A DNA stretch of 57,702 nt from an uncultured archaeon (GTDB taxonomy: Archaea; Iainarchaeota; Iainarchaeia; Iainarchaeales; VGJJ01). How positions within the stretch are numbered: the first letter of the stretch is position 1; the number at the start of each line of letters is the position of its first letter. The notes below the pieces were generated by a model. It was given only the letters and a program-made list of their open reading frames with translations, did no database searches and was not told the origin of the DNA. The stretch lies in NCBI GenBank assembly GCA_964372665.1, contig CAYJRE010000003.1, forward strand, positions 1 to 57,702, in the 5' to 3' direction. The translations under genes were made by a program, and so were the position numbers. Positions 1 through 57,702 of this stretch are shown one piece after another.

Positions 1-1
1 C

Positions 2-682
2 TCACAAAAACGCTTCCGGCGCCTCTTCGGTCATCAAGCGCTCCAATTGTCTTGCAATAGAAGCGGAGCCGCGGGCTTTGATGGGCAAGCCGTGGCCGGG
101 AAGAATCATTTTTGGACTGGAAAACAAAATCTTTCGCGCGGAGGAAATGACTTGGGGTTTGTTTCCAGAAACCAAATCCCATCTTCCTAATCCGGTCGAA
201 AACAACGCGTCCCCGCAGAACAACCATTTTTTGGTTTGCTCCATGAATGAAACACTGCCTTTCGTGTGGCCGGGAGTGAAGAGGACTTGGATAGATAGAT
301 TCCCCAAATCGAACACTTGCTTGTCCAGAAACGTACCCGTTATTTTAGGCCATCGCAAGGAAGGAAGATTCAGGCTTTGCGTGAGCGAAAAGACAGGGTC
401 GCGCGCAGTAATGTAAACGGCGTCTGCGGGGTGCATCCAAACTTCGGCCTTAGGAAACAAATAATCCAGCGCAATGTTGTCCGCGTGGCCGTGCGTGTGA
501 AGAATCAATCCCACATCCCTCGTGGACAACCCGATTGAAGACAATCCTTCTTTTAGTTGGCGTGCCGAAGGAGTCAACCCCGAATCAATCAACGCGACCT
601 TTTTCCCAACTAAGATATAGGAGTGAGACGCATTTTCCACCCCAAACGATGCGCAGACATTTTCCCCAATCTCTTCCCACAT
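2..682 (-). CDS. MBL-fold metallo-hydrolase
   Basis: ORF 2..763. Carries HTHGHADN (HxHxDH-type zinc motif), then TPGHTKGS and LPGHG. Start moved to ATG at 682 (MWEEIG...). Stop TGA at 2-4. Confidence 0.8.
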   Translation of the reverse strand: MWEEIGENVCASFGVENASHSYILVGKKVALIDSGLTPSARQLKEGLSSIGLSTRDVGLILHTHGHADNIALDYLFPKAEVWMHPADAVYITARDPVFSLTQSLNLPSLRWPKITGTFLDKQVFDLGNLSIQVLFTPGHTKGSVSFMEQTKKWLFCGDALFSTGLGRWDLVSGNKPQVISSARKILFSSPKMILPGHGLPIKARGSASIARQLERLMTEEAPEAFL

Positions 683-798
683 ACAGCAACCGGCACTATC
701 AGGACTCGTATAAATAAAAAGCATGGAGTTTGAACAAAAAAAGAGGAACCATTGCCAACGCAACCTAAATATAGGAAAAAGACATATGCCTTACTCCC

Positions 799-1794
799 AT
801 GAATCCAAACCCAAGTTTTGACACGCAAAACGCGCTCCAACTGCTGGCAGCGAACAGCGGCCTCCCCAAAGAAGAAATCATCCAAAAAATGAACGAAAAA
901 ATACAAAAATACTCGGGATTGCTGACCGAACAAGGGGCCTTGGTGCTGCTCAGCAAGGAACTCAACGTGAAAATCCCCCTGTTCGAAAAACCGAAAACGC
1001 AATTAAAATTGGGGGAATTGAAACCCGGAATGAGCAACATTGATGTAAAAACCCGCGTCAAAATCATGGATAAAGTAAAGCCTTTTTCCAAAAATGGAAA
1101 AGAAGGAAAGTATCTCTCCATTCGCTTACAGGATGAAACAGGAGAAGCCCTATTCACGTTCTGGAACGAACAAGCCGAGGAAGCCATCCGAAAAGGGTTG
1201 CGAGTGGGCAGCACGCTAGTAATGCAAAACGCTCGCGTGGGAAACTTCGGACAAATGGTTCAATTATCGCTCGGCTATAACGGAAACTACGCCATTGAAA
1301 ACGAAAACAATCCGACCAATAACACGGAAAACACCGTGTTGATGCAGACGACGATCTCAAAAAAAAGATTCGCCGAACTCAACGAAAACGAGATCGTTCA
1401 AACACGCGCCCACATCATTGATGTGCTGCCGGGAAAAGGATTCTTCGTCAAATGCAACGCGTGCGGAAGCAAACTCCAATACGCCGACACGATTTGCATG
1501 AATTGTGGAAAAGAAGGAAACGTGGAAACACGGCTGTTGGTTTCATTATTATTGGATGATGGCACCAAACCCCTGCGCGCGGTAGCGTTTGAAAACGAAG
1601 CCATGCAACTGTATGAAAAAAACAAAGAAGAAATATTGAGCGCATTCGAAAACGAGGAAAGCAAACGCGCATTGAATGAAACCATTCTCGGAAAAATAGC
1701 GGACATCACCGGAAAATCCAAAATGGGAATGGACAAAACAAGCGTGGAAATAATCCTGCAACGCGTTTCGGTTATACCATTTGAAAACGCGTGA
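799..1794 (+). CDS. Replication protein A-like ssDNA-binding protein (OB folds plus zinc ribbon)
   Basis: ATG start. First OB-fold-like stretch is IDVKTRVKIM...YLSIRLQDETGEALFTFWNEQAEEA...VMQNARV. A second OB fold is interrupted by CNACGSKLQYADTICMNCG (CxxC-x12-CxxC), typical of archaeal RPA/RFA. Confidence 0.7.
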   Translation: MNPNPSFDTQNALQLLAANSGLPKEEIIQKMNEKIQKYSGLLTEQGALVLLSKELNVKIPLFEKPKTQLKLGELKPGMSNIDVKTRVKIMDKVKPFSKNGKEGKYLSIRLQDETGEALFTFWNEQAEEAIRKGLRVGSTLVMQNARVGNFGQMVQLSLGYNGNYAIENENNPTNNTENTVLMQTTISKKRFAELNENEIVQTRAHIIDVLPGKGFFVKCNACGSKLQYADTICMNCGKEGNVETRLLVSLLLDDGTKPLRAVAFENEAMQLYEKNKEEILSAFENEESKRALNETILGKIADITGKSKMGMDKTSVEIILQRVSVIPFENA

Positions 1795-1836
1795 AAAGTG
1801 ATTATTTAGATCTGCGAAATTGGGCCGCACCCAATA

Positions 1837-2532
1837 TTATTTTTTTTCCGATAGTTTTCTCGATAGCGCTGCACCAATATACACCCCACCCAGAAGGCCA
1901 CAAAACGCACCAATAACAAACAACGCCCTCGCCCTCGGAACTTTTGTTCGAATTTCAGGGTTTTCTTCCATCTCTTTAGCAACAATGCGATTTAGGTTTT
2001 GAATGGTTTCAATGGGCAATTCGTTTTGGATAATGGCTATTTTCTCTTCAGGAGAATAGGCGCCCTTTATCCTTTCTAAAACAGCTTTTGGGATTTCATT
2101 TTGAATCGCTTTATGGGTTGCATCACTCATTTCGTGTATGAGCAAATTGGCATTTTTCACTTGGGCCTTTTCCTGTGCCGTCATCCCTTTCATGCTTCCT
2201 ACGCCCGCTATTCCGGCCATCAAACTGATGGCAATCGCACGACCTGAACGCTTCCACGCCTCACGCGTAATAGTTGGAAATCCCCGAACCAAACGCCCCG
2301 TACCTCGAACCGCGGCACTCCGGGAACTTTTCCACCCGGCAGCCGTTACCCTGCCAACCGCTGAACCTGCCCGGCGAAAACGACCCACACCTGCTTGTGA
2401 ACCCGCTGCACCCCCACGACTTGAAACCCTAAATACCCTTGCCATTCCATCACCGGCAGGAAGGCCCCCCCAGAATATAAACGTTGCCACCCCCTCCGAG
2501 AAGGAGTGCTCTTCCAGTATCAGGGGGCGCAA
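1837..2532 (-). CDS. Hypothetical protein with Arg/Gly-rich N-half and a C-terminal TM segment
   Basis: 231-aa ORF. The C-terminal half (MTAQEKAQVKNANLLIHEM...FVIGAFCGLLGGVYIGAAL) looks protein-like and has a terminal hydrophobic helix. The N-half is low complexity (GRxxR repeats), so the true start may be internal. Confidence 0.35.
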   Translation of the reverse strand: MRPLILEEHSFSEGVATFIFWGGLPAGDGMARVFRVSSRGGAAGSQAGVGRFRRAGSAVGRVTAAGWKSSRSAAVRGTGRLVRGFPTITREAWKRSGRAIAISLMAGIAGVGSMKGMTAQEKAQVKNANLLIHEMSDATHKAIQNEIPKAVLERIKGAYSPEEKIAIIQNELPIETIQNLNRIVAKEMEENPEIRTKVPRARALFVIGAFCGLLGGVYIGAALSRKLSEKK

Positions 2533-2588
2533 ACAAAGGTTTAAATTCTATGAGCATCTTAATACACATAGAATTGATTCTATGGTGA

Positions 2589-3866
2589 TTGAAAGTGCCA
2601 GAGATTAAACAACTGCTGATGGATTTCAACCCGTGGTGGAAAAAACCCTATTCGACGGAATATGTGCAGAGACCCATCTATGCGGCTCTTCAACCATTTT
2701 TGTCATTGCCCCAAATAGTGGCCCTTACCGGCCTTCGTCGCGTAGGAAAAACAACACTGATGCAAAAAATCATCATGGACTCCATCCAGAGGGGGGTGGA
2801 CCCTTTGCACATTGTTTATTTTTCATTTGATGAATTTAAAACGAGCGAAATCCGCAGTATTCTAAGCGAAATGGAAACACTCAACCAAAAGGAACTTTCG
2901 GCGGGAAAATGGGTGGTGTTGCTTGATGAAATCCAAAAGGTAGAACGGTGGGATGAACAGCTCAAGATACTGTATGACACCTTCGGAAAAAACGTCAAAT
3001 TCATTATCGCGGGTTCTGAATCTCTTTTCATCCGAATCAAATCCAAGCAAACACTTGCAGGAAGGATATTCGAATTCACTATCGAACCGCTCACGTTCAG
3101 CGAATATTTATCGTTCAAACACGTTTCTCTGAAACCCATCGGCCTGTATGAGAGAGAATTACAATTTCATTTTGAAGAATTTATCAAAAGCCAAGGATTT
3201 CCGGAGATGGTGGGGGTGAGCGAAAAGGAGGTTATCCAAAAATATATCAAAGAAGGAATTATGGACAAAATAATTTACCAAGACATCCCGACGCTATTCG
3301 GGATCGCAAACGCACAAAACATGGAGCCGCTATTGCACATTCTCATGGACGAACCCGGACAAATCACCGACCTTTCAAAAATGGCTGGTGAACTCGACAT
3401 GAACCGGCGCACGCTATCGCGCTACATGAAATACTTAGAAGAAGCATTTCTCGTTCAAAAACTATACAACTTTTCAACGAACGCACGAAAAACACAGCGC
3501 AAGCTGAAAAAATATTACCCAAGCATCATTTCCCCCGAATTAACATTCAACAAAGATAGCACGGCAAAATCCAGTGCATTCGAATGGATTCTCGTGCGCG
3601 AACTTAGAGCCGAATTCTTCTGGAGAGACCCATCCAAGAATGAAGTGGATATCATCCAAAAACCAAAAAATCCAATCGAAATAAAATACGGAAAAGTGGA
3701 AACCAGCGGGATGGTTGCATTCATGCGAAAGTTTGGCGTTTCAGAAGGAATAATCCTACACCCAACCCGCGAAGAAAAAATTAAACACTCAACCAAAACC
3801 ATTCATGTTATTCCGGCATACAAATACCTGCTGCAAAAAGAAACCGCCCCAACCAAAAAAAAATAG
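2589..3866 (+). CDS. AAA+ ATPase (archaeal ATPase / DUF4143-type)
   Basis: Walker A LTGLRRVGKTTL, Walker B VVLLDEIQ, and an NPWW N-terminal motif common in this family. The first codon in the ORF track is TTG; the first ATG is at 2619. Confidence 0.8.
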   Translation: MKVPEIKQLLMDFNPWWKKPYSTEYVQRPIYAALQPFLSLPQIVALTGLRRVGKTTLMQKIIMDSIQRGVDPLHIVYFSFDEFKTSEIRSILSEMETLNQKELSAGKWVVLLDEIQKVERWDEQLKILYDTFGKNVKFIIAGSESLFIRIKSKQTLAGRIFEFTIEPLTFSEYLSFKHVSLKPIGLYERELQFHFEEFIKSQGFPEMVGVSEKEVIQKYIKEGIMDKIIYQDIPTLFGIANAQNMEPLLHILMDEPGQITDLSKMAGELDMNRRTLSRYMKYLEEAFLVQKLYNFSTNARKTQRKLKKYYPSIISPELTFNKDSTAKSSAFEWILVRELRAEFFWRDPSKNEVDIIQKPKNPIEIKYGKVETSGMVAFMRKFGVSEGIILHPTREEKIKHSTKTIHVIPAYKYLLQKETAPTKKK

Positions 3867-3891
3867 CCCGAAAGAAAGGGGCAAAATAAGC

Positions 3892-3942
3892 ATCGAACTC
3901 ATCATCCAACGCGTGGCGATTGTGCCATTTGAAAATGCTTAA
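3892..3942 (+). pseudogene. Orphan duplicate of the RPA gene 3' end (16 codons plus stop)
   Basis: Translates to IELIIQRVAIVPFENA-stop. The real RPA C-terminus at 1744..1794 is VEIILQRVSVIPFENA-stop. 10 of 16 residues are identical and the rest are conservative. Similarity starts around 3880 and continues a few nt past the stop. Confidence 0.6.
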
Positions 3943-3994
3943 AAAAGTCAGCTTCGCGAGACAGATATTTATATTCGTAGTGTTTGGGAAGATT

Positions 3995-4849
3995 ATGTCT
4001 TTTGTTAATACTCTACCCTATATCAGCAATCCGATTGAAGAATTCAAGGATTTTAGGTTTGTTGGCTGGGAAAAAGACATTTATCCAGCGTTTAAAGGGG
4101 GGACTAAAAAAAGCGAAATATCCTTTTTCACCAAACTTATTACCCAACGAAAATTACAAAGCATACTTGATTTTGGAGTAGGAGGAGGAACCGAATTGAG
4201 CGGAATGGTAGAAAAACTCCAACGACAAAACTATCCACTCATCAGCGCGGAAGCCAACGAAGTGGATGAAAACTTCATCAAACAAGCGAGTTCCCTTTTT
4301 TCTTCCAAAAACCAAACAATCACCATCCATCGGGCGAACTGGCTGGATTTACCCAACGCTAAACCCCCCTATACCCACGTGTTTGATTTTGGATTCCTCA
4401 CCGGAAACTCACTCACGTATATTGGCGGGGGGACGCGCGGATATACAAAAAAAGCCCAACAAAGTGTGGTGAGCAAATTTGCACAACTCATTCGAAAAAA
4501 TGGGTATTTGTTCATCGACTCGCGAAACTACGACTACATCAAAAGTCTCATGAATTTACCCAAAAACAAAATATTCGAACATTTCAGCTTCGATTATTCC
4601 GTATATTACCATGGATTCCAGAAAAAAATAGTCGTTTTTCCCGCTTATATCAGTGAAACGGTGGTGGTATTACATTATTATGACAAAGAGCGAAAGATTT
4701 GGAGCAAACTGGATTTATACCCCATTTACCAAAAGGATATGATAGAAATATTGAGCAAAGACTTCAAAATAGAGAAAATATTCCACGATTTTAACGAAAG
4801 AAAAAAGAAAAAGAGCCTGTTTGTGCAATATTTGGCACGGAGAAAGTAA
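3995..4849 (+). CDS. Class I SAM-dependent methyltransferase
   Basis: Motif I ILDFGVGGGTE, then an acidic residue and a post-I region; length fits a Rossmann methyltransferase. Start moved to ATG 3995, because the ORF track start at 3920 lies inside the RPA remnant. Confidence 0.75.
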   Translation: MSFVNTLPYISNPIEEFKDFRFVGWEKDIYPAFKGGTKKSEISFFTKLITQRKLQSILDFGVGGGTELSGMVEKLQRQNYPLISAEANEVDENFIKQASSLFSSKNQTITIHRANWLDLPNAKPPYTHVFDFGFLTGNSLTYIGGGTRGYTKKAQQSVVSKFAQLIRKNGYLFIDSRNYDYIKSLMNLPKNKIFEHFSFDYSVYYHGFQKKIVVFPAYISETVVVLHYYDKERKIWSKLDLYPIYQKDMIEILSKDFKIEKIFHDFNERKKKKSLFVQYLARRK

Positions 4850-5224
4850 CTATTTCACGTATTTCACGTGCGGGAGCTTTTCGAAGGATTTGTCTCCGGT
4901 GACGAATGTTCCGTGATTCGCTTTTGCATGAATATAACCAACGGCATCCGGAAAAGAAAGGTTAAGAGATTTGTTTTCGGAGCGAAACTTAACGGCCTCA
5001 ATCAATAAGGGCAAGGGAGTGGATTCAGAAAAAGACCGAATTCGCCCCAACCAGTTTTCCGCTTCCTGATCCCGCCCCTCGCGAAGCAACACCCAATAAA
5101 ACTCGCTCAAAATAATGTCGCAAACCCTAAAATCGAAACGAAAGACGAACGCATACCTTGGATTATCACGGCCAATCTCAAAAAGAGCATACGTGTCCAA
5201 GTAATTCAAGATCAGAGCCCCCAC
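4850..5224 (-). CDS. vapC: PIN-domain ribonuclease toxin (VapC-like)
   Basis: N-terminal LDTYAL (PIN acidic Asp) and C-terminal TGDKSF motif. 13-nt overlap with the upstream antitoxin gene. GTG start. Confidence 0.7.
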   Translation of the reverse strand: MGALILNYLDTYALFEIGRDNPRYAFVFRFDFRVCDIILSEFYWVLLREGRDQEAENWLGRIRSFSESTPLPLLIEAVKFRSENKSLNLSFPDAVGYIHAKANHGTFVTGDKSFEKLPHVKYVK

Positions 5225-5442
5225 TTCGAAAAACCTTCTCGGGCCTCCTTGAGCAGCTGCTTGGTAGGCTTGTTAAGCTTAAGCGAACCTGCCAGCTCCT
5301 GCAAAGGATTCACTTTTTTTTCTACTATGATCAGAAGCTTTTGGTTTTCATGAATATCCAAACGGTCAGCATCTTTCTTCGAAACGAGAAATCCAAATGA
5401 GTTACCCCATTTCTTGACTTTGACTTCCAAATCAGCACCCAT
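5212..5442 (-). CDS. vapB: AbrB/SpoVT-type antitoxin (VapB-like)
   Basis: 76 aa. KVKKWGNSFGFLVSKKDADRLD matches the swapped-hairpin (AbrB/MazE) signature. Lies immediately upstream of the PIN gene and overlaps it. Confidence 0.7.
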   Translation of the reverse strand: MGADLEVKVKKWGNSFGFLVSKKDADRLDIHENQKLLIIVEKKVNPLQELAGSLKLNKPTKQLLKEAREGFSKWGL

Positions 5443-5562
5443 ACATACGTTTAAACAAGGTGTTTAATAACCTTTTCGAGCCAAACCGCCGAAAAAACAA
5501 AGGAAATTGGCATACGTTGCACAACTCTTCCCTTTAAATTGGTCCAAGGCTACTTAGGAATC

Positions 5563-5877
5563 ATGTCACTCAAACAAACCCAAAAAGATGTAGATGAGTG
5601 GGCGCAGCGGTTCAAAGCCCCTTACTGGCAGCCTTTGGAAATCATGGCGCGCTTGACGGAGGAAACGGGAGAACTCGCACGCGAAATTAATCATCGTTGG
5701 GGACCCAAGAAGAAAAAGTCAACGGAAGAGAAGAAAGAATTGGAAGACGAAATGGGGGACATCATTTTCACGCTCTGCTGCCTGGCCAACTCGCAAAAGA
5801 TTGATTTGGATGAGGCGTGGAAGCGCGTGATGGACAAGTGTTATGGACGAGACAAAGACAGATACGAAAAAAAATAA
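5563..5877 (+). CDS. MazG-type nucleotide pyrophosphohydrolase (small all-alpha NTP-PPase)
   Basis: LTEETGELAREI...ELEDEMGDIIFTLCCLAN (EExxE...ExxD metal motifs). ATG at 5563 inside ORF 5539..5877. Confidence 0.8.
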   Translation: MSLKQTQKDVDEWAQRFKAPYWQPLEIMARLTEETGELAREINHRWGPKKKKSTEEKKELEDEMGDIIFTLCCLANSQKIDLDEAWKRVMDKCYGRDKDRYEKK

Positions 5878-6270
5878 TCAGTTTTTCTTCTCACTCAAAA
5901 AAAGTTGAATCCGTGCGTGCGCATCCGCGATGTCCGAATAATATTCCACCTTACACGCAGGGTTCCCCGTTATCATCGCTGAAACCACGATTCCATTCTT
6001 GGCCAGGCACAAAATGGGTTTGCAGAGTTTCACCGCGGTGGCGATCTCATAACCAACCCCGAGGCTCGGATTGGAGATCTCGGCGATGACCACATCCGCG
6101 GTTTCCAACAAGGCCATGTCTTTTTCAAAAATTTTTTTGTCCCGCGACACGTCTTTGGAGAAATCAAAGTTTTCGCTCAAAACCTCTCCAAAAATGGCGA
6201 GGGATTTCTGCAGTTCTTCTACAGGAACAGTGGAATCCCCACGAATGCTTCGAGCGAAATAGATTTTCAA
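5878..6270 (-). CDS. Nucleoside 2-deoxyribosyltransferase-like / DNPH1 (Rcl)-like N-hydrolase
   Basis: IYFARSIRG...ADVVIAEISNPSLGVGYEIATA matches the DNPH1/Rcl signature. TTG start overlaps the Pus10 stop (TTGA). Confidence 0.65.
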   Translation of the reverse strand: MKIYFARSIRGDSTVPVEELQKSLAIFGEVLSENFDFSKDVSRDKKIFEKDMALLETADVVIAEISNPSLGVGYEIATAVKLCKPILCLAKNGIVVSAMITGNPACKVEYYSDIADAHARIQLFLSEKKN

Positions 6271-7307
6271 ACTGAAAAACCTCCCGATTCCTCTTCCACG
6301 ATTTCGAGCACATCCAACTCTTTACACACGCACAACATATTTAGCCATTCCGAAAAAGAGGGCTTGCTCCTCCCTTCGTCTCCGGAAATGAATTCCTTGA
6401 TGTAACAGCCCGCGCTCGCGTGCAATTGGATTTCGAAAAGGGTTTCATCTATTTTTTGTATTTTTTCTAAAATAATCCAATGGGGCCTTTCCTTCATTGC
6501 TCTTCGCTTTTCCACCCGCAAGGGGGTTGTTTGCAGCACATCGACTTTTTCATTCACGTATTTTTTCAAATTTTCGAGACTTATCTTTTCTTTCGCTTCC
6601 ACGAGCGCACGGTACCGTTTGGTGTGGTATCTTTGAGTGATGCGCGTCACATCGCTGGGAAAACCAATCTGCAAATCCGAAACCTGGGCCTTTTTTTGTA
6701 AGGCGGAGTTGATTTCTTCTTGAATTTTTAGCACCTCTACATTTCTTTTTATTGGGTTCTCAAGCGTCAACGCAAATGGCCTTCCCTTTCCGAGCATGCG
6801 CACATCCGCGTCTTCTCTTCCTGCGCCATGAAACAATACTTCTCCACACGAAAAATGTTTTTGAAAAAAAGGAGTAATGAGTTCTTGCACGCTTTCTTTG
6901 GTACGAATTTTTTCCCCATGACAAACGGAGCAAATGGTATTATTTTTTTTCCCTGTCCCTTTGCATTCGAAACAAAAATGACGGGTTTGCGCGATCCCGC
7001 GTTGGAGTTTGGTGTAGCGCCCTGTAATGATGAGGGGTTGGATTTGGAGCACGAGCGTGTTTTCGACTTCATCCAAAATGATTTCTGCATCCGGGAATTC
7101 GAAGGCGAGCATTTTACCATTGAATAGAGGGGTGTTGGCGAGGCGAGCCCGGACCGCTTTCAAAAGCAGGGGCTTTCGGGTTTCGTCTTTGGCTCGAATA
7201 CCCACCGAATACGTATGCCACTCCCGAGAAGAAAGGGCCTCTTTCAGCGTCGCGAGCGGAATTTCAGGCAGAGAGGGGGTTAAAGGAAAGCGGAGAATGG
7301 TGACCAT
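6267..7307 (-). CDS. pus10: tRNA pseudouridine synthase Pus10
   Basis: CFECKGTGKKNNTICSVCHG zinc cluster, catalytic-Asp region GREDADVRMLGKGRPF, and YIKEFISGD near the C-terminus. Start set at ATG 7307, because 7376 is TTG. Confidence 0.75.
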   Translation of the reverse strand: MVTILRFPLTPSLPEIPLATLKEALSSREWHTYSVGIRAKDETRKPLLLKAVRARLANTPLFNGKMLAFEFPDAEIILDEVENTLVLQIQPLIITGRYTKLQRGIAQTRHFCFECKGTGKKNNTICSVCHGEKIRTKESVQELITPFFQKHFSCGEVLFHGAGREDADVRMLGKGRPFALTLENPIKRNVEVLKIQEEINSALQKKAQVSDLQIGFPSDVTRITQRYHTKRYRALVEAKEKISLENLKKYVNEKVDVLQTTPLRVEKRRAMKERPHWIILEKIQKIDETLFEIQLHASAGCYIKEFISGDEGRSKPSFSEWLNMLCVCKELDVLEIVEEESGGFSV

Positions 7308-7441
7308 GACTACGGAACTATGGCTTCCAAAGCTTTTTAAGTCGGCCAACCGTATCCTATGCGTTCTCCGGTGCAAGGGGAGGGACCCTCACAAAGTCGC
7401 CGCCTCAAACGTGCCGTATACGAGGACAGGAACGTGAAAAT

Positions 7442-9934
7442 ATGCCAGCCAAAGATGAAATTAGAGATGTGAAAGACTTGCCCGGAATCGGTCCCCAAGC
7501 CGCCGAAAAACTCTTTTCTGCCGGATACAAAACCCTCGAAAGCGTAGCGGTAGCCAGCCCAGGGGAACTCCAAGAGGCCGCAGGATTGGGGGATGCGACG
7601 AGCGAAAAAGCCATCAAAGCGGCGCGCGACGCCTTGGAAATGGGGTTCGAGACTGCCGACATTTTGGCGGAAAGACGAAAACTCGTGGGACGCGTAACAA
7701 CCGGATCCAAAGAATTGGATAATTTGATTGGAGGCGGGATAGAATCTCAATCGATTACCGAGGTCTACGGAAAAATGGCGAGCGGGAAATGCGTGGCTAA
7801 AAACACGCCTTTGTTCTATTTGAATCCTGATTTGCCCCACTTGGATTCCATGGAAGAAGTGTATGAAAAATATGCTACCAACGAACGACCGCAGGATGGA
7901 GGATTTCTGGCAGATTTGAACCACCCCATTAGTGTTATTGGGGTTGGATTGGATGGAACCATTCAAAATGCAAATGCCCAACACTTGTTCAAAGAAAAAG
8001 TTTCAGAACTTGTTGAAATCAAAACAAACCAGGGAAATACCGTTCAGTTAACCGAGCAACACCCCTTGCTAACATTGAATGAAAATGGGATTCAATGGAA
8101 ATCGACAGGATTATTAGAAGAAGGAGATTATATTGGAACGCCCGCTGCCATCAGTCAAAATGGGACAACACAACTTACGGAAGACGAAGCCTATTTTTTA
8201 GGATTGTTTGTAGCAGAGGGATGTAGCAACCCGTTAAGCATCACTATTTTTGATGAAAAAACATTGAACTGGCTCCAAGCATTTATTCGACAGCGATTTG
8301 GATACGAAGCACGGATTGTTCCCAAGAAACACTTGATTATTTTCCAAAAACCCACACGCGAATGGATGGGAAAATTGGCCCATACGAATTCCTACACCAA
8401 ATTTGTGCCCGAAAGGGTATTACAATCCAATGATTCTGCCATTAAAGCATTCCTGCGGGGGTATATCGACGGGGATGGAGAGGCGAATAAGGTTATCGCC
8501 ACATCTACGCGCTCTAAACAATTGAACACCCAATTATCATATTTGTTTGCACGCATGGGAATTCAAGTAAGCCAGCGCATTCGCACCGTAACGGGAAAGC
8601 CCCATTACTTGACGTATGTGACGGACACCCAAAGCAAGCAGAAAGTAAAAGAAATTCTCCAAAAAAGCCATTTGAAACCGAATACTACGCTGAATCCCGA
8701 AAATAGTGGAACACACGATGGAATACCCACTAAACCTATTGATTCCATTATCAAAAGGGCATACCATCAGCTTTCGGGATCGCGAAGACGAACTAACCAG
8801 TGGAGCAAAAAAGAATTTTTGGGTGGAAAATACAATACTGTTTGGTTATCCTTCTTTGCCACCAAACGAAAATCAATGGGTACAAGCGAAGAAACCCTGC
8901 GAAAAATAACCGGGTTTTTTGACCAACGATTAAAAGAAATGGGAGAAACGTACGAATGGCTGAAAAACCCGACCCCTGCAAATGTAAAAAAATCCTTAAC
9001 AATACTGCCATTTCAAACAGCCGACATCCGGAAAAAAATGGGATTGAAAAGAAGCACATTCCAAAACTATATGACAAGACATTTGTCCAAAGAAAAAGCG
9101 GTCGAAATAGCATCCGTATTACGGAAGATGGTTGAGGAACGGGTTTCAAATCCTTCATTGACCCAAGACACCAAAACACTGAAAATGCTGGAAACAGGAA
9201 CCATCAAATGGGAAAAAATAGCATCCAAGCAAAAAGTCCCCTACAACGACTGGGTGTATGACTTAACCGTACCCGGAATCCACAGCTTCATTGGAGGAGA
9301 AAAACCCATTTTCCTGCACAACACCCAATGGTGCTTCCAAACCGCGGTAACGGTACAAAAGCCGGTAGAAGAAGGCGGACTCGCAGGAAACTGCTTGTAC
9401 ATTGATTCGGAGAATTCTTTTCGACCGGAAAGAATCGTATCCATTGCGGAAGCGAATGGCATGAATCCGGAGAAAGTGCTCAAAAATATTTACGTGGCGC
9501 GCGCGTACAACGCGGACCACCAAATGCTGCTCGCAGAAAAGGCGGGGGAGATGATTAAAGAAAAAAACATCAAACTCATGATCGTGGACTCGTTAACAGC
9601 CCAATTCCGGAGCGAATTCATCGGACGCGGACAACTCGCGGATCGGCAACAACGGTTGAACAAGCACATGCGTGTGCTGCAACGATTGGCAGAAATGAAC
9701 AATGTCGCAGTACTGGTTACCAATCAAGTCATGGAGCGGCCGGATATTTTGTTCGGGGACCCTACTGCGCCCATCGGAGGGAATGTGGTCGGGCACGCGT
9801 CCAAGACCAGGCTGTATCTGCGCAAGGGAAAAGAGAACAAGCGCATTGCCAAACTCGTGGATTCCCCTTCGTTGCCGGATGGGGAAGCGGTGTACGCGGT
9901 CACGGAACGCGGAATCGAGGACACGGAAGAATGA
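7442..9934 (+). CDS. radA: DNA repair and recombination protein RadA, interrupted by an intein
   Basis: HhH N-domain (LPGIGPQAAEKL), a split P-loop GKMASGK|C...HN|TQ, Walker B LMIVDS, and the conserved RadA C-terminus. The exteins sum to 319 aa. Confidence 0.9.
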   Translation: MPAKDEIRDVKDLPGIGPQAAEKLFSAGYKTLESVAVASPGELQEAAGLGDATSEKAIKAARDALEMGFETADILAERRKLVGRVTTGSKELDNLIGGGIESQSITEVYGKMASGKCVAKNTPLFYLNPDLPHLDSMEEVYEKYATNERPQDGGFLADLNHPISVIGVGLDGTIQNANAQHLFKEKVSELVEIKTNQGNTVQLTEQHPLLTLNENGIQWKSTGLLEEGDYIGTPAAISQNGTTQLTEDEAYFLGLFVAEGCSNPLSITIFDEKTLNWLQAFIRQRFGYEARIVPKKHLIIFQKPTREWMGKLAHTNSYTKFVPERVLQSNDSAIKAFLRGYIDGDGEANKVIATSTRSKQLNTQLSYLFARMGIQVSQRIRTVTGKPHYLTYVTDTQSKQKVKEILQKSHLKPNTTLNPENSGTHDGIPTKPIDSIIKRAYHQLSGSRRRTNQWSKKEFLGGKYNTVWLSFFATKRKSMGTSEETLRKITGFFDQRLKEMGETYEWLKNPTPANVKKSLTILPFQTADIRKKMGLKRSTFQNYMTRHLSKEKAVEIASVLRKMVEERVSNPSLTQDTKTLKMLETGTIKWEKIASKQKVPYNDWVYDLTVPGIHSFIGGEKPIFLHNTQWCFQTAVTVQKPVEEGGLAGNCLYIDSENSFRPERIVSIAEANGMNPEKVLKNIYVARAYNADHQMLLAEKAGEMIKEKNIKLMIVDSLTAQFRSEFIGRGQLADRQQRLNKHMRVLQRLAEMNNVAVLVTNQVMERPDILFGDPTAPIGGNVVGHASKTRLYLRKGKENKRIAKLVDSPSLPDGEAVYAVTERGIEDTEE
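7790..9322 (+). mobile_element. Intein (511 aa) with LAGLIDADG homing-endonuclease domain, inserted in the RadA P-loop
   Basis: Cys1 is at codon 117, directly after GKMASGK. The C-terminal end is FLHN followed by +1 Thr of TQ. Two LAGLIDADG blocks are present: LGLFVAEGC and FLRGYIDGDGE. Confidence 0.85.
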
Positions 9935-9944
9935 CGAGCAAAAC

Positions 9945-9978
9945 AACGGGCCCAAAAGCCCGTTCCTTTTTTCCTTTT
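9945..9978 (+). terminator. Hairpin plus T-rich tract downstream of radA
   Basis: aacgggc-ccaaaa-gcccgtt (7 bp stem) followed by ccttttttcctttt, 11 nt after the radA stop. Confidence 0.45.
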
Positions 9979-10022
9979 AGTGATTGAATGAAGGGCACGA
10001 TTCCGGTTGCAATACATCCAAT

Positions 10023-10076
10023 CGCGACACTCCCCTGCCTGAAAGGCAGGGGCTTCGGGCGCGAGAGTGTCAGTGA
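10023..10076. repeat. Short copy of a MITE-like or structured repeat (inverted ends gacactc/gagtgtc around a CCTGAAAGG hairpin)
   Basis: cgcgacactcccctgcctgaaaggcaggggcttcgggcgcgagagtgtcagtga. Its ends and core are nearly identical to 36139..36265, which carries an extra ~70-nt internal segment. Confidence 0.5.
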
Positions 10077-10141
10077 GCCAGAAAGCAACGGGAGGATCTT
10101 CGCCCGTGGACAAATGGGGCGGGAATAAAAAGGAAATAGGG

Positions 10142-10173
10142 ATGATGAAAGCATGACTGAAATAGTTCATCAT
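10142..10173. promoter_or_regulatory. 8-bp inverted repeat (atgatgaa N16 ttcatcat) upstream of a small basic ORF
   Basis: Perfect inverted repeat about 40 nt upstream of ATG 10212. Possible operator; this rests on position only. Confidence 0.2.
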
Positions 10174-10211
10174 GCATGCCCGACAGCCGTGGAAGAGAGA
10201 GGACAAAAAAC

Positions 10212-10430
10212 ATGAACCCGGGAAGAAGACCGCCTCGAAACAAGGGAAAGGGGAGAACGCCCCTCACCGAACGATTGAGGAAGAACAACTGGGCCCCCGG
10301 TAGTGCCGCCCATTTTCTATCGCAAAAACAGGGGCAGGGAGTGCATCTCAACTTGATTGCCATAAATCTGGGAGCGACGCGCGAACAGGTGGTTGCGGCA
10401 CTACGACGGATCGCGAGGCAAAAAAAATGA
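10212..10430 (+). CDS. Small basic hypothetical protein (possible DNA-binding)
   Basis: 72 aa from ATG 10212. The stop overlaps the next start (ATGA). The C-terminal INLGATREQVVAALRRIARQ looks helix-turn-helix-like. Coding status is uncertain. Confidence 0.35.
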   Translation: MNPGRRPPRNKGKGRTPLTERLRKNNWAPGSAAHFLSQKQGQGVHLNLIAINLGATREQVVAALRRIARQKK

Positions 10431-10747
10431 CTGAACTGTTTTACGAAGCGTATTTGAAGGCCGTGGAGAAATTCAAGCAGAATGCGGGGACGGTGAACGA
10501 GGCCTATGGCGCATGGAAAACCCAGGTCATGGCTGCGGGGGCCTTGGACAAGAAAACGAAGGAATTGATGGCCCTCACGGCCGCGTGCGCCATTCAGTGC
10601 GAGTACTGCATCGACTCGCATGCGCAGAAAGCCAAAGCGTATGGCGCCACCGAAAAGGAGGTGTCGGAAGCCATCATGGTCGCGGCCATCGTGAAAGCCG
10701 GAACCGTGATTAGTTACGGGGTCAAAGCATTGGAACACTACGAGTAA
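10427..10747 (+). CDS. Carboxymuconolactone decarboxylase / AhpD-like family protein
   Basis: ELMALTAACAIQCEYCIDSH contains the CxxC of the AhpD/CMD core; 106 aa is the typical size. Confidence 0.85.
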   Translation: MTELFYEAYLKAVEKFKQNAGTVNEAYGAWKTQVMAAGALDKKTKELMALTAACAIQCEYCIDSHAQKAKAYGATEKEVSEAIMVAAIVKAGTVISYGVKALEHYE

Positions 10748-10998
10748 GCCTCTTCCAAATCGTGGACAGCCTCATCCAACCCATCGGAAAACTCATCGTC
10801 CTCATTTGAGGAAGAGGAAACAGGCGAGGTTGAATCGATTTGATCCGGCGTAGGAATAGGGGGGGCGGGGTTGGTCGTTTCTTGTTGGATGGGGGGAGTC
10901 AACTGGGTTTTTTCAGCCGTGGAGCTTTTTTCATAGGATTGGGTGCACCCGCTCAATAAAACCAAAATCAGAAAACCGAAAGCTATTTTGGAGGTCAT
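10738..10998 (-). CDS. Putative lipoprotein with acidic Pro/Ser/Thr-rich mature part
   Basis: MTSKIAFGFLILVLLSGC has a lipobox-like LSGC. ATG 10998 overlaps the upstream stop (ATGA). Confidence 0.55.
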   Translation of the reverse strand: MTSKIAFGFLILVLLSGCTQSYEKSSTAEKTQLTPPIQQETTNPAPPIPTPDQIDSTSPVSSSSNEDDEFSDGLDEAVHDLEEAYS

Positions 10999-11693
10999 TC
11001 GGTTTCCTCCGGCAACGAATCCTTGATTTGCCCGACAAACGCGCTCCACTTGGATTGGACTTCGCGAATCAATTGGATTTTCGCGTCCTTGCTACCTAAC
11101 CCTGAGTATTTCTGCTTGGTTTCCTCGATGTACTGGATGAAGGCCACGACCTGATCCCGGGGAGCGCCTTCATCATGAAAGTAAAGCGCTTTTTGAGAGA
11201 GTTGATACAAGCGGAACTTGACCAGCTTGCCCACATTCACCCGCAATTTTTGCTTGCATACCGCTTTGTTTGCCGTATTGAGCGTTTCACATTGGGCCCG
11301 TTCATCTTTGATCGGATTCAATAACCCAATCGCGGCGCGAGCGCACGAAACTCTTTCCGAGTCGCTTTCGTTCAACCAACACGGTTGAACCGAGGCGTAG
11401 AAATCATAACAATCGATTTTTCCCTGCAGAACTTTGGAACGGCATTCTTCGGGTTGGTAATCCAATGCACCCGTCACTGGAAATCCTAAGCGGCACACGA
11501 TGCGCTCAGCCATGGATGGTTGCTCCCTGCAACCGAAACCGGATTCGCGCGCGGCAATTTCACTCTGTACAACCAATTCTTCCGGAGAAGGACCCGAGTT
11601 TCCGCCACCGCCACCGCCACCGCCACCGCCTCCGACTCCGAGTACGAACGGGAAAAAAAGAACCAAAACCAATAGAACCAAAAACAGGTTCAT
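10995..11693 (-). CDS. Secreted Cys-rich hypothetical protein with an 11-Gly tract
   Basis: Signal-like MNLFLVLLVLVLFFPFVLG, then G x11, then a domain with 10 Cys. ATG at 11693. Confidence 0.6.
   Translation of the reverse strand: MNLFLVLLVLVLFFPFVLGVGGGGGGGGGGGNSGPSPEELVVQSEIAARESGFGCREQPSMAERIVCRLGFPVTGALDYQPEECRSKVLQGKIDCYDFYASVQPCWLNESDSERVSCARAAIGLLNPIKDERAQCETLNTANKAVCKQKLRVNVGKLVKFRLYQLSQKALYFHDEGAPRDQVVAFIQYIEETKQKYSGLGSKDAKIQLIREVQSKWSAFVGQIKDSLPEETE
11601..11633. repeat. (GGY)11 simple repeat encoding poly-Gly
   Basis: tccgccaccgccaccgccaccgccaccgcctcc on the + strand, which is 11 consecutive Gly codons on the - strand. Confidence 0.9.
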
Positions 11694-11734
11694 GCAAATA
11701 AACACTATTTTAGACTATAAATGGGTTTCTTCGA

Positions 11735-12337
11735 TTAGTCCTGCGCCCAATGCCATCCGGCGAACAAACGGTAATATTCCTGGTAAAAAAACAAGAAATC
11801 GTGGCCTCTTTTTCGGCCTAACCGGCGGACCAATCCGGACTGGTGGGCTAAAAACTGGTGCATATACGGGTTTTCTTCCGCGAGAACGGAAAGCTGCGAG
11901 AATATTTCTCTATTTCGGAGGGATTTTTCATGAACACCGACGCGAAGCAAGGCATAGTGCGCGGCCTCGCGGGAAACCTGTTGAAAAAAATGTCGATTGG
12001 AGTAAGGCTGTTTTTGTTTCAACGTGTGCAGTTGCCTGTCGAGCGCATCAAGCTCATCAAACAATTTTCTGGCCAATTGAGATTTGAAATAGGGATCCTT
12101 TTTTTCTACTCCCTCCAACGCTGAAGTGACTTCCCGATAACGCGATTCCCACGCACGGTATTCAGCGCTTTGTTGAATGGGTGCTGCATGGAGCCGAGAT
12201 CGCTCTCGGATATCTGAACGAATCCGTTCCACCTCGGAATCGGTACGAGCGACGCGTCGGGCTTCCTGTTTGGCGGACCAGCCTGGAAAAAATCCCCGTG
12301 CCACATGAACGGCCCAACGCTTGACACGACTCTTCAT
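11735..12337 (-). CDS. Hypothetical protein (helical, Arg-rich)
   Basis: 200-aa ORF with ordinary composition; no motif recognised. Confidence 0.5.
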   Translation of the reverse strand: MKSRVKRWAVHVARGFFPGWSAKQEARRVARTDSEVERIRSDIRERSRLHAAPIQQSAEYRAWESRYREVTSALEGVEKKDPYFKSQLARKLFDELDALDRQLHTLKQKQPYSNRHFFQQVSREAAHYALLRVGVHEKSLRNREIFSQLSVLAEENPYMHQFLAHQSGLVRRLGRKRGHDFLFFYQEYYRLFAGWHWAQD

Positions 12338-12370
12338 CCCATCAAAGAGAACAGAGGGGTATAAAATGCC

Positions 12371-12751
12371 TCATTTCCGAGAAACGATTTCGAGGGGACT
12401 CTTCAACGGGGATTGCGGAGTCGCGGACTCCAAGGGGTATACCTCGATCACGGGCTCCTCGTACGGGTGAATCGAACGCAAAATCTTCACGACCTCGAAT
12501 ACCTTGGATTCGGCGCACGTGGATTCCACGCGGACCTCCTGAATCATCTCTCTCCGGTTCAATCGGCCCTTGAAGGGCTTGCTCCCTTTCAATGCGATCC
12601 ACGTCCCATGCCCAAAAGTCAAAAAGGCCGCGCCCTCATATTTGCCATTACCAACCTGCCCACACCCATTTTGGTGAAGCACGTTTAGCGCGGGCTCCAA
12701 ATGCGTTTTTGGAACATAAAAAACGATTTTCACACACTTATTCTCCCCCAT
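12371..12751 (-). CDS. Stand-alone PII-like / NIF3-insert-like (COG3323-type) protein
   Basis: KIVFYVPKTHLEPALNVLHQNGCGQVGNGKYEGAAF...VESTCAESKVFEVVKILRSIHPYEEPVIEVYPL resembles the ferredoxin-like insert domain of the YqfO/NIF3 family. This rests on memory of the family pattern only. Confidence 0.5.
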   Translation of the reverse strand: MGENKCVKIVFYVPKTHLEPALNVLHQNGCGQVGNGKYEGAAFLTFGHGTWIALKGSKPFKGRLNRREMIQEVRVESTCAESKVFEVVKILRSIHPYEEPVIEVYPLESATPQSPLKSPLEIVSRK

Positions 12752-12772
12752 TTTTCTTCCCCCCTAAAAATC

Positions 12773-13507
12773 TCACCATTTTTCAATAAACACGTTTTCT
12801 GGAACGAATTTTTTCTCCTGTAAGCAAAACTGGACCAACTCTTCCGCAACCTCTGGCTTACCACAAATGTAAACCTTGGCCTTATCCAAACGCTTGGGAG
12901 AAAAATCCTGCAAAATGTCTTGAATGTGGCCTTCATAAAAACCCCAACCATTGTTCGGGCGAGAAGCAATGGGAAACGCTTTGAAATTGGAATGTTTTTC
13001 TTGCAAGCGCTCGAGCTCTTCGCGGTACATGAATTGTTCCGGGTAACGAAAACCAAAAAACAAGGTAATGGGAACAGTCTTTTTTTTATGCAACAGCGTG
13101 CGAATCATCGAAACGAGGGGAGCAACTCCAGTCCCGGTTCCCAAAAAAAAATATTCAGGGGCGTTTTCATCCAACAAAAATTTTCCAAACGCGCCTTTCA
13201 CCAAAATCTCTTCCCCCCGCTTCAAATTCATGAGCCGATGGGAAACCCCGGCAGGGGTTCCATCTCCGATGCAAAACTCGAGCAATCCCTTTTGCTCGGG
13301 AGAAGAAGAAATGGAATAGGATGCCCACTTCAACAGATTGGGATTGGCAAGCAACCGGACATCCTGGTGGGCAATCATCGCGAATTGGCCCGAAACAAAT
13401 GGCATTTGAACATGGGAGGGCAGCCCGCACTCAAAGACACGCGTAGAAGCACCGTCTGGAGCCGGATAATCCACCACGCGCGTTATGTTGGTTTTGAATT
13501 CAGGCAT
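12773..13507 (-). CDS. FAD/NAD(P)-binding oxidoreductase (ferredoxin-NADP reductase-like)
   Basis: ASYSISS (RxYS-type FAD motif), GTGTGVAPLVSM (NAD(P) motif), and CGKPE near the C-terminus. ATG 13507 is preferred; ATG 13561 would overlap the upstream gene. Confidence 0.8.
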   Translation of the reverse strand: MPEFKTNITRVVDYPAPDGASTRVFECGLPSHVQMPFVSGQFAMIAHQDVRLLANPNLLKWASYSISSSPEQKGLLEFCIGDGTPAGVSHRLMNLKRGEEILVKGAFGKFLLDENAPEYFFLGTGTGVAPLVSMIRTLLHKKKTVPITLFFGFRYPEQFMYREELERLQEKHSNFKAFPIASRPNNGWGFYEGHIQDILQDFSPKRLDKAKVYICGKPEVAEELVQFCLQEKKFVPENVFIEKW

Positions 13508-13542
13508 ACTGTTAAACCAGTCAGAATGCTTAAAAACAGGGG

Positions 13543-14697
13543 TTATAGACCGCGCTTCCATTGCTTGAACCGGCGCAAAACTTCGTTCTCCAGCGAATCA
13601 CACGCCTTCTTCGTGGCACGCAAGACACGCCAATCCCATTCCTCCGCATGCACGGTTTTCCCGACCCCATGAACCGTAATATGGACCTCAGTCCTCGCTC
13701 GCAAGCCTGCTTTCTGGACTTGCTTATACACCACATGCATCTCGGGATCGGCCTTCAAAATCTTGCACATTTTTTGATAGGTACGGAAAAGCATGGATTC
13801 CACATTTGCTTTGTCTATTTCATCCAATTCCGGAACATGTGTTATTGCAATTTTGGGTGGAGAGCTTGGCAAATCACTCTGCTTCAAAAAAACATCGAGT
13901 ACAGATTGAACCGAAATGATGCCGTGCAAACCGTTCTCGGAGACAATGATTAAAGGATTGGGCTGGTCGGCCATCCGCTTCAATACTGCTTTCCCTTTTT
14001 CACGAGGGGAAACAACCGAAAAATCTTCGTGCATGATGGATTTAACCGAAATATTCTTGAATGCGGCGATGGGAATCGATTGGGAGGACCTCCCCAAACG
14101 ATACGATTCACGCTTCTTTCGCTTCGCCCCCAACAAGAACTGCGTAGCAATATCTTCGAGCTTCAACACCCCGATGAGATTACCTTTTTTGTCCAACACC
14201 GGAACCTTTCGAATATTATTCTCTTTCAACAATCGAACCACTTTCCCCAAATCATCACCCTCATGCACCACAACAGGATTGGGGGAAGACATCTCTTTCG
14301 CAGTCACGTTCTCAAACGCCGGATACTGGTGGAATGTTTTCAACAGGTCCCGAGCATGAACAACCCCCTTCACTTTCCCGGCCTCAATCACTGGGAGTAG
14401 ACGAACATCGGCGTCCCGCATGAGACGCGCCAGTTTCTCCAACGAGTCACGCATCGACGCCATCGGAACCGAACGCATGAGGGTGGAAACCCTTGTTTTG
14501 GTCACATCCACGTTGCGCAAAAGACCGGAATCAGAAACCAATCCTACCAACTCCCCTTCGTGAAAGACGAGGGCATGAACATCCTTCCCCTTCCGCAGGC
14601 CGGCCAAAAGCTTTGATACGGGTTGATCCCCATCAATCGAAACAAAATCCGATGAAACCAACTCGGAAGCCAAAATGGTGCGTGTGTTGACGGGCAT
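13543..14697 (-). CDS. Four-CBS-domain protein with C-terminal HPF/RaiA-like domain
   Basis: Four repeats of the CBS pattern (for example VPVLDKKGNLIGVLKLEDI). The last ~100 aa (KIAITHVPELDE...EVHITVHGVGKTVHAEEWDWRVLRATKKACDSLENEVLRRFKQWK) resemble ribosome hibernation factor S30AE. Confidence 0.7.
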   Translation of the reverse strand: MPVNTRTILASELVSSDFVSIDGDQPVSKLLAGLRKGKDVHALVFHEGELVGLVSDSGLLRNVDVTKTRVSTLMRSVPMASMRDSLEKLARLMRDADVRLLPVIEAGKVKGVVHARDLLKTFHQYPAFENVTAKEMSSPNPVVVHEGDDLGKVVRLLKENNIRKVPVLDKKGNLIGVLKLEDIATQFLLGAKRKKRESYRLGRSSQSIPIAAFKNISVKSIMHEDFSVVSPREKGKAVLKRMADQPNPLIIVSENGLHGIISVQSVLDVFLKQSDLPSSPPKIAITHVPELDEIDKANVESMLFRTYQKMCKILKADPEMHVVYKQVQKAGLRARTEVHITVHGVGKTVHAEEWDWRVLRATKKACDSLENEVLRRFKQWKRGL

Positions 14698-14777
14698 AAA
14701 AAGAGTCTTCCCCCAGAAAAAACAAACCACAAAAAAAAGAAAAACGTAGTTTAATAACCAATCGCCCCAAAAAAAAA

Positions 14778-15896
14778 CTATTCCGAGCGGTAGGCGCGAA
14801 GAAAACCCAAACGATAGGAAGAAAATTCCCCCTCTCGAACGGCAGTTCGAGCCCCCTCCACCATCTTTTGAACAAAAAACAGGTTGTGCTGGGTCAAAAA
14901 ACGAAAACCACTCTCCTCATTGTTCTTGGTTAAATGATGAATCAACGCCTTGGAATAATGCTCACAAACAAAACAAGAACAATTCTCATCCAAGGAAGAA
15001 AAATCGTTCGCGTATTTGTTATTCTTTATCGAAATGCGTCCGGACGAAGTCAACGCAAGGCCATGCCTGGCCGTGCGCGCGGGAAACACGCTATCAAAAA
15101 TGTCTGCGCCCAACGAAATGGCTTGAAGAATGTCCTCCGGTGTGCCCAAACCCATGACGTACAGGGGAATTTTTTCATCCATCATTTCTCGCGCCATCGA
15201 GATGATATTATACATCACGGATTTTGGTTCCCCAATCGCCAATCCTCCTAATGCCAATCCGTCGAAACCCATTCCATTCAGCTCAAGCAATCCCTTTTTG
15301 CGCAAATCCAAGAACGTTCCGCCTTGCGAAATACCAAACAACAACTGTTTTTTGCCCGAATGCGAATCCCGGCAACGCTTCGCCCAATGCAGCGTGCGTT
15401 GCAACGTTTCGGCATAGAAAGGCTTTCCCTTAGCCTCACCGAAACGGGGAACATCATCCAAACACATCGCGACATCAGCGCCTAATTCTTGTTGGACCAT
15501 CATGCATTTTTCGGGCGTGAACAATTCCGATTTTTTGGTAAAGGGATTATTCAAAACAATCCCTTCCTCTTTTCGCTCCCGCAAAAAGGTTTCATCCAAA
15601 ATCTGGAATCCTCCTGAATCCGTGAACAGGCCGTGATCCCAATTCATGAACTTATGCAATCCGCCTGCTTTCTTCACCACACTCAAACCCGGACGCAAAT
15701 AGAAAATAAACGCGTTGGAAATCAGGCATTCAATGCCCATCTCCGAAACCTCGTGCATCGACAAATGCTTCACGCTGCCTTTGGTTGCCACGGGCATGAA
15801 AAAAGGGGTTTCGATGGTGCCGTGGCCGAGATGCATTTTCCCCACGCGCGCGAAGGATTTTTTATCCATGTGGGAAAGGGAAAAAGTCATTGCCAT
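14778..15896 (-). CDS. tgt: tRNA-guanine transglycosylase family protein (catalytic domain only)
   Basis: TPFFMPVATKGSVK, LFTDSGGFQ, and the zinc site CSCFVCEH...HH. About 372 aa with no PUA extension. Confidence 0.85.
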   Translation of the reverse strand: MAMTFSLSHMDKKSFARVGKMHLGHGTIETPFFMPVATKGSVKHLSMHEVSEMGIECLISNAFIFYLRPGLSVVKKAGGLHKFMNWDHGLFTDSGGFQILDETFLRERKEEGIVLNNPFTKKSELFTPEKCMMVQQELGADVAMCLDDVPRFGEAKGKPFYAETLQRTLHWAKRCRDSHSGKKQLLFGISQGGTFLDLRKKGLLELNGMGFDGLALGGLAIGEPKSVMYNIISMAREMMDEKIPLYVMGLGTPEDILQAISLGADIFDSVFPARTARHGLALTSSGRISIKNNKYANDFSSLDENCSCFVCEHYSKALIHHLTKNNEESGFRFLTQHNLFFVQKMVEGARTAVREGEFSSYRLGFLRAYRSE

Positions 15897-15941
15897 AGCC
15901 AAGGAATGAAAACGGACAACGTTATAATTTAAATGGAAGGA

Positions 15942-17060
15942 CTAAACCTTGGGCCCTTTCCATTTTCCTTTGCGGACGCGCTCCTTGGCGATGCGCATGG
16001 CAGCATCGCGTGGAGACAAATGTGTGCGATCCATTTCCTTGAATAGCAAGTTCACGTTTTTCTTTATTTTGGATTCGACCATGCGGAACATCTGGTTGGG
16101 GGTTCCACCAATGTGTTCCACATATGAGGAAATGACTCCCCCGGCGTTGGCCACGAAGTCAGGGACAACGAGTGTTTCACGGGAGTGCAGACGATGTTCT
16201 ACCCCTTCGCTCATGGAAATGTTGCTCCCTTGGACAATGAGCTTATGGTGAATTTTGTTGATGTTTTTTTGGGTTACTAGATCCGGAATGGCGGCCGTGA
16301 CTAACACGTTGGCTGGAGCCGTGAGAATGTTGCTTCCTTTGTGGGCATGCTTTCCCCGATAACGTGTAACATGACCGAATTCTTTTTTAGCGCTCGTCAA
16401 GCGTTCGTAGTCCAGGCCGGTTTTGTCAATGATGACACCGGAGGAATCGGAGACCGCAGTGACTTTGACTCCCCATTCGGATAAGTATTTGTGTACGAAT
16501 GTTCCAACGTTTCCATACCCTTCAATGGCGACGTGCGCGGACTCCGGTTTCATATCCAAGTATTTCAAAGCGAGCATCGCAGAGTGAGCCACTCCAAAAC
16601 CCGTGCTCCCCAACTCGTGAGGAATGCCTCCCATGCTTTTGGGTTTACCCGTGCATACTTTTCGATTGCCGGCTGCATTGGCAATTTGCCGCATTTCCTT
16701 TTCCGTCGTATTAATATCGGGACCCGCGACATATAACGAGGGAGCGATCCCCTTGAGGGCGCGACCAAACGCTTCGATAACCTGTTTCTTTTTCTGCGGG
16801 GTGTTTGATTTAGGATCAAAAAATATTCCGCTTTTTGCTCCGCCGAATGGGAGATCGGCCATGGCGTTCTTCCACGTCATTGTGCGCGCGAGGCGCATGA
16901 CCTCGTTTAGGGAAACCGAGCCTGTCATGCGAATACCCCCTTTTCCCAAACCGCGGGCCGTATTATCGATGACAATGATACCCTTCATTTGAGACATTGG
17001 ATCATATACTTGAATGATTTTTTCGGGGCCAAACTCGTCGAATGCAGGCATAAAATGCAT
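15942..17060 (-). CDS. Glu/Leu/Phe/Val dehydrogenase family protein
   Basis: GKGGIRM...WKNAMADLPFGGAKSGI (catalytic Lys region) and the Rossmann motif IEGYGNVG. The short ~370 aa form. Confidence 0.85.
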   Translation of the reverse strand: MHFMPAFDEFGPEKIIQVYDPMSQMKGIIVIDNTARGLGKGGIRMTGSVSLNEVMRLARTMTWKNAMADLPFGGAKSGIFFDPKSNTPQKKKQVIEAFGRALKGIAPSLYVAGPDINTTEKEMRQIANAAGNRKVCTGKPKSMGGIPHELGSTGFGVAHSAMLALKYLDMKPESAHVAIEGYGNVGTFVHKYLSEWGVKVTAVSDSSGVIIDKTGLDYERLTSAKKEFGHVTRYRGKHAHKGSNILTAPANVLVTAAIPDLVTQKNINKIHHKLIVQGSNISMSEGVEHRLHSRETLVVPDFVANAGGVISSYVEHIGGTPNQMFRMVESKIKKNVNLLFKEMDRTHLSPRDAAMRIAKERVRKGKWKGPKV

Positions 17061-17129
17061 CACCTGCAGGCAGAGAAATATTCAAGTTTAAAAGCTAAGT
17101 TCGGACAATCCTCAAACCGAAAAAAGGAA

Positions 17130-18065
17130 TCAGTACTTTCCTTCGGCCTTCAACTTTTCGATAAACCATTCGGCCTCGAGCGCGGCCTGGCAACCCGTTC
17201 CTGCCGAGGTAACGGCTTGCCGGTATCGGGGATCCATTACATCTCCTGCGGCAAACACGCCGGGTTGGGATGTTTTCACGCCTTGGGATTTGATGTACCC
17301 TTCTTCATTCAAATCCAAAAACCCTTTCAAAAAACCCGTGTTGGGGATGTGGCCGATGGCCAAAAACATTCCATCTGTCGGAATGACCAGCTCCTTTTTC
17401 GTGTTCATATCCTGGATTTTGACCCCTTTAACGAATTTTTCTCCTAGTACTTGGACAGGAACGCTGTTCCACACCACGCTTATCTTATCTTTCAATCCGA
17501 GCACGCGGTCTTGCATGATTTGCGAGGCGCGAAATTCGTTTCGACGGTGCACGATCGTAACTTTCTTGGCGAATTTATAGAGGGCCAAACTTTCTTCCAT
17601 CGCAGAATCGCCGCCACCGATAACCACTGTTTCTTTTCCCCGGTACAACGCGGCATCGCATACCGCACACGTCGAAACACCCTTTCCAAAAAACTCTTTT
17701 TCCCCCGGAATGTTGGTGGTGCGCGCATCCGCACCGGTGGAAATAATAACCGTTCTCCCGTAAAATTTGTTTTCGACTGTAGAAACCTCAAACCCTTTTG
17801 GAACTTTTTTTACACCGAGGGCGGTGCCTTCCACGTATTCGGCACCAAACTTTTGGGCTTGCTTTTTGCAATTTTGAATCAAGTCAGGGCCCATGACCCC
17901 GTCCTGGAAACCGGGATAGTTTTCAACGAGCGTCGTAAGTGAAAGCTGGTCGAGTTTTTCGCCGGAAATAACTAAGGGGCGCAAGGAAGCCCGAGCCGTG
18001 TACAAGGCAGCAGTATGGCCCGAAATCCCTCCTCCAATAATAATAACATCCCTAAAATCTGGCAT
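17130..18065 (-). CDS. trxB: Thioredoxin-disulfide reductase
   Basis: IIGGGISG FAD motif, redox-active CAVCDA, second GGGDSAMEE motif, GVFAAGDV. Confidence 0.9.
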   Translation of the reverse strand: MPDFRDVIIIGGGISGHTAALYTARASLRPLVISGEKLDQLSLTTLVENYPGFQDGVMGPDLIQNCKKQAQKFGAEYVEGTALGVKKVPKGFEVSTVENKFYGRTVIISTGADARTTNIPGEKEFFGKGVSTCAVCDAALYRGKETVVIGGGDSAMEESLALYKFAKKVTIVHRRNEFRASQIMQDRVLGLKDKISVVWNSVPVQVLGEKFVKGVKIQDMNTKKELVIPTDGMFLAIGHIPNTGFLKGFLDLNEEGYIKSQGVKTSQPGVFAAGDVMDPRYRQAVTSAGTGCQAALEAEWFIEKLKAEGKY

Positions 18066-18118
18066 ACTATGTAGAATATGTGAGTTGAATTAAAAGACGT
18101 GTGGAAAGTCGGGTTGGC

Positions 18119-18835
18119 TTATTTAGCCGAAATCACTTCTTGGACCAGCGACTTGTAGTCCACTAAAAAGGATTTGAGCTGCTGCAACAAACTTGAAACC
18201 TCGCCCTTGGTTTTGAGAATGCTTTTGGATAGTTCCATACCACCGGTCTTGGCCTCTTCTAAATCTTCGGCTACCTTATCGGACTGGGATTCGATGAACG
18301 CCAGCCTTGTTTCCAACTCTTGGATACGGGAATCAAAATTTTTAACCGTGGAAGGGGACCCTTTCTTGATGTGCAAGACTCGAAGCTTGAGCATGGATTC
18401 ATCCATCCTCGAAACAATATAGTCTAATCGCTGGTAAATCACAATGATGCGATTGAGCAAGGAAATGTAGAGTCGGTAACGCTGCTGATTCAACTCGACT
18501 AGAACGGTTGCCTGTTCGGCTTGGGACGAAGTAGTGAGCTTTTCTTTGACGATTTCATAGGCCTCTTTCTCTTGCTTAAACACCTGGTTCGCTGTCTGGT
18601 CGGAAACTTGAATCTCGCCCAACGATTTGTTTTCAATCTTGACTGCGATCGGCAACACACCCGGGATAGGGGGGGGAGAAATGGCTTCAGTCGTCTGGGT
18701 TATTTTTCCCGTGATGCGCGAGGAATCCTTTCCTGCAGCAGCCCTTTCATTGGAAGAACCGGCCCACACCAGCACGGGTGCCACCAAAAGGAGGAGCACG
18801 AATCCAATCCCGACTACATTCCATTTACGAGTCAT
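18119..18835 (-). CDS. Secreted or anchored coiled-coil hypothetical protein
   Basis: N-terminal hydrophobic segment VVGIGFVLLLLVAPVLVWA followed by heptad-like helical sequence. Confidence 0.55.
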   Translation of the reverse strand: MTRKWNVVGIGFVLLLLVAPVLVWAGSSNERAAAGKDSSRITGKITQTTEAISPPPIPGVLPIAVKIENKSLGEIQVSDQTANQVFKQEKEAYEIVKEKLTTSSQAEQATVLVELNQQRYRLYISLLNRIIVIYQRLDYIVSRMDESMLKLRVLHIKKGSPSTVKNFDSRIQELETRLAFIESQSDKVAEDLEEAKTGGMELSKSILKTKGEVSSLLQQLKSFLVDYKSLVQEVISAK

Positions 18836-18969
18836 GCACGAATGGGGTCGGTCCGATTTAAAACCATTCTTTTAGATACGATAACCGGAAAATGGAGCAA
18901 AGGCGCATCCCTCTAAAATTAATGCTTTATGCTGCGTTTTTTGCTTGTAAAAAGGCGAAATAAAGCCTT

Positions 18970-19851
18970 ATGGTTTTAAACATGAAAAAAGAAAGGGATG
19001 TTACTAGCATGCGTTTTCTAACCTTTGGAATGGCTGGCTTATTGATCGGACTCGTATTCGCGAGCACGGTCCACGCGGCCACCATCGGTGGAACAACCTA
19101 CGATGGATTAACCCTCGAAATAGCGAAAAACACAGTGGTCAGCATTACCACCAACCCCACCCAAACCAAACTCAGCAAAGATGGAACGTATTCGTTTGAG
19201 GTTGGCCCTGGAAACTACACGATCAAAGCCACGTATAGTGAAAATGGAATCGTATTACTCGAAGCAAGCCAGCCCGCGAATGTGGTGGCCGACGGAAACT
19301 ATACCATCGACTTAATCCTGCTGCCAGATGTGGGGGATGTTCCAGACGAACCCTTGCCGGATGAATCACCCGTAACGATTTGGGACCAACTCATAAAAAT
19401 CCCTTTGCCTTGGCTCGGATTTTTGGTCATCATACTTGGAGTAATCGGATATGGTATTTATGCCATTCACAAGCATGCTCAATCCAAAACAGGGTTGACT
19501 ACATCCGAAATAGCCACCCAAGAACCGGTTGGAAAAACAGCGAAAGACGAAGAAATAGAATTAGACAAATACGCGGTCGAAATACTCCAGCTGCTCAAAC
19601 GCGGCGGAAACCGAACAACCCAAAAAGACTTGCGGGGGATGGTGAGCATCGGCGAAGCCAAAGTGTCGTTAGTGGTGAGTGAACTCGAAACATACGGCTT
19701 CCTCAAAAAAATAAAACGGGGAAGAGGGAATATCCTCATCCTCACTGAAAAAGGGGGCCAATACTTGGAAAAACAGACACTCAAACCGAGCGAGACTATT
19801 TCGAAAAGCGAGGAGAACGCGCCACCTTCTCCCGAAGCGCCTGACGCTTAA
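18970..19851 (+). CDS. Membrane protein with extracellular beta-sandwich-like domain and cytoplasmic winged-helix domain
   Basis: Signal or TM segment, then GNYTIKATYSENG (carboxypeptidase-regulatory-like pattern), a TM segment, then LLKRGGNRTTQKDLRGMVSIGEAKVSLVVSELETYGFLKKIKRGRGNIL (wHTH). Confidence 0.6.
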   Translation: MVLNMKKERDVTSMRFLTFGMAGLLIGLVFASTVHAATIGGTTYDGLTLEIAKNTVVSITTNPTQTKLSKDGTYSFEVGPGNYTIKATYSENGIVLLEASQPANVVADGNYTIDLILLPDVGDVPDEPLPDESPVTIWDQLIKIPLPWLGFLVIILGVIGYGIYAIHKHAQSKTGLTTSEIATQEPVGKTAKDEEIELDKYAVEILQLLKRGGNRTTQKDLRGMVSIGEAKVSLVVSELETYGFLKKIKRGRGNILILTEKGGQYLEKQTLKPSETISKSEENAPPSPEAPDA

Positions 19852-21004
19852 CCGCCGCCGCAATAATCTTGGCCACTTTCCTCTCGGAAAGGGGAGGTAA
19901 AATCTTTTCGCGGGAGGGTTTCTTGACCATGGAAGCCAATGCCTGCGCCGCGACCGCTTGCATGCCATTCGTTATCTTAACAGCCTCGGCATCGAGCGCG
20001 CCACGAAAAATGCCAGGGAAAACAAGCGCGTTGTTTACCTGATTGGGAAAATCGCTCCTTCCGGTTGCCATTAGTTCGGCACCCGCCTTTTTGGCGAGAT
20101 GCGGCATGATTTCCGGAGTCGGATTGGCTAATGCAAAAACGATGGGGCTCTTGCTCATGTGCGAAATCATCGATGGCTTGAATGCACGCGCAACCGAAAC
20201 CCCAATGAGAACATCCGCGCCTTTCACGGCATCGGCTAATGCGCCTTTCATATTTTGGGGATTGGTTATTTTGGCCAGCTCTTTTTTTTCAAAATCAAGA
20301 CTTTTCCTCCCGCGATAAATGATGCCGTGGGTGTCGCAGACAATCACTTCTTTTACCCGTAGAAAATGTTTGGGCATTTTTTTGCCCAACAACATTTTGG
20401 TTACGGCGTTTCCGGCTGCACCTGCCCCATTAATACACACGCGCAACGAAGAAAAAGGTTTTTTCACGACCTTCGCAGCATTCAATAACGCCGCATACAC
20501 TACAACCGCGGTGCCATGCTGGTCATCGTGAAAAACCGGAATACCCAAATCTTGCAGTGCTCTTTCGACTCGAAAACATTTGGGGGCGACAATATCCTCC
20601 AGATTAATCGCTCCGAAAACAGGAGAAATGTTCCGAATCGTGCGGATGAGCTCGTGCTCATTTTGGGTATCCACACAAACGGGAAACGCATCAATCCCCG
20701 CGAGCTCCTTGAACAATACGCATTTTCCTTCCATGACGGGAATCGCAGCCAATGCTCCTAAATTTCCCAAACCCAAGACTTTGGAACCATCACTAATCAC
20801 CGCGAGAGAGTTCTTCTTCAGAGTCAAAGAAAACACTTGCTCCGGATGCTTGAAAAGTTCCAAGCTGACTTGCGCCACGCCCGGAGTGTAGGCGAGAGAC
20901 AAATCGTGGCTGCTGTGGAGAGGAATCTTACTATACGTTCCCAACTTGCCCCCGATTTTACGATGAAGACGAACCGACTCTTGACCTAACGATTCTTTTC
21001 GCAT
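19796..21004 (-). CDS. NAD(P)-dependent malic enzyme (short form)
   Basis: LSLAYTPGVA, VISDGSKVLGLGNLG, PVMEGKCVLFK, FHDDQHGTA, INGAGAAG. Confidence 0.9.
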   Translation of the reverse strand: MRKESLGQESVRLHRKIGGKLGTYSKIPLHSSHDLSLAYTPGVAQVSLELFKHPEQVFSLTLKKNSLAVISDGSKVLGLGNLGALAAIPVMEGKCVLFKELAGIDAFPVCVDTQNEHELIRTIRNISPVFGAINLEDIVAPKCFRVERALQDLGIPVFHDDQHGTAVVVYAALLNAAKVVKKPFSSLRVCINGAGAAGNAVTKMLLGKKMPKHFLRVKEVIVCDTHGIIYRGRKSLDFEKKELAKITNPQNMKGALADAVKGADVLIGVSVARAFKPSMISHMSKSPIVFALANPTPEIMPHLAKKAGAELMATGRSDFPNQVNNALVFPGIFRGALDAEAVKITNGMQAVAAQALASMVKKPSREKILPPLSERKVAKIIAAAVKRQALREKVARSPRFSK

Positions 21005-21264
21005 GGAAGTTCACTGCCCATAATGGACCATGTTTTGAAACCTGAAAGAGTTAAAAAGACGCCACTCCTGAACAACACGCGGAGGAACTCCCAATCATGC
21101 CCAACAAAAAGAAGGACAAAAAGAAAGCCACAGCGAAAGAAAGCCACGAATGCGAGTTCTGCTGATTGCGTTGAGATGGTCACACAAGGAAATGGGTTAT
21201 TGCTTCGCAATAACCCTGTACCGGCACGCGCGGACGGAAACGCGCCTGCGACGGCTACTTTTCT

Positions 21265-21323
21265 TTGACCTTTTAAGAAAAGGTCAATCAAAACCTTTTC
21301 GCGAGCCTTTTATCAAAAGGCTC
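21265..21323 (-). terminator. Two perfect hairpins downstream of the suf operon
   Basis: gagcctttt-atc-aaaaggctc (21303-21323) and ttgacctttt-aag-aaaaggtcaa (21265-21287), beginning 26 nt after the sufT-like stop, with short T runs on the - strand. Confidence 0.4.
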
Positions 21324-21348
21324 TTTCTAAAAAAGAAAAGGAGTGCTT

Positions 21349-21693
21349 TTACAACAATCCCATCATGGCTTTCAAATCGTCGGAGGGCTGCCACATGGGC
21401 TCGAATGTCACGTTCACTTCCACGCTCGAAACGCCGGGAACTTTCTTCGCGGCGGACTTGACCATCTCCACCAAAAGCGGGCCGTAGGGGCAGGCGGGAG
21501 ATGTTAATGTCATGGTGATCTGCACGTTCCCTCCGGCAATTTTGATCCCATACACTAACTCGAGCGTGATGATGTCAATATGCAATTCGGGGTCCTCGAC
21601 TTGCTTCAGCGCTTGACGGACCTGCTCTTCGGTAATAATGGAATTAAATCCTGCATCTGGATTTCCCTGCACCTGTTCTTTTTTTTCATCCAT
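21349..21693 (-). CDS. sufT: Fe-S assembly protein, DUF59/SufT-like
   Basis: VEDPELHIDIITLELVYGI...TLTSPACPYGP is the DUF59/MIP18 signature. Confidence 0.8.
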   Translation of the reverse strand: MDEKKEQVQGNPDAGFNSIITEEQVRQALKQVEDPELHIDIITLELVYGIKIAGGNVQITMTLTSPACPYGPLLVEMVKSAAKKVPGVSSVEVNVTFEPMWQPSDDLKAMMGLL

Positions 21694-21695
21694 GA

Positions 21696-22442
21696 TTACT
21701 GCGCCTCCGCTTTCAACGAATCAAATCCATTCTTTTCAATATGATGAGCCAATTCGATTTCCCCGGATTTGACTATTTTTCCATTCACCATCACGTGAAC
21801 GTGTTGCGGGTGCACATATTGAAGAATGCGATTGTAATGCGTAATGAGAAGCACACCCATACCAGTGGATTGAGCCATTTTAGTGATGCCTTCCCCCAAC
21901 ACTTTCAACGCGTCCACATCCGTGCCTGAGTCGGTTTCATCGAGTATGGCGATCTGGGGTTCGAGCATCGCAAGCTGGAGGATTTCGCAGCGCTTTTTTT
22001 CTCCGCCCGAAAACCCTTCATTCAAATAGCGGTTGACCAAATGTGAATCCATTTGCAACAACGATAGTTTCTCCTTCAATTTAGCCGCAAAATCAACAAT
22101 CTTCATGGGCACCGTTAAGCGTGTGTTTACGGCCGTGCGCAAGAAATTGGAAACAGTGACTCCGGATACCTCGGCAGGGTATTGGAAAGAGAGGAAGAGC
22201 CCGAGACGCGAACGCTCATGCGGCTTTAGGGCCAGCACATCTTTGCCTTGAAAGGTGATGGAGCCTTTTTTCACGGTATATTTGGGGTGACCGGCAATCA
22301 CATAGGCCAAGGTTGATTTCCCCGAACCATTCGGACCCATCAATGCCACGACTTCGCCTTTATTGACATCTAACGAAATTCCGGAGAGGATTTCTTTTTC
22401 TCCCACATTCACGTGCAAATTCCTAATTTCCAAATCAGCCAT
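21696..22442 (-). CDS. sufC: Fe-S cluster assembly ATPase SufC
   Basis: Walker A GPNGSGKST, signature NEGFSGGEKKR, Walker B AILDETDSG. ATG 22442 (MADLEIRNLHV). Confidence 0.9.
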   Translation of the reverse strand: MADLEIRNLHVNVGEKEILSGISLDVNKGEVVALMGPNGSGKSTLAYVIAGHPKYTVKKGSITFQGKDVLALKPHERSRLGLFLSFQYPAEVSGVTVSNFLRTAVNTRLTVPMKIVDFAAKLKEKLSLLQMDSHLVNRYLNEGFSGGEKKRCEILQLAMLEPQIAILDETDSGTDVDALKVLGEGITKMAQSTGMGVLLITHYNRILQYVHPQHVHVMVNGKIVKSGEIELAHHIEKNGFDSLKAEAQ

Positions 22443-22866
22443 ATTTCTTCTTCCCCCCATACTTCTCATAAATCATAAAAGCATTCTTGATGGTGTCCAG
22501 CGAGAGCATGGCACACTTCAGGCGGATGGGGCCTAATTCTATCCCCAAGAGGGACATGACATCGACGCGCGTGTATTGCTTAATCTGCTCTTCCGTTTTT
22601 CCTTTTATCTCATCGGAAAGGAGGGAGGCCGAAGCCAGGGAAATGGCGCAACCACTCCCAGAGAAGCGGACATCTCCCACTTTTCCTTCCTTGTCGAGCT
22701 TAATCTGGAATTGAAGATTGTCCCCGCAGACAGGATTGTACTCCTTGTGGGAAAAATCAGCTTTTTCCAACTGACCAAAATTGCGGGGATGCTTATAGTG
22801 ATCTAAAATGTGCTCGCGGTACATCCCGCTGCCCACAAAGCCCTTATCCATTGTTTCGGTGTTCAT
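22435..22866 (-). CDS. sufU: SUF-type Fe-S scaffold / sulfur acceptor (SufU/IscU family)
   Basis: NPVCGD, GSGCAIS and KCAMLS supply the three conserved Cys motifs. Confidence 0.85.
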   Translation of the reverse strand: MNTETMDKGFVGSGMYREHILDHYKHPRNFGQLEKADFSHKEYNPVCGDNLQFQIKLDKEGKVGDVRFSGSGCAISLASASLLSDEIKGKTEEQIKQYTRVDVMSLLGIELGPIRLKCAMLSLDTIKNAFMIYEKYGGKKKYG

Positions 22867-22872
22867 TTTTTT

Positions 22873-24135
22873 TCATCCATTTTTGTTTTGGAATATCTTT
22901 TGCGCTTTCTTTACACTTTCGACCAGTGCATCCACTTCTTTCTCCGTGTTGTAAATCCCAAAACTCGCTCGCGCGGAAGCGGAAACACCCAATAATTCCA
23001 TAAGAGGCATGGCGCAATGATTTCCTGCCCGCACGGCGATCCCGTCTTCGTTCAATAAGGAGGCCACATCATGTGCGTGAATGCCTTTCACATTGAATGC
23101 GATGACTCCGACGTGCTCTTCGGGAAGGGAGGGACCGTATATTTTTATCCCTTTTATTTTTTTCAATTGCGAAAATGCGTGCAGGATAAGACTTTTTTCA
23201 TGGGCGCGTATTTTGGATAGCCCCTTGCCACGCAAAAAATCAATCGCTTCCCCCAATGCAATGCCTTCCGCGATGGGGGGAGTGCCTGCTTCGAATTTCC
23301 AGGGGAGACTATTCCATGTTGCCTTGTCGAAATAGACCTCGCGAACCATTTCTCCTCCGAATGAAACGGGATTCAGGCGTTGGAGGAGGGATTCTTTTCC
23401 GTACAACACGCCAATCCCGGTGGGACCGTACATCTTATGCCCCGAAAAACAAAGAAAATCGCATTCTAACTCATTCACATCAACGGGAATGTGGGCCATG
23501 GCTTGAGCGGCATCCACGGCAATCAATGCCCCGACTTGGTGGACCGCGCGCGAGAGCTTTTGCACGGGAACAACGGAACCCAAGACATTTGAAACAAGCG
23601 TGACCGAGACTATTTTGGTTTGGGGGGTGATTATTTTTTTCAAATCGGACAAATCCAAATTACATGATTTTTTATCGAGAGGGATAAACTTCAATTTTGC
23701 TTGGGTACGCAAAGCGAGCTGCTGCCAGGGGACCAAATTAGAATGATGCTCGATTTGGGAAACGACTATTTCATCCCCTTTTTTGAGCAGGGGCTCGAGC
23801 ATGCGCGCGAGCATATTGAATGAATCCGTGGTGCCGCGCGTGAAGACGATTTCTTTCATGGACTTTGCTCCAATGAATTGGGCAACCTTCTCGTGCGCAT
23901 TTTCATACGCCAGCGTTGCTTCCTCCGCTAAACGATGAATCCCACGATGGACATTTGCGTTTTGGGAACGATAAAAGTGATCCAGGGATTGGAGCACACT
24001 CTCGGGCTTTTGGGTGGTGGCAGCGTTATCCAAGTAAATGAGGGGCACGCCATTCACTTTGCGTGAAAGAATGGGAAATTCCTCTCGAATGGAAACTTTT
24101 TTTGTCAAACGGAGCGATTGGTTCATTTTTTTCAT
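22873..24135 (-). CDS. sufS: Cysteine desulfurase SufS
   Basis: PLP-Lys motif SGHKMYGPTGIG and active-site RAGNHCAMP. Confidence 0.9.
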   Translation of the reverse strand: MKKMNQSLRLTKKVSIREEFPILSRKVNGVPLIYLDNAATTQKPESVLQSLDHFYRSQNANVHRGIHRLAEEATLAYENAHEKVAQFIGAKSMKEIVFTRGTTDSFNMLARMLEPLLKKGDEIVVSQIEHHSNLVPWQQLALRTQAKLKFIPLDKKSCNLDLSDLKKIITPQTKIVSVTLVSNVLGSVVPVQKLSRAVHQVGALIAVDAAQAMAHIPVDVNELECDFLCFSGHKMYGPTGIGVLYGKESLLQRLNPVSFGGEMVREVYFDKATWNSLPWKFEAGTPPIAEGIALGEAIDFLRGKGLSKIRAHEKSLILHAFSQLKKIKGIKIYGPSLPEEHVGVIAFNVKGIHAHDVASLLNEDGIAVRAGNHCAMPLMELLGVSASARASFGIYNTEKEVDALVESVKKAQKIFQNKNG

Positions 24136-25322
24136 GCCGAAACATCTCCTTTGGGAAAAGGTTGAGAGAGCGCTGGGGGATTGATTCCTAAATCGAGCTT
24201 CGAATCAATCAATCTCCGAGACTCGTGAAGAATGTGCGAGTGAAAAAACTGGTTCAACACGAACTCGAGGAAGCCATGGATGTAGAGGGCACGTGCCCCT
24301 TCCTCATCCAACCCGCGCGAAGCTAAATAAAACAATTTTTCTTTGTCCAAGCGACCAACCGTCGCCGCATGCGAGCAGCGCAAATCAGAGCCTTCTATTT
24401 CCAATGCGGGAACGGGGTCGGCTTCCGCGTTGGGGGAGAGAAGCAGTACGTCCGCGCGCTGATTCCCGACTGATCCACGAGCTTCCTTGGTCATCTTGAT
24501 GAGGCCTTTGTATACGGCCTTGGAGGAATCGTTCAACACCCCCCGCGCGAGCAAATGCGATTTGGTTTGAGGAAATAAATGCACGGCGGAAGCATCCATA
24601 TCGAAGTGCTGGGACTCGTTGCCCAAAAACAACCCCATGTTTCGCGTGGAAGCGTTTTCCCCCACGAGATTGGAAATGACGTCCAATTTGACCAATTTGG
24701 AGCCAAACTCGGACCAATACCAATCCACCGAAGCGTTTTTTTCGATGTGCGCGCGCTTGTATGCGAAACGGGAAAAGGAAAGAGGATTGTTTTGGATGCT
24801 TGAATAGGTTACGTGCGCGTTCTCGCAGGCGAAAATCTCGACTGCGGAACTTGAGAATGAATTTTTAGGTGAAGCAGAATGAGATTCCGTGTGAATGAGA
24901 GAGGCACGTGCATCCTTCTCGGCTAAAATGAGAACATGGGAAACAAAATCGTTCTGCGCAGGAAGAATGATGGGACCTTTTGCTTGAGCGTTGGGGGGGA
25001 GGTAAAGGAATATGCCATTTGAGACTAATGAAAGGTGCATGGCCTCAAACTTTTTCCCAAGCGAGAGAAGAGAACCAAAAATGGGGGCTATTTTTTCGGG
25101 ATACTTTTGAAATGCGGTTTCCAAATCGCAGAGTATGACTCCGTTTTCTAAGGATTGGAAAAAAGGGGCTTTTTTGTTGGAAAATTGTTGAGTGACTTCT
25201 TCCAGACGGATGGAAGAAACGTCCGTGTGAATATCCAACCCATATTTGAGAGAGGGATACGGCAATCGTTCGAAAGCGAAACGTGCTTCTTTATTCTTTT
25301 CAGACAAAAGGGTTTGGAGCAT
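24132..25322 (-). CDS. sufD: Fe-S cluster assembly protein SufD
   Basis: SufB/D beta-helix C-terminal pattern (ADVLLLSPNAEADPVPALEI...CSHAATVGRLD, LFYLASRGL). Position is between sufB and sufS. Confidence 0.8.
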   Translation of the reverse strand: MLQTLLSEKNKEARFAFERLPYPSLKYGLDIHTDVSSIRLEEVTQQFSNKKAPFFQSLENGVILCDLETAFQKYPEKIAPIFGSLLSLGKKFEAMHLSLVSNGIFLYLPPNAQAKGPIILPAQNDFVSHVLILAEKDARASLIHTESHSASPKNSFSSSAVEIFACENAHVTYSSIQNNPLSFSRFAYKRAHIEKNASVDWYWSEFGSKLVKLDVISNLVGENASTRNMGLFLGNESQHFDMDASAVHLFPQTKSHLLARGVLNDSSKAVYKGLIKMTKEARGSVGNQRADVLLLSPNAEADPVPALEIEGSDLRCSHAATVGRLDKEKLFYLASRGLDEEGARALYIHGFLEFVLNQFFHSHILHESRRLIDSKLDLGINPPALSQPFPKGDVSA

Positions 25323-25351
25323 AGCGGGAGTGTCACCTCAATGATATTATT

Positions 25352-26803
25352 TTAGGAATGGGATTCCATTTCTAAGGCAATCAAGCGATTAAGTTCAACC
25401 GCGTATTCTAATGGAAGCTCTTTCACCACGTTTTCGATGAAACCCTGCACCATGAGCTGCATGGCCTGCTCTTCATTCAGGCCGCGGGACACCAAATAGA
25501 ACAACTGCTCGGCGTCAATCTTTCCAACCGTGGCTTCGTGCGCGACATCCACGCTCGGGTTCATTATTTTCATGAAGGGAAACGTATTGGAGACCGAGGT
25601 ATCATCCATCTGCAACGCATCGCATTTAACGGAAATCTTGGAATCTGCCGCATTCTTGGTGACTTTCACGTGACCGCGGAAAGTAGAAATCCCTCCATCT
25701 TTTGAAATTGATTTGGCGCGAATGATGGAACTCGTTCGGGGAGCGAGGTGATAGACTTTTGCCCCGGTGTCTTGGTTCTGATTCTTTCCTGCTACCGCAA
25801 TGGAAATGTGATCGGCTTTGGCGCCTTCCCCTTTCAAAATGGAACAAGGGTAGAGCATGGTGGTACCGCTTCCGGTTTGGGCGGAAACCCATTCCATCAA
25901 TGCGTTTTCTTCCACCATGGCACGCTTCGTGTTCAAATTGTACGTGTTCTTGGACCAGTTCTCCACACTCGAGTAGCGCATGCGCGCATTCTTCTTCACA
26001 TAAATTTCAACACAGCCGGCATGCAGCGAATTGGCGCTGTATTGCGGGGCCGAACAGCCTTCAATATACATAATTTCTGATCCTTCGTCGGCGATAATAA
26101 GCGTGTGCTCAAATTGCCCCCCGCTCTTGGCATTCATGCGGAAATACGCTTGCAAGGGAAGATGCACTTTGATATTTTTAGGAACATAAATGAATGTACC
26201 CCCGCTCCAAACCGCGGAATGGAGCATGATGAACTTGTGGTCCGTGACGGGAATGCACGTAGTCATGAAATATTCTTTTACTAACTCGGGGTATTTTTGC
26301 AGCGCGACATCCATGTCTTCGAAAATGACTCCCTCCGCAGCCAAATCATCACGGATTTTGTGATATACAACGTTGCTATCATATTGTGCTCCCGCTCCGG
26401 CCAAATATTTCTGTTCGGCTTGCGGGATGCCTAAGCGGTCAAATGTTTTTTTGATGTCGGCAGGAACATCTTCCCATTTTTCACTATCTTTCTTGGCATC
26501 GGGGGTCGCATAGTAAATGATTTCGTCAAAATTCAACGCCGACAAGTCCGGACCCCAAGTTGGAACGGGCGTTTCGTTAAATGCTTTGAGCCCGCGCAGG
26601 CGAATATCCAACATCCATTTTGGTTCATTCTTCTGCTTGGATATTTCTCTCACCAACTCTTCCGACAAACCACGTTTGGCTTTGTACAAGTGCTTTTCTT
26701 TGTCAAAATGATCAAAGACATCGCGGTCTAATTCGACCAGCGGCATAGCTGTTTCAATTGCGGAAAGCATTTGGGTCTGAGTTTTTGTTTGGGCATTCGT
26801 CAT
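25352..26803 (-). CDS. sufB: Fe-S cluster assembly protein SufB
   Basis: 483 aa. Typical SufB blocks GVIFEDMDVALQKYPELV, IYVPKN, HEATVGKIDAEQLFYLVSRGL. Confidence 0.9.
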   Translation of the reverse strand: MTNAQTKTQTQMLSAIETAMPLVELDRDVFDHFDKEKHLYKAKRGLSEELVREISKQKNEPKWMLDIRLRGLKAFNETPVPTWGPDLSALNFDEIIYYATPDAKKDSEKWEDVPADIKKTFDRLGIPQAEQKYLAGAGAQYDSNVVYHKIRDDLAAEGVIFEDMDVALQKYPELVKEYFMTTCIPVTDHKFIMLHSAVWSGGTFIYVPKNIKVHLPLQAYFRMNAKSGGQFEHTLIIADEGSEIMYIEGCSAPQYSANSLHAGCVEIYVKKNARMRYSSVENWSKNTYNLNTKRAMVEENALMEWVSAQTGSGTTMLYPCSILKGEGAKADHISIAVAGKNQNQDTGAKVYHLAPRTSSIIRAKSISKDGGISTFRGHVKVTKNAADSKISVKCDALQMDDTSVSNTFPFMKIMNPSVDVAHEATVGKIDAEQLFYLVSRGLNEEQAMQLMVQGFIENVVKELPLEYAVELNRLIALEMESHS

Positions 26804-26839
26804 TTTTCATTCCTCTTTTCTTTTCGCTCTTCATTCTCC

Positions 26840-27211
26840 TTATTTTCGAATGACTTCCGTGATGCCTAATCTTTCTTTGTCGTGCAAGAAGTGTGCACAC
26901 TCTATGCAATGGTATTTGATGTAAATCCCATCAAAGGTTTCGATGAACTCGTGAGAGAGCTTATCCAACAACTTGTGCGCGTCGGGGGTGAGCATATAAA
27001 CTTTTTTGTCGCGCTCACCGGTTTCTTTCACGACAATCAGGCCTTGCTTCTCAAAACGGCCCAAAAGAGGATACAGTGTCCCTGGCGTCAGGGGAACCGA
27101 ACGATGCTTGGATAAATCCTGGATCAACGCGTATCCGTGCATATCTTGGTTGGACAGATGCCACAAGACCTGCAACTCCAACATACTGATATGCGATATA
27201 TCGACGGCCAT
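26840..27211 (-). CDS. PadR-family transcriptional regulator with Cys/His C-terminal tail
   Basis: HGYALIQDL...LTPGTLYPLLGRFEKQGLI...KVYMLT is the PadR wHTH pattern. The C-terminal KYHCIECAHFLH is a possible metal or cluster site. It is the first gene of the suf operon. Confidence 0.8.
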   Translation of the reverse strand: MAVDISHISMLELQVLWHLSNQDMHGYALIQDLSKHRSVPLTPGTLYPLLGRFEKQGLIVVKETGERDKKVYMLTPDAHKLLDKLSHEFIETFDGIYIKYHCIECAHFLHDKERLGITEVIRK

Positions 27212-27294
27212 ACTATAATGGTCCTATAATCCCTTTATAATCCTAAAGGAACAAATCCCGAAAAAATAAGAGGAATCGTGACTAAAACCCAAAA

Positions 27295-29469
27295 CTACCT
27301 CAAATCCACCCGGCGGAGAAGAAGGGCATTCGTGACCACGGACACGGAAGAGAGGGCCATGGCCCCGCCCGCAACGATGGGGGAGAGCAACCAACCCGTA
27401 AAGGGATACAATACGCCGGCTGCGATAGGAATCCCAATCACATTATAGATGAGCGCCCAAAACATGCCCTGCTTGATTTTGTTCATCGTCGCCTTCCCGA
27501 GCTTCAGGGCGGCCACCACATCGTACGGATCGGAACGCATCAACACGACGTGGCCGGCTTCCATCGCAATGTCGGTTCCCTTTCCCATGGCGAAACCCAC
27601 ATTTGATTGGGCCAAAGCCGGTGCATCATTCACGCCGTCTCCAACGAAACCGACTTTCTTTCCTTGTACTTGCAACTTTTTCACATATTGAGCCTTTTTT
27701 TCCGGCAAAACTTCCGCGAAAACATGCGAAATGCCCAACTGTTTGGCAATCGCCTTCGCCGTGCGTTCATTATCCCCCGTAATCATCCACACATCAATGC
27801 GCTGATTTTGCAAATCATGCACGGCTCGTGTGGCAGTGGACTTTGGTTGGTCCGCGATCGCAATCATCGCAATAGGTTTTGATTGACGCGCCACAAATAC
27901 AACGGTTTTTCCTTCATGCTCGAGCTTTTCCATTTCGGATTCGAACGTTCGCACGTTCACTTTATTTGCGCGCATAAACGAGTGATTTCCAATCACATAC
28001 GACTTCCCTTTTACAAAACCATTCACCCCTTTCCCGAATTCCGCACGAAAACGAGAAACCGAAGCAGGTGGAATGCGCTTACCGGAAATATGCTGGACGA
28101 TGGCCTGGGCTAATGGGTGTTCGGACTTCTCCTCCAATCCCCGAATGGTGGACAACACTTCCCGCTCGTTTTCGGTTTGGGAAACAACCACATCGGTTAC
28201 TGCCGGTTTTCCTTGGGTAAGCGTCCCGGTCTTGTCAAAAATGATGGCATTCATTCCGTGCATTGTTTCCAACGCCTCCGCGCCCTTGATGAGAATCCCG
28301 TTCTCGGCCCCCTTCCCGGTGCCCACCATAATCGCGGTGGGTGTTGCCAGTCCCAGTGCACATGGACACGCAATCACAAGAACCGAAACCGCGGTCACCA
28401 ACGCAAAACCCGGCGCGGATTGAGCCAAAAACAACCACCCCGCAAACGTGAGAACCGCCAAAACGATAACCGCCGGGACAAATACCGCGGAAATCTGGTC
28501 CGCGAAACGCTCAATGTCGGCCTTGCTTCCCTGCGCCTCTTCCACCAGCTTCACGATGCGCGCGAGCACCGTATCCTTCCCCACTTTGGAAGCGCGAAAC
28601 GTAATGTTCCCATTCAAATTAATCGTGCCTCCAACGACCGTATCGTTTTTTCCCCGATCAACGGGCAAACTCTCCCCCGTAATCATGCTCTCATCCAACG
28701 AGGTCTCCCCCGAAACAATCACACCATCCACGGGAACACGCTCACCCGGTTTCACAACTAGCAAATCTCCCACTTGAACTTGTTCAATGGGAACATCCAC
28801 TACTTTTTTCCCTTTGAGCAAATGGGCTTTCTTGGGAGACAAATCCATGAGCTTGCGAATTGCCTCGCTCGTCTTGCCTTTGGCAATCGCCTCGAGGTAT
28901 TTACCCAAAACGACCAGCGTGATGATAATGGCCCCCACTTCGAAATATTGCTCCAACACTAAACCTACCACATGAGCCACGCTGTAGACGTAGGCTGCAC
29001 TCGTACCCAATGCAATGAGCGTGTCCATCGTGAACGTTCCCGAAAACAAGGCTGTCCACGCATCCCGGTAAAACCGCCAACCCACATAAAACTGCACGGG
29101 AGTTGCCAACAAGAAAAGAAGAAAAATGCGGTATGGAAACTCCATGAAAACCATTCCCAGCAACAGCGCAGGAAAACTCAACACGGCTCCAACAATGAGC
29201 ATTTTTTTCAATTCAGCAATCTCACTGGCTCGAACCTCTTTTTCGTGTTCAAGGGAAACATCAAATGTGGCTCCGTACCCTCTTTTTTTGACCGCCTCAA
29301 TTAACGCGTTCTCATTCGCCTGTTTTTCATCAAACTCCACATGCGCTTTCTGAACCGCATAATTCACATGCGCGGTTTTCACGCCCGAAACCTTCTCCAA
29401 CGACTTTTGGATTAACACGGCACAACTCGCGCAATGCATACCCTCAATCGCCAATTCCATTTTTCTCAT
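27295..29469 (-). CDS. copA: Copper-translocating P1B-type ATPase
   Basis: N-terminal HMA GMHCASC, TM CPC motif IACPCALG, DKTGTLT, TGDN, GDGVNDAP. Confidence 0.9.
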   Translation of the reverse strand: MRKMELAIEGMHCASCAVLIQKSLEKVSGVKTAHVNYAVQKAHVEFDEKQANENALIEAVKKRGYGATFDVSLEHEKEVRASEIAELKKMLIVGAVLSFPALLLGMVFMEFPYRIFLLFLLATPVQFYVGWRFYRDAWTALFSGTFTMDTLIALGTSAAYVYSVAHVVGLVLEQYFEVGAIIITLVVLGKYLEAIAKGKTSEAIRKLMDLSPKKAHLLKGKKVVDVPIEQVQVGDLLVVKPGERVPVDGVIVSGETSLDESMITGESLPVDRGKNDTVVGGTINLNGNITFRASKVGKDTVLARIVKLVEEAQGSKADIERFADQISAVFVPAVIVLAVLTFAGWLFLAQSAPGFALVTAVSVLVIACPCALGLATPTAIMVGTGKGAENGILIKGAEALETMHGMNAIIFDKTGTLTQGKPAVTDVVVSQTENEREVLSTIRGLEEKSEHPLAQAIVQHISGKRIPPASVSRFRAEFGKGVNGFVKGKSYVIGNHSFMRANKVNVRTFESEMEKLEHEGKTVVFVARQSKPIAMIAIADQPKSTATRAVHDLQNQRIDVWMITGDNERTAKAIAKQLGISHVFAEVLPEKKAQYVKKLQVQGKKVGFVGDGVNDAPALAQSNVGFAMGKGTDIAMEAGHVVLMRSDPYDVVAALKLGKATMNKIKQGMFWALIYNVIGIPIAAGVLYPFTGWLLSPIVAGGAMALSSVSVVTNALLLRRVDLR

Positions 29470-29485
29470 ACAATAGCCCCAATTA

Positions 29486-29683
29486 TTACTCTAAGGCGTA
29501 TCCTTCTTTTTCCACGGCCTTTTTGACGGCTGGCAGTTCACCTTCATTTTTCATATCCACTACTATTTCCCCTTTCTGGTGGTTAGCCGAAACTACTTTT
29601 GTTCCCGATTCTTCAATGGCCTCCGTCAATACTATCTCACAGCTATTACAGTGCATTCCCTTGATTTTCAATTTTTTTTTCAT
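29486..29683 (-). CDS. copZ: Heavy-metal-associated domain copper chaperone
   Basis: 65 aa, KIKGMHCNSCE (MxCxxC). Lies 16 nt upstream of copA. Confidence 0.8.
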   Translation of the reverse strand: MKKKLKIKGMHCNSCEIVLTEAIEESGTKVVSANHQKGEIVVDMKNEGELPAVKKAVEKEGYALE

Positions 29684-29778
29684 CCAACCACCTCCACGGA
29701 TCCGCGTAACACGCGCATGAAAGGTTGAAATAATAGGAATAAAGTGATAATGCTTTATACAACTACTCTAAAACATAT

Positions 29779-30525
29779 TCACTTTGTTTCTGATTGTATG
29801 GCAGCGATTCTGTATTTGGCTCTGATTAGATATTTTCTATCGCCTTGTTTTTGAATGGCGAAATTGTCTGCCTTTTCTTCCTCCCTGATAAACACGTTGG
29901 TTATTCCAGAAAAAGCAAAAAACGGAGAAATGGTTTTGAGTGAAACCCCCAGTAACTTCAATTTTGGCGTGTTATTTTGAATGTGATAAAGCTCATGCAA
30001 TATTACCGCTTCCAGTTCCTTAGGGGCCAATAGTTCAAGCAATCCAATGGAAAAAAACAGTTTTGGTTTCCAAGAAGTGGTGGAAAATGCGATTGGCTTT
30101 GATTCGTCGATGATAAAAATTTTTGGTGGGCCGATATTTTCTTTTTGGGACAGGTTGTTTATTTTTTCATATAATGGCCCGGAATTGACTTCTTTTGTTT
30201 TGAATAATCGTTGATATAGCATGGGAACAACAAAGTATCCAAGCAGTATTGTTCCCAAGATCGAAGCGGGAATCGCCAATAGAATTGTTGGAGATGCACA
30301 CATTTGGATGAAATGGCAGCCCCGTGAAAAAACGGCGGATACCAATGGAAAAGTTAGAGCGAATAGGTGGGTGTACATCCAAAATATTTTATGTTTGGCT
30401 TCTTTTTTTTTGACTCTCCAAAAGGAAATAATGGCTATTGCTGCAGAGAATAATATGGCGTAGACGCCTTGATTGGCTAATAAGGTGGGAATCCAAACAG
30501 CAGTAATGCATTCAAGTTGAAACAT
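29779..30525 (-). CDS. M56-family (BlaR1-like) membrane metalloprotease, short form
   Basis: Four or more TM segments, an HExxH motif (LHELYHIQNN), and a position immediately downstream of a BlaI-like repressor. Confidence 0.65.
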   Translation of the reverse strand: MFQLECITAVWIPTLLANQGVYAILFSAAIAIISFWRVKKKEAKHKIFWMYTHLFALTFPLVSAVFSRGCHFIQMCASPTILLAIPASILGTILLGYFVVPMLYQRLFKTKEVNSGPLYEKINNLSQKENIGPPKIFIIDESKPIAFSTTSWKPKLFFSIGLLELLAPKELEAVILHELYHIQNNTPKLKLLGVSLKTISPFFAFSGITNVFIREEEKADNFAIQKQGDRKYLIRAKYRIAAIQSETK

Positions 30526-30528
30526 GCG

Positions 30529-30894
30529 TTATTTTTCACCGAACCGTTCATTGAAATAAGCGACTGCCGTTGAACCAAATTTTTCAATCAGCTTGTTAAC
30601 GCTGTTCTCCACTAACTTTTTTTCAAAGTCCTTGCTGCTCTTTTTGAGCGAGTATATGTATCGGTAACCGCCACGACAACTTTCAATTTCTCGGTCAGTG
30701 GCTTTGGCTTTGTATAATCGGTCTAATAACACTGTGACGCTGGTGGGTGCCACGCGGTACCCTTTTTTGATTAAAATTTGGTGGATTTCCTTGGATCTTG
30801 CTTTCGTGTTATGGGATAGGGTTCCCAGAATTTCTCGCTCTAGCTCGTTTAGAGACTTTTGGAGTTCTGGCCGAATGAATTGCATTGTTTTCAT
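30529..30894 (-). CDS. BlaI/MecI/CopY-family transcriptional repressor
   Basis: LNELEREILGTLSHN...KEIHQIL...APTSVTVLLDRLYKAKATDREIE matches the penicillinase-repressor wHTH pattern. There is no C-terminal CxCxxxxCxC copper site. Confidence 0.7.
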   Translation of the reverse strand: MKTMQFIRPELQKSLNELEREILGTLSHNTKARSKEIHQILIKKGYRVAPTSVTVLLDRLYKAKATDREIESCRGGYRYIYSLKKSSKDFEKKLVENSVNKLIEKFGSTAVAYFNERFGEK

Positions 30895-31055
30895 CGTATT
30901 ACCTGGAAGGATACAGACGCTTCTAACATAAAAACCTTTATCCTAAAAAGAGTAAGCATTACACGAAATAGAAAGGCTTTTATATTGGTTATTATCTTGG
31001 TTAATACGTATACATTCTGGGTAATACTTATAAATCATGAGACTGGGTGTGGAGT

Positions 31056-32522
31056 ATGGACACGATTCGATATTGTGCGGTTTGCGGTAAAGAGACCAAA
31101 GACGATAAACTTTCGAGGTTTGGTGAATTCTTTTGCTCTCCAAAACACTTGGACGAGTTTGTAGAAGAAACCAAGAAGCAAAAATTGGGCCAATCCACCG
31201 ACCTAAATAGGGGCACAGAACCAGTTACCATTACAGCCAAAGACCCGGTTACCGTTGCAGGAAACGATTTTTTTTCTCTTTTGAATAATACGCGCGATAT
31301 TTTATTTAAAGAAAAATATGCCAAGATTTTTGCAGTTTCTTTTAGCGTATTGTTGATTGTGTTCGCTTTTTTGGGTGGCCTTTTTTACATCCCAGTCGTT
31401 GACATTGGATTTTTCCGAATGTCTGAGGTTACGCTGTTCGACTACGCGTTTATATTACTGTCGAGCGTGTTGAGCGCCATCCTATTGGCTTTGATATGGT
31501 TTAATCGCGACCAACAATTGCATCTCGGTAGAGCGGGAACTGCAAGCGCTGGACTGGCTGGTTTTATGGCGGCGGTTTGCCCAACGTGCCAAGCAGTTAA
31601 TTTTGTTGCTTTGGGTGCTACGGCCATTAGCATACCATTGGGGCCAATTATCCCATACTTGGGGGCGTTAAAGTTTTTCAGCTTGGGGTTGCTCGGGTTG
31701 GCAACGTATACTACCTCCAAAAGCATTTATTCCAAAACGTGTCCAACCACCGTCATTCCGTTAAACCAACCTCATAGGAAAGAATCAAAAGAAGAAAATT
31801 CGCCAATAGTGCAATTCTTTTTTGAAAACAACATGGGATTTTCATTGCTAACCGGTTTGATAGTAATCCTGCTCTTTAACCAAATCATGTTGATGTCTGT
31901 ATTTGCCAGCATGGTTCCAACCCCCGGAACAGCGGCTTCCATGATTGGAAAGGTGAGCATTCAAGGAAGCGAGTTAGCCTACGGTTCAAAAATTACACTT
32001 AAGCCGATGCCATTAGCTACGGAGGAACAACCAGTCATTGCAGGGTATAAAACAAAAGTAAAAGCACTTCCAACCATTAGCGAGATGACCATGGCGCCCA
32101 GTACCGGAGACACAGCACAAGACTTGGTCAACAACGTGGTGCCGCACGGAACGCCATCCTATGGACAAGAAGCGGGAGTGAGTTTTGATGACCCCATCCA
32201 GGCACAAAATGTTTGGGGAACTTATGAAGGAAGTATCCAGCTAAGCGCAGATATGCAAACGCGTTGGGGCAAGATTGTTAACGCTTTTACTTGTGATTAT
32301 TGTTGCGGCAGCCCACAAAATCCAACGATTATAACGCGATGCGGTTGCGCTCATGCCAAAGCGGCGAGAGGGATGGCGAAATGGTTCATCCAAAAATATG
32401 GATCCCAGTACTCCGATGAAGAGATTTATGGAGAAATGGCTCGATGGTATGCATTGTGGTATCCTGGACCAACGGTAAAGAGAATTGCAGAAGAACTGCA
32501 AGCAAACGGTGGAAGATTCTAA
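31056..32522 (+). CDS. Three-module fusion: TRASH-like zinc ribbon, polytopic membrane domain with intramembrane CPTC, and an extracytoplasmic CxYCCG...CGCAH domain (function unknown)
   Basis: N-terminus YCAVCGKET...FGEFFCSPKH. TM region with AAVCPTCQAV. C-terminus CDYCCGSPQNPTIITRCGCAHAKAARGMAKWFIQKYGSQYSDEEI. ATG 31056 follows GGTGTGGAG. Confidence 0.8.
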   Translation: MDTIRYCAVCGKETKDDKLSRFGEFFCSPKHLDEFVEETKKQKLGQSTDLNRGTEPVTITAKDPVTVAGNDFFSLLNNTRDILFKEKYAKIFAVSFSVLLIVFAFLGGLFYIPVVDIGFFRMSEVTLFDYAFILLSSVLSAILLALIWFNRDQQLHLGRAGTASAGLAGFMAAVCPTCQAVNFVALGATAISIPLGPIIPYLGALKFFSLGLLGLATYTTSKSIYSKTCPTTVIPLNQPHRKESKEENSPIVQFFFENNMGFSLLTGLIVILLFNQIMLMSVFASMVPTPGTAASMIGKVSIQGSELAYGSKITLKPMPLATEEQPVIAGYKTKVKALPTISEMTMAPSTGDTAQDLVNNVVPHGTPSYGQEAGVSFDDPIQAQNVWGTYEGSIQLSADMQTRWGKIVNAFTCDYCCGSPQNPTIITRCGCAHAKAARGMAKWFIQKYGSQYSDEEIYGEMARWYALWYPGPTVKRIAEELQANGGRF

Positions 32523-32550
32523 TCAAACAACAAAAAAGGAGGTGAAAACA

Positions 32551-32787
32551 ATGGAAAAAACAATTTTACTGGGATTGCTGCTTGGAGCCATGGTTTTGGT
32601 TTCAATGTTTCAAGCCATCCAAATCATGGGACTGAGTGAAATACTCTCGGGGTCTAATGGAATTGCAGGAACCAGCAGTAGCAGCGGTACCACCCCCACA
32701 CCAATAGCCGGCAGCCCAAGCACAACAAGCGCAAGCAGCAGCGGTTCGAGCTTGGACAACTTGCCTGCGATGGTTGGAGGGTGCTAA
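32551..32787 (+). CDS. Small TM-anchored Ser/Thr/Gly-rich protein ending in -MVGGC
   Basis: Strong RBS AAGGAGGTGA 6 nt before ATG 32551. MEKTILLGLLLGAMVLVSMFQAIQIMGL anchor, low-complexity linker, C-terminus LPAMVGGC-stop. Confidence 0.7.
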   Translation: MEKTILLGLLLGAMVLVSMFQAIQIMGLSEILSGSNGIAGTSSSSGTTPTPIAGSPSTTSASSSGSSLDNLPAMVGGC

Positions 32788-32901
32788 AAAAATCAACAAT
32801 AGTGGGGAGCAGTATATCGGACAATACCCAACCCGCTCCATTTGTTTCATGGTACCGGGCACAGCATACACTATACCATTTGGTGAAAAAATGGAAACGT
32901 A

Positions 32902-34101
32902 ATGAAAATAGAAACTATGGAGTGGAAAGAGATGTTTAACAAGGACAAGAATATCCTGTTTGTATCGCTCACGGTAGCGTTGGCTATATTGTTAGTGTTT
33001 AATGTAGTGCAAATTAGTGGCTTTTCCAAACTATTGGAGCAAAAGGCAGTTGAAAGGAAAGAACTCGCAAGACCGGCTCAGTTGGAAGTCATTACCTTAT
33101 TGGCAACCGGTTGTACTCAATGCTATTCAATGAAAAAAGAACTCGAGCAAATCACTAAACAAAATGTAAAAATTCAAGATCAAAAAACGATTGATTTTCA
33201 ATCCATAGAAGGAAAATCGCTAGTGGAAAAATACGGAATAAAGAAATTGCCCACCTTTATCATTCGAGGAGAAACAGTAAAAAATAATCAATTGGAAAAT
33301 TTTTGGAAAAAAACAGGTGGTGAAGTGACAGACGAAAACGAAGTAATACTACAATCTACGGCTGCCCCATACTTTGACATCGAGCTCAACAAAACAATAG
33401 GAGTGGTAAATATGATTCAGTTGAGCGCACGCGATTGCAATCAGTGTACTAGCATATCAAAAGTAATTGATGCACTAAAACAAAATGGCGTTGTTTTTGG
33501 TTCCGATGAAACGATTGATTATAGTGAACCCCGTTCGGTTGAAATTATCCAAAAGCATGGTGTTCAGCAAGTGCCAGCATTGCTTTTCTCAAAAGAAATT
33601 GAAGCATATCCGTCCATATTCCAGCAATTAAAGCAGTTAACTACTCAGGAAAAGGAAGGATACTACGCCCTTCATTCTACTAGCCCACCGTACTTGAACG
33701 CGGCTACTGGAAAAACAATAGGGTTAGTTGAATTAATTTTATTGAAGGATAGCAATTGCACAGAATGTTATGATGTGGCTCTCAATAAGACTATTCTTAC
33801 TCGATTCGGTGTCGTAGTATCTGATGAAATAGTATTGGAAGCCAGCTCTCCCGAAGGCAAAGTGTTAATCAATCAGTATCAAATTGAAAAGATTCCCATT
33901 ATTTTGATGTCACCTGACGCGAATGTTTACCCGCTGCTAAATAACGCTTGGCCTTCCGTCGGAAGTGTTGAAACCAACGGCTGGTTTATTATGCGCAGCC
34001 CCGAAGTTTTGGGAACGTATAGAGTCCTTTCGACGGGTCAAATCGTTAATCCTACCATTCCGCCAAATTCAACCGTCGGGGGAGGGGAATCTGGTTCATG
34101 A
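32902..34101 (+). CDS. Membrane-anchored protein with three thioredoxin-fold CxxC modules
   Basis: The TM anchor ends in FNVVQISGF. Three repeats each have a CxxC (CTQC, CNQC, CTEC), and each is followed ~45 aa later by a cis-Pro-like KLPTFII / QVPALLF / KIPIILM. Confidence 0.8.
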   Translation: MKIETMEWKEMFNKDKNILFVSLTVALAILLVFNVVQISGFSKLLEQKAVERKELARPAQLEVITLLATGCTQCYSMKKELEQITKQNVKIQDQKTIDFQSIEGKSLVEKYGIKKLPTFIIRGETVKNNQLENFWKKTGGEVTDENEVILQSTAAPYFDIELNKTIGVVNMIQLSARDCNQCTSISKVIDALKQNGVVFGSDETIDYSEPRSVEIIQKHGVQQVPALLFSKEIEAYPSIFQQLKQLTTQEKEGYYALHSTSPPYLNAATGKTIGLVELILLKDSNCTECYDVALNKTILTRFGVVVSDEIVLEASSPEGKVLINQYQIEKIPIILMSPDANVYPLLNNAWPSVGSVETNGWFIMRSPEVLGTYRVLSTGQIVNPTIPPNSTVGGGESGS

Positions 34102-34856
34102 TTTCAAAAAGCGCTTTGTTCTTTTCACTGGCATTAATGGTGGGAACTGTTTTCTTGTTTATGCTAACGGCCACCCATAATCAGAGAATCGCTTCAGGTG
34201 CAGCGGTTGCCACTAATACAACGGATTCGCTTGCGCAATCAAGTAGTAGCCGGATGGGGCTAACTTCTTTTGACAAAAAATTAGCCATTCAATTAATGGA
34301 CAAAGACGGGGACGGAAAGTGTGATTCTTGCGGAATGGGTGTTGAATTGTGCATGGATTCTGGCCAATTACAGTGCAACATGGGCCCCGATTCTACTATC
34401 GGGGTTTTGGGTTCCCAACACGTTCACTCGGATTGGAAAATTTATTTGAAAGGGAAAGCATTAGGTTCAGCGTTTTTTGAACCGCTAGCAATGAACATGT
34501 CTAATCCCAACAAGAGCACGACAAGCAGTTTTATTCATGTAGACCGGGGAGCACCGGCCCCAGAAAAAACAGGAGACGTGTTGCACATGCATGCAAGCGG
34601 TGTTCCATTGTGGATTTTTTTTGAAAGTGTGGGAATGAAATTGAGCAAAGAGTGCCTTGAACTACGTGAGGGAGAGAAGTATTGCAATGATAGCAATAAT
34701 ACATTGAAATTTTTTGTGAACGGAAAACCAAGCAGCGCTTTGGAGGAGTACGTGTTCCAAGATAATGACAAAATCCTTATCTCGTATGGCAATGAGACGG
34801 ATGTAGAAATTCAAAACCAGTTAAATTCGATTACTGGCTTCTCTAAAAATCATTGA
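34098..34856 (+). CDS. TM-anchored Cys/His-rich extracytoplasmic protein (paralog of 36311..36943)
   Basis: The ATGA overlap gives translational coupling. CDSCGMGVELCMDSGQLQC, then QHVHSD...VLHMHASG...FFVNGKPS...DNDKILISYG, alignable with the 36311 product. Confidence 0.75.
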   Translation: MISKSALFFSLALMVGTVFLFMLTATHNQRIASGAAVATNTTDSLAQSSSSRMGLTSFDKKLAIQLMDKDGDGKCDSCGMGVELCMDSGQLQCNMGPDSTIGVLGSQHVHSDWKIYLKGKALGSAFFEPLAMNMSNPNKSTTSSFIHVDRGAPAPEKTGDVLHMHASGVPLWIFFESVGMKLSKECLELREGEKYCNDSNNTLKFFVNGKPSSALEEYVFQDNDKILISYGNETDVEIQNQLNSITGFSKNH

Positions 34857-34941
34857 AGCAGGAATAATCCGCATGAATGCTAAAAATATGTTATTTACAT
34901 TAACCATTAAGGGTTTGTTTTGAACGACGGGGTGATCTTTT

Positions 34942-35385
34942 ATGAATGAAGACACGAATACAAGAGGAAAAACAGCCAGCGCTGCTGGAACCATTTCGAG
35001 CGGGGCAAGCCTTTTGAGTGGATACCAGGTATGCCATAACGTGTGCATGGGACTCATCGGGTTATTGTCCATCGTGGGAATAACGCTTGTTGGAATGCCC
35101 CTCGCTTTCTTATTACCATACTCGATTCCATTTTGGATAATAGGCGCGCTATTGTTATTGGTAACGGCCGCATGGTACGTTCAAAAACCGCACTGTGTTC
35201 CAAAACACTTAGTGTTGTTCAATGCAGGAATACTCATTGCAGCGATTCCGTTCAAAGAATTACAAAAACTTCAACTCGTTTTTTGGATTACTGGAGGCAT
35301 GATAATTGCTTTCGCAATATATGGCTACTGGACGAAAAGACAACGCTTTAAAAAAGTAAATTCTGAAATTGTTGGCAGTAAATGA
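34942..35385 (+). CDS. Four-TM membrane protein with CHNVC in TM1
   Basis: AAGTISSGASLLSGYQVCHNVCMGLIGLL. RBS GGGGTGA. Confidence 0.7.
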   Translation: MNEDTNTRGKTASAAGTISSGASLLSGYQVCHNVCMGLIGLLSIVGITLVGMPLAFLLPYSIPFWIIGALLLLVTAAWYVQKPHCVPKHLVLFNAGILIAAIPFKELQKLQLVFWITGGMIIAFAIYGYWTKRQRFKKVNSEIVGSK

Positions 35386-35468
35386 AAGCTTCCAATTCGA
35401 ATGTTTCCCCACCAGAAAGCGCTACTACCTGAGACATTTCGGCAGTTCTAAGACCTTTGATATCCCTA

Positions 35469-35573
35469 TCAATGGAACGGGGGCTTTCCTGTGTCTATAC
35501 GTTTTGCTGCGACACAACCGATTGCGAAAATTATCCCGATGAGTAACAGAATCAGCATCACACTTTTCTTCAT
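35469..35573 (-). CDS. 34-aa lipoprotein-like micro-ORF coupled to the upstream membrane-protein gene
   Basis: MKKSVMLILLLIGIIFAIGCVAAKRIDTGKPPFH. Its ATG overlaps the TGA of gene 35570..36085 (ATGA). Lipobox-like AIGC. It is below the ORF-track size cutoff. Confidence 0.3.
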   Translation of the reverse strand: MKKSVMLILLLIGIIFAIGCVAAKRIDTGKPPFH

Positions 35574-36085
35574 TTTATTTTACCTCGTGAAGATAGAAAT
35601 TTGGATTGCTCATACACAGCATACGACAAGAGAATTACGCTCATTACACCAAGCACTGGCTGCAAAGGCATAAAGTACGCTACCACGCCTGTCACGCCCA
35701 AAAGAAGTATTAGCACTTTATTGCATATCGCACACCCAAAGGAAAATAAACCGCCTACCGCCCCACCCGTTGCTACATAGTTGCAAATTGTTTGCGTCTT
35801 TCTAGTATAATACCACAACCCCACGTAAGTTCCTGAGAGTATCGAAGTCAGAACGAGGAATACATAATCATAATTGTATACCGGTGTCATTCTGACGAAA
35901 ATATCATTTGGCAGGAGCACGGTAATAATACCGAATGCTGAAAAGATTGCCAAGGCAGTCGCACTGCCCACGATTATTGAACGAGTGTTTAGTTTTTCCC
36001 GTTTATGATTTCCCCACATAGTTCCCCGTGATTTTTTATTCCAAGACTCGAAATACTTCCTTGTAACTTCTTTTGGTAAAGGCAT
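35570..36085 (-). CDS. Polytopic membrane protein with intramembrane CAIC (paralog of the membrane module of 31056..32522)
   Basis: FVRMTPVYNYDYVFLVLTSILSG...FSFGCAICNKVLILLLG...PLQPVLG aligns with FRMSEVTLFDYAFILLSSVLSA...AAVCPTCQAVNFVALG...PLGPIIP. Confidence 0.75.
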   Translation of the reverse strand: MPLPKEVTRKYFESWNKKSRGTMWGNHKREKLNTRSIIVGSATALAIFSAFGIITVLLPNDIFVRMTPVYNYDYVFLVLTSILSGTYVGLWYYTRKTQTICNYVATGGAVGGLFSFGCAICNKVLILLLGVTGVVAYFMPLQPVLGVMSVILLSYAVYEQSKFLSSRGKIK

Positions 36086-36138
36086 ATCGTATGTTTATTT
36101 TATTGATTTTTGGATGCGAGGATTACCCCGACCCAGTA

Positions 36139-36265
36139 GCGCGACACTCCCACGCCTAAAGGCGTGGGCTTCTGTTGAAATGGCGTTGGAGAAGCGCGAT
36201 TATAAACGGCTACGCCTTTACTCTTGCCTGAAAGGCAGGGGCTTCGGGCGAGGGAGTGTCAGTGA
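36139..36265. repeat. Long copy of the MITE-like or structured repeat (ends gacactccc/gggagtgtc, two CC-T(G)AAA-GG hairpins)
   Basis: gcgcgacactccc + hairpin cccacgcc-taaa-ggcgtggg + ~52-nt spacer + hairpin ctcttgcc-tgaaa-ggcagggg + cttcgggcgagggagtgtcagtga. The ends and the second hairpin match 10023..10076. Confidence 0.5.
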
Positions 36266-36310
36266 AAAAACAACACGGACTTGCTTATTCACTTAAAGGA
36301 AACAATATTC

Positions 36311-36943
36311 TCACGCGGAATCCCCCCCAGGCTCCATTCGAATCGTATATTTGTCTCCATCGCGGATAACCCGATTATCAAATTCGGTGTTTTCCTGGCC
36401 ATTCACTAAAAAAGTCATGACCGCCGGTGCGCCATTGGGGCAATTCTCCCCCACTTTCTTTCCATTAAACTCATTTTGAGTAAATGTTATTCCAATTCGG
36501 CGCATGAACTTTCCTACGGTTATTTGGTCGGGGGCGGTTGCATTCCCTTCGAGATGAATGCGTTGATCCCCATGCGTGTGCAATAAGTGGTCAACAATTG
36601 GCGCATTCGGCATGATGAAGGGTTCCCCACAAACACTACCATCCACATCCGCATGCCAGTGAACATTTCCAGTTGGAAACGACAATCCAACGGTATTGTA
36701 AGGAGTAGTGGGTGAATCGTTTTTGGGATTGAATACCCCGACGGCGAATGCGGAGGCCAATATCCCCAAAACGAGAACAATAAGGATTGGAATTTTCATT
36801 TTCTTAAAAAAGGAAAATCTTTCTGTTTCAACGGGTTTGGTTTCCGAGTGCTTGGCCTTCCGATGCATTAATAGTGCGTCCGCGTTCGAGAATGTTCTTT
36901 GGCAATGGTCGCACCGACTCTCTCCTTCGCTCATTTCACTCAT
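36311..36943 (-). CDS. C2H2 zinc finger, TM anchor and His-rich extracytoplasmic domain protein (paralog of 34098..34856)
   Basis: CDHCQRTFSNADALLMHRKAKH (C-x2-C-x12-H-x4-H), a TM segment, then VHWHADVDG...LLHTHGDQRIHLEG...FLVNGQEN...DGDKYTIRM. Confidence 0.75.
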   Translation of the reverse strand: MSEMSEGESRCDHCQRTFSNADALLMHRKAKHSETKPVETERFSFFKKMKIPILIVLVLGILASAFAVGVFNPKNDSPTTPYNTVGLSFPTGNVHWHADVDGSVCGEPFIMPNAPIVDHLLHTHGDQRIHLEGNATAPDQITVGKFMRRIGITFTQNEFNGKKVGENCPNGAPAVMTFLVNGQENTEFDNRVIRDGDKYTIRMEPGGDSA

Positions 36944-37156
36944 GCTGAAAGGCCACCAAATAGTTCAATGCAAAAACAAGCAAGACGATGCTATAAGCCG
37001 CTATGTTATATTCTAGCTGGTTATTAACCTTTTCCCAAAAGTACACGCCAAAAGTCCGATCTTCTCGTTTCCATCGGCGACCTGCTCAGTTCTTCTTTAA
37101 TACTATCCCATCAAGAGGGCTCTATTGAAAGTCTTTGTTTTTAAACCCCGGCAGGT

Positions 37157-37438
37157 TTGAGTCCTGCCGGGTTGGGAGAAACCATTCGAGGTGGTTCCCC
37201 CGTGAATGAAGCTAAGATTATTCGTAAAATTAAGCGTTTGCTTCGGCGAGCAAACGCTCCGCGTTATCTGCATCATTTTGGTCCCAAAAAGTACAAGTTT
37301 TGGCAACACGTTTTAGCGTTGTTCGTGAAACAAGAATGTAAACTCTCGTTCCGAAGAGTCGTTTCGCTCCTGCGTGGATTTGGATTTAACGTTCCAAGTT
37401 ATTCCGCGCTTGCAAAAATGACCTCCTCCGTGGCCTAA
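37157..37438 (+). pseudogene. N-terminal fragment of an IS4/IS5-like (DDE) transposase
   Basis: KKYKFWQHVLALFVKQECKLSFRRVVSLL...NVPSYSALAKM resembles the N-terminal HTH region of IS5-type transposases (FTxHQLLALLLLK...YR..VELL...VPHFSTL). The ORF stops after 93 aa and no DDE part follows. Confidence 0.45.
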
Positions 37439-37569
37439 AGGCCACGGTATTCAATTGGGCATGAACGACACTTGCTCGCGTGCTCGCTCGCCAAACAATG
37501 GGCGACGAATGTCGCCCTAAAGGGCGAGGTATCAGACCTTTTTGATCGAACTTTTTTCTAAAAAGTTCG
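37428..37569 (+). repeat. Cluster of GC-rich hairpins, two with CC-TAAA-GG apex
   Basis: ccgtggcc-taaa-ggccacgg (37428-37447). gggcgac-gaat-gtcgccc (37500-37517) overlaps tcgccc-taaa-gggcga (37512-37527). cgaactttt-N5-aaaagttcg (37547-37569). Confidence 0.45.
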
Positions 37570-37681
37570 AATGAATCTGGTGGTGCTCAATGCGGAGTTG
37601 CGACCCGGAATCCCTACGCTCGCTTTTCAATCCGAAATGGCGATGCCGTCGAATGGGAATCCCGAACGACAGAAATAGGAA

Positions 37682-38572
37682 TCAAACCGAGGAATCCATT
37701 TCCCACCTAAATATGCGATCCACGCCCCCCACGTTTTGGAGTACCAATGTGACTATGGCCATTTTCGACGGAATCGAATCGAACCGGAGTATGCCACTCC
37801 GGTGATGGCCGCCCAGTGCGCTGCCATCCCACGATACCGGAAAATATTTTTTACCCCGCTCATCCATGACATACGCTATTTTTTGGACGGAAAAATCCAA
37901 TTCGGTCTGATGCGTGTCAAACGCAATCTTGAACGCGATATGCGAATTAGAAAGAATGGGGGTCGCTTTCACCTCGACCCCGTTCTGAGAGCTCGTTTGA
38001 GTGGAGAGCAAAACGGCATCCGGCGAACCTACTGCCAAGGTTTGAGGAAGAAACCACGTGAAGGCGGCCAAGGCCGTTATACCAATCGCGCCCAAAACTG
38101 CCACCGTGTTCCGGATTTCCGCCCACGGCCATCCTTCCGCGAACGGAAAAGGAAAAACGCGGTGCCGTTGTAACAGGGAAAGCATGAGGGTTATCCCCAC
38201 CACACTTGAAACGATTCCTAGAACCATGAAGAAGGACTGGTACTCACTGAAAAACAAAAAAACGCCCGACAGCCCCAGAAAGGGGAGAATGTCCGTGACG
38301 TGGTGCAAACAACACGCAATCATGGTTCCTGCTGAAGTCCCTCCAGTGGCGGCCATCTGAGCGGAAGAGACGCGGTTCGCAAGTTCGGTGCGTCCATAAA
38401 AAAACAACCCCATTTGGGTGGCAAAACCAGCGGCCAACAGCAAGATGAGGAAACCGTATTCGCGAATCTGTTCCGCGACATGCGAGGGGCCGTTGAAAAC
38501 GAACGTGATGCCCCCATAAAGGAGCAACAATAATAATCCAGAAATAATCCCATAATAGGTTTCTTTGCGCAT
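37682..38572 (-). CDS. Polytopic membrane protein with vicinal-Cys ACCLHH motif plus a C-terminal beta-rich domain (GGHHRSG)
   Basis: ATGGTSAGTMIACCLHHVTDILPFLGLSG within a TM segment. The C-terminal ~110 aa are soluble (AFDTHQTELDF...WDGSALGGHHRSGILRF). ATG 38572 follows GGAGTGA. Confidence 0.75.
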   Translation of the reverse strand: MRKETYYGIISGLLLLLLYGGITFVFNGPSHVAEQIREYGFLILLLAAGFATQMGLFFYGRTELANRVSSAQMAATGGTSAGTMIACCLHHVTDILPFLGLSGVFLFFSEYQSFFMVLGIVSSVVGITLMLSLLQRHRVFPFPFAEGWPWAEIRNTVAVLGAIGITALAAFTWFLPQTLAVGSPDAVLLSTQTSSQNGVEVKATPILSNSHIAFKIAFDTHQTELDFSVQKIAYVMDERGKKYFPVSWDGSALGGHHRSGILRFDSIPSKMAIVTLVLQNVGGVDRIFRWEMDSSV

Positions 38573-38582
38573 ATGGTTTTTT

Positions 38583-39137
38583 TCACTCCTTACAGCAATC
38601 CACGAGCTTCTTGATGGTTTCCACAATTCCAACACTTGGATTTGAGCCCCGAAACAACCCTGGATTATTCTTTTTCACTTTTTCTGAAACACTGCCCTTT
38701 TCCTGCAACGGCAAATCAAGGGCTAGACCCATGAATAGGGAATACACCTCGAATCCACGAGAAAAATAGTTGGCCGCCTCACTCTCGTTTCCTGAATCCA
38801 ACTCTTTCGTGCCGACTTCCAACAATCGCATGGAAGCGGCCAGCAGGTGCTTGGAAATACACCACTCTTCCGCGGAAGGATTCCGTATGAGCTTTTTCAT
38901 GAACTCCTTCCGTATTTCTCGGATGGTGGAAAGCATGGTCAGGTATTTCTCATCGAATGTTTTGGCGAACGAAAACGCTAAATGCTCCTCCAGTGAAATA
39001 AGATTCATCAACCCGATGCTCAAGTCGGCATCCTTCGACAAATCCGCTTGCGAGAAAGAAAACTTTTTGACATCGTTAATCCAATCATCCGAAACGGGGG
39101 CGTTTTTTGCCCATTTCTTTTCGTTTTGATTTGTCAT
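38583..39137 (-). CDS. Cytoplasmic helical hypothetical protein ending in -VDCCKE
   Basis: 184 aa with no TM segment and a vicinal Cys pair four residues from the C-terminus. Its start abuts the stop of the upstream gene. Confidence 0.7.
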   Translation of the reverse strand: MTNQNEKKWAKNAPVSDDWINDVKKFSFSQADLSKDADLSIGLMNLISLEEHLAFSFAKTFDEKYLTMLSTIREIRKEFMKKLIRNPSAEEWCISKHLLAASMRLLEVGTKELDSGNESEAANYFSRGFEVYSLFMGLALDLPLQEKGSVSEKVKKNNPGLFRGSNPSVGIVETIKKLVDCCKE

Positions 39138-39668
39138 TCAAAGGCCCCCCGCCATAAACAACAGGCTCGTGATGACCAATAGACCCAAAGTGAGCCAAAT
39201 GCCCTGGAACGGAACCAAAACTCGGCCGTGTTTTCGCTTCATCCATTCGTGCATTTGTAATGCGAAAAGGGATACCAATGCGCCCACCAAGCCTCCTGCC
39301 AAAAAGAAGGAAGGGAAGTATGCCTGGTTCAACAGGCCTCCACTCTGCCCCAGCCAAAAGATGGGCAAATAAAACATATCACGGCTCAACGCCTGCAATG
39401 GAATGATCGTGAGCAACCATGAACCGCCAATCAGCAATGGCGTTTGCAATGGAACTTTTTTCCCCAGCTTGCGGGAAAACCATATCCCTGTGCTCACCGC
39501 AAACGCGCCCACGAACAATCCGACGATGCTATCGCTCAACCCGAATGCTCGTGCGCCGAGAATTCCAACCCCGATAGCTGCTGTACAGAGGGGACAATGG
39601 GCGTGCACGACAGCAGCACTACCAAAAATCCCACCTAACACCGCTAGCCAACGACCCATTTTCTGCAT
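39138..39668 (-). CDS. Polytopic membrane protein with HAHCPLC motif in TM1
   Basis: MQKMGRWLAVLGGIFGSAAVVHAHCPLCTAAIGVGILG. RBS GGGTGGGGGA 7 nt upstream of ATG 39668. Confidence 0.7.
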   Translation of the reverse strand: MQKMGRWLAVLGGIFGSAAVVHAHCPLCTAAIGVGILGARAFGLSDSIVGLFVGAFAVSTGIWFSRKLGKKVPLQTPLLIGGSWLLTIIPLQALSRDMFYLPIFWLGQSGGLLNQAYFPSFFLAGGLVGALVSLFALQMHEWMKRKHGRVLVPFQGIWLTLGLLVITSLLFMAGGL

Positions 39669-39700
39669 GATTGTATCCCCCACCCATATCCTCATTTCCT

Positions 39701-40102
39701 TCAACACCCGCCTACCATCTGGGAACCGCCCGAAGAAGGGGCAGACTGGACTTGATCGGGGTGCATGCGCGCCATCATCTCCCCATAGGTTTCGCCCGCT
39801 TCACCGGCGCGGGCATCGGCACTGGCCCCCGCCAAGGAAACGCTTCCCGTAATGGGAGAATAGGCTTTCTGCAGGGCTCCAATCTGAAAGGCTTGCACGA
39901 CATTGAGCACCAATAACATGCCCACACCCGCGAGCAACGCATAATGTTTCCAATTCGCTTGAGAATCATGCGTATGCTCCGCAGGCGCATTCCGCGATTT
40001 TTCCTCACAGTGTTCGCACGGCATACTAGCAACACCCCCTGTCGTGATTGTGTCCTTGTTTCTTCGAATCTTTTTTATCAGATCGACTTTTTTCTGTTTC
40101 AT
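39701..40102 (-). CDS. Cys/His N-tail, TM anchor, tail ending in -MVGGC
   Basis: MPCEHCEEKSRNAPAEHTHD (cytoplasmic), anchor LLVLNVVQAFQIGAL, Ala/Gly/Ser-rich linker, C-terminus GGSQMVGGC-stop. Confidence 0.7.
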   Translation of the reverse strand: MKQKKVDLIKKIRRNKDTITTGGVASMPCEHCEEKSRNAPAEHTHDSQANWKHYALLAGVGMLLVLNVVQAFQIGALQKAYSPITGSVSLAGASADARAGEAGETYGEMMARMHPDQVQSAPSSGGSQMVGGC

Positions 40103-40203
40103 TCATCTGTCATCACTCTCCCATGAACGATTGGATCTTTCGTTTTCGAACCCTTCGTTCCATTCTACTTTGTGATTCACTGATTCGCTCTTCGTTGCTC
40201 ATG

Positions 40204-40914
40204 CTAACACCCTCCCACCATGTTTCCACCGCTCGAACTTTTTTGCTTCTCGATTCCGCGGTAAAGATTCGAGGCCAAATTGACATAATTGAACTCGATC
40301 CCGTTGTCCTCGAGCGCTTTCGCCTTCTGCGCTAGCGCGGAAGGAAAAAATAGGGTTTTCCATTTTCCGAGCTCATCCAAAATCTGCTCGTCTGAAAACT
40401 CGCTTCCGTGCTGGGTGATCAGATATTTTGCCAGGCCTCGCATGGCATAACTGTGCGCACACCCGCAAGCGGGGTTTCCTTCTGCATCTGTAATTGCAGG
40501 AGCCCCACAGCAATATTCGCAGCTTATGGAATTGGTTATTTTAATGTAGCGCGACAAGTCATCCCCTTCCAAGGTTATGCTCTGATCCAACGCTGCCAAT
40601 TTTCGAATCGTCGCATCGGCCAACTGGGCGTTTTTCGCCGAAACATCATCGAATGAAACACTCAATTCAGTTCCATACACGAGCGGAATGCCTTTGGGCA
40701 ATACCTTTTCCACATCTAATGCGACTTTGTTTTCCTCCGATTTGACAAGATTTCCAGTGTCCACCAGAGTATTTTGTGCTGCGCTCAATCCAGAATTACT
40801 TACAGAAATGGGCAGGGTGGTTAATCCAGTCATGTTCCACGCGTTGACGAGCGTCAGAATGAGAGCGACTCCCATCAGCCCAAGCGTGACACCGTAAATA
40901 GTTGCAATTTTCAT
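40204..40914 (-). CDS. TM-anchored CxYCCG...CGCAH domain protein ending in -MVGGC
   Basis: Strong RBS GAAGGAGGT. Anchor ALILTLVNAWNMTGL. CEYCCGAPAITDAEGNPACGCAHSYAMRGLAKYLITQHGSEFSDEQI. C-terminus SSSGGNMVGGC-stop. Confidence 0.8.
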   Translation of the reverse strand: MKIATIYGVTLGLMGVALILTLVNAWNMTGLTTLPISVSNSGLSAAQNTLVDTGNLVKSEENKVALDVEKVLPKGIPLVYGTELSVSFDDVSAKNAQLADATIRKLAALDQSITLEGDDLSRYIKITNSISCEYCCGAPAITDAEGNPACGCAHSYAMRGLAKYLITQHGSEFSDEQILDELGKWKTLFFPSALAQKAKALEDNGIEFNYVNLASNLYRGIEKQKSSSGGNMVGGC

Positions 40915-41028
40915 CCAAAAACCTCCTTCAGGAGAACATCTCCCCCGACGAGTGGTTACAGGACTGAAACAGCATTATACAATACCGGAGAAACTAGTTT
41001 CACCAGAGAAAAAGCGATTGGAGTGGTT

Positions 41029-41526
41029 TTAGACCAACACGACGAGGTTGGTCATGCCTCTCCGCTTGCGTTCGATGATTCTCTCATGCTCCATCTTGTC
41101 CAATATCCGAGAAATACGGACCTTGGAATAACCGGTTTCCCTCACCAAATCGGATTGGAACAAGGAGCCTTGACGCTGGACGAGCAACCCATAAATTTTT
41201 TGGGATTCTTCATCCAGCGAGGAAACATCAATGGGGACGATGGCCTTACGTGTTTCTCCCTTTGCTGGTATTTCAACGAAACCGAAATAGACGCCGATCA
41301 GAATGATAACAAAGGATAGCCCGAATCCTGCGACAAAGAACCACGAGGTGTCCGTCTTGTGGACGGGGCACGATAGCATGTCCCCCCCGCTCGCCTCGAT
41401 GTTCTCGCATAAAAAAGCGGCTTGGGCATCATACTGGATTTTCACGAAACCCAAAACCAACGATAACACTAATCCGATGATGATGAGGACGTAGCCGATT
41501 TGCTTTTTTTCCAAGGAAAGGGGCAT
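41029..41526 (-). CDS. Membrane-tethered winged-helix transcriptional regulator with Cys/His extracytoplasmic loop
   Basis: Two TM segments flank FLCENIEASGGDMLSCPVHKTD. The C-terminal LFQSDLVRETGYSKVRISRILDKMEHERIIERKRRG is MarR/ArsR-like wHTH. It is the first gene of the - strand operon. Confidence 0.7.
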   Translation of the reverse strand: MPLSLEKKQIGYVLIIIGLVLSLVLGFVKIQYDAQAAFLCENIEASGGDMLSCPVHKTDTSWFFVAGFGLSFVIILIGVYFGFVEIPAKGETRKAIVPIDVSSLDEESQKIYGLLVQRQGSLFQSDLVRETGYSKVRISRILDKMEHERIIERKRRGMTNLVVLV

Positions 41527-41651
41527 AGTATAGTATGTTCCAAGGCATTCAATAAAAAAGGCACCTTTTGAAGAGCCGCCCATATATCCTTTTCGATACT
41601 ATCCATTTTTAGACTCGAAAAACGATGTAACTGCCAGAGAGGTGATCCGCT

Positions 41652-41912
41652 TTGGATAAACTGAATATTCGCGCGGCCACGATTGCCGGGGGATTAGCGG
41701 CAGGATTATCCCATTTTCTGTTTGGAATAGTGGGAGTGTCAACCGGCAGCATGATGAGCATGTATCGCATGATGTTCGGTAGCATGATGGGAAGCGCGGT
41801 TCCTGACTTTGGTTTCACGTGGCTGGTGTACAGCACGGCCTTCTGGCTCATCATCGGAGGAGTCATCGGATATTTGGTGGCATTCTTTTACAATTGGGCA
41901 ATGAAAAAATAA
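41652..41912 (+). CDS. Small Met-rich membrane protein
   Basis: TTG start preceded by GAGAGGTGA. Two TM segments flank GSMMSMYRMMFGSMMGS. Divergent from the island regulator. Confidence 0.45.
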   Translation: MDKLNIRAATIAGGLAAGLSHFLFGIVGVSTGSMMSMYRMMFGSMMGSAVPDFGFTWLVYSTAFWLIIGGVIGYLVAFFYNWAMKK

Positions 41913-41998
41913 GGGATTGCCCAATTCTATTTTTTCCCAACGATGATAAGGATCGTACGTATACCTCTTTTTTATAGGCGAAACACGTACGAAAACGA

Positions 41999-43456
41999 AT
42001 GAAAGAACACGCCAACTACGTCCGCGGAAAATGGGTCCATTCCCCCAGCGGAAAAACGTTCGATTCATTGAACCCCGCCACCGCCAAAAGCATTGGAAAA
42101 TTCCAAGCAAGCACCAAAAAAGACGTAGAAAAAGCGATTGAGGGCGCGGAAAAAGCGTATGAAGAATGGTCCAGCACCCCCGCGCCGAAACGGGCCGAAT
42201 ACTTATTTGAAATTTCACATCTGCTGAAAAGAAACAAAGAAAAATTAGCGGAAAGAATGACCGAAGAAATGGGAAAAATACTGAAAGAAGCGCGAGGAGA
42301 CGTGCAGGAAGCCATTGACGTGTTTGAATACATGGCGGGGGAAGGAAGAAGACTTTTTGGATACACCACGCCCAGCGAACTGAAACACAAAATGGCCTAT
42401 ACCATTCGAAGACCGGTTGGAGTAGTGGGGCTCATCACCCCGTGGAACTTTCCCATGGCCATACCCGCATGGAAAATCTCCCCCGCACTCATTTGCGGAA
42501 ACACAATCGTATTCAAACCCAGCTCCGACACCCCAAGATGCGCCATTGATTTGGTGAAAATCATCGAAGGGGCAGGCGTTCCTCCAGGAGTCGTGAACAT
42601 GGTGACAGGAAGCGCGGAAGAAGTGGGAAAAGAAATCGTGGAAAACCCACGCATTCGCGGAATTTCTTTCACGGGAAGCAAAGAAACAGGAAAATGGATC
42701 ACCCAACACGCGGGAATCAAAAAAATAGGATTGGAATTGGGAGGAAAAAACGCCATTATTGTGATGGATGACGCGGATTTGGATCTGGCAGTAGACGGAA
42801 TCCTTTGGGGCGCGTTCGGAACAACGGGGCAGCGCTGTACCGCGGCAAGCCGAGTGATTGCGCACGAAAAAATGGTGAAAAAACTGGAAGAAAAACTCGT
42901 GAGCAAAGCGATGAAACTGAAATTGGGAAACGGATTGAAAAAAGACACCGATGTGGGGCCACTCATCAATGAAAAAGCGGTGGAAAAGAGCATCCGGTAT
43001 AGTGCAATTGGGAGAAAAGAGGGAAAGTTGTTGTGCGGAGGAAAAGCATTGGACACGCCGGGATTCTTTTTCGAACCCACCATTTTTTCACACGTGAAAG
43101 CGCACGCCCGCATCGCACAAGAAGAAATATTCGGCCCCATTCTGAGTATTATTTCGGTGAAAAGCCTGAATGAGGCCATCCGCGTATGCAATGGGGTCGA
43201 ATACGGGCTGAGCAGCAGCATCTACACGAATGACATCGCGAGTGCCATGCTCGCGATTGAAAAAATTGAAGCCGGAATCACGTATGTCAATTCCTCTACA
43301 ATTGGCGCGGAAGTGCACTTGCCATTCGGAGGAATCAAACAAACCGGAAATGGAACAAGGGAAGCAGGAATAGAAGGCATCCATGAGTTCTCGGAAACAA
43401 AAACGGTTTACATCGATTATTCTGGAAAATTGCAGAAGGCACAGGGCATTGATTAA
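41999..43456 (+). CDS. NAD(P)-dependent aldehyde dehydrogenase
   Basis: FTGSKETGKWI, ELGGKNAIIV (catalytic Glu), GQRCTAASR (catalytic Cys), EEIFGP. Confidence 0.9.
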   Translation: MKEHANYVRGKWVHSPSGKTFDSLNPATAKSIGKFQASTKKDVEKAIEGAEKAYEEWSSTPAPKRAEYLFEISHLLKRNKEKLAERMTEEMGKILKEARGDVQEAIDVFEYMAGEGRRLFGYTTPSELKHKMAYTIRRPVGVVGLITPWNFPMAIPAWKISPALICGNTIVFKPSSDTPRCAIDLVKIIEGAGVPPGVVNMVTGSAEEVGKEIVENPRIRGISFTGSKETGKWITQHAGIKKIGLELGGKNAIIVMDDADLDLAVDGILWGAFGTTGQRCTAASRVIAHEKMVKKLEEKLVSKAMKLKLGNGLKKDTDVGPLINEKAVEKSIRYSAIGRKEGKLLCGGKALDTPGFFFEPTIFSHVKAHARIAQEEIFGPILSIISVKSLNEAIRVCNGVEYGLSSSIYTNDIASAMLAIEKIEAGITYVNSSTIGAEVHLPFGGIKQTGNGTREAGIEGIHEFSETKTVYIDYSGKLQKAQGID

Positions 43457-43486
43457 GGTTAAATACTCGAAAAAGGTCCCGTACAC

Positions 43487-44296
43487 ATGAAAAACACTGG
43501 GAAAAACATTCGGTGGAATTCCTTCGGATTGGGGATCCTTCTCAGTATTCTTGTTTTCGTTTTCTTGTTGAATTATCCCCCGTTCGTGGAAAGCATTCAT
43601 GTCGGAAGCGCAATCGTATTCCACGGATTACACACGATTGCAACCGACGATTCTGGAACAACGAGTGTGGATGCGGACGGCGACGGAATCATCGACACGG
43701 CCGAACAAGCCTGCGGGGTCGGAACCAACTGTGCGATTGACACGCTGGATATTGTGGACGGGACCATCGTCAGCGCGGACGTGGACCCCGCCCAAATCCA
43801 ATTACGCGTCTCTGGAACCTGCGCGGCGGGAAACGCAATCCGAGTAGTAAACCAAGATGGGAGCGTCACCTGCGAACCCGCGGGGGGAGGGGGAGGCGGC
43901 GATGGGAACGACAAGGTTGGAATCACAAGCGCTGACACGACGCCCAATTACCTGCAAAGCAAACTGGTTGCCGGCAGCAATATCACACTCACCAAAAACA
44001 ACCCGGGGGGAAACGAAACGTTAACGATTGCCGCAACCAGCCCGACTGCAAACTATGTGATTCAAACAGCCACCGGAAGCTCGGGAGGAAGCACAACAGC
44101 CAACGCGACCGCAAACTGTGTGTCGCCCCAATCGCGGTTAGTGGGATGCAGCATGGCCTTCGACAACACGAGCGGGGGAAACCAATTCATCATCGAAATG
44201 TCGGCAGTCCCGGCCGCTTCCTCCTGCACGGCCCACACCGTGCTCAACACAACGGTTGCTTTCACCGTGACAGCGTATGCGATTTGCACGAATTAA
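43487..44296 (+). CDS. Secreted or anchored hypothetical surface protein
   Basis: N-terminal TM segment, DADGDGIID, paired Cys residues, a G5 tract and Thr/Ser/Asn-rich beta-like repeats. Confidence 0.6.
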   Translation: MKNTGKNIRWNSFGLGILLSILVFVFLLNYPPFVESIHVGSAIVFHGLHTIATDDSGTTSVDADGDGIIDTAEQACGVGTNCAIDTLDIVDGTIVSADVDPAQIQLRVSGTCAAGNAIRVVNQDGSVTCEPAGGGGGGDGNDKVGITSADTTPNYLQSKLVAGSNITLTKNNPGGNETLTIAATSPTANYVIQTATGSSGGSTTANATANCVSPQSRLVGCSMAFDNTSGGNQFIIEMSAVPAASSCTAHTVLNTTVAFTVTAYAICTN

Positions 44297-44315
44297 AGAG
44301 AAAAAAAAGACACTA

Positions 44316-44771
44316 TTACAAGTGTGCCCGCAACCACAAAATATCTTCCGTAGCAATGCGTCTGCGGCCAATCCATGGTTTCACGTTGGAACCCACCAAT
44401 GAACCACGACTATCCACAAAAACATATTTGCGGGATTTCAAAAAGTCAAGCAATACATGGTCATCCCATGAAGCGAGCGCAAGCTTTCCCGCGATGCTTT
44501 CGCGTGCCAATTTCAACCCTCCTGCATATTCACTAGAACTTCTCCTTTCCGCTGGAATGCCTCGTAATTCGGCAATATTCGTTCCGGTCAAGTATCGATC
44601 CTCCCCCTTTCCACGCAACCCGCGGCTCCTGCCTTTAACAAGGGCCGAGATAACCGCTTGGGGTTCCGGCGGAAAACCGCGTGCGCGCGGACGACGAAAA
44701 AAAGTTTCACCAACATGGAGTTGACGAGAACGATTACGAGGAGGAGTGTTGCGTGGCTTGGGAGTCGGCAT
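44316..44771 (-). CDS. Hypothetical protein
   Basis: ATG 44771 (MPTPKPRN...). Basic N-terminus and a globular-looking C-half. Preferred over the overlapping + strand ORF 44146..44724, which is Arg/Pro/Ser-rich. Confidence 0.45.
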   Translation of the reverse strand: MPTPKPRNTPPRNRSRQLHVGETFFRRPRARGFPPEPQAVISALVKGRSRGLRGKGEDRYLTGTNIAELRGIPAERRSSSEYAGGLKLARESIAGKLALASWDDHVLLDFLKSRKYVFVDSRGSLVGSNVKPWIGRRRIATEDILWLRAHL

Positions 44772-44845
44772 AATCCACGAACCATTCAATAAAATATAAA
44801 CCTCTCGGTCCACACGCTTTTATAGTCAGACCCAACACTGGAAGC

Positions 44846-46093
44846 ATGAAGCACATCCATATCAAAACGCACCTGCCGGGGCCCAAATCCAAAGCCATTC
44901 TGGAGAGACTCAAACAAAAAAATGGCGCGTTCAACGTGGACCATTTGTACGTGCACTCGGAAAAAGGAAAAGGAAGCCACTTCGAAGATTTAGATGAAAA
45001 CACGTTTCTCGATTTTGCGGGGCAGATCGCGAGCAACCCGTTGGGGTACAATCATCCCGCCATGTTGCGAGTGCTCCAAAAACACTCCTCTTACACCCCC
45101 ATCAAATATGGAGGACAGGATTTCGTGGTGATGCAACACTTGGAGCTCATCGAAGAATTATTGAAAATCGTCCCAAAACAGTTTGACGCCGCATTCTTGA
45201 TCAATTCGGGGGCAGAAGCCAATGAAAACGCAATCAAAATAGCGTGCCGAAAAAAACCAAGCGCCAAATTTGGAATATCATTTCAGAACGCATGGCATGG
45301 GAGAACGAGCGGGGCCCTCTCGCTTACCAACTCCCGCAGCGTTCAAGTCAAACATTACCTCAAAATACCCGTCAAACGATTACCCTATAACGAAACCGCG
45401 AGCGAAGAATTGGAAAACATGATTAAACGAGAATGCGATGCAAGCGAAATAGGGTTCGTGATCATGGAATGCGTGCAGGGAGAAGGGGGGTACTATCCTG
45501 CGCCCCAAAAAATGGTGAAAGACATTAGAAAAACAACCCAAAAATATGGAATCCCATTAATCTGCGATGAAGTACAGTCCGGAATGGGGCGCACGGGAAA
45601 ATGGTGGGCGTACCAGCACTATGGCATCGTGCCCGATATTCAAAGTTGCGCTAAAATGCTCCAAGTGGCGGCGACGGTGAGCAAAAAAAGCATGTTTCCC
45701 ACCGAAGCCAGCTCCATTTCTTCCACGTGGGGAGGGGGACATGTGTTAGACATGGCGATGGGGGTGGCCGTGATCCAAGAAATAAAAAAGAAAAAGCTAC
45801 TCAGAAACGCGCAACGAATGGGAAATGAGATCCACCAGCGACTCAAAGAAATCCACGTGCAAACGAACGCCATCCACCACCCCCGAGGATTGGGGCTCAT
45901 GCAAGCATTCGATTTGGTCGATGTAAAGACCAGAGACCATTTCCAACAAAAATGCTTCCAAAAAGGGCTCATTATGCTGGGGTGCGGATGGAATGGAATG
46001 CGGATATCGCCCTCCTTAAATATAAGAAAAGAAGAAATCCATGAAGGAATGGATATCATCGAAGAAATCGCCAGGCAAACGAAAAGGAGGTGA
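44846..46093 (+). CDS. Class III (omega) aminotransferase
   Basis: NSGAEANENAIK, LICDEVQSGMGRTGKWWAYQHYG, PLP-Lys in QSCAKML. Confidence 0.9.
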   Translation: MKHIHIKTHLPGPKSKAILERLKQKNGAFNVDHLYVHSEKGKGSHFEDLDENTFLDFAGQIASNPLGYNHPAMLRVLQKHSSYTPIKYGGQDFVVMQHLELIEELLKIVPKQFDAAFLINSGAEANENAIKIACRKKPSAKFGISFQNAWHGRTSGALSLTNSRSVQVKHYLKIPVKRLPYNETASEELENMIKRECDASEIGFVIMECVQGEGGYYPAPQKMVKDIRKTTQKYGIPLICDEVQSGMGRTGKWWAYQHYGIVPDIQSCAKMLQVAATVSKKSMFPTEASSISSTWGGGHVLDMAMGVAVIQEIKKKKLLRNAQRMGNEIHQRLKEIHVQTNAIHHPRGLGLMQAFDLVDVKTRDHFQQKCFQKGLIMLGCGWNGMRISPSLNIRKEEIHEGMDIIEEIARQTKRR

Positions 46094-46098
46094 ATACC

Positions 46099-47130
46099 AT
46101 GCAAAAAATGGACTTCAAGACGCTGGAAGAGCTCACGGACATCGACGGAGTTTCCGGAAACGAGGAAAAGGTAAGGGAATACATCCGGAATAAAATCGCA
46201 AAAAATGTGGACGTAACTACTACGGACAAGCTGGGAAACCTCATCTGCCACAAGAAAGGAAAAAAACCCTCGCTCATGCTCGCGGCCCACATGGATGAAA
46301 TAGGGCTCATGGTCAAACGCATCGACACCAATGGTAGGATTTATGTCTCTGCGTTGGGGGGGATCAACACCATCAACGTGATTGGGCAAACCGTCCAAGT
46401 CGTCGGAAAAAAAGGCATTGTCAAAGGAATCATTTCAACGAAAGAAATCAACAACGATTACGAAATAGAAGAAATCCCAGGAATAAACGACGTATTCGTG
46501 GACACGGGATTAACCAAAAAACAATTGGAAGAAGCCGGAGTAGGAATCGGGGCTTACTTGAGCTTGGAACGCACCGACCACGACATTGGAAACAAAGAAT
46601 GGATCGCCGGAAAAGCGCTGGACGATCGAGTCGGTTGCTTTGTCTTGCTCGAAATAGCCAAGGTTATTCGAAAAAGCCCATACGACATCTTTTTGGTTTT
46701 CACGGTGCAAGAAGAAGTGGGATTGTACGGCGCCAAAGTCTCCGCCTACCAAGTGAACCCAGATATGGCGATTGCCGTGGACGTGGCAAACGCCAATGAT
46801 ACGAATGAGGAGCCCACCAAAACAGTCGGAAAAGGACCCATATTAACCATGAAAGACGATGAAATGATAGGAAACGCATGCTTAAACGACTACTTTAAAG
46901 ACGAAGCCAAAAAAATGAAAATCCCCGTGCAATTGGAAGTCAGCAACTTCGGAACAACCGATGCATTAACCATTTCGCTGAGCAAAGGAGGAGTGCCCGC
47001 CACTTCCTTAGGGGTATGCGTACGAAACATCCACACGACTCACAGCATTGGCAGCAAAAAAGACATCCAACAATGCGCCGAATTACTCGAACAATTCTTG
47101 ACGAAACCGCCAATCCATTGCGTGAAATGA
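46099..47130 (+). CDS. M42-family aminopeptidase (FrvX/TET-like)
   Basis: GVSGNEEKVREYI, LMLAAHMDEIG, GKALDDRVG, VQEEVGLYGA. RBS AAGGAGGTGA before ATG 46099. Confidence 0.9.
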   Translation: MQKMDFKTLEELTDIDGVSGNEEKVREYIRNKIAKNVDVTTTDKLGNLICHKKGKKPSLMLAAHMDEIGLMVKRIDTNGRIYVSALGGINTINVIGQTVQVVGKKGIVKGIISTKEINNDYEIEEIPGINDVFVDTGLTKKQLEEAGVGIGAYLSLERTDHDIGNKEWIAGKALDDRVGCFVLLEIAKVIRKSPYDIFLVFTVQEEVGLYGAKVSAYQVNPDMAIAVDVANANDTNEEPTKTVGKGPILTMKDDEMIGNACLNDYFKDEAKKMKIPVQLEVSNFGTTDALTISLSKGGVPATSLGVCVRNIHTTHSIGSKKDIQQCAELLEQFLTKPPIHCVK

Positions 47131-47150
47131 AAAAAGCGGAAAAAGACACG

Positions 47151-47396
47151 TCATGCGAGATTCAACGCTTTCTTCAACGCGGGTTTGTCAAAACCCACAA
47201 TGATTTTTCCATCAATTTCCGTCACGGGGACGCCGGACTGACCCGACTTCATGATCATCTGCTGCGCGGACTGCGTATCTTCCGCGACATTGATTTCCGT
47301 GTACGCTATCTTATTCTCACGCAGAAATTCTTTCTCCAAATGACAATACGGGCAGGTGGGGGTGGAATAAATGATTATTTTAGGAATGGATGCCAT
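47151..47396 (-). CDS. Glutaredoxin-like protein
   Basis: IIIYSTPTCPYCHLEKEFLRENKIAYTEINV...GVPVTEIDGKII. Confidence 0.8.
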   Translation of the reverse strand: MASIPKIIIYSTPTCPYCHLEKEFLRENKIAYTEINVAEDTQSAQQMIMKSGQSGVPVTEIDGKIIVGFDKPALKKALNLA

Positions 47397-47476
47397 GAAC
47401 AAAAACCCCAATAGGGATAGAAGAACAAATGAATCCGGGAATATAAAGAGATATTCCCAAATCGGAAAAAGAAAGA

Positions 47477-47995
47477 TTATTTCGCATTGACTTCGACAAG
47501 CAATTTCTCGATCACGGCCTTGAACTCGGCAGCCTCGGCATCCAAGTTATCTTGAGCCTCGTACGCGTTGCCGATGCGATAGTACTTGCATCCGAACAAG
47601 TAAACGGGAACACCCATCTCGGGATTCGTTTTCTTGAAGAGCTCGACCTCTCCAGTGGGAATCGTGCTCTCTTTTTGGGGAGTGTATTGATTGTTTCCCA
47701 CATCCAAATCCCAGTGCATGGCCACGATTTTCCCGGCTTTCACATATTCGTCCATGACCCCGTTGAACGTGGCATTGATCCACCGGCAATGCGGGCAAAA
47801 CGTGGTCGAATACAAACGAATGACGGTTTCCCGTTATCGGTGCAAATTTCAGCGGTTGGCGTCACGACTTGGAAAGACTGAATCGCCGATGGCTGAATCT
47901 TACTCGTGTCCCGCGAATCATACGAAGAAGAGATGCAACCCAAAAAGAAGACCAAAAAGAAAAGAGACAAAAAAAGGAAAAAAAAGATTCTTCAT
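47477..47995 (-). pseudogene. Thioredoxin-like lipoprotein gene interrupted by frameshifts
   Basis: The C-part (frame of 47477..47815) reads IRLYSTTFCPHCRWINATF... The N-part (frame of 47740..47970) reads LFFLVFFLGCISSS...AEICTDNGKP. The frames meet at 47822-47833. The only ATG (47995, MKNLFF) is in a third frame, across A7/A8 runs. Confidence 0.55.
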
Positions 47996-48063
47996 CGTGA
48001 GCCAACAAGAGAACCAACGAAAATAAAAAGGAGAAGGAGAAAAAAAACCTTTCTCTCCCCAAA

Positions 48064-48900
48064 TCAGGCTAACAATTGATCGATCGCCGCGGTAAAGCTC
48101 GCAGTAGGCTGTGCGCCTACAATCAATTGACCTTTCTCTGCGCGCTTGCCTAAAATGAAGGAAGGAGTTCCCCTCACCCCCATCTGAGTGCCTTCCGTCT
48201 GATTGGCCTGAATCTCGGCATCAAACTTCTTGGAATCCAAGCACGAGTTGAACGAAGCCTCGTTCAAACCCAATTCTTTGGCCCAAGCCTTGACATCGTC
48301 CGCGGTGATGGTACTAACCGTCCCCCCAGAAGGATCTGCGGCTTGCTGCTTGTCAAAAACGGCTTTCTTCATCTCCCAAAACTTTCCTTCATCCCCCGCA
48401 CAACTCATCGCCTCCGCAAACGTCGGAGCCATGGGGTGGAAGCTCAATGGAAAATGCTTGTAAACGACTTGAACCTTCCCCGTGTTCACATAATTTTGAA
48501 CGATATCCGGAAACGTCTGGAGCGCAAATCTTCGGCAGAATGGGCATTGGCCATCCGAATACTCCACCAACACAATGGGAGCGTCATCTTTCCCTAATTT
48601 GGCCGCGTAATTGCTGGAGGCCAACTCCGCCATCGTCTTAGATGGAGTAGGAGCCAGGTTTCCTTGACCGGGGTCCGGTGTTGGCAAGGCATTGTTACCC
48701 GAACCAGTGTCTCCGGCAGGGGCCGCTCCGGTAATCGTCAGTGCAGCCAAACCCGTGGCCACATTGCCCGAGGCCGTCATCATCGAATAACCCAAAATGA
48801 CAGATGCTAACAAAATACTCAATGGAAGCACATACACCGAAAAATCGTTCGAAGAACGATTCGCGGGCTGTGAAACAGAACCCCCGGTCAAATCAGTCAT
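48064..48900 (-). CDS. DsbA-like thioredoxin-domain protein, TM-anchored
   Basis: TM anchor, low-complexity linker, VEYSDGQCPFCRRF (CPFC), C-terminal GTPSFILG cis-Pro region. Confidence 0.8.
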   Translation of the reverse strand: MTDLTGGSVSQPANRSSNDFSVYVLPLSILLASVILGYSMMTASGNVATGLAALTITGAAPAGDTGSGNNALPTPDPGQGNLAPTPSKTMAELASSNYAAKLGKDDAPIVLVEYSDGQCPFCRRFALQTFPDIVQNYVNTGKVQVVYKHFPLSFHPMAPTFAEAMSCAGDEGKFWEMKKAVFDKQQAADPSGGTVSTITADDVKAWAKELGLNEASFNSCLDSKKFDAEIQANQTEGTQMGVRGTPSFILGKRAEKGQLIVGAQPTASFTAAIDQLLA

Positions 48901-49066
48901 ACCAAATCAAACCTCCAATCAATTACCCTCACGCCAAAAGCGGGCGGAATACGAATTAGAATGCACCATGCGTGTTTATAAAAACGTCCAAAAAACAAGC
49001 CCCCCACCAACAACAAGAGGGAACGGAGAGTAGTATTAAAAGAACCCAAACCCTGAATCCACGCGT

Positions 49067-49804
49067 ATGAACCGCGTCCCAACAGGAATCATGGGAATGG
49101 ACGAGCTCATCGAAGGAGGATTGCCCGAAGGAAGAAGCTTCCTCGTGAGCGGCGCAACGGGAACTGGCAAAAGCATCTTCTGCACGCAATACATCTACCA
49201 AGGAGCGGTGACCTACAAGCAACCCGGCGTGTACGTGACACTGGACGAACGACCCAACTTGCTGCGCGAAGACATGCTCTCCTTCGGATGGGATTTGCGC
49301 AAGCTCGAAGACGATAACTTGATCGAAATCATTGATGGAAGCGTGGCCAAAATAGGGTTGCCGAGCGAAGAACAATTCGCCATGCCCACCGGATTCGACT
49401 TAGACAAACTATTATTGGAAATCATGCGCACGACTCGAAGAATCGGCGCCAAACGAATCGTCATCGACAGCATTCCCGCATTAGGATTCAATTATGACAA
49501 TCCGAATGATATTCGCAAAGCAGTGCTCAAAATCAGTTACATGCTGGAAAGAACCGGCGTCACGAGCCTGCTGGTAAGCGAAATAAAAGAAGGAGACAAT
49601 GTTTTCTCCCGATTTGGAGTGGAAGAATTTGTCGTGGACGGCGTTTTCATGTTGCACTATTTGGGATTGGGAACGCAAAGCAACCGAACATTACATATCC
49701 GAAAACTCCGCGCCACGCATCATTCGGAGGATTTGCACCCCATCCAAATAACGGAAAGAGGAATCCAAGTCCAAAAACTCGCGGACATCTATCGGAAAGC
49801 ATGA
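49067..49804 (+). CDS. KaiC-like RecA-superfamily ATPase
   Basis: RVPTGIMGMDELIEGGLPEG, Walker A SGATGTGKS, Walker B RIVIDS. Single-domain archaeal KaiC/Rad55-type. Confidence 0.85.
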   Translation: MNRVPTGIMGMDELIEGGLPEGRSFLVSGATGTGKSIFCTQYIYQGAVTYKQPGVYVTLDERPNLLREDMLSFGWDLRKLEDDNLIEIIDGSVAKIGLPSEEQFAMPTGFDLDKLLLEIMRTTRRIGAKRIVIDSIPALGFNYDNPNDIRKAVLKISYMLERTGVTSLLVSEIKEGDNVFSRFGVEEFVVDGVFMLHYLGLGTQSNRTLHIRKLRATHHSEDLHPIQITERGIQVQKLADIYRKA

Positions 49805-49873
49805 ATAAAACAACCCTCGAGGCCTGAAGTGGGCGATTCATTAATAAGCCATCCTTAAGGCAAAAATAATCAA

Positions 49874-51340
49874 ATGACTACGATTGAAGAGCTACGCGCC
49901 AGCAAAATGCTGAAACTCCAAGCAATAGTGCGAAAGGGAGTCAACCCATTCCCCTACTCCTACAAACGAACGCACCATGCGAAGGAAATCCACGAAAAAT
50001 TCTCAAACCTAAAAAACGGGGAAGAAACAAACGAAAAAGCGAAGGTGTGCGGCAAAATCTTGAGCATCCGCGCGTTCGGAAAACTCGTATTCTTGGACTT
50101 ATACGATGATTCTGGAAAAATACAGGTGCAACTGAAAAAAGGAGCGACCGATGAAGTATCATTGGAGTTGATCCAAGACCTGGACACCGGAGACTACGCG
50201 GGAGCAGAAGGAAAAATAATCCGCACGATACGAGGAGAAATATCGGTACTCGCGGAAAACCTTACCCTGCTATGCAAGAGCATCGCCCCCATGCCCGACA
50301 AATGGCACGGATTAACCGACATCGAAACACGGTATCGCATGCGGCACGTGGACTTGGTCATCAACCCCGAAGTCAAAAAAGTGTTCCTGAATCGCGCCAA
50401 AATCATCCAAAGCATCCGAAAAGTGTTGGATACCCATGGGTTCGTGGAAGTCGAAATACCCATGTTACAACCCCAATACGGTGGAGCGAACGCAAAACCC
50501 TTCACCACGCACTCGAACGCCTTGGAGCAGGACTTGTACTTGAGCATTTCGCCCGAACTGTACCTGAAAAAATTGACGATCGGAAACATGGAAAAAGTGT
50601 ATACGATCGGACACAATTTCAGGAACGAGGACATCGACAAGACACACAATCCCGAATTTACCACGATGGAAAGCTATTGGGCCTACGCGGACTACAACGA
50701 TGTCATGGAACTCGTGGAAGAAATATTTAGAGAAGCCTGCATCGCCGTGCACGGAAAAGAACAATTCACGTACCAAGGAAAAGGATTCGATTTGAGCCAA
50801 CCCTTCGAACGATTGCCCATGAAAAAAGCCATCAAGAAATACACGGATCTGGACGTGGACACGCTCACGGATGCCCAAATGCTCAATCTCATCGAACAAA
50901 AAGGGAAAAAGATGGAGGGACCCAAACTCCGCGGGCTCATCATCAACGAATTGTTCGAAGCCTTCGCGGAAGAGCACTTGATCCAGCCCACGCACCTCAT
51001 GGATTACCCATTCGAGACAACCCCCTTGTGCAAAGAACACCGAAAAGAAAAAGGAATGATTGAACGGTTTGAAAGCTTCATCAATGGGTGGGAATTAACC
51101 AACGCATATAGTGAACTGAATGACGCCATGAAACAAAGAGAATTATTGGAATTACAATCCAAAGAAGGACGCGCGAAGGGCGAAGAAATGCCCGTGGACG
51201 AGGACTTCTTGAACGCATTGGAATACGGAATGCCCCCCACCGGGGGGTTAGGAATAGGAATAGATAGATTGGTGATGCTGCTCACCAATCAACCCACGAT
51301 ACGAGACGTGATATTCTTTCCGCAGATGAGAAACAAATGA
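49874..51340 (+). CDS. lysS: Lysine--tRNA ligase, class II
   Basis: N-terminal OB anticodon-binding domain, then class II motifs 1-3 (VEVEIPML, YTIGHNFRNE, GGLGIGIDRLVMLL). Confidence 0.95.
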   Translation: MTTIEELRASKMLKLQAIVRKGVNPFPYSYKRTHHAKEIHEKFSNLKNGEETNEKAKVCGKILSIRAFGKLVFLDLYDDSGKIQVQLKKGATDEVSLELIQDLDTGDYAGAEGKIIRTIRGEISVLAENLTLLCKSIAPMPDKWHGLTDIETRYRMRHVDLVINPEVKKVFLNRAKIIQSIRKVLDTHGFVEVEIPMLQPQYGGANAKPFTTHSNALEQDLYLSISPELYLKKLTIGNMEKVYTIGHNFRNEDIDKTHNPEFTTMESYWAYADYNDVMELVEEIFREACIAVHGKEQFTYQGKGFDLSQPFERLPMKKAIKKYTDLDVDTLTDAQMLNLIEQKGKKMEGPKLRGLIINELFEAFAEEHLIQPTHLMDYPFETTPLCKEHRKEKGMIERFESFINGWELTNAYSELNDAMKQRELLELQSKEGRAKGEEMPVDEDFLNALEYGMPPTGGLGIGIDRLVMLLTNQPTIRDVIFFPQMRNK

Positions 51341-51342
51341 AA

Positions 51343-51966
51343 TTATTTTTTCCGATGGATTCGAACAAAACGTCCTTTCATGAAATGATAGCCGGACATA
51401 GGTGTTATCCTAAATCGCAACCCATACTTTTTGAAAAGCATTAGCCAACGAACGACTTGTTGAACATGAGACGCACTAGATTTACCTTCTAAATCAGCTT
51501 CCACAGCGGACAATATTTCTGATCCTGCATATTTTCTAAAAGTTGGATTTGGATACATACTAAAGTAACCAATAACAGCACCTTCTTTGTTTATTGAAGC
51601 AACGTGCCAAAATTTCAAATTACTTGAATGTATTTTTATTAACATGTTTCTTAAATCGCCAAGAGAAGGATATCCGTGGCTACCAAATTTGTTTCGAGAG
51701 TTAATCTCTGGGGGGTGAGTATGAATATCTGACTTATCAGAAGAAGTTGGCTCTTCCATGATGAACATGTGCCTTCCACGATATTCTGCGGCGGGTCGAA
51801 GCACTCCTGGTTTATCTCGATACCAGCCCATTTCTTTATGCGGTTCAGATATTTGTTCAATTTTTCCAGCAGCAGTTTTAGACGGAAAAGGATGACGATT
51901 CGGAATATGCAACATAGGAATGCCTAAAGTTGGATGAACAATTACCGATTTTCTCCGACGTGGCAT
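51343..51966 (-). CDS. Hypothetical protein with a JAB/MPN-like HxH...S..D pattern, in an AT-rich segment
   Basis: DIHTHPPEINSRNKFGSHGYPSLGDL resembles a JAMM motif but with a longer spacer. The gene is visibly more AT-rich than its neighbours. Confidence 0.5.
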   Translation of the reverse strand: MPRRRKSVIVHPTLGIPMLHIPNRHPFPSKTAAGKIEQISEPHKEMGWYRDKPGVLRPAAEYRGRHMFIMEEPTSSDKSDIHTHPPEINSRNKFGSHGYPSLGDLRNMLIKIHSSNLKFWHVASINKEGAVIGYFSMYPNPTFRKYAGSEILSAVEADLEGKSSASHVQQVVRWLMLFKKYGLRFRITPMSGYHFMKGRFVRIHRKK

Positions 51967-51996
51967 GAGACAATAATTTCATTAAACTATAAAAAG

Positions 51997-52012
51997 TGGG
52001 GTCGGTGGGATT
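51997..52012. repeat. 16-nt direct repeat of the tRNA-Phe 3' end (att-like)
   Basis: tggggtcggtgggatt is identical to 52130-52145, the last 16 nt of the tRNA on the - strand. Confidence 0.8.
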
Positions 52013-52045
52013 CGGGAACGCACTCCTTTCTTTTGAGAAAAGAAA

Positions 52046-52129
52046 GTAGCGCCCAGTCAAAGAAAACGTCAAGCCGAGGGGTAGCATAGCTACCCCTCCA
52101 CGTTCGCAACGGCCAGACGAAACGGGCCA
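52046..52129 (-). ncRNA. Candidate structured small RNA / conserved tRNA trailer, copy 1
   Basis: Directly 3' of tRNA-Phe on the - strand. Its ends and architecture match 57601..57702: a 16-nt identical block, a 10-bp hairpin (52076-52098) and a T-rich hairpin terminator (52026-52046). Confidence 0.3.
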
Positions 52130-52203
52130 TGGGGTCGGTGGGATTTGAACCCACGACACCATCGTCTTCAGCGATGTGCTCTCCCAGGCTGAGCTACGAC
52201 CCC
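52130..52203 (-). tRNA. tRNA-Phe (anticodon GAA)
   Basis: Hand-folded cloverleaf: acceptor GGGGTCG/CGACCCC, D arm GCTC..GAGC, anticodon stem CATCG/CGATG with loop CTGAAGA, T arm GTGGG-TTCAAAT-CCCAC, discriminator A. CCA is not encoded. Confidence 0.95.
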
Positions 52204-52372
52204 GCCGTTTTCGACCGGCGGCACCGAAGGACTGCATTCGCGGGATTGCACGCAATCCCGCGGTAGGCCAACGGCAACTAATAAGAGAAAGACCGCGCAG
52301 AAACCTTAAAAACGAGCCATTAAGAAAAAGAAGAATTGGCCGGGCCAATGCACGAAATTAAATAGAGTGAGC

Positions 52373-53158
52373 ATGCCCAATACTAGTAGAGGTTGGTTCA
52401 CTATGGTTTGGGAATACGTCACGGTCATCGCATTGGGAATCATTTTGGCGCTCAGCATCCGCATCATCCAGCAATACGAAACAGCGGTCGTTTTCCGACT
52501 GGGAAGGTTTCAAGGCATCTTGCAACCCGGGATGAATTTCATCATCCCCATCATTGACCGCAGCGTCACAGTGGACATGCGCATTTTGACGATTGACATC
52601 CCCAAGCAGCAAGCCATCACCAAAGACAACGTGCCGGTTTCCATCAACGGAGTGGTGTATTTCAAGGTGAGCGAAGCCAGCAAAGCCATCATGAACGTGC
52701 AGGATTACATTTACGCGGTGTCACAATACGCGCAAACCGCCTTACGCGATGTCGTGGGAGGCATGACCTTGGACGAAGTGCTCGCGGAACGCCAAAAAAT
52801 AGGGGACCTTATCGAGCAAATCGTGGAAAAGCACGCCAAAAACTGGGGATTGGAAATAGACAGCATCAAGATGCAAGACATCGAATTGCCGGAAGACTTG
52901 AAAAGAATCATGTCCAGGCAAGCCAGCGCGGAAAGAGAAAAGCGCGCGAATATCACGAAGAGCGAAGGAGACAAACTGGCCGCCCGAAACCTCGCGGATG
53001 CCGCCAAAATAATGGCGGAAACGCAAGGAGCGATGCAACTGCGAACGCTGCAATCGATCGACGGACTGGGGCCCACGCCCAGCAACACGGTGATACTGGT
53101 TCCCGTGGACTTGTTTGAAGGAATCAAGGACATTGCCAACGCATTCAAGAAAAAATAG
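52373..53158 (+). CDS. SPFH/Band-7 (stomatin-like) protein
   Basis: N-terminal TM segment, then EYETAVVFRLGRF..., ITKDNV, YAVSQYAQTALRDVVG, ERQASAEREKRA. Confidence 0.9.
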   Translation: MPNTSRGWFTMVWEYVTVIALGIILALSIRIIQQYETAVVFRLGRFQGILQPGMNFIIPIIDRSVTVDMRILTIDIPKQQAITKDNVPVSINGVVYFKVSEASKAIMNVQDYIYAVSQYAQTALRDVVGGMTLDEVLAERQKIGDLIEQIVEKHAKNWGLEIDSIKMQDIELPEDLKRIMSRQASAEREKRANITKSEGDKLAARNLADAAKIMAETQGAMQLRTLQSIDGLGPTPSNTVILVPVDLFEGIKDIANAFKKK

Positions 53159-53450
53159 GAAACAAAATGCTGGCCACCCAAATTAGTTTAGAAAATGCAA
53201 AAAAGATAGAAACCCACTCGGAAATAAAATACAGCAATAGCGTAGCATTATCCGGCCGGACGAAATACCGCCCATATTGGTCAAGTTTTGTGTACGATAC
53301 AAGGGAGGAGAAATACGCTTGGAAAAAAAGGCGTTCACGGATTACGCGTGGGTGAACGCGGAAGAAGCGAAAAAATATGGGTGCATCGACGGAATGGAAG
53401 AGGAAGCAAAAAAAAGCCATTGAACTCTTTTCTGACAAAAAAAAGTAAAA

Positions 53451-54680
53451 TCACTCCGCTCCGCGCAATGCTATCACGGGGTCCATCAACGCGGCGCGGC
53501 GCGCGGGAATCAAGCCGGAAAGCATGCCCACGAGCATGGCGAACAAGAGCGAACTGGTAACCAGTACGGGATCAACCACGACCTTCAATGCCAACCCACT
53601 GGCTACGGAAGCCGCGCCCACGATGAACGCGAGACCATACCCAATGATGACGCCAAACACGCCACCCACCAATCCGATGAACGCGGCTTCGGCCAGAAAG
53701 ACGGATAACACGAGCGTATTCGTGGCCCCCACGGCCTTCATCACGCCAATCTCGGCCGTGCGCTCGATCACGCTCATGATCATCGTGTTCATGATGCCAA
53801 TGCCCCCCACCAACAGCGAAATGGAGGCGATGCCCACCAACACGAGTTGGATGATGGCCAAAAATTGGCCGATTTGCGCGAGCAGCTGTTCGCTGGTTTG
53901 GACTTCGAAAACTTTTTGGTCTTTCCCGTAAATGCTGTCAAAAATCCGGTTGATCTTGTCGCGGGCCAATTCCACATCATCCTTGGATTGGGTTTTCACA
54001 AGCAGGAAAACGGGGTCGGTTTCCTCAAAAATCTGGTCAAAACCTTTCTTGGTCATGAATAACACGTTGTTCGTGTTGGGGCCGCCGCCAAACGACTGCG
54101 CATTCTCTTTCGTAATGCCAATCACCTTGAAACTCTTGCCCTCGACCATTATCTTGTCGCCAACGCGAACATCCTGCTTGAAAACATTGTGGGCGAGATT
54201 ATATCCCACGACAACGGAAAACACGTCGCGGTTCTCGAAATCGCGGCCCTCATCCAATTCCACGAAACCCGTGTCTCGGAACGATTTGGCCTCTTCGGGG
54301 GTGGTGGCAATGACGGAAGCGGATACGCGCTCCCGACCGTAATCGGCATTCGTGGGAGCCACTAATGGGGCGAGCACCACTTCCACTTCGGGAATCGAAC
54401 GGATTTTTTCAATCGTGGCCTCGGAAAGGGTTTTGACATTCGTAACCGGACTATCCCCATTCGACTGCGAAAAACGCCCCGCTGACGCGACAAACAACGT
54501 GTTCGAGCCCAGCTTCTCGAACTGTTCCTGCGCCGCATTATTCAAACCGGCTCCTAATGAAAAAAGCGTGACGATGGCCGCGATCCCAATGATCACGCCC
54601 AACAACGTAAGATAGGAACGCAGACCTTGGTGCGTGAGATTGCTTATAGCAAAGCGGGGAACTTCGGACAAGGGATTCAT
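53451..54680 (-). CDS. ABC transporter permease (FtsX/MacB-type)
   Basis: N-terminal TM segment, large extracytoplasmic domain, and a C-terminal FtsX-like 3-TM block (GIGIMNTMIMSVIERTAEIGVMKAVGA). Confidence 0.9.
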   Translation of the reverse strand: MNPLSEVPRFAISNLTHQGLRSYLTLLGVIIGIAAIVTLFSLGAGLNNAAQEQFEKLGSNTLFVASAGRFSQSNGDSPVTNVKTLSEATIEKIRSIPEVEVVLAPLVAPTNADYGRERVSASVIATTPEEAKSFRDTGFVELDEGRDFENRDVFSVVVGYNLAHNVFKQDVRVGDKIMVEGKSFKVIGITKENAQSFGGGPNTNNVLFMTKKGFDQIFEETDPVFLLVKTQSKDDVELARDKINRIFDSIYGKDQKVFEVQTSEQLLAQIGQFLAIIQLVLVGIASISLLVGGIGIMNTMIMSVIERTAEIGVMKAVGATNTLVLSVFLAEAAFIGLVGGVFGVIIGYGLAFIVGAASVASGLALKVVVDPVLVTSSLLFAMLVGMLSGLIPARRAALMDPVIALRGAE

Positions 54681-54706
54681 AGGGAAACGCGAAAACCCCC
54701 TTTTGT

Positions 54707-55939
54707 TCAGCGATTATTCCCGTTTTTGGGACGAAAACCAAACCAATACACTAAACCCACAACCAAAATGATTCCTGCAATCAAGGGAATGTTGGAATTG
54801 TTCCCGTTCTCGGAAGCTATTTCGGAAGGAGCATACACTTTAACGGACACTTGCTTGGAAACCGACTGGGTTTCCCCGAACTCGTTCTTGAAATCGATTT
54901 TCACGTCCAAGGGATACGTTCCGGGCTGCAGAGCGGGTGACATTACGCCATCCAACACCACGGAATCGAAATCATCCGACTCAATCGTGCCAATGAAAAA
55001 GAGACCCTGGATGGGAGCAAAAAAATCAGATGAGACGAAAACCGTGGTGAACTTGCTGGGACCCAAACCGGAATTGTAAATGTCGATGGTTAAACGTGTT
55101 TTTTGGCCAGCCAAGGGCAAGGGTTTCGCGTTCGAAAGGTACGCATCCAAAAAAGGATTGCCAATCACCTTCAACCCGATCAAATCACTATTACTCGTTT
55201 TGTTTTTGGCGGAATCGTAAAATTCCAACGTCACCGGAACAAAATACGCTTTGGAAGAAGCCGAAGGGTTCACTTGCACGGGAAGAATGACCTGGGCGGT
55301 TTCCCCGGGGAGAATTTGGGGAATACGAACAAAGGCCGCGCCCAATGGAACGATGTCGCGCTCCACGATGACCCCGGTTGAAGTAACGATACGGTCTTCC
55401 GAAAGGCCGATCGAAACGTCCTCGACGGTCGAATTACCCGTGTTTTTCACGGCGAGCGAAAGACTCACGGTCTCCCCGACTTGGGCTTGAGAAGGAGACA
55501 CATCAATGATCGTCAAAAGGGGGTTTCGACCCGAAACCGTAATCGTGGCGGGCAAAACGCCGCCGGATTTCCCCTTTTCCCCGGCCTCGAGGCGAACATT
55601 GTAAGAACCATCCAACGCATCCGGGTCCACTTGAACGCGGTATTGGACTTGAACGGTTTGATAGGACTGAATCGTACTGATTTCCCGCGTAATCGTGTCG
55701 GTGGGATCCAAGGAAAAAGGAAAGGTGGTGGGGGAACCTTCCTCGTTCAGCTTGAGCGTGAACACGATACCCTTTGCCGTGGTGTTGGAGTTGTTGGTCA
55801 CGTACGCGAACAACGTGAAATATTCCCCGGGAATCACGGGCGAAGGATCCACATTATAGGAAGTCACCTGAACCGCAGCATCGGCCCACGAAAGGCTGGA
55901 AAGGAAAATAATACCCAAAAAAAACACGAAAATTCTCAT
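54707..55939 (-). CDS. COG1361-like surface (S-layer-domain/CARDB-like) protein
   Basis: Signal peptide, repeated beta-sandwich-like segments (PGEYFTLFAYVTNNSNTTAKG, VGETVSLSLAVKNTGNSTVEDV) and a C-terminal TM anchor. Lies between the ABC ATPase and permease genes. Confidence 0.7.
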   Translation of the reverse strand: MRIFVFFLGIIFLSSLSWADAAVQVTSYNVDPSPVIPGEYFTLFAYVTNNSNTTAKGIVFTLKLNEEGSPTTFPFSLDPTDTITREISTIQSYQTVQVQYRVQVDPDALDGSYNVRLEAGEKGKSGGVLPATITVSGRNPLLTIIDVSPSQAQVGETVSLSLAVKNTGNSTVEDVSIGLSEDRIVTSTGVIVERDIVPLGAAFVRIPQILPGETAQVILPVQVNPSASSKAYFVPVTLEFYDSAKNKTSNSDLIGLKVIGNPFLDAYLSNAKPLPLAGQKTRLTIDIYNSGLGPSKFTTVFVSSDFFAPIQGLFFIGTIESDDFDSVVLDGVMSPALQPGTYPLDVKIDFKNEFGETQSVSKQVSVKVYAPSEIASENGNNSNIPLIAGIILVVGLVYWFGFRPKNGNNR

Positions 55940-56658
55940 TTGTAGTCCCCCTTTATTTTGCTTTGTTTCTTCCGAACAACCGAACTGGATTGGATTCTAC
56001 CATCCATGAGATGGATGACTCGCGAGGCACGCTCGGCCACATACTTTTCATGAGTAACAACTAAAATGGTTTTGCCTCGTTTAGCGTGCAACTCGTCCAA
56101 AATGTTCAAAATATTGGCGCCGGACAACGAATCCAAATTTCCCGTGGGTTCGTCCGCCACGATGATTTCAGGGTCCACGGCCAACGCCCGGCCGATCGCC
56201 ACGCGCTGCCGTTGACCGCCGGAAAGCTGATTGGGACGGTGATGCATCCGATCCCCTAAACCGACCTCTCTCAACACTTTTTCGGCACGAGCTTTCCTTT
56301 CTACCAAAGGAATGCCTTGGAACCAAAGAGGAAGCATCACGTTATCCAGCGCGGTCATGCGGGAAATCAAATGAAAGGACTGAAAAACGAAACCAATCGT
56401 TTTTCCCCGGATATGGGCAAGCATGTTGTCATCCATTCTGGAAATGGGCAAACCGTCTATGACCACCTCGCCGCTCGTGGGACGAAGCAAACCGGAAAGG
56501 ATGTCGAGCAAGGTTGTTTTTCCGGAACCCGAAGGGCCGGTGATGGAAACGTATTCCCCTTTCCCTATTTTCACGTCCACCGCATTCAAGACATGCACGA
56601 AGGTTTCCCCCATGTCATATGTCTTGGAAACACGGCGGCTTTCCAGAATGGTTTTCAT
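55936..56658 (-). CDS. ABC transporter ATP-binding protein (MacB/LolD-like)
   Basis: Walker A GPSGSGKTT, signature LSGGQRQR, Walker B IVADEPTGNLD. Confidence 0.9.
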   Translation of the reverse strand: MKTILESRRVSKTYDMGETFVHVLNAVDVKIGKGEYVSITGPSGSGKTTLLDILSGLLRPTSGEVVIDGLPISRMDDNMLAHIRGKTIGFVFQSFHLISRMTALDNVMLPLWFQGIPLVERKARAEKVLREVGLGDRMHHRPNQLSGGQRQRVAIGRALAVDPEIIVADEPTGNLDSLSGANILNILDELHAKRGKTILVVTHEKYVAERASRVIHLMDGRIQSSSVVRKKQSKIKGDYK

Positions 56659-56730
56659 GGCGTTTCACGGATATCTAATCGGAGACGGTTCTATTTATAT
56701 CATGAAGCAGGAAACGGGAAAAAAAAGAAA

Positions 56731-56931
56731 CTATTTCTCGGGGACGATGACCCACGCAATCAAATACAAGAGGATACCCGCGCCCAAACTGGCGAGCGTG
56801 AACAACACCCACAACAAGCGAACAATCACGGGATCCACGCTCACGTATTCCGCGATGCCGCCGCAAACGCCACCCAGCACCTTTTCCTCGGAAGAACGGT
56901 ACAAGCGCTTCACGGGTTTTTGGATAACCAT
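56731..56931 (-). CDS. PspC-domain membrane protein
   Basis: [35 protein letters not shown] is the PspC signature. Confidence 0.8.
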
Positions 56932-57003
56932 ACCAAAATCTCTGGAGGGAGTTTATAATAGAAATGGAAAAAAAAAAGACAAGGGCCCCATGAACAAACC
57001 AAT

Positions 57004-57549
57004 TTATTCGATTGCGAGGGGCCTCGACCTCGACTCGACCTGCTTGGACTTGGGAATCGTGATACGCAGCACCCCATTCTCGTATTGGGCCTTGGCCTTC
57101 GACGCATCCGCGTTCTTGGGCAACACGAACGAACGGTAGAAACCCGAATAGGAATGCTCAGAACGAAACACCCCCTTTTTTTCCTCCTTTTTCTCATGCC
57201 TTTTCTCTGCCTTTATTTCAATGTGATCATCCGTAATGTTCAACCGAATATCCTTCTTATCGATGCCCGGCAACTCGACTTTTGCACGAACCTCCTTCTC
57301 GGTCTCCGAAAACTCTGAACGCGGAACCATCAAACGATTACCAAAAAAATCCGCGGAACGAAGCGAAGGCAATAAGGGACGACTGAAAAAAGGGTCATTA
57401 TCCCAAAAGGAATCGAACCACGCACCCATGTGCAAAGGCATGCGTTCCATTTCATCGAAAAGAGAATGACCGTGCAATGCCGGTAGAACATTTTCGGTAC
57501 GAGTATTTTTATTTTCCTTCTCCTTTTTTCGTGAAGTCTTCTTTTCCAT
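57004..57549 (-). CDS. Hsp20/alpha-crystallin small heat-shock protein
   Basis: ELPGIDKKDIRLNITDDHIEIKAEK...FYRSFVLP...AQYENGVLRITIPK. Confidence 0.9.
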   Translation of the reverse strand: MEKKTSRKKEKENKNTRTENVLPALHGHSLFDEMERMPLHMGAWFDSFWDNDPFFSRPLLPSLRSADFFGNRLMVPRSEFSETEKEVRAKVELPGIDKKDIRLNITDDHIEIKAEKRHEKKEEKKGVFRSEHSYSGFYRSFVLPKNADASKAKAQYENGVLRITIPKSKQVESRSRPLAIE

Positions 57550-57600
57550 CGAAAAAACACCCCCGTTGGTAAAATAATAACCCTACCCGAAAATAAAAAA

Positions 57601-57702
57601 GTAGCGCCCAGTCAAAAGAACACGAGTGGTATCGCACAGCGACACCACGAAATCGCAGCGGCCCAACCTTTGCGAACAAAGGTTGACGAAAAAGCGCGTC
57701 GT
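57601..57702 (-). ncRNA. Candidate structured small RNA, copy 2 (runs off the window)
   Basis: The same 16-nt block gtagcgcccagtcaaa preceded by an A6 run (T6 on the - strand), a 10-bp hairpin at 57626-57648 with a different stem sequence, the conserved tcgcagcggcc, and a 9-bp hairpin at 57664-57685. Confidence 0.3.

Follow-up and report, generated by a model that had tools for sequence, protein, structure and literature searches.

What is the function of a run of Cys-, His- and Met-rich membrane and extracytoplasmic proteins that an archaeal genome encodes beside its copper genes copZ and copA? The window, that is the whole 57,702-nucleotide stretch of DNA analysed, had been given a first-pass annotation that described this run as an 11-kb island of paralogous modules, and read it either as a system handling a thiophilic metal or as a thiol-disulfide relay. 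The open reading frames listed there are all present (Table 1), each where it had been placed or a few codons away, and the motifs, paralogies and coupled starts are all found in the sequence. The 11 kb hold these frames as described, but the unit continues to BlaI, M48, copZ and copA (27295-30894). C1 probably starts at 41526 and C5 at 39668, and the most likely start of C7 is 38572, giving 296 aa. The reported coupled starts and Shine-Dalgarno-like sites are all there: ATGA overlaps occur at the A3/A4 and B1/B0 junctions, the TGA stop of C5 abuts the ATG start of C6, the AAGGAG site of C7 sits within the CCKE codons of C6, and GGAGG-type sites lie upstream of copZ, A2, A4 and C2. The two micro-ORFs exist, but the 29-codon frame (40113-40202, minus strand) is skipped by gene calls on identical contigs, and B0 (34 codons) has no relative among the 82 related loci considered below.

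Table 1. Genes of the cluster and the adjoining copper unit, by position in the window.
Feature	Coordinates	Strand	Description	Support or remarks
copA	27295..29469	-	P1B-type Cu(I) ATPase	Pfam-labelled HMA/E1-E2_ATPase homologues adjoin the cluster in other genomes
copZ	29486..29683	-	HMA metallochaperone, 65 aa, GMHCNSC	relatives in 28/82 loci
M48/M56	29779..30525	-	BlaR1-like membrane metalloprotease, HELYH	Pfam Peptidase_M48 E=6e-7, M56 E=1.4e-5
BlaI	30529..30894	-	BlaI/CopY-family winged-helix repressor	Pfam Penicillinase_R E=2.8e-8
A1	31056..32522	+	fusion protein	similar fusions: P0297, P0279, L076
A2	32551..32787	+	small single-pass protein, Ser/Thr/Gly-rich linker, C-terminal -MVGGC	
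A3	32902..34101	+	membrane-anchored extracellular protein, three thioredoxin-fold repeats	in 13 related loci
A4	34098..34856	+	membrane-anchored His/Cys-rich ectodomain	B2 ectodomain paralogue
A5	34942..35385	+	4-TM protein, CHxxC in first helix	23 loci
B1	35570..36085	-	stand-alone 4-TM MerT-like domain, CAIC	B1 family vs MerT 72.8%
B2	36311..36943	-	cytoplasmic C2H2-type finger, one TM helix, His-rich ectodomain	
C7	37682..38572	-	4-TM MerT-like domain, fifth TM helix, extracellular beta-sandwich	GGHHRSG in beta-sandwich
C6	38583..39137	-	soluble cytoplasmic helical protein, C-terminal -DCCKE	EEH, EEWCxSKH invariant
C5	39138..39707	-	polytopic membrane protein	invariant A/HCPLC (predicted cleavage after A) following signal-peptide-like segment
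C4	39701..40102	-	single-pass protein, C-terminal -MVGGC	CxxC/His N-terminus cytoplasmic; MMARMHPDQ extracellular
C2	40204..40914	-	signature protein	N-terminal anchor helix, linker, Cys-rich ectodomain, -MVGGC
C1	41029..41583	-	membrane-tethered winged-helix regulator (DUF7343)	DUF7343 E=1e-12
D	41652..41912	+	2-TM Met-rich mini protein	resembles DUF5676, Pfam E=0.068

The modular construction shows in A1, which joins a cytoplasmic Cys3His ribbon, a 4-TM MerT-like domain (CPTC), one further TM helix and, outside the cell, a C2-type Cys-rich domain (CDYCCG...CGCAH) without the MVGGC tail. In blastp comparisons A1 residues 358-488 match C2 68-208 (39% identity, E=7e-27) and residues 78-227 match B1 (30% identity, E=3e-13). 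Similar matches connect B1 with the N-terminus of C7 (E=1e-5), A2 with C4 (E=8e-4) and A4 with B2 (E=2e-6), so that the paralogy among the A, B and C proteins is borne out. The A1 ribbon had been called TRASH-like; its C..CG...FCS..H pattern fits, but neither a YHS nor a TRASH profile matches it. Likewise the proposed C2H2 finger of B2 lies below the Pfam cut-off (E=5e-4), yet 14 of 16 relatives retain C..C...H....H; the B2 ectodomain carries the His motifs HWH, HTH and H.E. The triple thioredoxin fold of A3 stands: each repeat has one CxxC (CTQC, CNQC, CTEC), the repeats match one another at E=1e-10 to 2e-13, and repeat 1 matches Pfam Thioredoxin at E=2e-8. C1, too, is the membrane-tethered regulator with a Cys/His loop that had been proposed, a winged helix behind two TM helices with an extracellular C...CPxH (Cys/Cys/His) loop between them.

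Most parts were blank in Pfam, NCBIfam and PDB, in keeping with the description of the region as largely without assignable function. No match in any of the three was found for A1, A2, A4, A5, B1, C2, C4, C5, C6 or C7, for the C2 and C6 families as a whole, or in a PDB profile search with C5, and the all-alpha C2 ectodomain (CEYCC...CGCAH; AF2 model, pLDDT 86), although confidently modelled, has no PDB fold match. For none of the components is a close relative characterised, and nearly all cluster proteins appear to form undescribed families, as judged by database absence only. Their potential ligands are strictly kept. Five Cys, one His and the VGGC end are invariant in the C2 family, as are C93, H97, C181 and C182 in C6, whose family has at least 7979 members, every one named hypothetical. 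The -DCCKE end occurs in C6 alone among the 1175 window ORFs of at least 30 codons. In the membrane domain of C7, F, Q, M and CC-x-H are invariant (M84, C87, C88, H90). The AF2 model of C7 has pLDDT 86, and the beta-sandwich resembles DUF4426, the H. pylori copper-resistance protein CrdA and 3FBQ, the CrdA match being that of a generic beta-sandwich (E=6e-3). The cleavage-like site of C5 has Ala at -1 in 54 of 55 sequences and V/A/S/T at -3 in 53 of 55, the canonical -3/-1 signal-peptidase pattern. C31, H32 and C35 of A5 are invariant (22/22), and A5 usually comes after C6 or C7 in its loci.

The -MVGGC ends were claimed for three proteins, and exactly three (A2, C2 and C4) of the same 1175 window ORFs have them. 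Across the related loci 167 of 7320 ORFs end in GGC, 156 of them in MVGGC. The proteins that carry the tail are otherwise unrelated; there are mostly two to a locus, always side by side, and a long flexible linker precedes the tail.

If the cluster were peculiar to this genome, its genes should not be found together elsewhere. They are co-located in many genomes, and what had been called an island is instead a modular cluster that is conserved throughout the DPANN archaea and present here twice. In these archaea block 2 (C1-C2-C4-C5-C6-C7) forms a syntenic operon, the order C1-C2-s-C5-C6-C7 recurring in Diapherotrites and Aenigmarchaeota. At least 2073 proteins belong to the C2 family, which is represented in 400 GTDB species genomes. 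We sampled 82 loci, each from a different species, and found C1 in 67, C5 in 57, C6 in 44 and C7 in 39. Block 1 is a second recurrent arrangement, in which BlaI/M48 diverges from C2-like, -MVGGC and thioredoxin-repeat genes; 11-12 loci, and one bacterial locus as well, have the M48 and BlaI pair divergent from a C2-like gene. In the window BlaI, divergent from A1, is the first gene of a BlaI-M48-copZ-copA transcription unit, an organisation shared by 12 loci. The protease has 3 or 4 TM helices with Cys/His in loops and lacks a penicillin-binding sensor domain.

Copper genes recur around these loci. The window's CopA has the N-terminal HMA motif GMHCASC, the membrane motif CPC, and the motifs YN and MALSS. 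Of the 25 loci flanked by at least 8 kb on each side, 16 have a full-length copA no more than 10 kb away; copA is absent from a third of the full-length loci. In 18 loci the gene is found downstream in the same orientation. In 32 of 82 loci the operon includes a DUF411/CopG-like gene, placed immediately 3' of the small MVGGC gene; the window's type I operon has none. Met/His-rich secreted proteins are encoded at 20 loci; ArsR and PadR regulators recur too. In one locus (L002) cupredoxins follow copA, and a DUF5676-labelled gene between C7 and copA matches D (blastp E=2.5e-5).

A1, B1 and C7 share one membrane domain (840 cluster representatives) which, on profile comparison, is a distant relative of MerT. 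It aligns with authenticated MerT over the Cys-bearing hairpin (hhalign 93.7%, E=1.9e-7), and its CxxC and CCxH branches align with each other (profile-profile, 93.5%). Of 78 scanned members, 3 match Pfam MerT. The link is remote, and the window's own proteins reach no Pfam model. Among the membrane motifs it is M..CCxHH, rather than CxxC, that is best conserved. The domain is joined to the C2 domain in A1, to the beta-sandwich in C7, to a DUF255 thioredoxin-like domain in one relative and, in one C7 relative, to an ICMT/PEMT-type membrane methyltransferase. In Anaerolineae an HMA domain is fused to the CCxHH domain, and the fusion gene adjoins a YHS protein, a split C7 beta-sandwich and a divergent M48/BlaI pair.

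A chance or lineage-specific pile-up of Cys-rich membrane proteins with no common function would suit the missing annotation of most parts and the unsupported B0 and 29-codon frames. It is scarcely credible, since dozens of other genomes have these genes in unchanged order, which puts the clustering far above chance; several DPANN phyla keep this order at ~35-55% protein identity, the A1 and C7 fusions link the parts, and translational coupling is seen. The MerT homology and the vicinal Cys pairs at both membrane faces would also fit mercury uptake and detoxification, with the MVGGC proteins in the role of MerP and Hg(II) entering through the MerT-like domains, to be detoxified by a cytoplasmic partner. 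We regard this as very improbable: a MerA-like reductase (31% identity) occurs in 1 of 80 loci, neighbour clustering brought out neither MerR nor MerB, the constant partners are copA, copZ and CopG-like genes, and Met/His-rich motifs favour Cu(I). Hardly better placed is the idea that MVGGC, together with a conserved N-terminal helix (N/QxxQ), marks proteins for sorting or modification, its Cys being processed, lipidated, methylated or cross-linked by C5 or another partner, in a surface-protein maturation pathway merely near copper genes. Unrelated adjacent proteins do share the tail, C5 with its invariant His-Cys always follows MVGGC proteins, and the methyltransferase fusion would be apt, but that fusion was seen just once. 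No hydrophobic or basic segment lies downstream of MVGGC, as one does, to our knowledge, in all known C-terminal sorting signals. The tail on its long linker is more like the swinging arms of MerA and thioredoxin reductase, and the Met/His motifs, cytoplasmic CC ends and MerT/HMA/CopG context would be left unexplained.

A transmembrane reductant relay, nearer ScsABCD or CcdA/DsbD than metal transport, has more in its favour and is nonetheless rather unlikely. The CC tails of C6 would reduce the CxxC or CC of C7, B1, A1, C5 and A5, and the membrane domains would keep C2, the MVGGC tails, the A3 repeats and DsbA-like proteins reduced or correctly oxidised, which would be most important under copper-catalysed thiol oxidation. 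The motifs CPTC (A1), CAIC (B1) and HCPLC (C5) are of the classic redox type, A3 and the DUF255 fusion supply thioredoxin folds, and an Scs-like system would be expected near copper genes. Of the 82 related loci, 16 have DsbA-like genes and 6 have CcdA/DsbD_TM genes, and the window encodes a DsbA-like protein at 48064-48900. The proposal that the cluster replaces DsbB, VKOR or CcdA is weakened by this coexistence, for genuine CcdA is found alongside it. Moreover, the vicinal CC, HH and invariant Met of the core C7 branch are soft-metal ligands of poor disulfide chemistry, the MVGGC tails have one Cys, and the bacterial HMA fusion and YHS neighbour point elsewhere. The membrane domain is homologous to MerT rather than to CcdA, DsbB or VKOR, and profile searches were without match in a PDB sequence set that presumably holds these three.

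We therefore lean towards the thiophilic-metal reading, which gains support from the copA/copZ linkage, CopG-like genes, MerT homology, bacterial HMA fusion, YHS neighbours and CrdA-like beta-sandwich. The region is probably two versions of a modular DPANN envelope system that handles a thiophilic metal, most likely Cu(I), and is tied genetically to the CopZ/CopA exporter. From the observed conservation, synteny, fusions, distant MerT homology and copper-gene context we infer the metal, the order of transfer and its direction, in a Cys/His/Met relay of the Mer type. Outside the cell, the flexible single-pass proteins C2, C4 and A2 would present Met/His motifs and a Met-x-Gly-Gly-Cys arm, and metal would be bound by the C2 Cys-rich domain, the N-terminal HCPLC of C5, the GGHH beta-sandwich of C7 and the His-rich domains of A4 and B2. 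It could then pass to Cys/His/Met sites in small MerT-like domains (M..CCxHH in C7, CxxC in A1 and B1, CHxxC in A5). In the cytoplasm, vicinal-Cys ends (-DCCKE of C6, N-terminal CC/CxxC of C4-type proteins) may exchange metal with CopZ/CopA; bacterial relatives have an HMA domain where these ends would sit. Expression would be set by two sensors, C1 with its outward Cys/Cys/His loop and the BlaI repressor with the M48 membrane protease. Importing copper next to a copper exporter would be partly futile, so that the metal may travel in either direction; against a copper system, DPANN archaea have few known cuproenzymes. Thioredoxin-fold A3, and elsewhere CopG-like proteins, DsbA and CcdA, might keep ligand thiols reduced or shift the redox state of the metal. 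A redox role would account just as well for the CxxC motifs, the thioredoxin folds, DsbA and CcdA.

Every open reading frame named in the first-pass annotation was found in the window, and the genes of the Cys-rich island beside copZ and copA are collected in the table together with their recurrence elsewhere. That annotation had described the island as a set of paralogous modules, a view that pairwise blastp bore out. C2, a Cys-rich ectodomain protein, matched the C-terminal domain of A1 (39% identity, E=7e-27), B1 matched the middle part of A1 (E=3e-13), the N-terminus of C7 matched B1 (E=1e-5), B2 matched A4 (E=2e-6), and the small MVGGC proteins C4 and A2 matched each other weakly (E=8e-4). 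Mutual comparison of C5, A5, C6, C1 and B2 gave no significant relation, B1 and C7 being the only related pair. A3 consists of three mutually similar thioredoxin-like repeats with a CxxC in each, the first of which meets the Thioredoxin profile (PF00085, E=2.2e-8). The start-codon contexts showed what had been reported for the island: ATGA overlaps, stop codons directly followed by starts, and GGAGG-type sites.

Genes of the island and its copper neighbours in the window. Loci are counts among 82 related loci from different species, many of them incomplete, obtained by iterative profile searches of these loci.
Gene	Description	Coordinates	Strand	Loci (of 82)	Source
copA	P-type ATPase gene	27295-29469		36	
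copZ				28	
M48	M48/M56 membrane protease	29779-30525		11	Pfam/NCBIfam scan
BlaI	BlaI-family repressor	30529-30894		12	Pfam/NCBIfam scan
A1	N-terminal ribbon, membrane domain, C2-like domain	31056-32522	+		
A2	small MVGGC protein	32551-32787	+		
A3	three thioredoxin-like repeats	32902-34101	+	13	
A4	paralogue of B2	34098-34856	+		
A5	CHxxC protein	34942-35385	+	23	
B1	CxxC membrane-domain protein	35570-36085	-	35	
B2	ectodomain protein	36311-36943	-		
C7	membrane domain with beta-sandwich	37682-38572	-	39	
C6	-DCCKE protein	38583-39137	-	44	
C5	HCPLC protein	39138-39707	-	57	
C4	small MVGGC protein	39701-40102	-		
C2	Cys-rich ectodomain protein	40204-40914	-		
C1	membrane-tethered wHTH regulator	41029-41583	-	67	
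D	Met-rich membrane protein	41652-41912	+		

All island proteins were scanned against Pfam and NCBIfam, and nothing was matched beyond thioredoxin (A3), the DUF7343 wHTH (C1; PF24034, E=1.4e-12, a label shared by neighbours in loci L001-L004), BlaI, M48 and a weak, sub-threshold C2H2 (B2). The ribbon of A1 had been called TRASH-like; the YHS/TRASH profile was not matched and only weak zinc-ribbon hits were obtained (E=0.037 and 0.18), while the N-terminal C..CG...FCS..H pattern is compatible by eye with TRASH/YHS. By hydropathy, the C1 wHTH, the N-termini of C4 and B2, the A1 ribbon and the whole of C6 are cytoplasmic, and the C2 domains, the MVGGC tails, A3, A4, the B2 ectodomain and the C7 beta-domain lie outside. 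Apart from thioredoxin, wHTH, BlaI, M48, CopZ and CopA, no component belongs to a described Pfam, NCBIfam or PDB family.

Several further features of the window were recorded. Two micro-ORFs on the minus strand are both open: B0 (35469-35573), which has an ATGA overlap with the stop codon of B1 and an AIGC lipobox-like site, and a 29-codon frame at 40113-40202. Across the 82 loci neither had a relative or showed conservation, and the 29-codon frame was uncalled on identical contigs. The 740 bp between B2 and C7 (36944-37681) hold no convincing gene; they include a perfect 11-nt inverted repeat with a 3-nt loop (37546-37570) and a 93-aa ORF (37157-37438, +) that was considered by eye as a transposase remnant and dropped, Pfam giving nothing. 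Farther away, a RadA/Rad51 gene (7442-9934, +) is split by an intein with a LAGLIDADG homing-endonuclease domain, and beyond the aldehyde dehydrogenase that flanks the island lies a 269-aa secreted or anchored Gly/Thr/Ala-rich protein with several Cys and no Pfam match (43487-44296, +).

The cluster is widespread in DPANN archaea. At least 2073 relatives of C2 were retrieved at E<=1e-3, every one named 'hypothetical', from Woese-, Aenigm-, Diaphero-/Iain-, Micr-, Nano- and Pacearchaeota, and when one genome per GTDB species was scanned by pattern, 400 genomes encoded a C2 relative. A Diapherotrites contig carries, in this order, C1, C2, small MVGGC protein, C5, C6, a C7 split into two genes, DUF5676, copA and two cupredoxins; on an Aenigmarchaeota contig this operon has a DUF411/CopG gene behind the small protein. 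Gene order recurs in two forms. Type I consists of C1, C2, one or two small MVGGC proteins, C5, C6, and C7 and/or A5, often followed by copA; type II consists of a C2-like or A1-like gene, a small MVGGC protein and A3, with BlaI-M48 divergent. The window carries one of each. The island had been regarded as open to dismissal if its genes never occurred together outside this genome; the same genes recur jointly in other loci, and chance clustering was excluded. GC content is 0.41-0.44 over BlaI-M48, A1-A5, B1 and B2 (29000-37000) and 0.47-0.51 in copA, block 2 (C1 to C7) and the rest of the window, and from this contrast the type II block may have a different history, for example lateral acquisition.

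The C-terminal motif -MVGGC is found in 3 of the 1175 window ORFs of at least 30 codons, namely A2, C2 and C4. Of 7320 ORFs in the related loci, 167 have a GGC end, which in 156 cases is MVGGC. There are usually two such proteins per locus, C2 and an adjacent single-pass protein of 50-125 aa. Invariant in C2 are the VGGC end and five Cys plus one His (C131-E-Y-C134-C135...C149-G-C151-A-H153). Among 89 of the small MVGGC proteins, 20 have a cytoplasmic N-terminal CC or CxxC with His, and the outside parts carry MMARMHPDQ-type motifs in 11 and EHHG-type motifs in 25. In the predicted model of C2 (mean pLDDT 86, most of the ectodomain >95), an anchor helix is joined by a disordered linker to an all-alpha domain that bears a Cys-rich knuckle. 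Foldseek against the PDB found nothing for this model (best E=1.1), and we therefore assigned no fold; sequence-profile searches of the PDB with C2, C7, C6 and C5 also gave no meaningful match. An identity of C2 with PCYCGC (PF13798) was rejected, since Pfam gave no match and hhalign against PCYCGC neighbours returned 3%. By profile comparison C2 is related (90%, E=1.6e-6) to another, unnamed family, 'PCCNNP...CNHGMA', which is present in 9 DPANN loci.

Conservation of C6 is striking, with EEH, E-E-W-C-x-S-K-H, M-R-L-x-E-x-G-x-K and the D-C-C-K-E end among its invariants. It has at least 7979 relatives, all unannotated. It had no match in Pfam or the PDB, and a member-wise Pfam scan of 34 C6 proteins gave noise. 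In C5 an invariant A-H-C-P-L-C follows a signal-like segment of 18-32 residues, with Ala at position -1 in 54 of 55 sequences and V/A/S/T at -3 in 53 of 55. From this pattern we infer that C5 is probably cleaved, in which case its new N-terminus would be a His, neighboured by two Cys, at the membrane surface. A CHxxC is invariant in A5, and B1 contains a CxxC.

A1, B1 and C7 share a membrane domain, and a profile of the three window copies collected 840 cluster representatives. These fall into a CxxC branch (~150 aa, with many bacterial-looking sequences) and the CC[A/L/V]HH branch of C7; single members are fused to a DUF255 thioredoxin-like domain or to a cation-diffusion-facilitator C-terminus. 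None of A1, B1 and C7 matched Pfam MerT (PF02411) at E<=0.1. MerT was matched by 3 of 78 members scanned with Pfam (best E=3.8e-5), and these members were not found among 20 chosen representatives. With four annotated plasmid MerT genes as an authenticated reference, hhalign aligned the CxxC-branch profile to MerT at 93.7% (E=1.9e-7, 74 columns) and the B1 family at 72.8%; the CCxH branch is linked to MerT only by way of the CxxC branch, its relation to which scores 93.5%. The aligned region pairs the last two helices of the family and its Cys motif with TM1-TM2 of MerT. The Cys pair lies in the first hairpin helix, where CPTC of A1 and CAIC of B1 align to the invariant CC of C7. At this level, homology of the Cys-bearing hairpin of A1, B1 and C7 to MerT TM1-TM2 is detectable. 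We call the domain MerT-like, not MerT, because the Pfam profile failed and the link is a profile-profile one.

The predicted model of C7 (pLDDT 86) has five TM helices and a C-terminal beta-sandwich, and its Foldseek matches are confined to the sandwich: DUF4426, H. pylori CrdA, 3FBQ and YjhA. CrdA, apo and Ag-bound, matched at E=6e-3 with a target TM-score of 0.47-0.56, which lends weak support since the sandwich fold is generic; the top matches, to COPI/adaptin, are generic appendage sandwiches and were disregarded. One full-length C7 relative (P0144, locus L090, 11-1483) carries an N-terminal membrane methyltransferase of ICMT/PEMT type (PEMT E=2.6e-9, ICMT E=1.2e-7), an intriguing fusion in view of the free C-terminal cysteine on two partner proteins.

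The genetic company of the cluster is copper. Full-length copA was present in 16 of the 25 loci having at least 8 kb on both sides, and it lay downstream on the same strand in 18 loci; a random 20-kb stretch holds copA a few percent of the time by our estimate for a genome of ~1 Mb with 1-2 copA genes. The window copA is homologous to the genes of related loci labelled HMA/E1-E2_ATPase/Hydrolase by Pfam, and its HMA with CxxC, membrane CPC, DKTGT and MxxSS were all read directly, motifs that we take to denote Cu(I) specificity (P1B-1). The copZ-copA transcription unit is headed by the BlaI gene (Penicillinase_R PF03965, E=2.8e-8) and its protease partner (PF01435 at E=6e-7, above the cut-off; PF05569 at E=1.4e-5, below it), with A1 divergent from the pair. 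Unsupervised clustering of neighbouring genes in the related loci showed surroundings dense in copper and thiol functions, with families of DUF411/CopG-like proteins (32 of 82 loci, BLAST cluster), Met/His-rich secreted proteins (20 loci), DsbA-like proteins (16), ArsR (15), DUF302 (12), PadR with a Cys-rich tail (12), a membrane protein ending in -ECCKKW (10), PCYCGC (7) and CcdA (6). The DUF411 profile match in locus L003 had E=2.9e-25; in the window no gene matches the DUF411/CopG profile.

Directly downstream of the window copA lies a PadR-like regulator with a C-terminal CxxC-x-H tail (26840-27211, -), after which come SufB, SufD and SufS (22873-27211 with the regulator, -; Pfam SUFBD_core twice and Aminotran_5), so that an Fe-S assembly operon adjoins the copper exporter. 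Other loci, too, repeatedly have IscS- and IscU-like genes close to the cluster. A membrane-anchored DsbA-like oxidoreductase with CPFC (48064-48900, -) is 42% identical to the cluster-linked DsbA-like genes of 16 other loci, and extracytoplasmic disulfide chemistry is therefore present in this genome. Small Cys-ended membrane proteins were also seen near the cluster (for example L017 12531-13201 and L084 5545-5799), with CAIC and an -ECCKKW end in 10 loci, and with CC in a TM helix and -GGCH or -KPCH ends in 8 and 5 loci.

The module extends into Bacteria, since a related cluster is found in an Anaerolineae bacterium (L089, JBHHXL010000069.1, 1941-8996) and the PCCNNP family is related to C2. 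Anaerolineae relatives of C7 carry an N-terminal HMA domain (E=1e-15). The L089 cluster encodes a YHS protein, a Rieske protein and HMA fused to a CCxHH membrane domain. The C7 beta-sandwich is here a lipoprotein of its own, with GGHHRSG. A 444-aa protein begins with MSDCC, and its membrane part gives a weak, sub-threshold match to SfLAP. The cluster also has a 348-aa PCCNNP...CNHGMA...GGGGCGV protein and, in divergent orientation, an M48/M56 gene paired with BlaI. The C2 profile scored an insignificant 2.5 bits against the 348-aa protein in hmmsearch, the link being at the family-profile level only. In the plasmid mer loci L085 (2066-2278) and L087 (2071-2289), genes annotated as 'GDCCVxC domain-containing (seleno)protein' adjoin MerT-family genes; their DCC core is reminiscent of the C-terminal -DCCKE of C6 and of the DCCK with which C4-type proteins begin.

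Against the general background of CopG, CrdA, Scs, Ctr1 and MerA chemistry, we lean, at slightly better than evens, to the reading that the cluster is a relay for handling Cu(I), which would be coupled to CopZ/CopA and under the control of two membrane-linked sensors. Uptake or handling of a thiophilic metal was one of the two functions, with a thiol-disulfide relay, first proposed for the island. The logic of the Cu(I) relay would be that of the bacterial mercury-resistance relay (MerP to MerT/MerF/MerC to NmerA/MerA), in which a soft metal passes between Cys pairs from an outside binder through a membrane hairpin to a cytoplasmic pair or HMA, with a vicinal-Cys C-terminal arm: here flexible-arm binders would act outside, Cys/His/Met sites in the small hairpin domain within the membrane, and vicinal-Cys ends or HMA inside. 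Copper is favoured because the genetic company is copper, not mercury. A true Mer function is highly improbable: among 80 loci a single one has a MerA-like gene, the window has no such gene and its sole HMA matches are copZ and copA, and the MerA and MerP searches in the loci speak against it. The cluster has neither MerA nor MerR, nor MerP as such; its membrane domain has 4-5 TM where MerT has 3, with CxxC or M..CCxHH motifs; and C2, the MVGGC proteins, C5 (outside) and C6 (cytoplasmic) are unrelated to Mer proteins. The main rival, a reductant relay like ScsABCD and CcdA/DsbD, which serve reductant transfer and copper-stress thiol repair, shares with the cluster Cys-pair membrane proteins, extracytoplasmic thioredoxin folds and a link to copper tolerance. 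We consider it unlikely, as no similarity to DsbD_TM was seen in sequences or profiles, His and Met form part of the core motif, and CcdA is separate in 6 related loci. C5, C7 and B1 gave no Pfam match to DsbD/CcdA, DsbB or VKOR, and PDB profile searches with C5 and C7 were empty; C1 had a faint Pfam match to VKOR (E=0.05). A sorting or modification role for MVGGC seems less probable than the reductant relay.

The Cu(I) relay can also be set against known copper sets, that is CopZ/CopA with CopG/DUF411, CopC/PcoC, CusF, CrdA and CupA. Like these, the cluster is physically linked to, and probably co-transcribed with, copA/copZ, has CopG-like proteins inside the operon in other genomes and bears Met/His-rich outside motifs; the C7 beta-sandwich resembles CrdA, and the membrane-anchored outside binders resemble CupA. 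In contrast to them, it adds small transmembrane Cys/His domains, C2, C4, C5 and C6 match no family there, and the MVGGC arm and the -DCCKE protein have no counterpart. The Penicillinase_R repressor and M48/M56 zinc protease upstream of copZ/copA recall BlaI/BlaR1 (MecI/MecR1) and CopY, and the same pair accompanies the bacterial HMA-C7 gene. Unlike BlaR1, the window protease (248 aa) has no penicillin-binding sensor domain or any further domain by sequence and Pfam. CopY carries a C-terminal CxCx4CxC metal site, whereas the window repressor, read from its sequence, does not. Ctr1-type permeases offer an analogy only: outside Met/His motifs capture Cu(I) and a Cys-containing C-terminal end, HCH in Ctr1, passes it on, but there is no homology and the membrane architecture is different. 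The relay could serve to import Cu(I), to present it to CopA, or to capture Cu(I) that has been exported.

More tentatively, the cluster might be a previously unrecognised copper/thiol trafficking machine specific to DPANN, a doubtful reading in which the terminal MVGGC swinging arm on surface-tethered proteins would be the defining invention, working with a new Cys-cluster fold in C2, the N-terminal HCPLC membrane site of C5 and the cytoplasmic -DCCKE acceptor of C6. In its radical version the terminal Cys would be covalently modified (methyl-esterified or lipidated), a new C-terminal signal. If the machine reading is true, it would be a complete outside-to-inside ligand-exchange pathway for which no homologue has been characterised, and it might be central to metal tolerance or acquisition by these episymbionts where they meet their hosts. 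We rate the soft-metal thiol relay as a known kind of system and several of the families here as new, newness being judged by absence from Pfam, NCBIfam and PDB and not against the published literature.

DPANN make up a large share of archaeal diversity, and most of their conserved genes have no function assigned. The cluster is a module of several genes whose families each have thousands of members; its domain logic is clear and its metal ligands can be tested. Its definition would give a role to at least six unannotated protein families, would take the MerT superfamily into archaeal copper biology, and would add a confidently modelled Cys-rich fold without a PDB counterpart and a new conserved C-terminal motif. 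Because its parts are small and fit heterologous and in vitro work, the module offers a handle on metal homeostasis in genetically intractable organisms.

Follow-up and report, generated by a model that had tools for sequence, protein, structure and literature searches.

A conserved gene island next to CopA/CopZ in a DPANN archaeon, with a candidate role in soft-metal handling

The window analyzed here, 57,702 nucleotides of DNA from an uncultured DPANN archaeon, contains two conserved operons that adjoin genes for CopA and CopZ, and we give about even odds that this region represents the central part of a conserved island for soft-metal handling. Operon 1 comprises BlaI/BlaR1-like regulators followed by genes E-F-G-H-I, with J and K nearby. 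Operon 2 has the order Q-P-O-N-M-L, with Q at its head, and recurs in metagenomes. The genes of the island and its flank are as follows.

A, 27295..29469, minus strand: CopA-type P1B ATPase flanking the island, with N-terminal GMHCASC and CPC in a TM helix.
B, 29486..29683, minus strand: CopZ-like HMA metallochaperone with MHCNSC in its translation and homologs in L003 and L008.
C, 29779..30525, minus strand: membrane metalloprotease of the M48/M56 type, BlaR1-like but lacking a sensor domain (Pfam PF01435, 6.3e-7; PF05569, 1.4e-5).
D, 30529..30894, minus strand: BlaI-like (Penicillinase_R) repressor, divergent from E (Pfam PF03965, 2.8e-8).
E, 31047..32522, plus strand: three-part membrane protein.
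F, 32551..32787, plus strand: small and bitopic; it has a TM helix and a linker rich in Ser/Thr, and its extreme C-terminus reads LPAMVGGC.
G, 32902..34101, plus strand: membrane-anchored protein with three thioredoxin-like repeats, CxxC in each (Pfam Thioredoxin, 2.2e-8).
H, 34098..34856, plus strand: exoplasmic protein anchored in the membrane, with a stretch rich in Cys; one of its domains has a paralog in K (BLASTP, 3e-7).
I, 34942..35385, plus strand: protein of four TM helices; C31-H32-x-x-C35 in TM1 and C85, which follows TM2, are invariant.
J, 35570..36085, minus strand: 4-TM MerT-like module with C118-A-I-C121-N-K.
K, 36311..36943, minus strand: combines a C2H2 zinc finger in the cytoplasm with a single TM helix and, on the exoplasmic side, a domain like that of H (HWHAD...HTHGD).
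L, 37682..38572, minus strand: protein of five TM helices, the third of which carries M84..C87-C88-x-H90; its beta-sandwich (DUF5643, GGHHRSG) is exoplasmic.
M, 38583..39137, minus strand: soluble helical protein, presumably cytoplasmic, ending in VDCCKE.
N, 39138..39668, minus strand: membrane protein with invariant A-H-C-P-L-C right after a signal-peptide-like N-terminus.
O, 39701..40102, minus strand: bitopic protein with cytoplasmic CEHC, one TM helix, and C-terminal MVGGC.
P, 40204..40914, minus strand: membrane-anchored exoplasmic 5-Cys/1-His domain (CEYCCG...CGCAH), ending in MVGGC.
Q, 41029..41583, minus strand: 2-TM membrane-bound DUF7343/MarR-type wHTH regulator (Pfam DUF7343, 1.4e-12).

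E consists of a cytoplasmic zinc-ribbon-like N-terminus (CxxC...CxxxH), a MerT-like module of four TM helices that contains C178-P-T-C181 and, after TM4, C232, and a last part in which TM5 precedes an exoplasmic domain with five Cys and one His (CDYCCG...CGCAH); its homolog in locus L001 is encoded by two separate genes. The membrane module of E shares 32% identity with J over 109 aa (BLASTP, E = 2e-13), and by this measure the two are true paralogs, as a sequence-only reading of this DNA had proposed. J probably starts at M23, because its homologs are 147-151 aa long. The E/J family is large and unannotated (911 clusters). C118 and C121 were invariant in 132 J-family sequences, and 105 of 123 E/J family members had the form CPxC. 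When compared with annotated MerTP (reference families Pfam PF02411 and NCBIfam NF033556) by hhalign, the J family was matched with a probability of 95.5% (E = 1.4e-8), its CxxC aligning on the CC of MerT, and the hairpin alone with 96.7% (E = 3.6e-10). Sub-threshold Pfam MerT matches were obtained for 35 of 132 family members, against 8 for the next family. By these profile comparisons, the CPxC hairpin is homologous to MerT TM1-TM2 and the E/J module is a distant relative of MerT. AF2 modeling of J (pLDDT 81) gave a TM3 broken at G117-N122, exactly at the CxxC in mid-helix. In 63 of 123 family members, a third Cys follows at a distance of about 45 residues, immediately beyond TM4, at the same position as the cytoplasmic Cys of MerT; C232 of E is in that loop, 51 residues downstream of C181.

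The likeness to MerT thus covers the alignment of TM3-TM4 with MerT TM1-TM2, the Cys pair in the first of these helices, the LG-x-(S/T)-G turn followed by (E/P)-x-x-P, the frequent cytoplasmic-side Cys after the hairpin, and Cys pairs on partner proteins at both membrane sides. MerC, MerF, and MerE are related mercury transporters of two to four helices. In L001, a genuine MerT-HMA gene is located directly upstream of the J ortholog. However, MerT has three TM helices (PMC3466566), whereas E/J have four, with the hairpin last, after two helices. E/J also differ in an outer loop that is conserved (IPNxxFxRMTPxxxxDY, with R65 invariant), in having CPxC-N-K where MerT has a vicinal CC, in scores below the Pfam gathering threshold, and in their context, which lacks MerR/MerP/MerA and has copper genes as neighbors. 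Neither a MerA-type sink nor MerP was found in the window, which argues against a metal relay, since Mer-like import would there be without its usual driving step.

The sequence-only reading had treated E, J, I, L, and N as one family of membrane proteins with Cys pairs and had likened L, through ACCLHH, to MerT. The five peptides it quoted are all present at their positions in these ORFs, but a clear relationship exists only between E and J. The link from L to J is weak (hhalign probability 47-49%, E about 2e-4), which counts against a metal relay, and L has no direct MerT signal (2.3%, or 20.6% misregistered), so that the MerT resemblance holds for E/J and not for the protein for which it was named. 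Profile comparisons related neither I nor N to J, L, MerT, or any model in Pfam; they are two separate DPANN-only orphan families. The Cys motifs were all invariant or nearly so among orthologs. M84, C87, C88, and H90 were invariant in 24 L-family sequences, with M..CC.H[HY] in 14 of 17 further homologs; C31, H32, C35, and C85 in 22 I-family sequences, with CH..C in 16/16 further homologs; and AHCPLC in 6 N-family sequences, with HCP[LI]C in 33 of 35 more. Placement of the pairs within TM helices is borne out by the J model but not for N, whose HCPLC probably forms the exoplasmic N-terminus after signal-peptide cleavage, because the preceding hydrophobic region ends in [V/A/T]-x-A.

The suggested enrichment of Cys motifs was also recovered. 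In a crude hydropathy scan, 4 of 12 island membrane ORFs had Cys pairs at TM segments, as against none of 18 outside, although the scan missed L, which would give 5, and CopA's CPC motif outside; Cys content was 1.8% within the island and 1.08% outside. The invariance, the E/J hairpin, and the heavy-metal context support the general proposal that pairs of conserved Cys within or beside membrane helices are working parts as in MerT/MerC/MerF. Comparison with CcdA/DsbD, DsbB, and VKOR models gave no match for any of the five proteins, nor did profile searches assign them to unrelated transporter families. The earlier observation is therefore partly confirmed, and its interpretation partly supported.

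The Cys-rich domain of P and E, the MVGGC tails, M, and the conserved operons lay outside that reading. The P domain is paralogous to the E C-terminus (BLASTP, 1e-30) and has at least 555 relatives in metagenomes. At least 555 metagenomic loci related to operon 2 were found, and among the 80 examined the order Q-P*-tail*-N-M-(L and/or I) was repeated; Q heads the operon in related loci as well. Gly-Gly-Cys at the extreme C-terminus, on a flexible linker, was present in 167 ORFs of these 80 loci. M homologs ended in DCC[KRS]E in 19 of 21 cases.

The neighborhood is that of heavy-metal genes: CopA, CopZ, MerTP, multicopper oxidase, cupredoxins, and HMA fusions. In favor of a metal relay, Cu-type P1B ATPase or HMA genes occur no more than 10 kb away in the window and in L001-L004, L008, L009, L016, and L099, YHS and HMA-domain genes in L006, and MerTP, multicopper oxidase, and cupredoxin genes are adjacent in L001 and L004. 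A had BLASTP matches to HMA/E1-E2 ATPase genes in L001, L004, and L009; L001 also encodes an H homolog and a G homolog fused to a cupredoxin. L homologs from bacteria begin with an HMA/CopZ domain, and O-type tail proteins have Met/His-rich linkers (MMARMHPDQ, exoplasmic, in O), both of which favor a metal relay. Alignments placed C70-H72-C76 of C close to a TM helix and a Cys pair of Q (C59...C72-P-V-H) in an exoplasmic loop. Also in favor of a metal relay, the C-terminal sandwich of L superposes on the Helicobacter pylori copper-resistance protein CrdA (Foldseek probability 1.0, TM about 0.5), a generic Ig-like match shared with DUF4426 and YjhA. With this sandwich, its position abutting CopA/CopZ, and its Met/His/Cys ligand sets, the island resembles CopA/CopZ and CrdA-type copper efflux, but no island protein is sequence-homologous to known copper chaperones. 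Points against a metal relay are the low model confidence in the Cys region of L (pLDDT 54-61), the lack of a curated-model metal-binding domain in the window's E, I, J, L, M, N, and P, and the thioredoxin-like (G), DsbA-like, and CcdA genes among the frequent neighbors.

Our preferred reading, to which we give about even odds, is that the island works as a relay in which Cu(I)-type metals move by exchange of thiolate/His ligands. The MerT homology of E/J speaks for it. The BlaI/BlaR1-like regulators would control E-F-G-H-I, and the invariant Cys/His/Met sites can be ordered from outside to inside. Putative exoplasmic sites would be the 5-Cys/His domains (P, E C-terminus), the MVGGC tails (F, O, P), HCPLC of N, and the L beta-sandwich; mid-membrane sites would be the MerT-like CPxC hairpin (E, J), CC-x-H of L, and CHxxC with C85 of I; cytoplasmic sites would be the DCCKE tail of M, C232 and the zinc ribbon of E, and CxxC of O. 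We infer that a metal ion, most likely Cu(I), with Ag(I) or Hg(II) as alternatives, would pass along these sites through the exchange of thiolate ligands. The model for such exchange is the Hg(II) route of the Mer system, from MerP to MerT to MerA. Transfer might run as import toward M, or as export or sequestration toward P and the tails. Metal ligation is favored by the invariant His beside nearly every invariant Cys motif, joined by Met in L (M84/C87/C88/H90 in L; C31/H32/C35 in I; H24/C25/C28 in N; C150/C152/H154 in P), and by the vicinal CC of L and M, a pair better suited to metal binding than to disulfide exchange.

CPxC is, however, also a classic thiol-disulfide oxidoreductase motif, and its prevalence in the E/J family fits the main rival reading, a possible, though rather unlikely, thiol-disulfide relay. 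The membrane Cys proteins would then act like CcdA/DsbD or DsbB/VKOR, moving reducing or oxidizing equivalents between the cytoplasm (M) and exoplasmic Cys-rich clients (G, the P/E domain, the MVGGC tails) and keeping the clients' redox state right under copper or oxidative stress. The coupling of the membrane-embedded Cys to an exoplasmic Cys-rich domain in E, or to an exoplasmic thioredoxin-like domain (Thioredox_DsbH) in one J-family member (P0164), is a DsbD-like architecture, and the P0164 fusion counts against a metal relay; G lies in E's operon, DsbA-like and redoxin genes adjoin J homologs, and the window has a DsbA-like gene, though CcdA, DsbD, VKOR, and DsbB were not found there. Yet none of the five families gave a DsbD_TM, VKOR, or DsbB sequence signal, and MerT is the only significant homology. 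E/J have four TM helices rather than six, with both Cys in one helix, whereas CcdA has one in each of two repeats. A genuine CcdA adjoins a J homolog in actinobacterial loci, so J is no replacement for CcdA there, and the vicinal CC, the adjacent invariant His/Met, and the HMA fusions of L point to metal.

It is improbable that the E/J module transports nothing and instead detects metal or thiol stress in the membrane, as the signal-receiving partner of the BlaR1-like M48 protease and BlaI-like repressor. C does lack any extracellular sensor domain, E and D-C are divergently oriented in the window, with the same neighborhood in L001 and L099, and in bacteria (L015, L097) a J homolog, BlaI, and an M48 protease form a co-directional three-gene unit whose stop and start codons overlap in L015. 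But a mere regulated effector would show the identical arrangement, as blaZ and mecA adjoin their regulators; J homologs occur without BlaI/BlaR1 in L003, L016, and L098, and the L/I/N/M/P system would be left unexplained. We regard as very improbable a sulfur-carrier system in which the (M)VGGC tails, like the GGCGG swinging arm at the C-terminus of SoxY, carry a covalent persulfide or thiosulfonate between exoplasmic Cys-rich enzymes. The conserved Gly-Gly-Cys on a flexible peptide at the extreme C-terminus of exported proteins does recall SoxY, in which intermediates are carried on the Cys of a swinging arm (PMC5336275). However, the tail proteins gave no match to a SoxY/SoxZ-type fold, their Cys is the last residue, and their motif adds a conserved Met-Val; Sox, rhodanese, DsrE, and other sulfur-enzyme genes were absent from every locus examined, where the neighborhood was consistently metal-related.

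Taken together, these genes form the core of an island that is conserved in tiny DPANN archaea from groundwater and has so far not been described; the invariant Cys/His motifs of its membrane and surface proteins most likely serve to move a soft metal, for example copper, from one side of the membrane to the other.

The Cys-rich proteins of the window are encoded in an island of about 16 genes, lettered C to Q, which lies between the CopA/CopZ genes (A and B) and an aldehyde dehydrogenase gene. Almost none of the genes between these borders has a curated family, and island-wide Pfam and NCBIfam scans gave matches limited to thioredoxin (G, a protein with three thioredoxin repeats), C2H2 (K), M48/BlaI (the BlaR1-like protease C and the BlaI-like protein D), and DUF7343 (Q, a membrane-bound regulator). 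The nearest named homologs of window proteins come from Aenigmarchaeota, the 'DPANN group', and Iainarchaeum/Pacearchaeota MAGs, and the sequencing runs containing the region are DNA metagenomes only. The borders, the two DUF7343 genes, and other features of the window are as follows:

18970-19851, plus strand, DUF7343/MarR-type winged-helix protein, membrane-associated, the second of this type in addition to Q
21696-26803, minus strand, Suf Fe-S assembly cluster (SufC, SufS-like, SufD, SufB), directly upstream of CopA, as in the related locus L004
27295-29683, minus strand, CopA-type P1B ATPase and CopZ, one border of the island
41029-41583, minus strand, Q
41999 onward, aldehyde dehydrogenase, the other border of the island
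48064-48900, minus strand, membrane-anchored DsbA-like protein
52130-52203, minus strand, tRNA-Phe gene

The five peptides with Cys motifs cited by the sequence-only reading were all found at their coordinates, and the cluster is real and non-random. It was partly mis-described, as the five proteins do not form one family and the likeness to MerT lies in E and J and not in L: E and J, perhaps with L, make up one family, while I and N represent two orphan families. BLASTP identified three pairs of paralogs, namely the membrane module of E and the stand-alone module J (2e-13), the C-terminal domain of E and P (1e-30), and H and K (3e-7). Synteny across related loci resolved two conserved modules. 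In module 1, D and C are divergent from the genes E-F-G-H-I, with J and K nearby; in the related locus L001, genes for MerT-HMA, a multicopper oxidase, and a thioredoxin-cupredoxin fusion are set among the genes of this module. The G+C content is 0.41-0.43 at 30000-36000 of the window vs. 0.46-0.52 in the flanks, and this drop may reflect lateral acquisition of module 1. Module 2 has the order Q-P-O-N-M-L. In 80 metagenomic loci recovered by the P domain (groundwater metagenomes contain at least 555 relatives of it), the recurrent order was Q, P, one or two small tail proteins, N, M, and then L and/or I, so L and I share the terminal slot of the operon. G or CopA was often next in line.

The E/J family was compared with MerT by using an alignment (MerTP) of four annotated Bacteroidota plasmid merTP sequences and the MerT-HMA gene that immediately precedes the J ortholog in L001. 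The J family matched it in hhalign with a probability of 95.5% (E = 1.4e-8, 64 columns); J residues 101-166 aligned with MerT 5-72, and the CxxC pair fell on the MerT CC. The hairpin of E/J alone reached 96.7% (E = 3.6e-10). In addition, 35 of 132 J-family members matched Pfam MerT below threshold, at best with E 3.8e-5; 8 members matched the family that came second. The homolog P0128 scored 22.6 bits against PF02411 (E 1.2e-4), below the curated threshold of 32.9 bits, and E, J, and L of the window gave no match to that model. Thus, E/J share with MerT the Cys-bearing hairpin (TM1-TM2 of MerT), with the Cys pair within its first helix, but are not members of Pfam MerT, because they score below threshold, have four TM helices instead of the three of MerT (PMC3466566), carry CPxC instead of a vicinal CC, and occur without mer context. 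The hairpin is TM3-TM4 in E/J, whereas it is N-terminal in MerT, and the neighbors are CopA, CopZ, and Suf genes instead of a mer operon. Multicopper oxidase, cupredoxin, and Cu-ATPase genes are present in related loci. In MerC, the pair is also CxxC. Lying outside Pfam MerT yet sharing its hairpin by profile comparison, E/J is a predicted new variant of Mer-type transporter.

A profile of the J family, run against 1.84 billion representative proteins, shows how large the family is: 911 clusters (50% identity) lie at E up to 1e-3, and 470 remain at E up to 1e-10. The family includes high-G+C bacterial sequences, whose contigs look actinobacterial. No name for the family was found in any source, nor a Pfam or NCBIfam model. 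Among 132 sequences, R65 in the outer loop (IPNxxFxRMTPxxxxDY), C118, and C121 were invariant, and the Cys motif was C-P-x-C-N-K in most members. Hydropathy and charge distribution indicate that both termini of the J module are cytoplasmic, so that TM1 would run outward, followed by the conserved outer loop and TM2, the Cys helix TM3 outward again, and TM4 last. A cytoplasmic C-terminus is also favored by E and the homolog P0164, as both need an additional TM5 to place their C-terminal domains outside. A third Cys was present about 45 residues downstream of the pair in 63 of 123 members; J of the window is without it, and C232 of E lies 51 residues downstream of the pair, in the loop after TM4. 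In the AF2 model of J (pLDDT 81, pTM 0.71, 132-sequence alignment), a helix at 103-116 is broken at 117-122 (G-C-A-I-C-N) and then resumes, so that TM3 is predicted to be discontinuous with the CxxC in its middle. A fold search with this model gave no match at E < 0.001 and TM scores below 0.35, and no similar solved structure was found. Sequence searches of the PDB with the J and L family profiles and with K, P, and M as single sequences gave nothing relevant.

Two candidate observations on this family were set aside. The N-terminal CxxC...CxxxH of E resembles a TRASH/YHS domain in pattern only, with no model match, and is missing from the E homologs in L001 and L005. P0139 combines a J module with a CDF C-terminal domain, but the match takes in the last TM helix of the CDF protein, and P0139 may be a chimeric or frameshifted ORF. 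UbiE-type SAM methyltransferase genes were seen immediately upstream of J-family genes at L003 9348-10423 and L016 6303-8576, and in L003 the methyltransferase stop codon overlaps the J start.

The resemblance of L, a 5-TM protein, to the first helix of MerT was not borne out: hhalign against MerTP gave 2.3%, and the hairpin alone gave 20.6% in a misregistered alignment, so a relation was dropped as beyond reach at this depth of comparison. L and J could be aligned collinearly along the full set of four helices, with the Cys motifs matched to each other (47-49%, E ~2e-4), which points to a possible remote relation between them. The L family comprises 30 proteins with invariant M84, C87, C88, and H90 and a C-terminal DUF5643 beta-sandwich, and M..CC.H[HY] was kept in 14 of 17 L homologs in the 80 metagenomic loci; bacterial homologs carry an N-terminal CopZ-like HMA domain. 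The model of L (pLDDT 86) has five TM helices with the CC in the outer half of TM3, where local confidence is 54-61. In the fold search the beta-sandwich alone matched, superposing on DUF4426, the Helicobacter pylori copper-resistance protein CrdA, and YjhA. P0084, a single case, joins an L-family protein to a membrane methyltransferase of ICMT/PEMT type (isoprenylcysteine carboxyl methyltransferase-like); the C-terminal Cys tails of the system make this fusion intriguing.

I and N were rejected as relatives of J, L, or MerT. Against MerTP, hhalign gave 7-10% for I and 0.1% for N, and comparison of the two with J, L, MerTP, and all Pfam models found no relation. The I family comprises 21 proteins, from DPANN-type sources throughout, with C31, H32, C35, and C85 invariant and CH..C in all 16 homologs in the metagenomic loci. 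CHNVC lies early in TM1 of this 4-TM protein and C85 in a positively charged loop after TM2, which would bring three Cys and one His together near the inner face. In the N family (39138-39668, minus strand, in the window), A-H-C-P-L-C is invariant, and HCP[LI]C was kept in 33 of 35 homologs in the same loci. Residues 1-28 of N take in a hydrophobic, signal-peptide-like N-terminus and the motif, and in most of the 33 motif-bearing homologs this N-terminus ends in [V/A/T]-x-A directly before HCPLC. This is a putative signal-peptidase site, which would leave His-Cys-Pro-Leu-Cys at the mature exoplasmic N-terminus. Cleavage there would place a His at the N-terminus beside the Cys pair, and together they could make up an amino-terminal metal site.

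P and the C-terminus of E share a new domain with the invariant motif C-x-(Y/F)-C-C-G ... C-G-C-x-H, complete in 77 of 80 homologs; as a candidate PCYCGC domain (PF13798) it gave no match. P also ends in a peptide that recurs in the window at the following positions and in L001, L004, L005, L008, L009, and L017-L096:

32770-32787, plus strand, MVGGC tail of F
39701-39718, minus strand, MVGGC tail of O
40204-40221, minus strand, MVGGC tail of P

This peptide, (L/M)Px-M-V-G-G-C-stop, stands at the extreme C-terminus of exported or bitopic proteins that are unrelated in other respects. G[GS]C closes 167 complete ORFs of the 80 loci, in nearly every case as MVGGC; 75 of them encode P homologs and 92 small bitopic proteins. 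Where E is without the tail, the tail protein F comes next; an E-like protein of 507 aa in L005 has its own tail. The small tail proteins have in common a TM helix that closes with Q-x-(F/Y)-Q-(I/L), and often a cytoplasmic N-terminus with CC, CxxC, or many His residues and a Met/His-rich outer linker. The likeness of the tail to the GGCGG carrier arm of SoxY is superficial; F, O, and P had no SoxY/SoxZ Pfam match, and the examined loci held no sox genes. Literature searches on MVGGC, on DPANN and copper, and on PCYCGC found no description of this system or of the MVGGC motif.

M (38583-39137, minus strand) is a soluble protein with no TM helix, and its gene sits between those of the membrane proteins N and L. 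DCC[KRS]E is the C-terminus of M and of 19 among 21 homologs, along with a conserved WC(I/V)SKHLL motif; no relatives were found in Pfam or the PDB. Like M, the proteins L, I, and N, the P domain, and the MVGGC tail are without described relatives. On Bacteroidota plasmids (L011 3609-3818; L012, L013, L014), merTP is followed by a gene annotated as 'GDCCVxC domain-containing (seleno)protein', whose L011 product ends in ...SRSCC. This protein is a small cytoplasmic partner with a Cys tail, analogous to M but without homology to it. Q, a winged-helix regulator with 2 TM helices, has a conserved pair of Cys (C...CP) in the loop facing the exoplasm, and it heads the P-O-N-M-L operon in many loci. 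H (34098-34856, plus strand) and K (36311-36943, minus strand) share an exoplasmic, His-rich domain of no known family (HVHSD; HWHAD...HTHGD), and K has in addition a C2H2 zinc finger on the cytoplasmic side, an unusual feature for an archaeal membrane protein.

The soft-ligand sites of these proteins would form a chain from the exoplasm through the mid-membrane to the cytoplasm, and the sole significant homology in the chain is to the Hg(II) transporter MerT. In the Mer system, MerP passes Hg(II) to MerT and MerT passes it to MerA, each step being a hand-over from one Cys pair to the next. We favor a metal relay over a disulfide relay, at about even confidence, because an invariant His, joined in L by a Met, adjoins nearly all the invariant Cys motifs, because the CC of L and M is vicinal, because bacterial L homologs carry the CopZ-like HMA domain, and because the neighborhood is overwhelmingly copper-related and similarity to CcdA, VKOR, and DsbB was not found. 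Mer transporters bring Hg(II) into the cytoplasm, where MerA reduces it (PMC3466566); a MerA-type redox motif was not found in the window, and the absence of a MerA-type sink there counts against a metal relay. The same goes for the CPxC motif, the thioredoxin-like partners, one J-thioredoxin fusion, and the DsbA/CcdA neighbors in bacteria, which agree with a disulfide relay, in our view less likely. The sequence-only reading, which had invoked CcdA/DsbD and VKOR together with MerT, is partly supported; a MerT-type hairpin was confirmed in E/J, but not the similarity to the other families. DsbD_TM (PF02683, PF13386) was not among the families listed for 132 J, 24 L, 22 I, and 6 N members at E up to 1 (the top 25 families for J and L), and none of the five Cys proteins matched VKOR or DsbB; the match of Q to VKOR was at chance level (E 0.05). 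CcdA/DsbD proteins have six TM helices in two inverted repeats with one essential Cys each, whereas E/J, L, and I have four or five helices and both Cys in one helix. The invariant Cys of J are the CxxC alone, unlike the loop Cys pair plus CxxC at the quinone site of VKOR/DsbB. What E/J share with CcdA/DsbD is an exoplasmic thioredoxin-like partner, G in the operon and the Thioredox_DsbH domain fused in P0164, which is context and not proof of electron transfer.

The gene neighborhoods also suggest a third, unlikely reading, in which E/J would be the sensor partner of the BlaR1-like protease, which lacks a sensor. Bacterial loci of actinobacterial-like composition contain a co-directional J-family gene, a BlaI-like repressor gene, and an M48 (BlaR1-like) protease gene (L015 8001-9906, L097 4286-6492). 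In L015, the stop and start codons of the unit overlap and it adjoins DsbA-like and CcdA genes, while DUF305 and DUF6153 genes come after the unit in L097. These three-gene units fit a sensor, but a role of J as the regulated effector would account for them equally well. The BlaI/CopY-type operator TACAnnTGTA had no match in the window.

We tentatively propose, at distinctly less than even confidence, that Q-P-(tail proteins)-N-M-(L/I), E-F-G-H-I, and J make up a thiolate relay across the membrane, built of several proteins, that is so far undescribed and is abundant among DPANN archaea of groundwater. The extreme C-terminal (L/M)PxMVGGC peptide of the exported proteins would act as a swinging carrier arm, which would dock on the 5-Cys/1-His domain and on the membrane proteins with mid-membrane Cys/His sites, and the cytoplasmic DCCKE-tailed protein M would be the inner acceptor or donor. 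If true, the system would represent a new class of machinery for trafficking metal (or sulfur), with MerT as no more than a distant, simplified relative of it.

On the sequence comparisons, the island represents an envelope system of DPANN archaea, based on Cys and His, that is conserved, abundant, and uncharacterised, and with it comes a large MerT-like family lacking annotation. DPANN genomes are tiny, yet two parallel operons are kept here and P has its many groundwater relatives, suggesting that the system is an important part of their envelope and metal biology. The E/J family carries the MerT-type hairpin into copper and redox contexts, and the MVGGC motif, the 5-Cys/His domain, and the DCCKE protein offer clean handles on how soft metals or reducing power may pass a membrane without ATP.

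Follow-up and report, generated by a model that had tools for sequence, protein, structure and literature searches.

The window, by which we mean the whole 57,702-nucleotide stretch of contig CAYJRE010000003.1 that was analysed, contains three open reading frames that close with Met-Val-Gly-Gly-Cys and a stop codon, at 32551..32787 on the forward strand and at 39701..40102 and 40204..40914 on the reverse strand. Their tails are encoded, in this order, by ATG GTT GGA GGG TGC TAA, ATG GTA GGC GGG TGT TGA and ATG GTG GGA GGG TGT TAG; all codon differences are synonymous and the stop codon is different in each gene. These frames and codons agree exactly with those reported in a sequence-only reading of the same DNA. 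Ribosome-binding sites of the GGAGG type precede the start codons at 32551 and 40914. With the amino-acid frequencies of the window and its 78 genes, 1.1e-5 MVGGC termini would be expected, and for triples with any common terminal pentapeptide the expected number is ca. 8e-8. Two of the tail genes belong to a conserved operon on the reverse strand:

41029..41583, −: membrane-bound winged-helix regulator with a DUF7343/MarR-like wHTH at the C-terminus (PF24034, 1.4e-12)
40204..40914, −: Cys-domain tail protein, 236 aa; N-terminal TM helix, disordered linker, folded ectodomain, Ser/Gly spacer and MVGGC (tail codons 40207..40221, stop codon 40204..40206)
39701..40102, −: small tail protein of class A, 133 aa; cytoplasmic N-terminus with CEHC, TM helix ending in VVQAFQI, linker carrying GETYGEMMARMHPDQV, then SSGGSQ-MVGGC (tail codons 39704..39718)
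39138..39668, −: HCPLC membrane protein, 176 aa, with ATG at 39668 and six predicted helices
38583..39137, −: CCKE protein, 184 aa, no TM helix; conserved MNLISLEEH...WCISKHLLA core and C-terminal ...VDCCKE
37682..38635, −: MEM2 membrane protein, 317 aa, containing ACCLHH; last gene of the conserved operon

The regulator gene, found in 56-66 loci, is the first of the operon and lies directly upstream of the Cys-domain gene; its product has two TM helices around an extracytoplasmic loop with a conserved C...CPxH. Beyond this ATG the HCPLC frame continues to a GTG at 39707 and there overlaps the stop codon of the upstream tail gene; in most loci this gene is located downstream of a small tail gene. 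The protein was modelled by AF2 with a pLDDT of 90 and gave no PDB fold match (best E 0.43). Its conserved AHCPLCT segment includes an invariant C25-P-L-C28 at the N-terminal end of helix 2, which we infer to face outward. The presumably cytoplasmic CCKE protein occurs in 33-39 loci, ends in CCKE or CKEW in 25 of 33, and has no Pfam family. MEM2 (cluster 2) is present in 47 loci and has a paralog at 34942..35385. Among the cytoplasmic and membrane partners of the operon, CC-K-E and CC-R-N-W tails occur.

The third tail gene is part of a second Cys-domain module with the following surroundings:

27295..29469, −: P1B-1-type (Cu+/Ag+) ATPase with HMA (GMHCASC), CPC, YN(x4)P and MALSS(x5)N motifs; Pfam E1-E2_ATPase, Hydrolase and HMA
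29779..30525, −: M48/M56 (BlaR1-like) membrane peptidase
30529..30894, −: BlaI/CopY-family repressor
31047..32522, +: 491-aa fusion protein; N-terminal Zn-ribbon/YHS-like CxxC...C, multi-TM domain with CPTC, C-terminal Cys5His domain
32551..32787, +: small tail protein of the plain-linker class, 78 aa, encoded 3' of the tail-less fusion gene; TM helix (..SMFQAIQI..), Ser/Thr/Gly/Pro/Ala linker, LDNLPA-MVGGC (tail codons 32770..32784)
32902..34101, +: protein with a membrane anchor and three repeats of the thioredoxin type (CTQC, CNQC, CTEC), encoded 3' of the 78-aa tail protein
34098..34856, +: protein with a His-rich ectodomain
34942..35385, +: MEM2 paralog with CHNVC
35570..36085, −: CxxC membrane protein (GCAIC) and homolog of the fusion protein's TM domain
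36311..36943, −: protein with a C2H2 finger, a TM helix and a His-rich ectodomain

The peptidase and repressor genes (29779..30894) are divergent from this module, and a head composed, in the same orientation, of peptidase, repressor, Cys-domain and small tail genes was seen again in ca. 10 other loci. The 491-aa fusion protein has no MVGGC tail and ends in ...ANGGRF. Its Cys5His domain is homologous to the 236-aa protein (32% identity in the alignment with the Cys-domain family; cluster 0), and through this domain it matches 80 of 80 loci; its YHS match reached only E=0.14. The same pairing exists in locus L058, where a tail-less Cys domain is followed nearby downstream by a small protein ending in ...LNDLPGMVGGC. 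The triple-thioredoxin protein recurs in 13-14 loci and usually adjoins the pair of Cys-domain and small tail genes. The genes at 34098..36943 belong to clusters 0, 2 and 9.

The 236-aa protein has 2073 homologs, from DPANN archaea, and the tail was scored in the best 120. All 120 end in [M/Q]VGGC (115 MVGGC, 5 QVGGC), and among the 53 non-self matches of the 133-aa protein 52 have [MQ]VGGC or a closely similar sequence at the C-terminus, so that the tail is kept in relatives of both. In a survey of 81 genomic sources and 120 metagenome contigs it was restricted to two families, the Cys-domain ectodomain proteins and the small TM-linker proteins. The 217 [MQ]VGGC ORFs on the metagenome contigs comprised 89 Cys-domain proteins, 123 small TM proteins, two divergent Cys-domain proteins, two partial small proteins and one chance ORF of 29 aa. 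In the genome loci the motif was terminal in 153 cases and 'internal' in two, both at most seven residues from the end. VGGC terminates 160 of 10,379 ORFs of related loci, as compared with at most 23 for any other tetrapeptide.

Among the 154 tails from genome loci every possible codon is used for Val (four), Gly (four) and Cys (two), each of the three stop codons occurs, and the tail DNA was identical in only 4 of 83 within-locus pairs. Since all synonymous codons and stops are used, selection acts on the peptide, as had been proposed from the window, and not on a DNA repeat. An origin by coincidence, or as a side effect of a DNA repeat or of low-complexity sequence, could draw on the Ser/Gly-rich low-complexity stretches that precede the tails. 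We reject it as extremely improbable in view of the retention in homologs, the excess of VGGC termini, the varied codons and the exclusivity to two families; furthermore, Met, Val and Cys are rare in the linkers, and the chance frequency of MVGGC termini in the window is negligible.

Within a locus the two tails change in concert. The pairs were M/M in 71 cases, Q/Q in 4, Q/M in 1 and M/Q in none, and Gln at the Met position arose at least three times in the domain tree. In locus L021 both proteins end in MAGAC. Because the Met to Gln and VGG to AGA changes occur jointly, both tails are under one constraint. No residue of the Cys domain co-varied with the M/Q switch (at low power, with 11 Q sequences), thus a docking site on this domain is not supported. 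Concerted change is also expected if a single enzyme or receptor reads both tails. The pentapeptide would then be a new recognition, processing or attachment signal, with the C-terminal Cys being cleaved, lipidated or covalently coupled, for example to lipid, the S-layer or a partner protein; the Cys5His domain itself, or else the CPLC membrane protein, might be the reader enzyme. This would suit the extreme positional conservation with a stop codon right after the Cys, and the extended version (L)xNLP(S/A/T)[MQ]VGGC seen in some members; since the folds of the Cys domain and the CPLC protein have no known relatives, an enzymatic role is conceivable. However, the carriers are already anchored in the membrane at the N-terminus, a tripartite sorting signal is absent, and nothing follows the Cys. 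No conserved protease, E1-like or sortase-like enzyme, nor a conserved transferase, was found in the operon, the M48/M56 peptidase being present in only ca. 10 loci, and a signal would be expected on diverse carriers, yet only two families have it. We consider a signal function doubtful. The more specific suggestion of the sequence-only reading, that Gly-Gly with one extra residue resembles ubiquitin-like precursor ends and double-glycine cleavage sites, finds no support: the carriers are membrane-anchored and non-globular or helical, and the ubiquitin/SAMP analogy breaks down, there being neither a β-grasp fold nor an E1-like partner.

The AF2 model of the 236-aa protein (pLDDT 86) shows a helical, Cys-rich folded domain at about residues 70-220, with block means of 90-98. 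This Cys5His domain is large and novel, with no PDB match by fold or sequence. No Pfam or NCBIfam family covers the tail proteins, the 236-aa protein included, in line with the earlier remark that no signal or site of this form has been described; within the libraries searched the motif is new. The ectodomain of the 236-aa protein contains five invariant Cys and one His (SCEYCCG...ACGCAHS and His169 in the homolog alignment columns), and the ectodomain Cys count is exactly 6 in all of the best 120 of 2073 homologs. In the Cys-domain tail proteins Lys and Arg residues number 2.2 on the N-terminal side of the TM helix and 0.9 on its C-terminal side, a positive-inside bias which points to a predicted N-in, C-out topology. 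A flexible Ser/Gly/Ala/Thr linker after an N-terminal anchor, as described for all three window proteins, is indeed present in the small ones, but in the 236-aa protein the tail is joined to the folded domain by a Ser/Gly spacer of 8-10 residues. The AF2 confidence of this tail is intermediate (66-72), which is consistent with a mobile arm.

The small proteins consist of a TM helix, a flexible linker of ca. 45 residues and MVGGC, with one to three of them per Cys-domain protein. Of the 77 small tail genes in genome loci, 61 lie immediately 3' of a tailed Cys-domain gene, the spacing being −7 to +3 nt in many cases, and the class A architecture recurs directly downstream of this gene in other loci. 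Met/His motifs occur in the linkers (n=77), ETYEEMMARMHPDQ in 12 and WTEDEKMNYEHHGT(L/I)PAR in 22, and an N-terminal CC or CxxC was found in 17 of 77. In 52 of 52 small proteins the ectodomain has no Cys apart from that of the tail; therefore an intramolecular disulfide is not possible and any bond formed must be intermolecular. Such a bond could be a permanent disulfide that staples the terminal Cys of the Cys-domain protein to that of its small partner or partners. Adjacent, translationally coupled genes, the similar TM-end motif (Q/N)xxQI in both families and the joint tail changes would agree with a staple. Still, it needs neither the invariant M-V-G-G context nor a strictly terminal Cys, leaves no role for the metal- and redox-related operon genes, and as a 1:1 pairing does not fit loci with three or four tail proteins or the 491-aa type, which lacks a tail but has one small partner. 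A purely structural role thus appears improbable.

Metal-related genes are frequent around the tail genes. A P1B ATPase with a Cu(I) signature lies within 10 kb of the Cys-domain gene in 24 of 81 sources, and in 13 of the 28 sources of at least 18 kb; it is missing from about half of the long loci, which speaks against a specific copper role, and may simply belong to a general envelope-stress island. In 11 loci a P-type ATPase, HMA-only or YHS-like gene (mixed cluster c4) is found within 700 bp of the Cys-domain gene, and small DPxCGM (YHS-like) proteins are encoded directly 3' of the small tail gene in ca. 8 of 11 loci having one, although the YHS and DUF411 resemblances of neighbours stayed below Pfam thresholds. 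YHS-like, HMA-motif, Met-rich and His-rich secreted proteins recur, and further neighbours include a multicopper oxidase, HMA-DsbD-cupredoxin fusions and an ArsR with a C-terminal Cys cluster. This context points to metal. Among the ideas raised from the window, a Met/Cys arm for soft metals has the most contextual support; Hg genes were not seen in the neighbourhoods.

Redox genes are about as frequent as the Cu-type ATPase and suit a redox relay just as well: thioredoxin-fold, DsbA, redoxin or CcdA genes are present in 17 of 28 long loci. Triple-thioredoxin, DsbA-like, AhpC/TSA redoxin, glutaredoxin-like and DsbD_TM proteins recur. The vicinity of thioredoxin-fold and CxxC membrane proteins noted in the window is a linkage seen across loci, and the tethered-thiol shuttle proposed along with it stays a live rival. 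As the main rival reading, the tail would be a thiol–disulfide or sulfane-sulfur relay arm whose terminal Cys enters transient mixed disulfides or persulfides, with traffic among the Cys5His ectodomain, the CPLC membrane protein (in function a DsbB/VKOR/CcdA-like transducer) and the Trx/DsbA-fold proteins, by analogy with the SoxY GGCGG arm, the DsrC arm and the Erv2 CGC tail. The invariant CPLC encoded just downstream and the single ectodomain Cys of the small proteins favor such a relay, and tolerance of Gln is more readily understood when Met does not act as a ligand. SoxY, part of the SoxYZ complex in sulfur oxidation by the Sox system, carries a C-terminal ...(V/I)-G-G-C-G-G carrier arm, which resembles V-G-G-C in presenting a thiol on a mobile arm at the extreme C-terminus of an extracytoplasmic protein with co-encoded partners. 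In SoxY, however, the Cys is followed by Gly-Gly, whereas it is the last residue of MVGGC, and SoxY is a soluble β-sandwich bound to SoxZ, whereas MVGGC is borne either by a helical Cys5His domain or by a plain protein of TM helix and linker. Pfam gave no SoxY match, a SoxY/SoxZ-like fold is apparent neither there nor in the AF2 model, and no sox or other sulfur-oxidation, rhodanese/TusA or Dsr genes are among the recurrent neighbours. A relay also leaves the Met/His motifs, the YHS and HMA proteins, the P1B ATPases and the cytoplasmic CC tails unexplained, and known disulfide shuttles normally work with Cys pairs, not one Cys. We regard it as possible but rather unlikely.

Other known systems resemble parts of this arrangement. 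The C-terminal tails of MerA (Cys-Cys), Ctr1 (His-Cys-His) and thioredoxin reductase (Gly-Cys-Sec-Gly) are flexible thiol(ate) arms that fetch soft metals, Cu(I) and Hg(II), or redox equivalents, or deliver them to a partner or a buried site, and the CC-K-E and CC-R-N-W tails of the operon fit this logic. Enzymes and transporters that are well defined bear those tails, and they do so in the cytoplasm, whereas MVGGC is probably extracytoplasmic, has one Cys plus Met, and is borne by carriers that lack a recognised fold. CusF, CupA, CopL and PcoE/SilE are extracytoplasmic, tethered or soluble Cu(I) chaperones or Cu-binding proteins that use Met, Cys and His, as proposed by analogy for the MVGGC carriers. 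They share the membrane-anchored or periplasmic location and the genetic linkage with a CopA-type P1B ATPase, and the MMARMH-type motifs of the small proteins resemble MxxH and HxxM of SilE/PcoE; there is no sequence or fold relationship, and the proposed MVGGC element is a C-terminal pentapeptide, not a folded site. The envelope thiol-oxidoreductase systems Scs (suppressor of copper sensitivity) and Dsb/Ccd likewise mix CxxC membrane proteins with Trx/DsbA-fold ectoproteins and are genetically linked to copper stress, but the Cys5His, six-helix CPLC and CCKE proteins have no detectable homology to ScsB/DsbD, DsbB or VKOR, and we know of no Scs or Dsb/Ccd system that uses a terminal single-Cys tail.

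Strict conservation of the tail in two always-adjacent DPANN families of a copper/thiol-handling operon makes a tethered extracellular cysteine hook the most likely explanation, not chance. As to its function, we favor a swinging arm that is a candidate Cu(I) ligand, with a probability of about 0.45. The tail would hold its terminal Cys thiolate on a flexible tether beyond the cytoplasmic membrane; Met, in rare cases Gln, precedes this Cys by four residues, and the two glycines would act as a hinge. In favor of a copper ligand, Met and Gln classically replace each other as the weak axial ligand of blue-copper sites. Against it, Gln is a poor Cu(I) ligand, and the lineages with Gln therefore suggest that position −5 may serve packing or recognition. 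The carriers would be the co-transcribed Cys5His ectodomain and one to three small TM-linker proteins, and the arm a putative ligand for a soft metal, probably Cu(I), that may be picked up or handed over among the Cys5His ectodomain, the small tethered proteins and the CPLC membrane protein encoded downstream. Together these genes would constitute an envelope copper-handling or copper-stress operon under the control of a membrane-bound regulator with an extracytoplasmic Cys/His loop.

Three open reading frames in the window were confirmed to end in MVGGC followed directly by a stop codon, with the C-termini described in the sequence-only reading:

32551..32787, + strand: 78-aa protein ending ...LDNLPAMVGGC-stop
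39701..40102, − strand: 133-aa protein ending ...SSGGSQMVGGC-stop
40204..40914, − strand: 236-aa protein ending ...SSSGGNMVGGC-stop

All codon differences between the three tails are synonymous, and the genes stop at TAA, TGA and TAG. From the amino-acid composition of the window one would expect 1.1e-5 MVGGC termini in 78 genes, so that a chance origin of the tails, a possibility named when they were first noticed, is excluded.

At E ≤ 1e-3 we found 2073 homologs of the 236-aa protein, which belong to DPANN archaea wherever the source is named (Woese-, Aenigmat-, Iain-/Diaphero-, Micr- and Nanoarchaeota). Recurrence of the motif in other genomes, proposed earlier as a check, was evident among the best 120 of these 2073 homologs, all of which end in [MQ]VGGC (MVGGC in 115, QVGGC in 5). 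With the 133-aa protein as query, a word-indexed search matched nothing but the query itself; its relatives emerged with exhaustive phmmer, which gave 54 representatives. Among the 53 non-self matches the terminus is [MQ]VGGC, QQGGC or QVSGC in 52, the sole exception being an unrelated 775-aa protein. We then assembled 80 genome loci around homologs (designated by L numbers), which together with the window contain 10379 ORFs of at least 30 aa. VGGC is the terminal tetrapeptide of 160 of these ORFs, and the next commonest occurs 23 times. The motif was terminal in 153 cases and near-terminal in 2, with Cys as the last residue in 153/155. Across the loci every synonymous codon and every stop is in use, and the tail DNA is identical in just 4 of 83 within-locus pairs, which bears out the central claim of the sequence-only reading that selection acts on the peptide. 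The tail is a real, strongly selected C-terminal motif, and it is absent from the searched family libraries (Pfam, NCBIfam).

A scan of metagenome contigs with the query G-MVGGC-TAA yielded 120 contigs with 217 ORFs ending in [MQ]VGGC. These comprise 89 homologs of the 236-aa protein, hereafter CYS proteins (membrane-anchored, with a Cys5His ectodomain), 123 small transmembrane (TM) proteins, 2 divergent CYS proteins, 2 truncated small tail proteins and 1 chance 29-aa ORF. Since the metagenome ORFs are almost wholly of these two kinds, the tail is exclusive to one gene pair, in genome loci and metagenome contigs alike.

CYS proteins consist of an N-terminal TM helix, a disordered linker, a folded domain of ca. 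150 residues and, after a short Ser/Gly spacer, the tail. Among the invariant positions of the alignment are P73, G75, P77, Y80, G81 and E83, the blocks S-C132-E-Y-C135-C136-G and A-C150-G-C152-A-H154-S, and further R159, G160, H169, E181 and G-K-W-K. The AF2 model of the 236-aa protein is mainly helical, with block-mean pLDDT values of 90–98 in the domain and 66–72 in the final 16 residues. The Cys domain belongs to no Pfam or NCBIfam family, and scans of all three tail proteins and the core partners against these libraries were empty. A Foldseek comparison of the domain model with the PDB gave no match (best E 1.9), and PDB sequences searched with an HMM likewise yielded 0 matches. A relation to neighbouring PCYCGC proteins (PF13798), which are present in some of these loci, was rejected at an hhalign probability of 1.4% with only CGC aligned.

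The small tail proteins measure 50–156 aa. Their TM helix ends in (V)QAFQI and is followed by a Ser/Ala/Gly/Thr/Gln-rich linker with a median length of 45 residues; an optional cytoplasmic N-terminus has CC or CxxC in 17/77. The 77 linkers fall into a plain class (43, including the 78-aa protein of the window), a class with ETYEEMMARMHPDQV (12, including the 133-aa protein) and a class with WTEDEKMNYEHHGT(L/I)PAR (22). Two linker motifs, seen in L009, L013, L022 and other loci, are sharply conserved: (G)ETYE(E/Q)MMARMHPDQV, at 39740..39790 within the 133-aa gene (39701..40102) and in linkers of other loci, and D(M/T)(S/T)GWTE(D/N)EKM(M/N)YE(H/M)HGT(L/I)PAR. A motif of the first type also stands just past the membrane anchor of an AhpC/TSA redoxin (L010:6843-7502), and the second is sometimes inserted within the CYS protein itself (L032, L037, L050, L065, L070). 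Cytoplasmic Cys motifs begin the 133-aa protein (CEHC) and a 491-aa fusion protein of the window. The ectodomain contains six Cys in 120/120 CYS proteins and a single one, the tail Cys, in 52/52 class-A small tail proteins, the class of the 133-aa protein.

Of the 77 small tail genes in the genome loci, 61 come immediately after a CYS gene, many at gaps of −7 to +3 nt that suggest translational coupling, and in some loci two or three occur in tandem. The 491-aa protein (31047..32522) ends in a tail-less Cys5His domain and is directly followed by a small tail protein. L058 has the same tail-less type of Cys domain, with a small protein ending ...LNDLPGMVGGC encoded two genes downstream. Since tail-less Cys domains come with a small tail protein nearby, at least one tail is available per Cys domain, in cis or in trans.

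The two tails of a locus vary together. Within-locus pairs of CYS and small tail proteins are M/M in 71 cases, Q/Q in 4, Q/M in 1 and M/Q in 0. In a domain tree from which the tail columns had been removed the Q-tailed proteins occupy at least three separate places, in two of which the partner has switched too. The Q tails are not due to recent gene conversion because their codons differ. In L021 both tail proteins (9947..10609 and 10844..11116) end in MAGAC. This concerted variation implies one constraint on both tails, either a common binding partner or each other. A search for a docking site, in the form of Cys-domain positions co-varying with the M/Q switch, found none. Other rare variants are QVGSC in L026 (10620..10910) and QIGGC in the CYS protein of L078; together with L021 these could act as natural mutants that define the tolerated substitutions. 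The tail as a permanent disulfide staple is most improbable, as it would explain neither the conserved tail context nor the variable number of tails.

The tail marks a two-gene module in an uncharacterised envelope metal/thiol operon of DPANN archaea. Across the 81 sources (80 loci and the window) the gene order is a regulator (REG), the CYS protein, one to three small tail proteins, optionally a small DPxCGM YHS-like protein and a 182-aa CGHC protein, a CPLC membrane protein (HCPLC), a protein ending in CCKE (CCKE), and one or more MEM2 membrane proteins. The core partners in the window are:

41029..41583, − strand: REG, membrane-bound DUF7343/MarR-like winged-helix protein that keeps C...CPxH in the loop between two TM helices
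39138..39668, − strand: HCPLC, membrane protein with invariant C25-P-L-C28; AF2 model of six helices with CPLC at the start of helix 2, pLDDT 90
38583..39137, − strand: CCKE, 184-aa protein without a TM helix, ending ...DCCKE

The conserved spacing of the REG loop is C-x12-CPxH, which suggests that REG is a one-component sensor that spans the membrane and responds to metal or redox state outside the cell. A second membrane-bound DUF7343 winged-helix regulator, a paralog, is encoded at 18970..19851 (+). The HCPLC model has no fold relative in the PDB (Foldseek, best E 0.43). Its longest ORF begins at a GTG (39707) that overlaps the TGA ending the tail gene before it (39701..39707), whereas homologs align from the ATG at 39668, so the start is uncertain; the tight packing of the two genes is as expected for one transcript. 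CCKE shows the C-terminal signature ...(V/I)DCCKE(W) in 25/33 homologs, and in other loci its slot is taken by a membrane protein ending ...CC(R/K)(N/R)W instead. With this signature and the tails, the terminal-Cys motifs of the operon thus occur on both TM-less and membrane-anchored proteins. The 182-aa CGHC protein is not claimed as CopG/DUF411 (E=0.15).

An alternative head (M56-peptidase < BlaI-like < CYS > small tail protein > Trx3) occurs in about 10 other loci and also in the second module of the window (29779..34101). GC content dips to 0.41–0.43 at about 30000..36000, compared with 0.45–0.52 elsewhere in the window. This low-GC stretch is that of the second module (BlaI/M56, the 491-aa fusion, the 78-aa tail protein, Trx3 and others), which on this basis may have entered the genome by lateral transfer as a further copy of the system.

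Genes for metal handling recur around the CYS loci. The full Cu+/Ag+ signature of P1B ATPases (CPC, YNx4P, MxxSSx5N, HMA) was found in 24/81 sources and in 13/28 of those of at least 18 kb, where the 24/81 counts Cu-signature ATPases only and leaves out small YHS-like and HMA-only proteins of the same single-linkage cluster. The window encodes one such transporter:

27295..29469, − strand: P1B ATPase of Cu+/Ag+ type, by signature motifs

In this protein Gly replaces the first Asn of the TM7 signature N-x6-YN-x4-P (...QGMFWALIYNVIGIP...), the rest of the Cu(I) signature being intact. Directly beside it lies a complete Suf Fe-S assembly cluster with a PadR regulator (21696..27211, −), comprising a SufC-like ABC ATPase, a SufS-like class-V aminotransferase and two SufB/D; a pair of PadR and a Met-rich protein recurs in related loci. 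Elsewhere, a RadA/Rad51 recombinase gene (7442..9934, +; 830 aa) contains an intein that bears a LAGLIDADG homing-endonuclease domain. Further recurrent neighbours are Met-rich and His-rich secreted proteins, ArsR with a C-terminal Cys cluster, DUF2933, DUF5676, DUF302, multicopper oxidase and HMA-DsbD-cupredoxin fusions. YHS/TRASH similarity of the 491-aa N-terminus and of the small proteins following the small tail genes scores at E = 0.003–0.14 and 12.6–18 bits against a Pfam gathering threshold of 30.3, and the DPxCGM...WFCS motif is present in the YHS-like proteins. No sulfur-oxidation, mercury or arsenic genes stood out among the related-locus neighbours.

The carriers are predicted to lie on the same membrane side as the Cys5His domain and the CPLC membrane protein, and the tail would act as a swinging-arm cysteine, a lone thiol carried on the loose end of a flexible tether whose hinge is an invariant Gly-Gly. 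We favour Cu(I) as the cargo of this arm, with a probability of about 0.45, because the operon is linked to genes for Cu-ATPases, YHS and HMA proteins, Met/His motifs occur in the linkers of the small proteins, cytoplasmic partners bear CC motifs at their ends, a Cys/His loop of the regulator is predicted to be extracytoplasmic, and the tail itself offers a Met-thioether and a Cys-thiolate.

Redox proteins are also recurrent neighbours, namely DsbA-like, Trx3, AhpC/TSA redoxin, glutaredoxin-like and DsbD_TM proteins; one neighbouring AhpC/TSA redoxin carries a YDEMMERMHP motif as in the small tail linkers. A thiol–disulfide or persulfide relay would agree with the CPLC and Trx/DsbA components and with Gln being tolerated at position −5, but leaves the metal-type genes unexplained, and we hold it possible though somewhat unlikely. 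Among further neighbours, 36311..36943 (−) combines an N-terminal C2H2 zinc finger, a TM helix and a His-rich extracytoplasmic domain. The same odd recurrent order is seen in L025:7662-8396 (cluster 7), with a DsbA-like ectodomain; the cluster-7 member of the window (48064..48900) scored no C2H2 finger.

The SoxY carrier arm, which we take to be the nearest sequence look-alike, ends ...(V/I)-G-G-C-G-G, with Gly-Gly after the carrier Cys. The tail proteins differ from SoxY in all three defining features (terminal GG, fold, sox context): Cys is last in [MQ]VGGC-stop, the AF2 model is mainly helical instead of a β-sandwich and the proteins have no Pfam SoxY or NCBIfam match, and no Sox-like families (SoxZ, sox genes) occur among the recurrent neighbours. 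Metallochaperones of the HMA/Atx1/CopZ type have a βαββαβ fold and an MxCxxC loop, whereas the three tail proteins give no HMA match, HMA being confined to the neighbouring ATPase and some other neighbours. DsrC/TusE was rejected for lack of a Pfam match and because class-A small proteins have a single ectodomain Cys, unlike the DsrC fold, whose C-terminal arm has a penultimate Cys and a second Cys 10 residues upstream.

Sorting signals of the LPXTG, PEP-CTERM, PGF-CTERM and GlyGly-CTERM kinds do not apply, as the stop directly follows Cys and the sole TM helix is N-terminal. The tripartite arrangement of sortase, exosortase, archaeosortase and rhombosortase signals (motif, hydrophobic TM, basic cluster) is absent from the tail, and NCBIfam CTERM models gave no match on the tail proteins. 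CaaX and Rab-type prenylation were rejected as well: the tail has one Cys at −1 after Gly-Gly, not a Cys at −4 or CC/CXC, and prenylation motifs sit on cytosolic proteins whereas the tail is predicted to be extracytoplasmic (positive-inside bias). The earlier suggestion that Gly-Gly resembles a ubiquitin-like end or a double-glycine cleavage site found no footing. Ubiquitin-like, SAMP and ThiS-MoaD carriers are cytoplasmic β-grasp proteins that end in Gly-Gly, whereas the tail sits on TM-anchored linkers or on a helical Cys-rich domain, and no E1 or JAMM genes occur among the conserved neighbours. The GG is C-terminal and not in an N-terminal leader as in bacteriocins, and the operon lacks a conserved C39/ABC exporter. 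A new processing or attachment signal is distinctly unlikely; it would have neither an enzyme nor a diverse substrate set, and there would be no need for it because the carriers are already anchored.

Functionally similar tails are those of MerA (CC), Ctr1 (HCH) and TrxR (GCUG), and functionally similar proteins are CusF, CupA, CopL and SilE; to our knowledge none of these is homologous to the tail carriers. The terminal-cysteine arm is a known kind of device, of which the variant, carriers and partners are new. We also consider, as an unlikely reading, a DPANN-specific extracellular tethered-thiol system in which anchored fishing-line proteins would deliver their terminal Cys in trans to the Cys5His domain. 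The tail could possibly serve as the sixth thiolate that completes a multinuclear Cu(I)-thiolate cluster of this domain, or possibly as the substrate of a new C-terminal Cys chemistry (covalent coupling or lipidation) carried out by the Cys5His domain or the CPLC protein. If true, the mechanism would have no described counterpart and would go beyond one more metallochaperone.

DPANN archaea are ultra-small and mostly uncultivated, and their proteins are largely of unknown function. A five-residue signature here links two abundant orphan families, one with more than 2000 homologs, to a conserved operon that holds two confidently predicted folds without a PDB relative. The motif is short enough for direct peptide tests and strict enough for an annotation rule, with Cys last and both tails of a locus changing together. 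If the tail is a hand-over arm for Cu(I) or thiols, it would open a first functional route to understanding how DPANN cells cope with copper and thiol stress on their surface, which is also the interface with the host.
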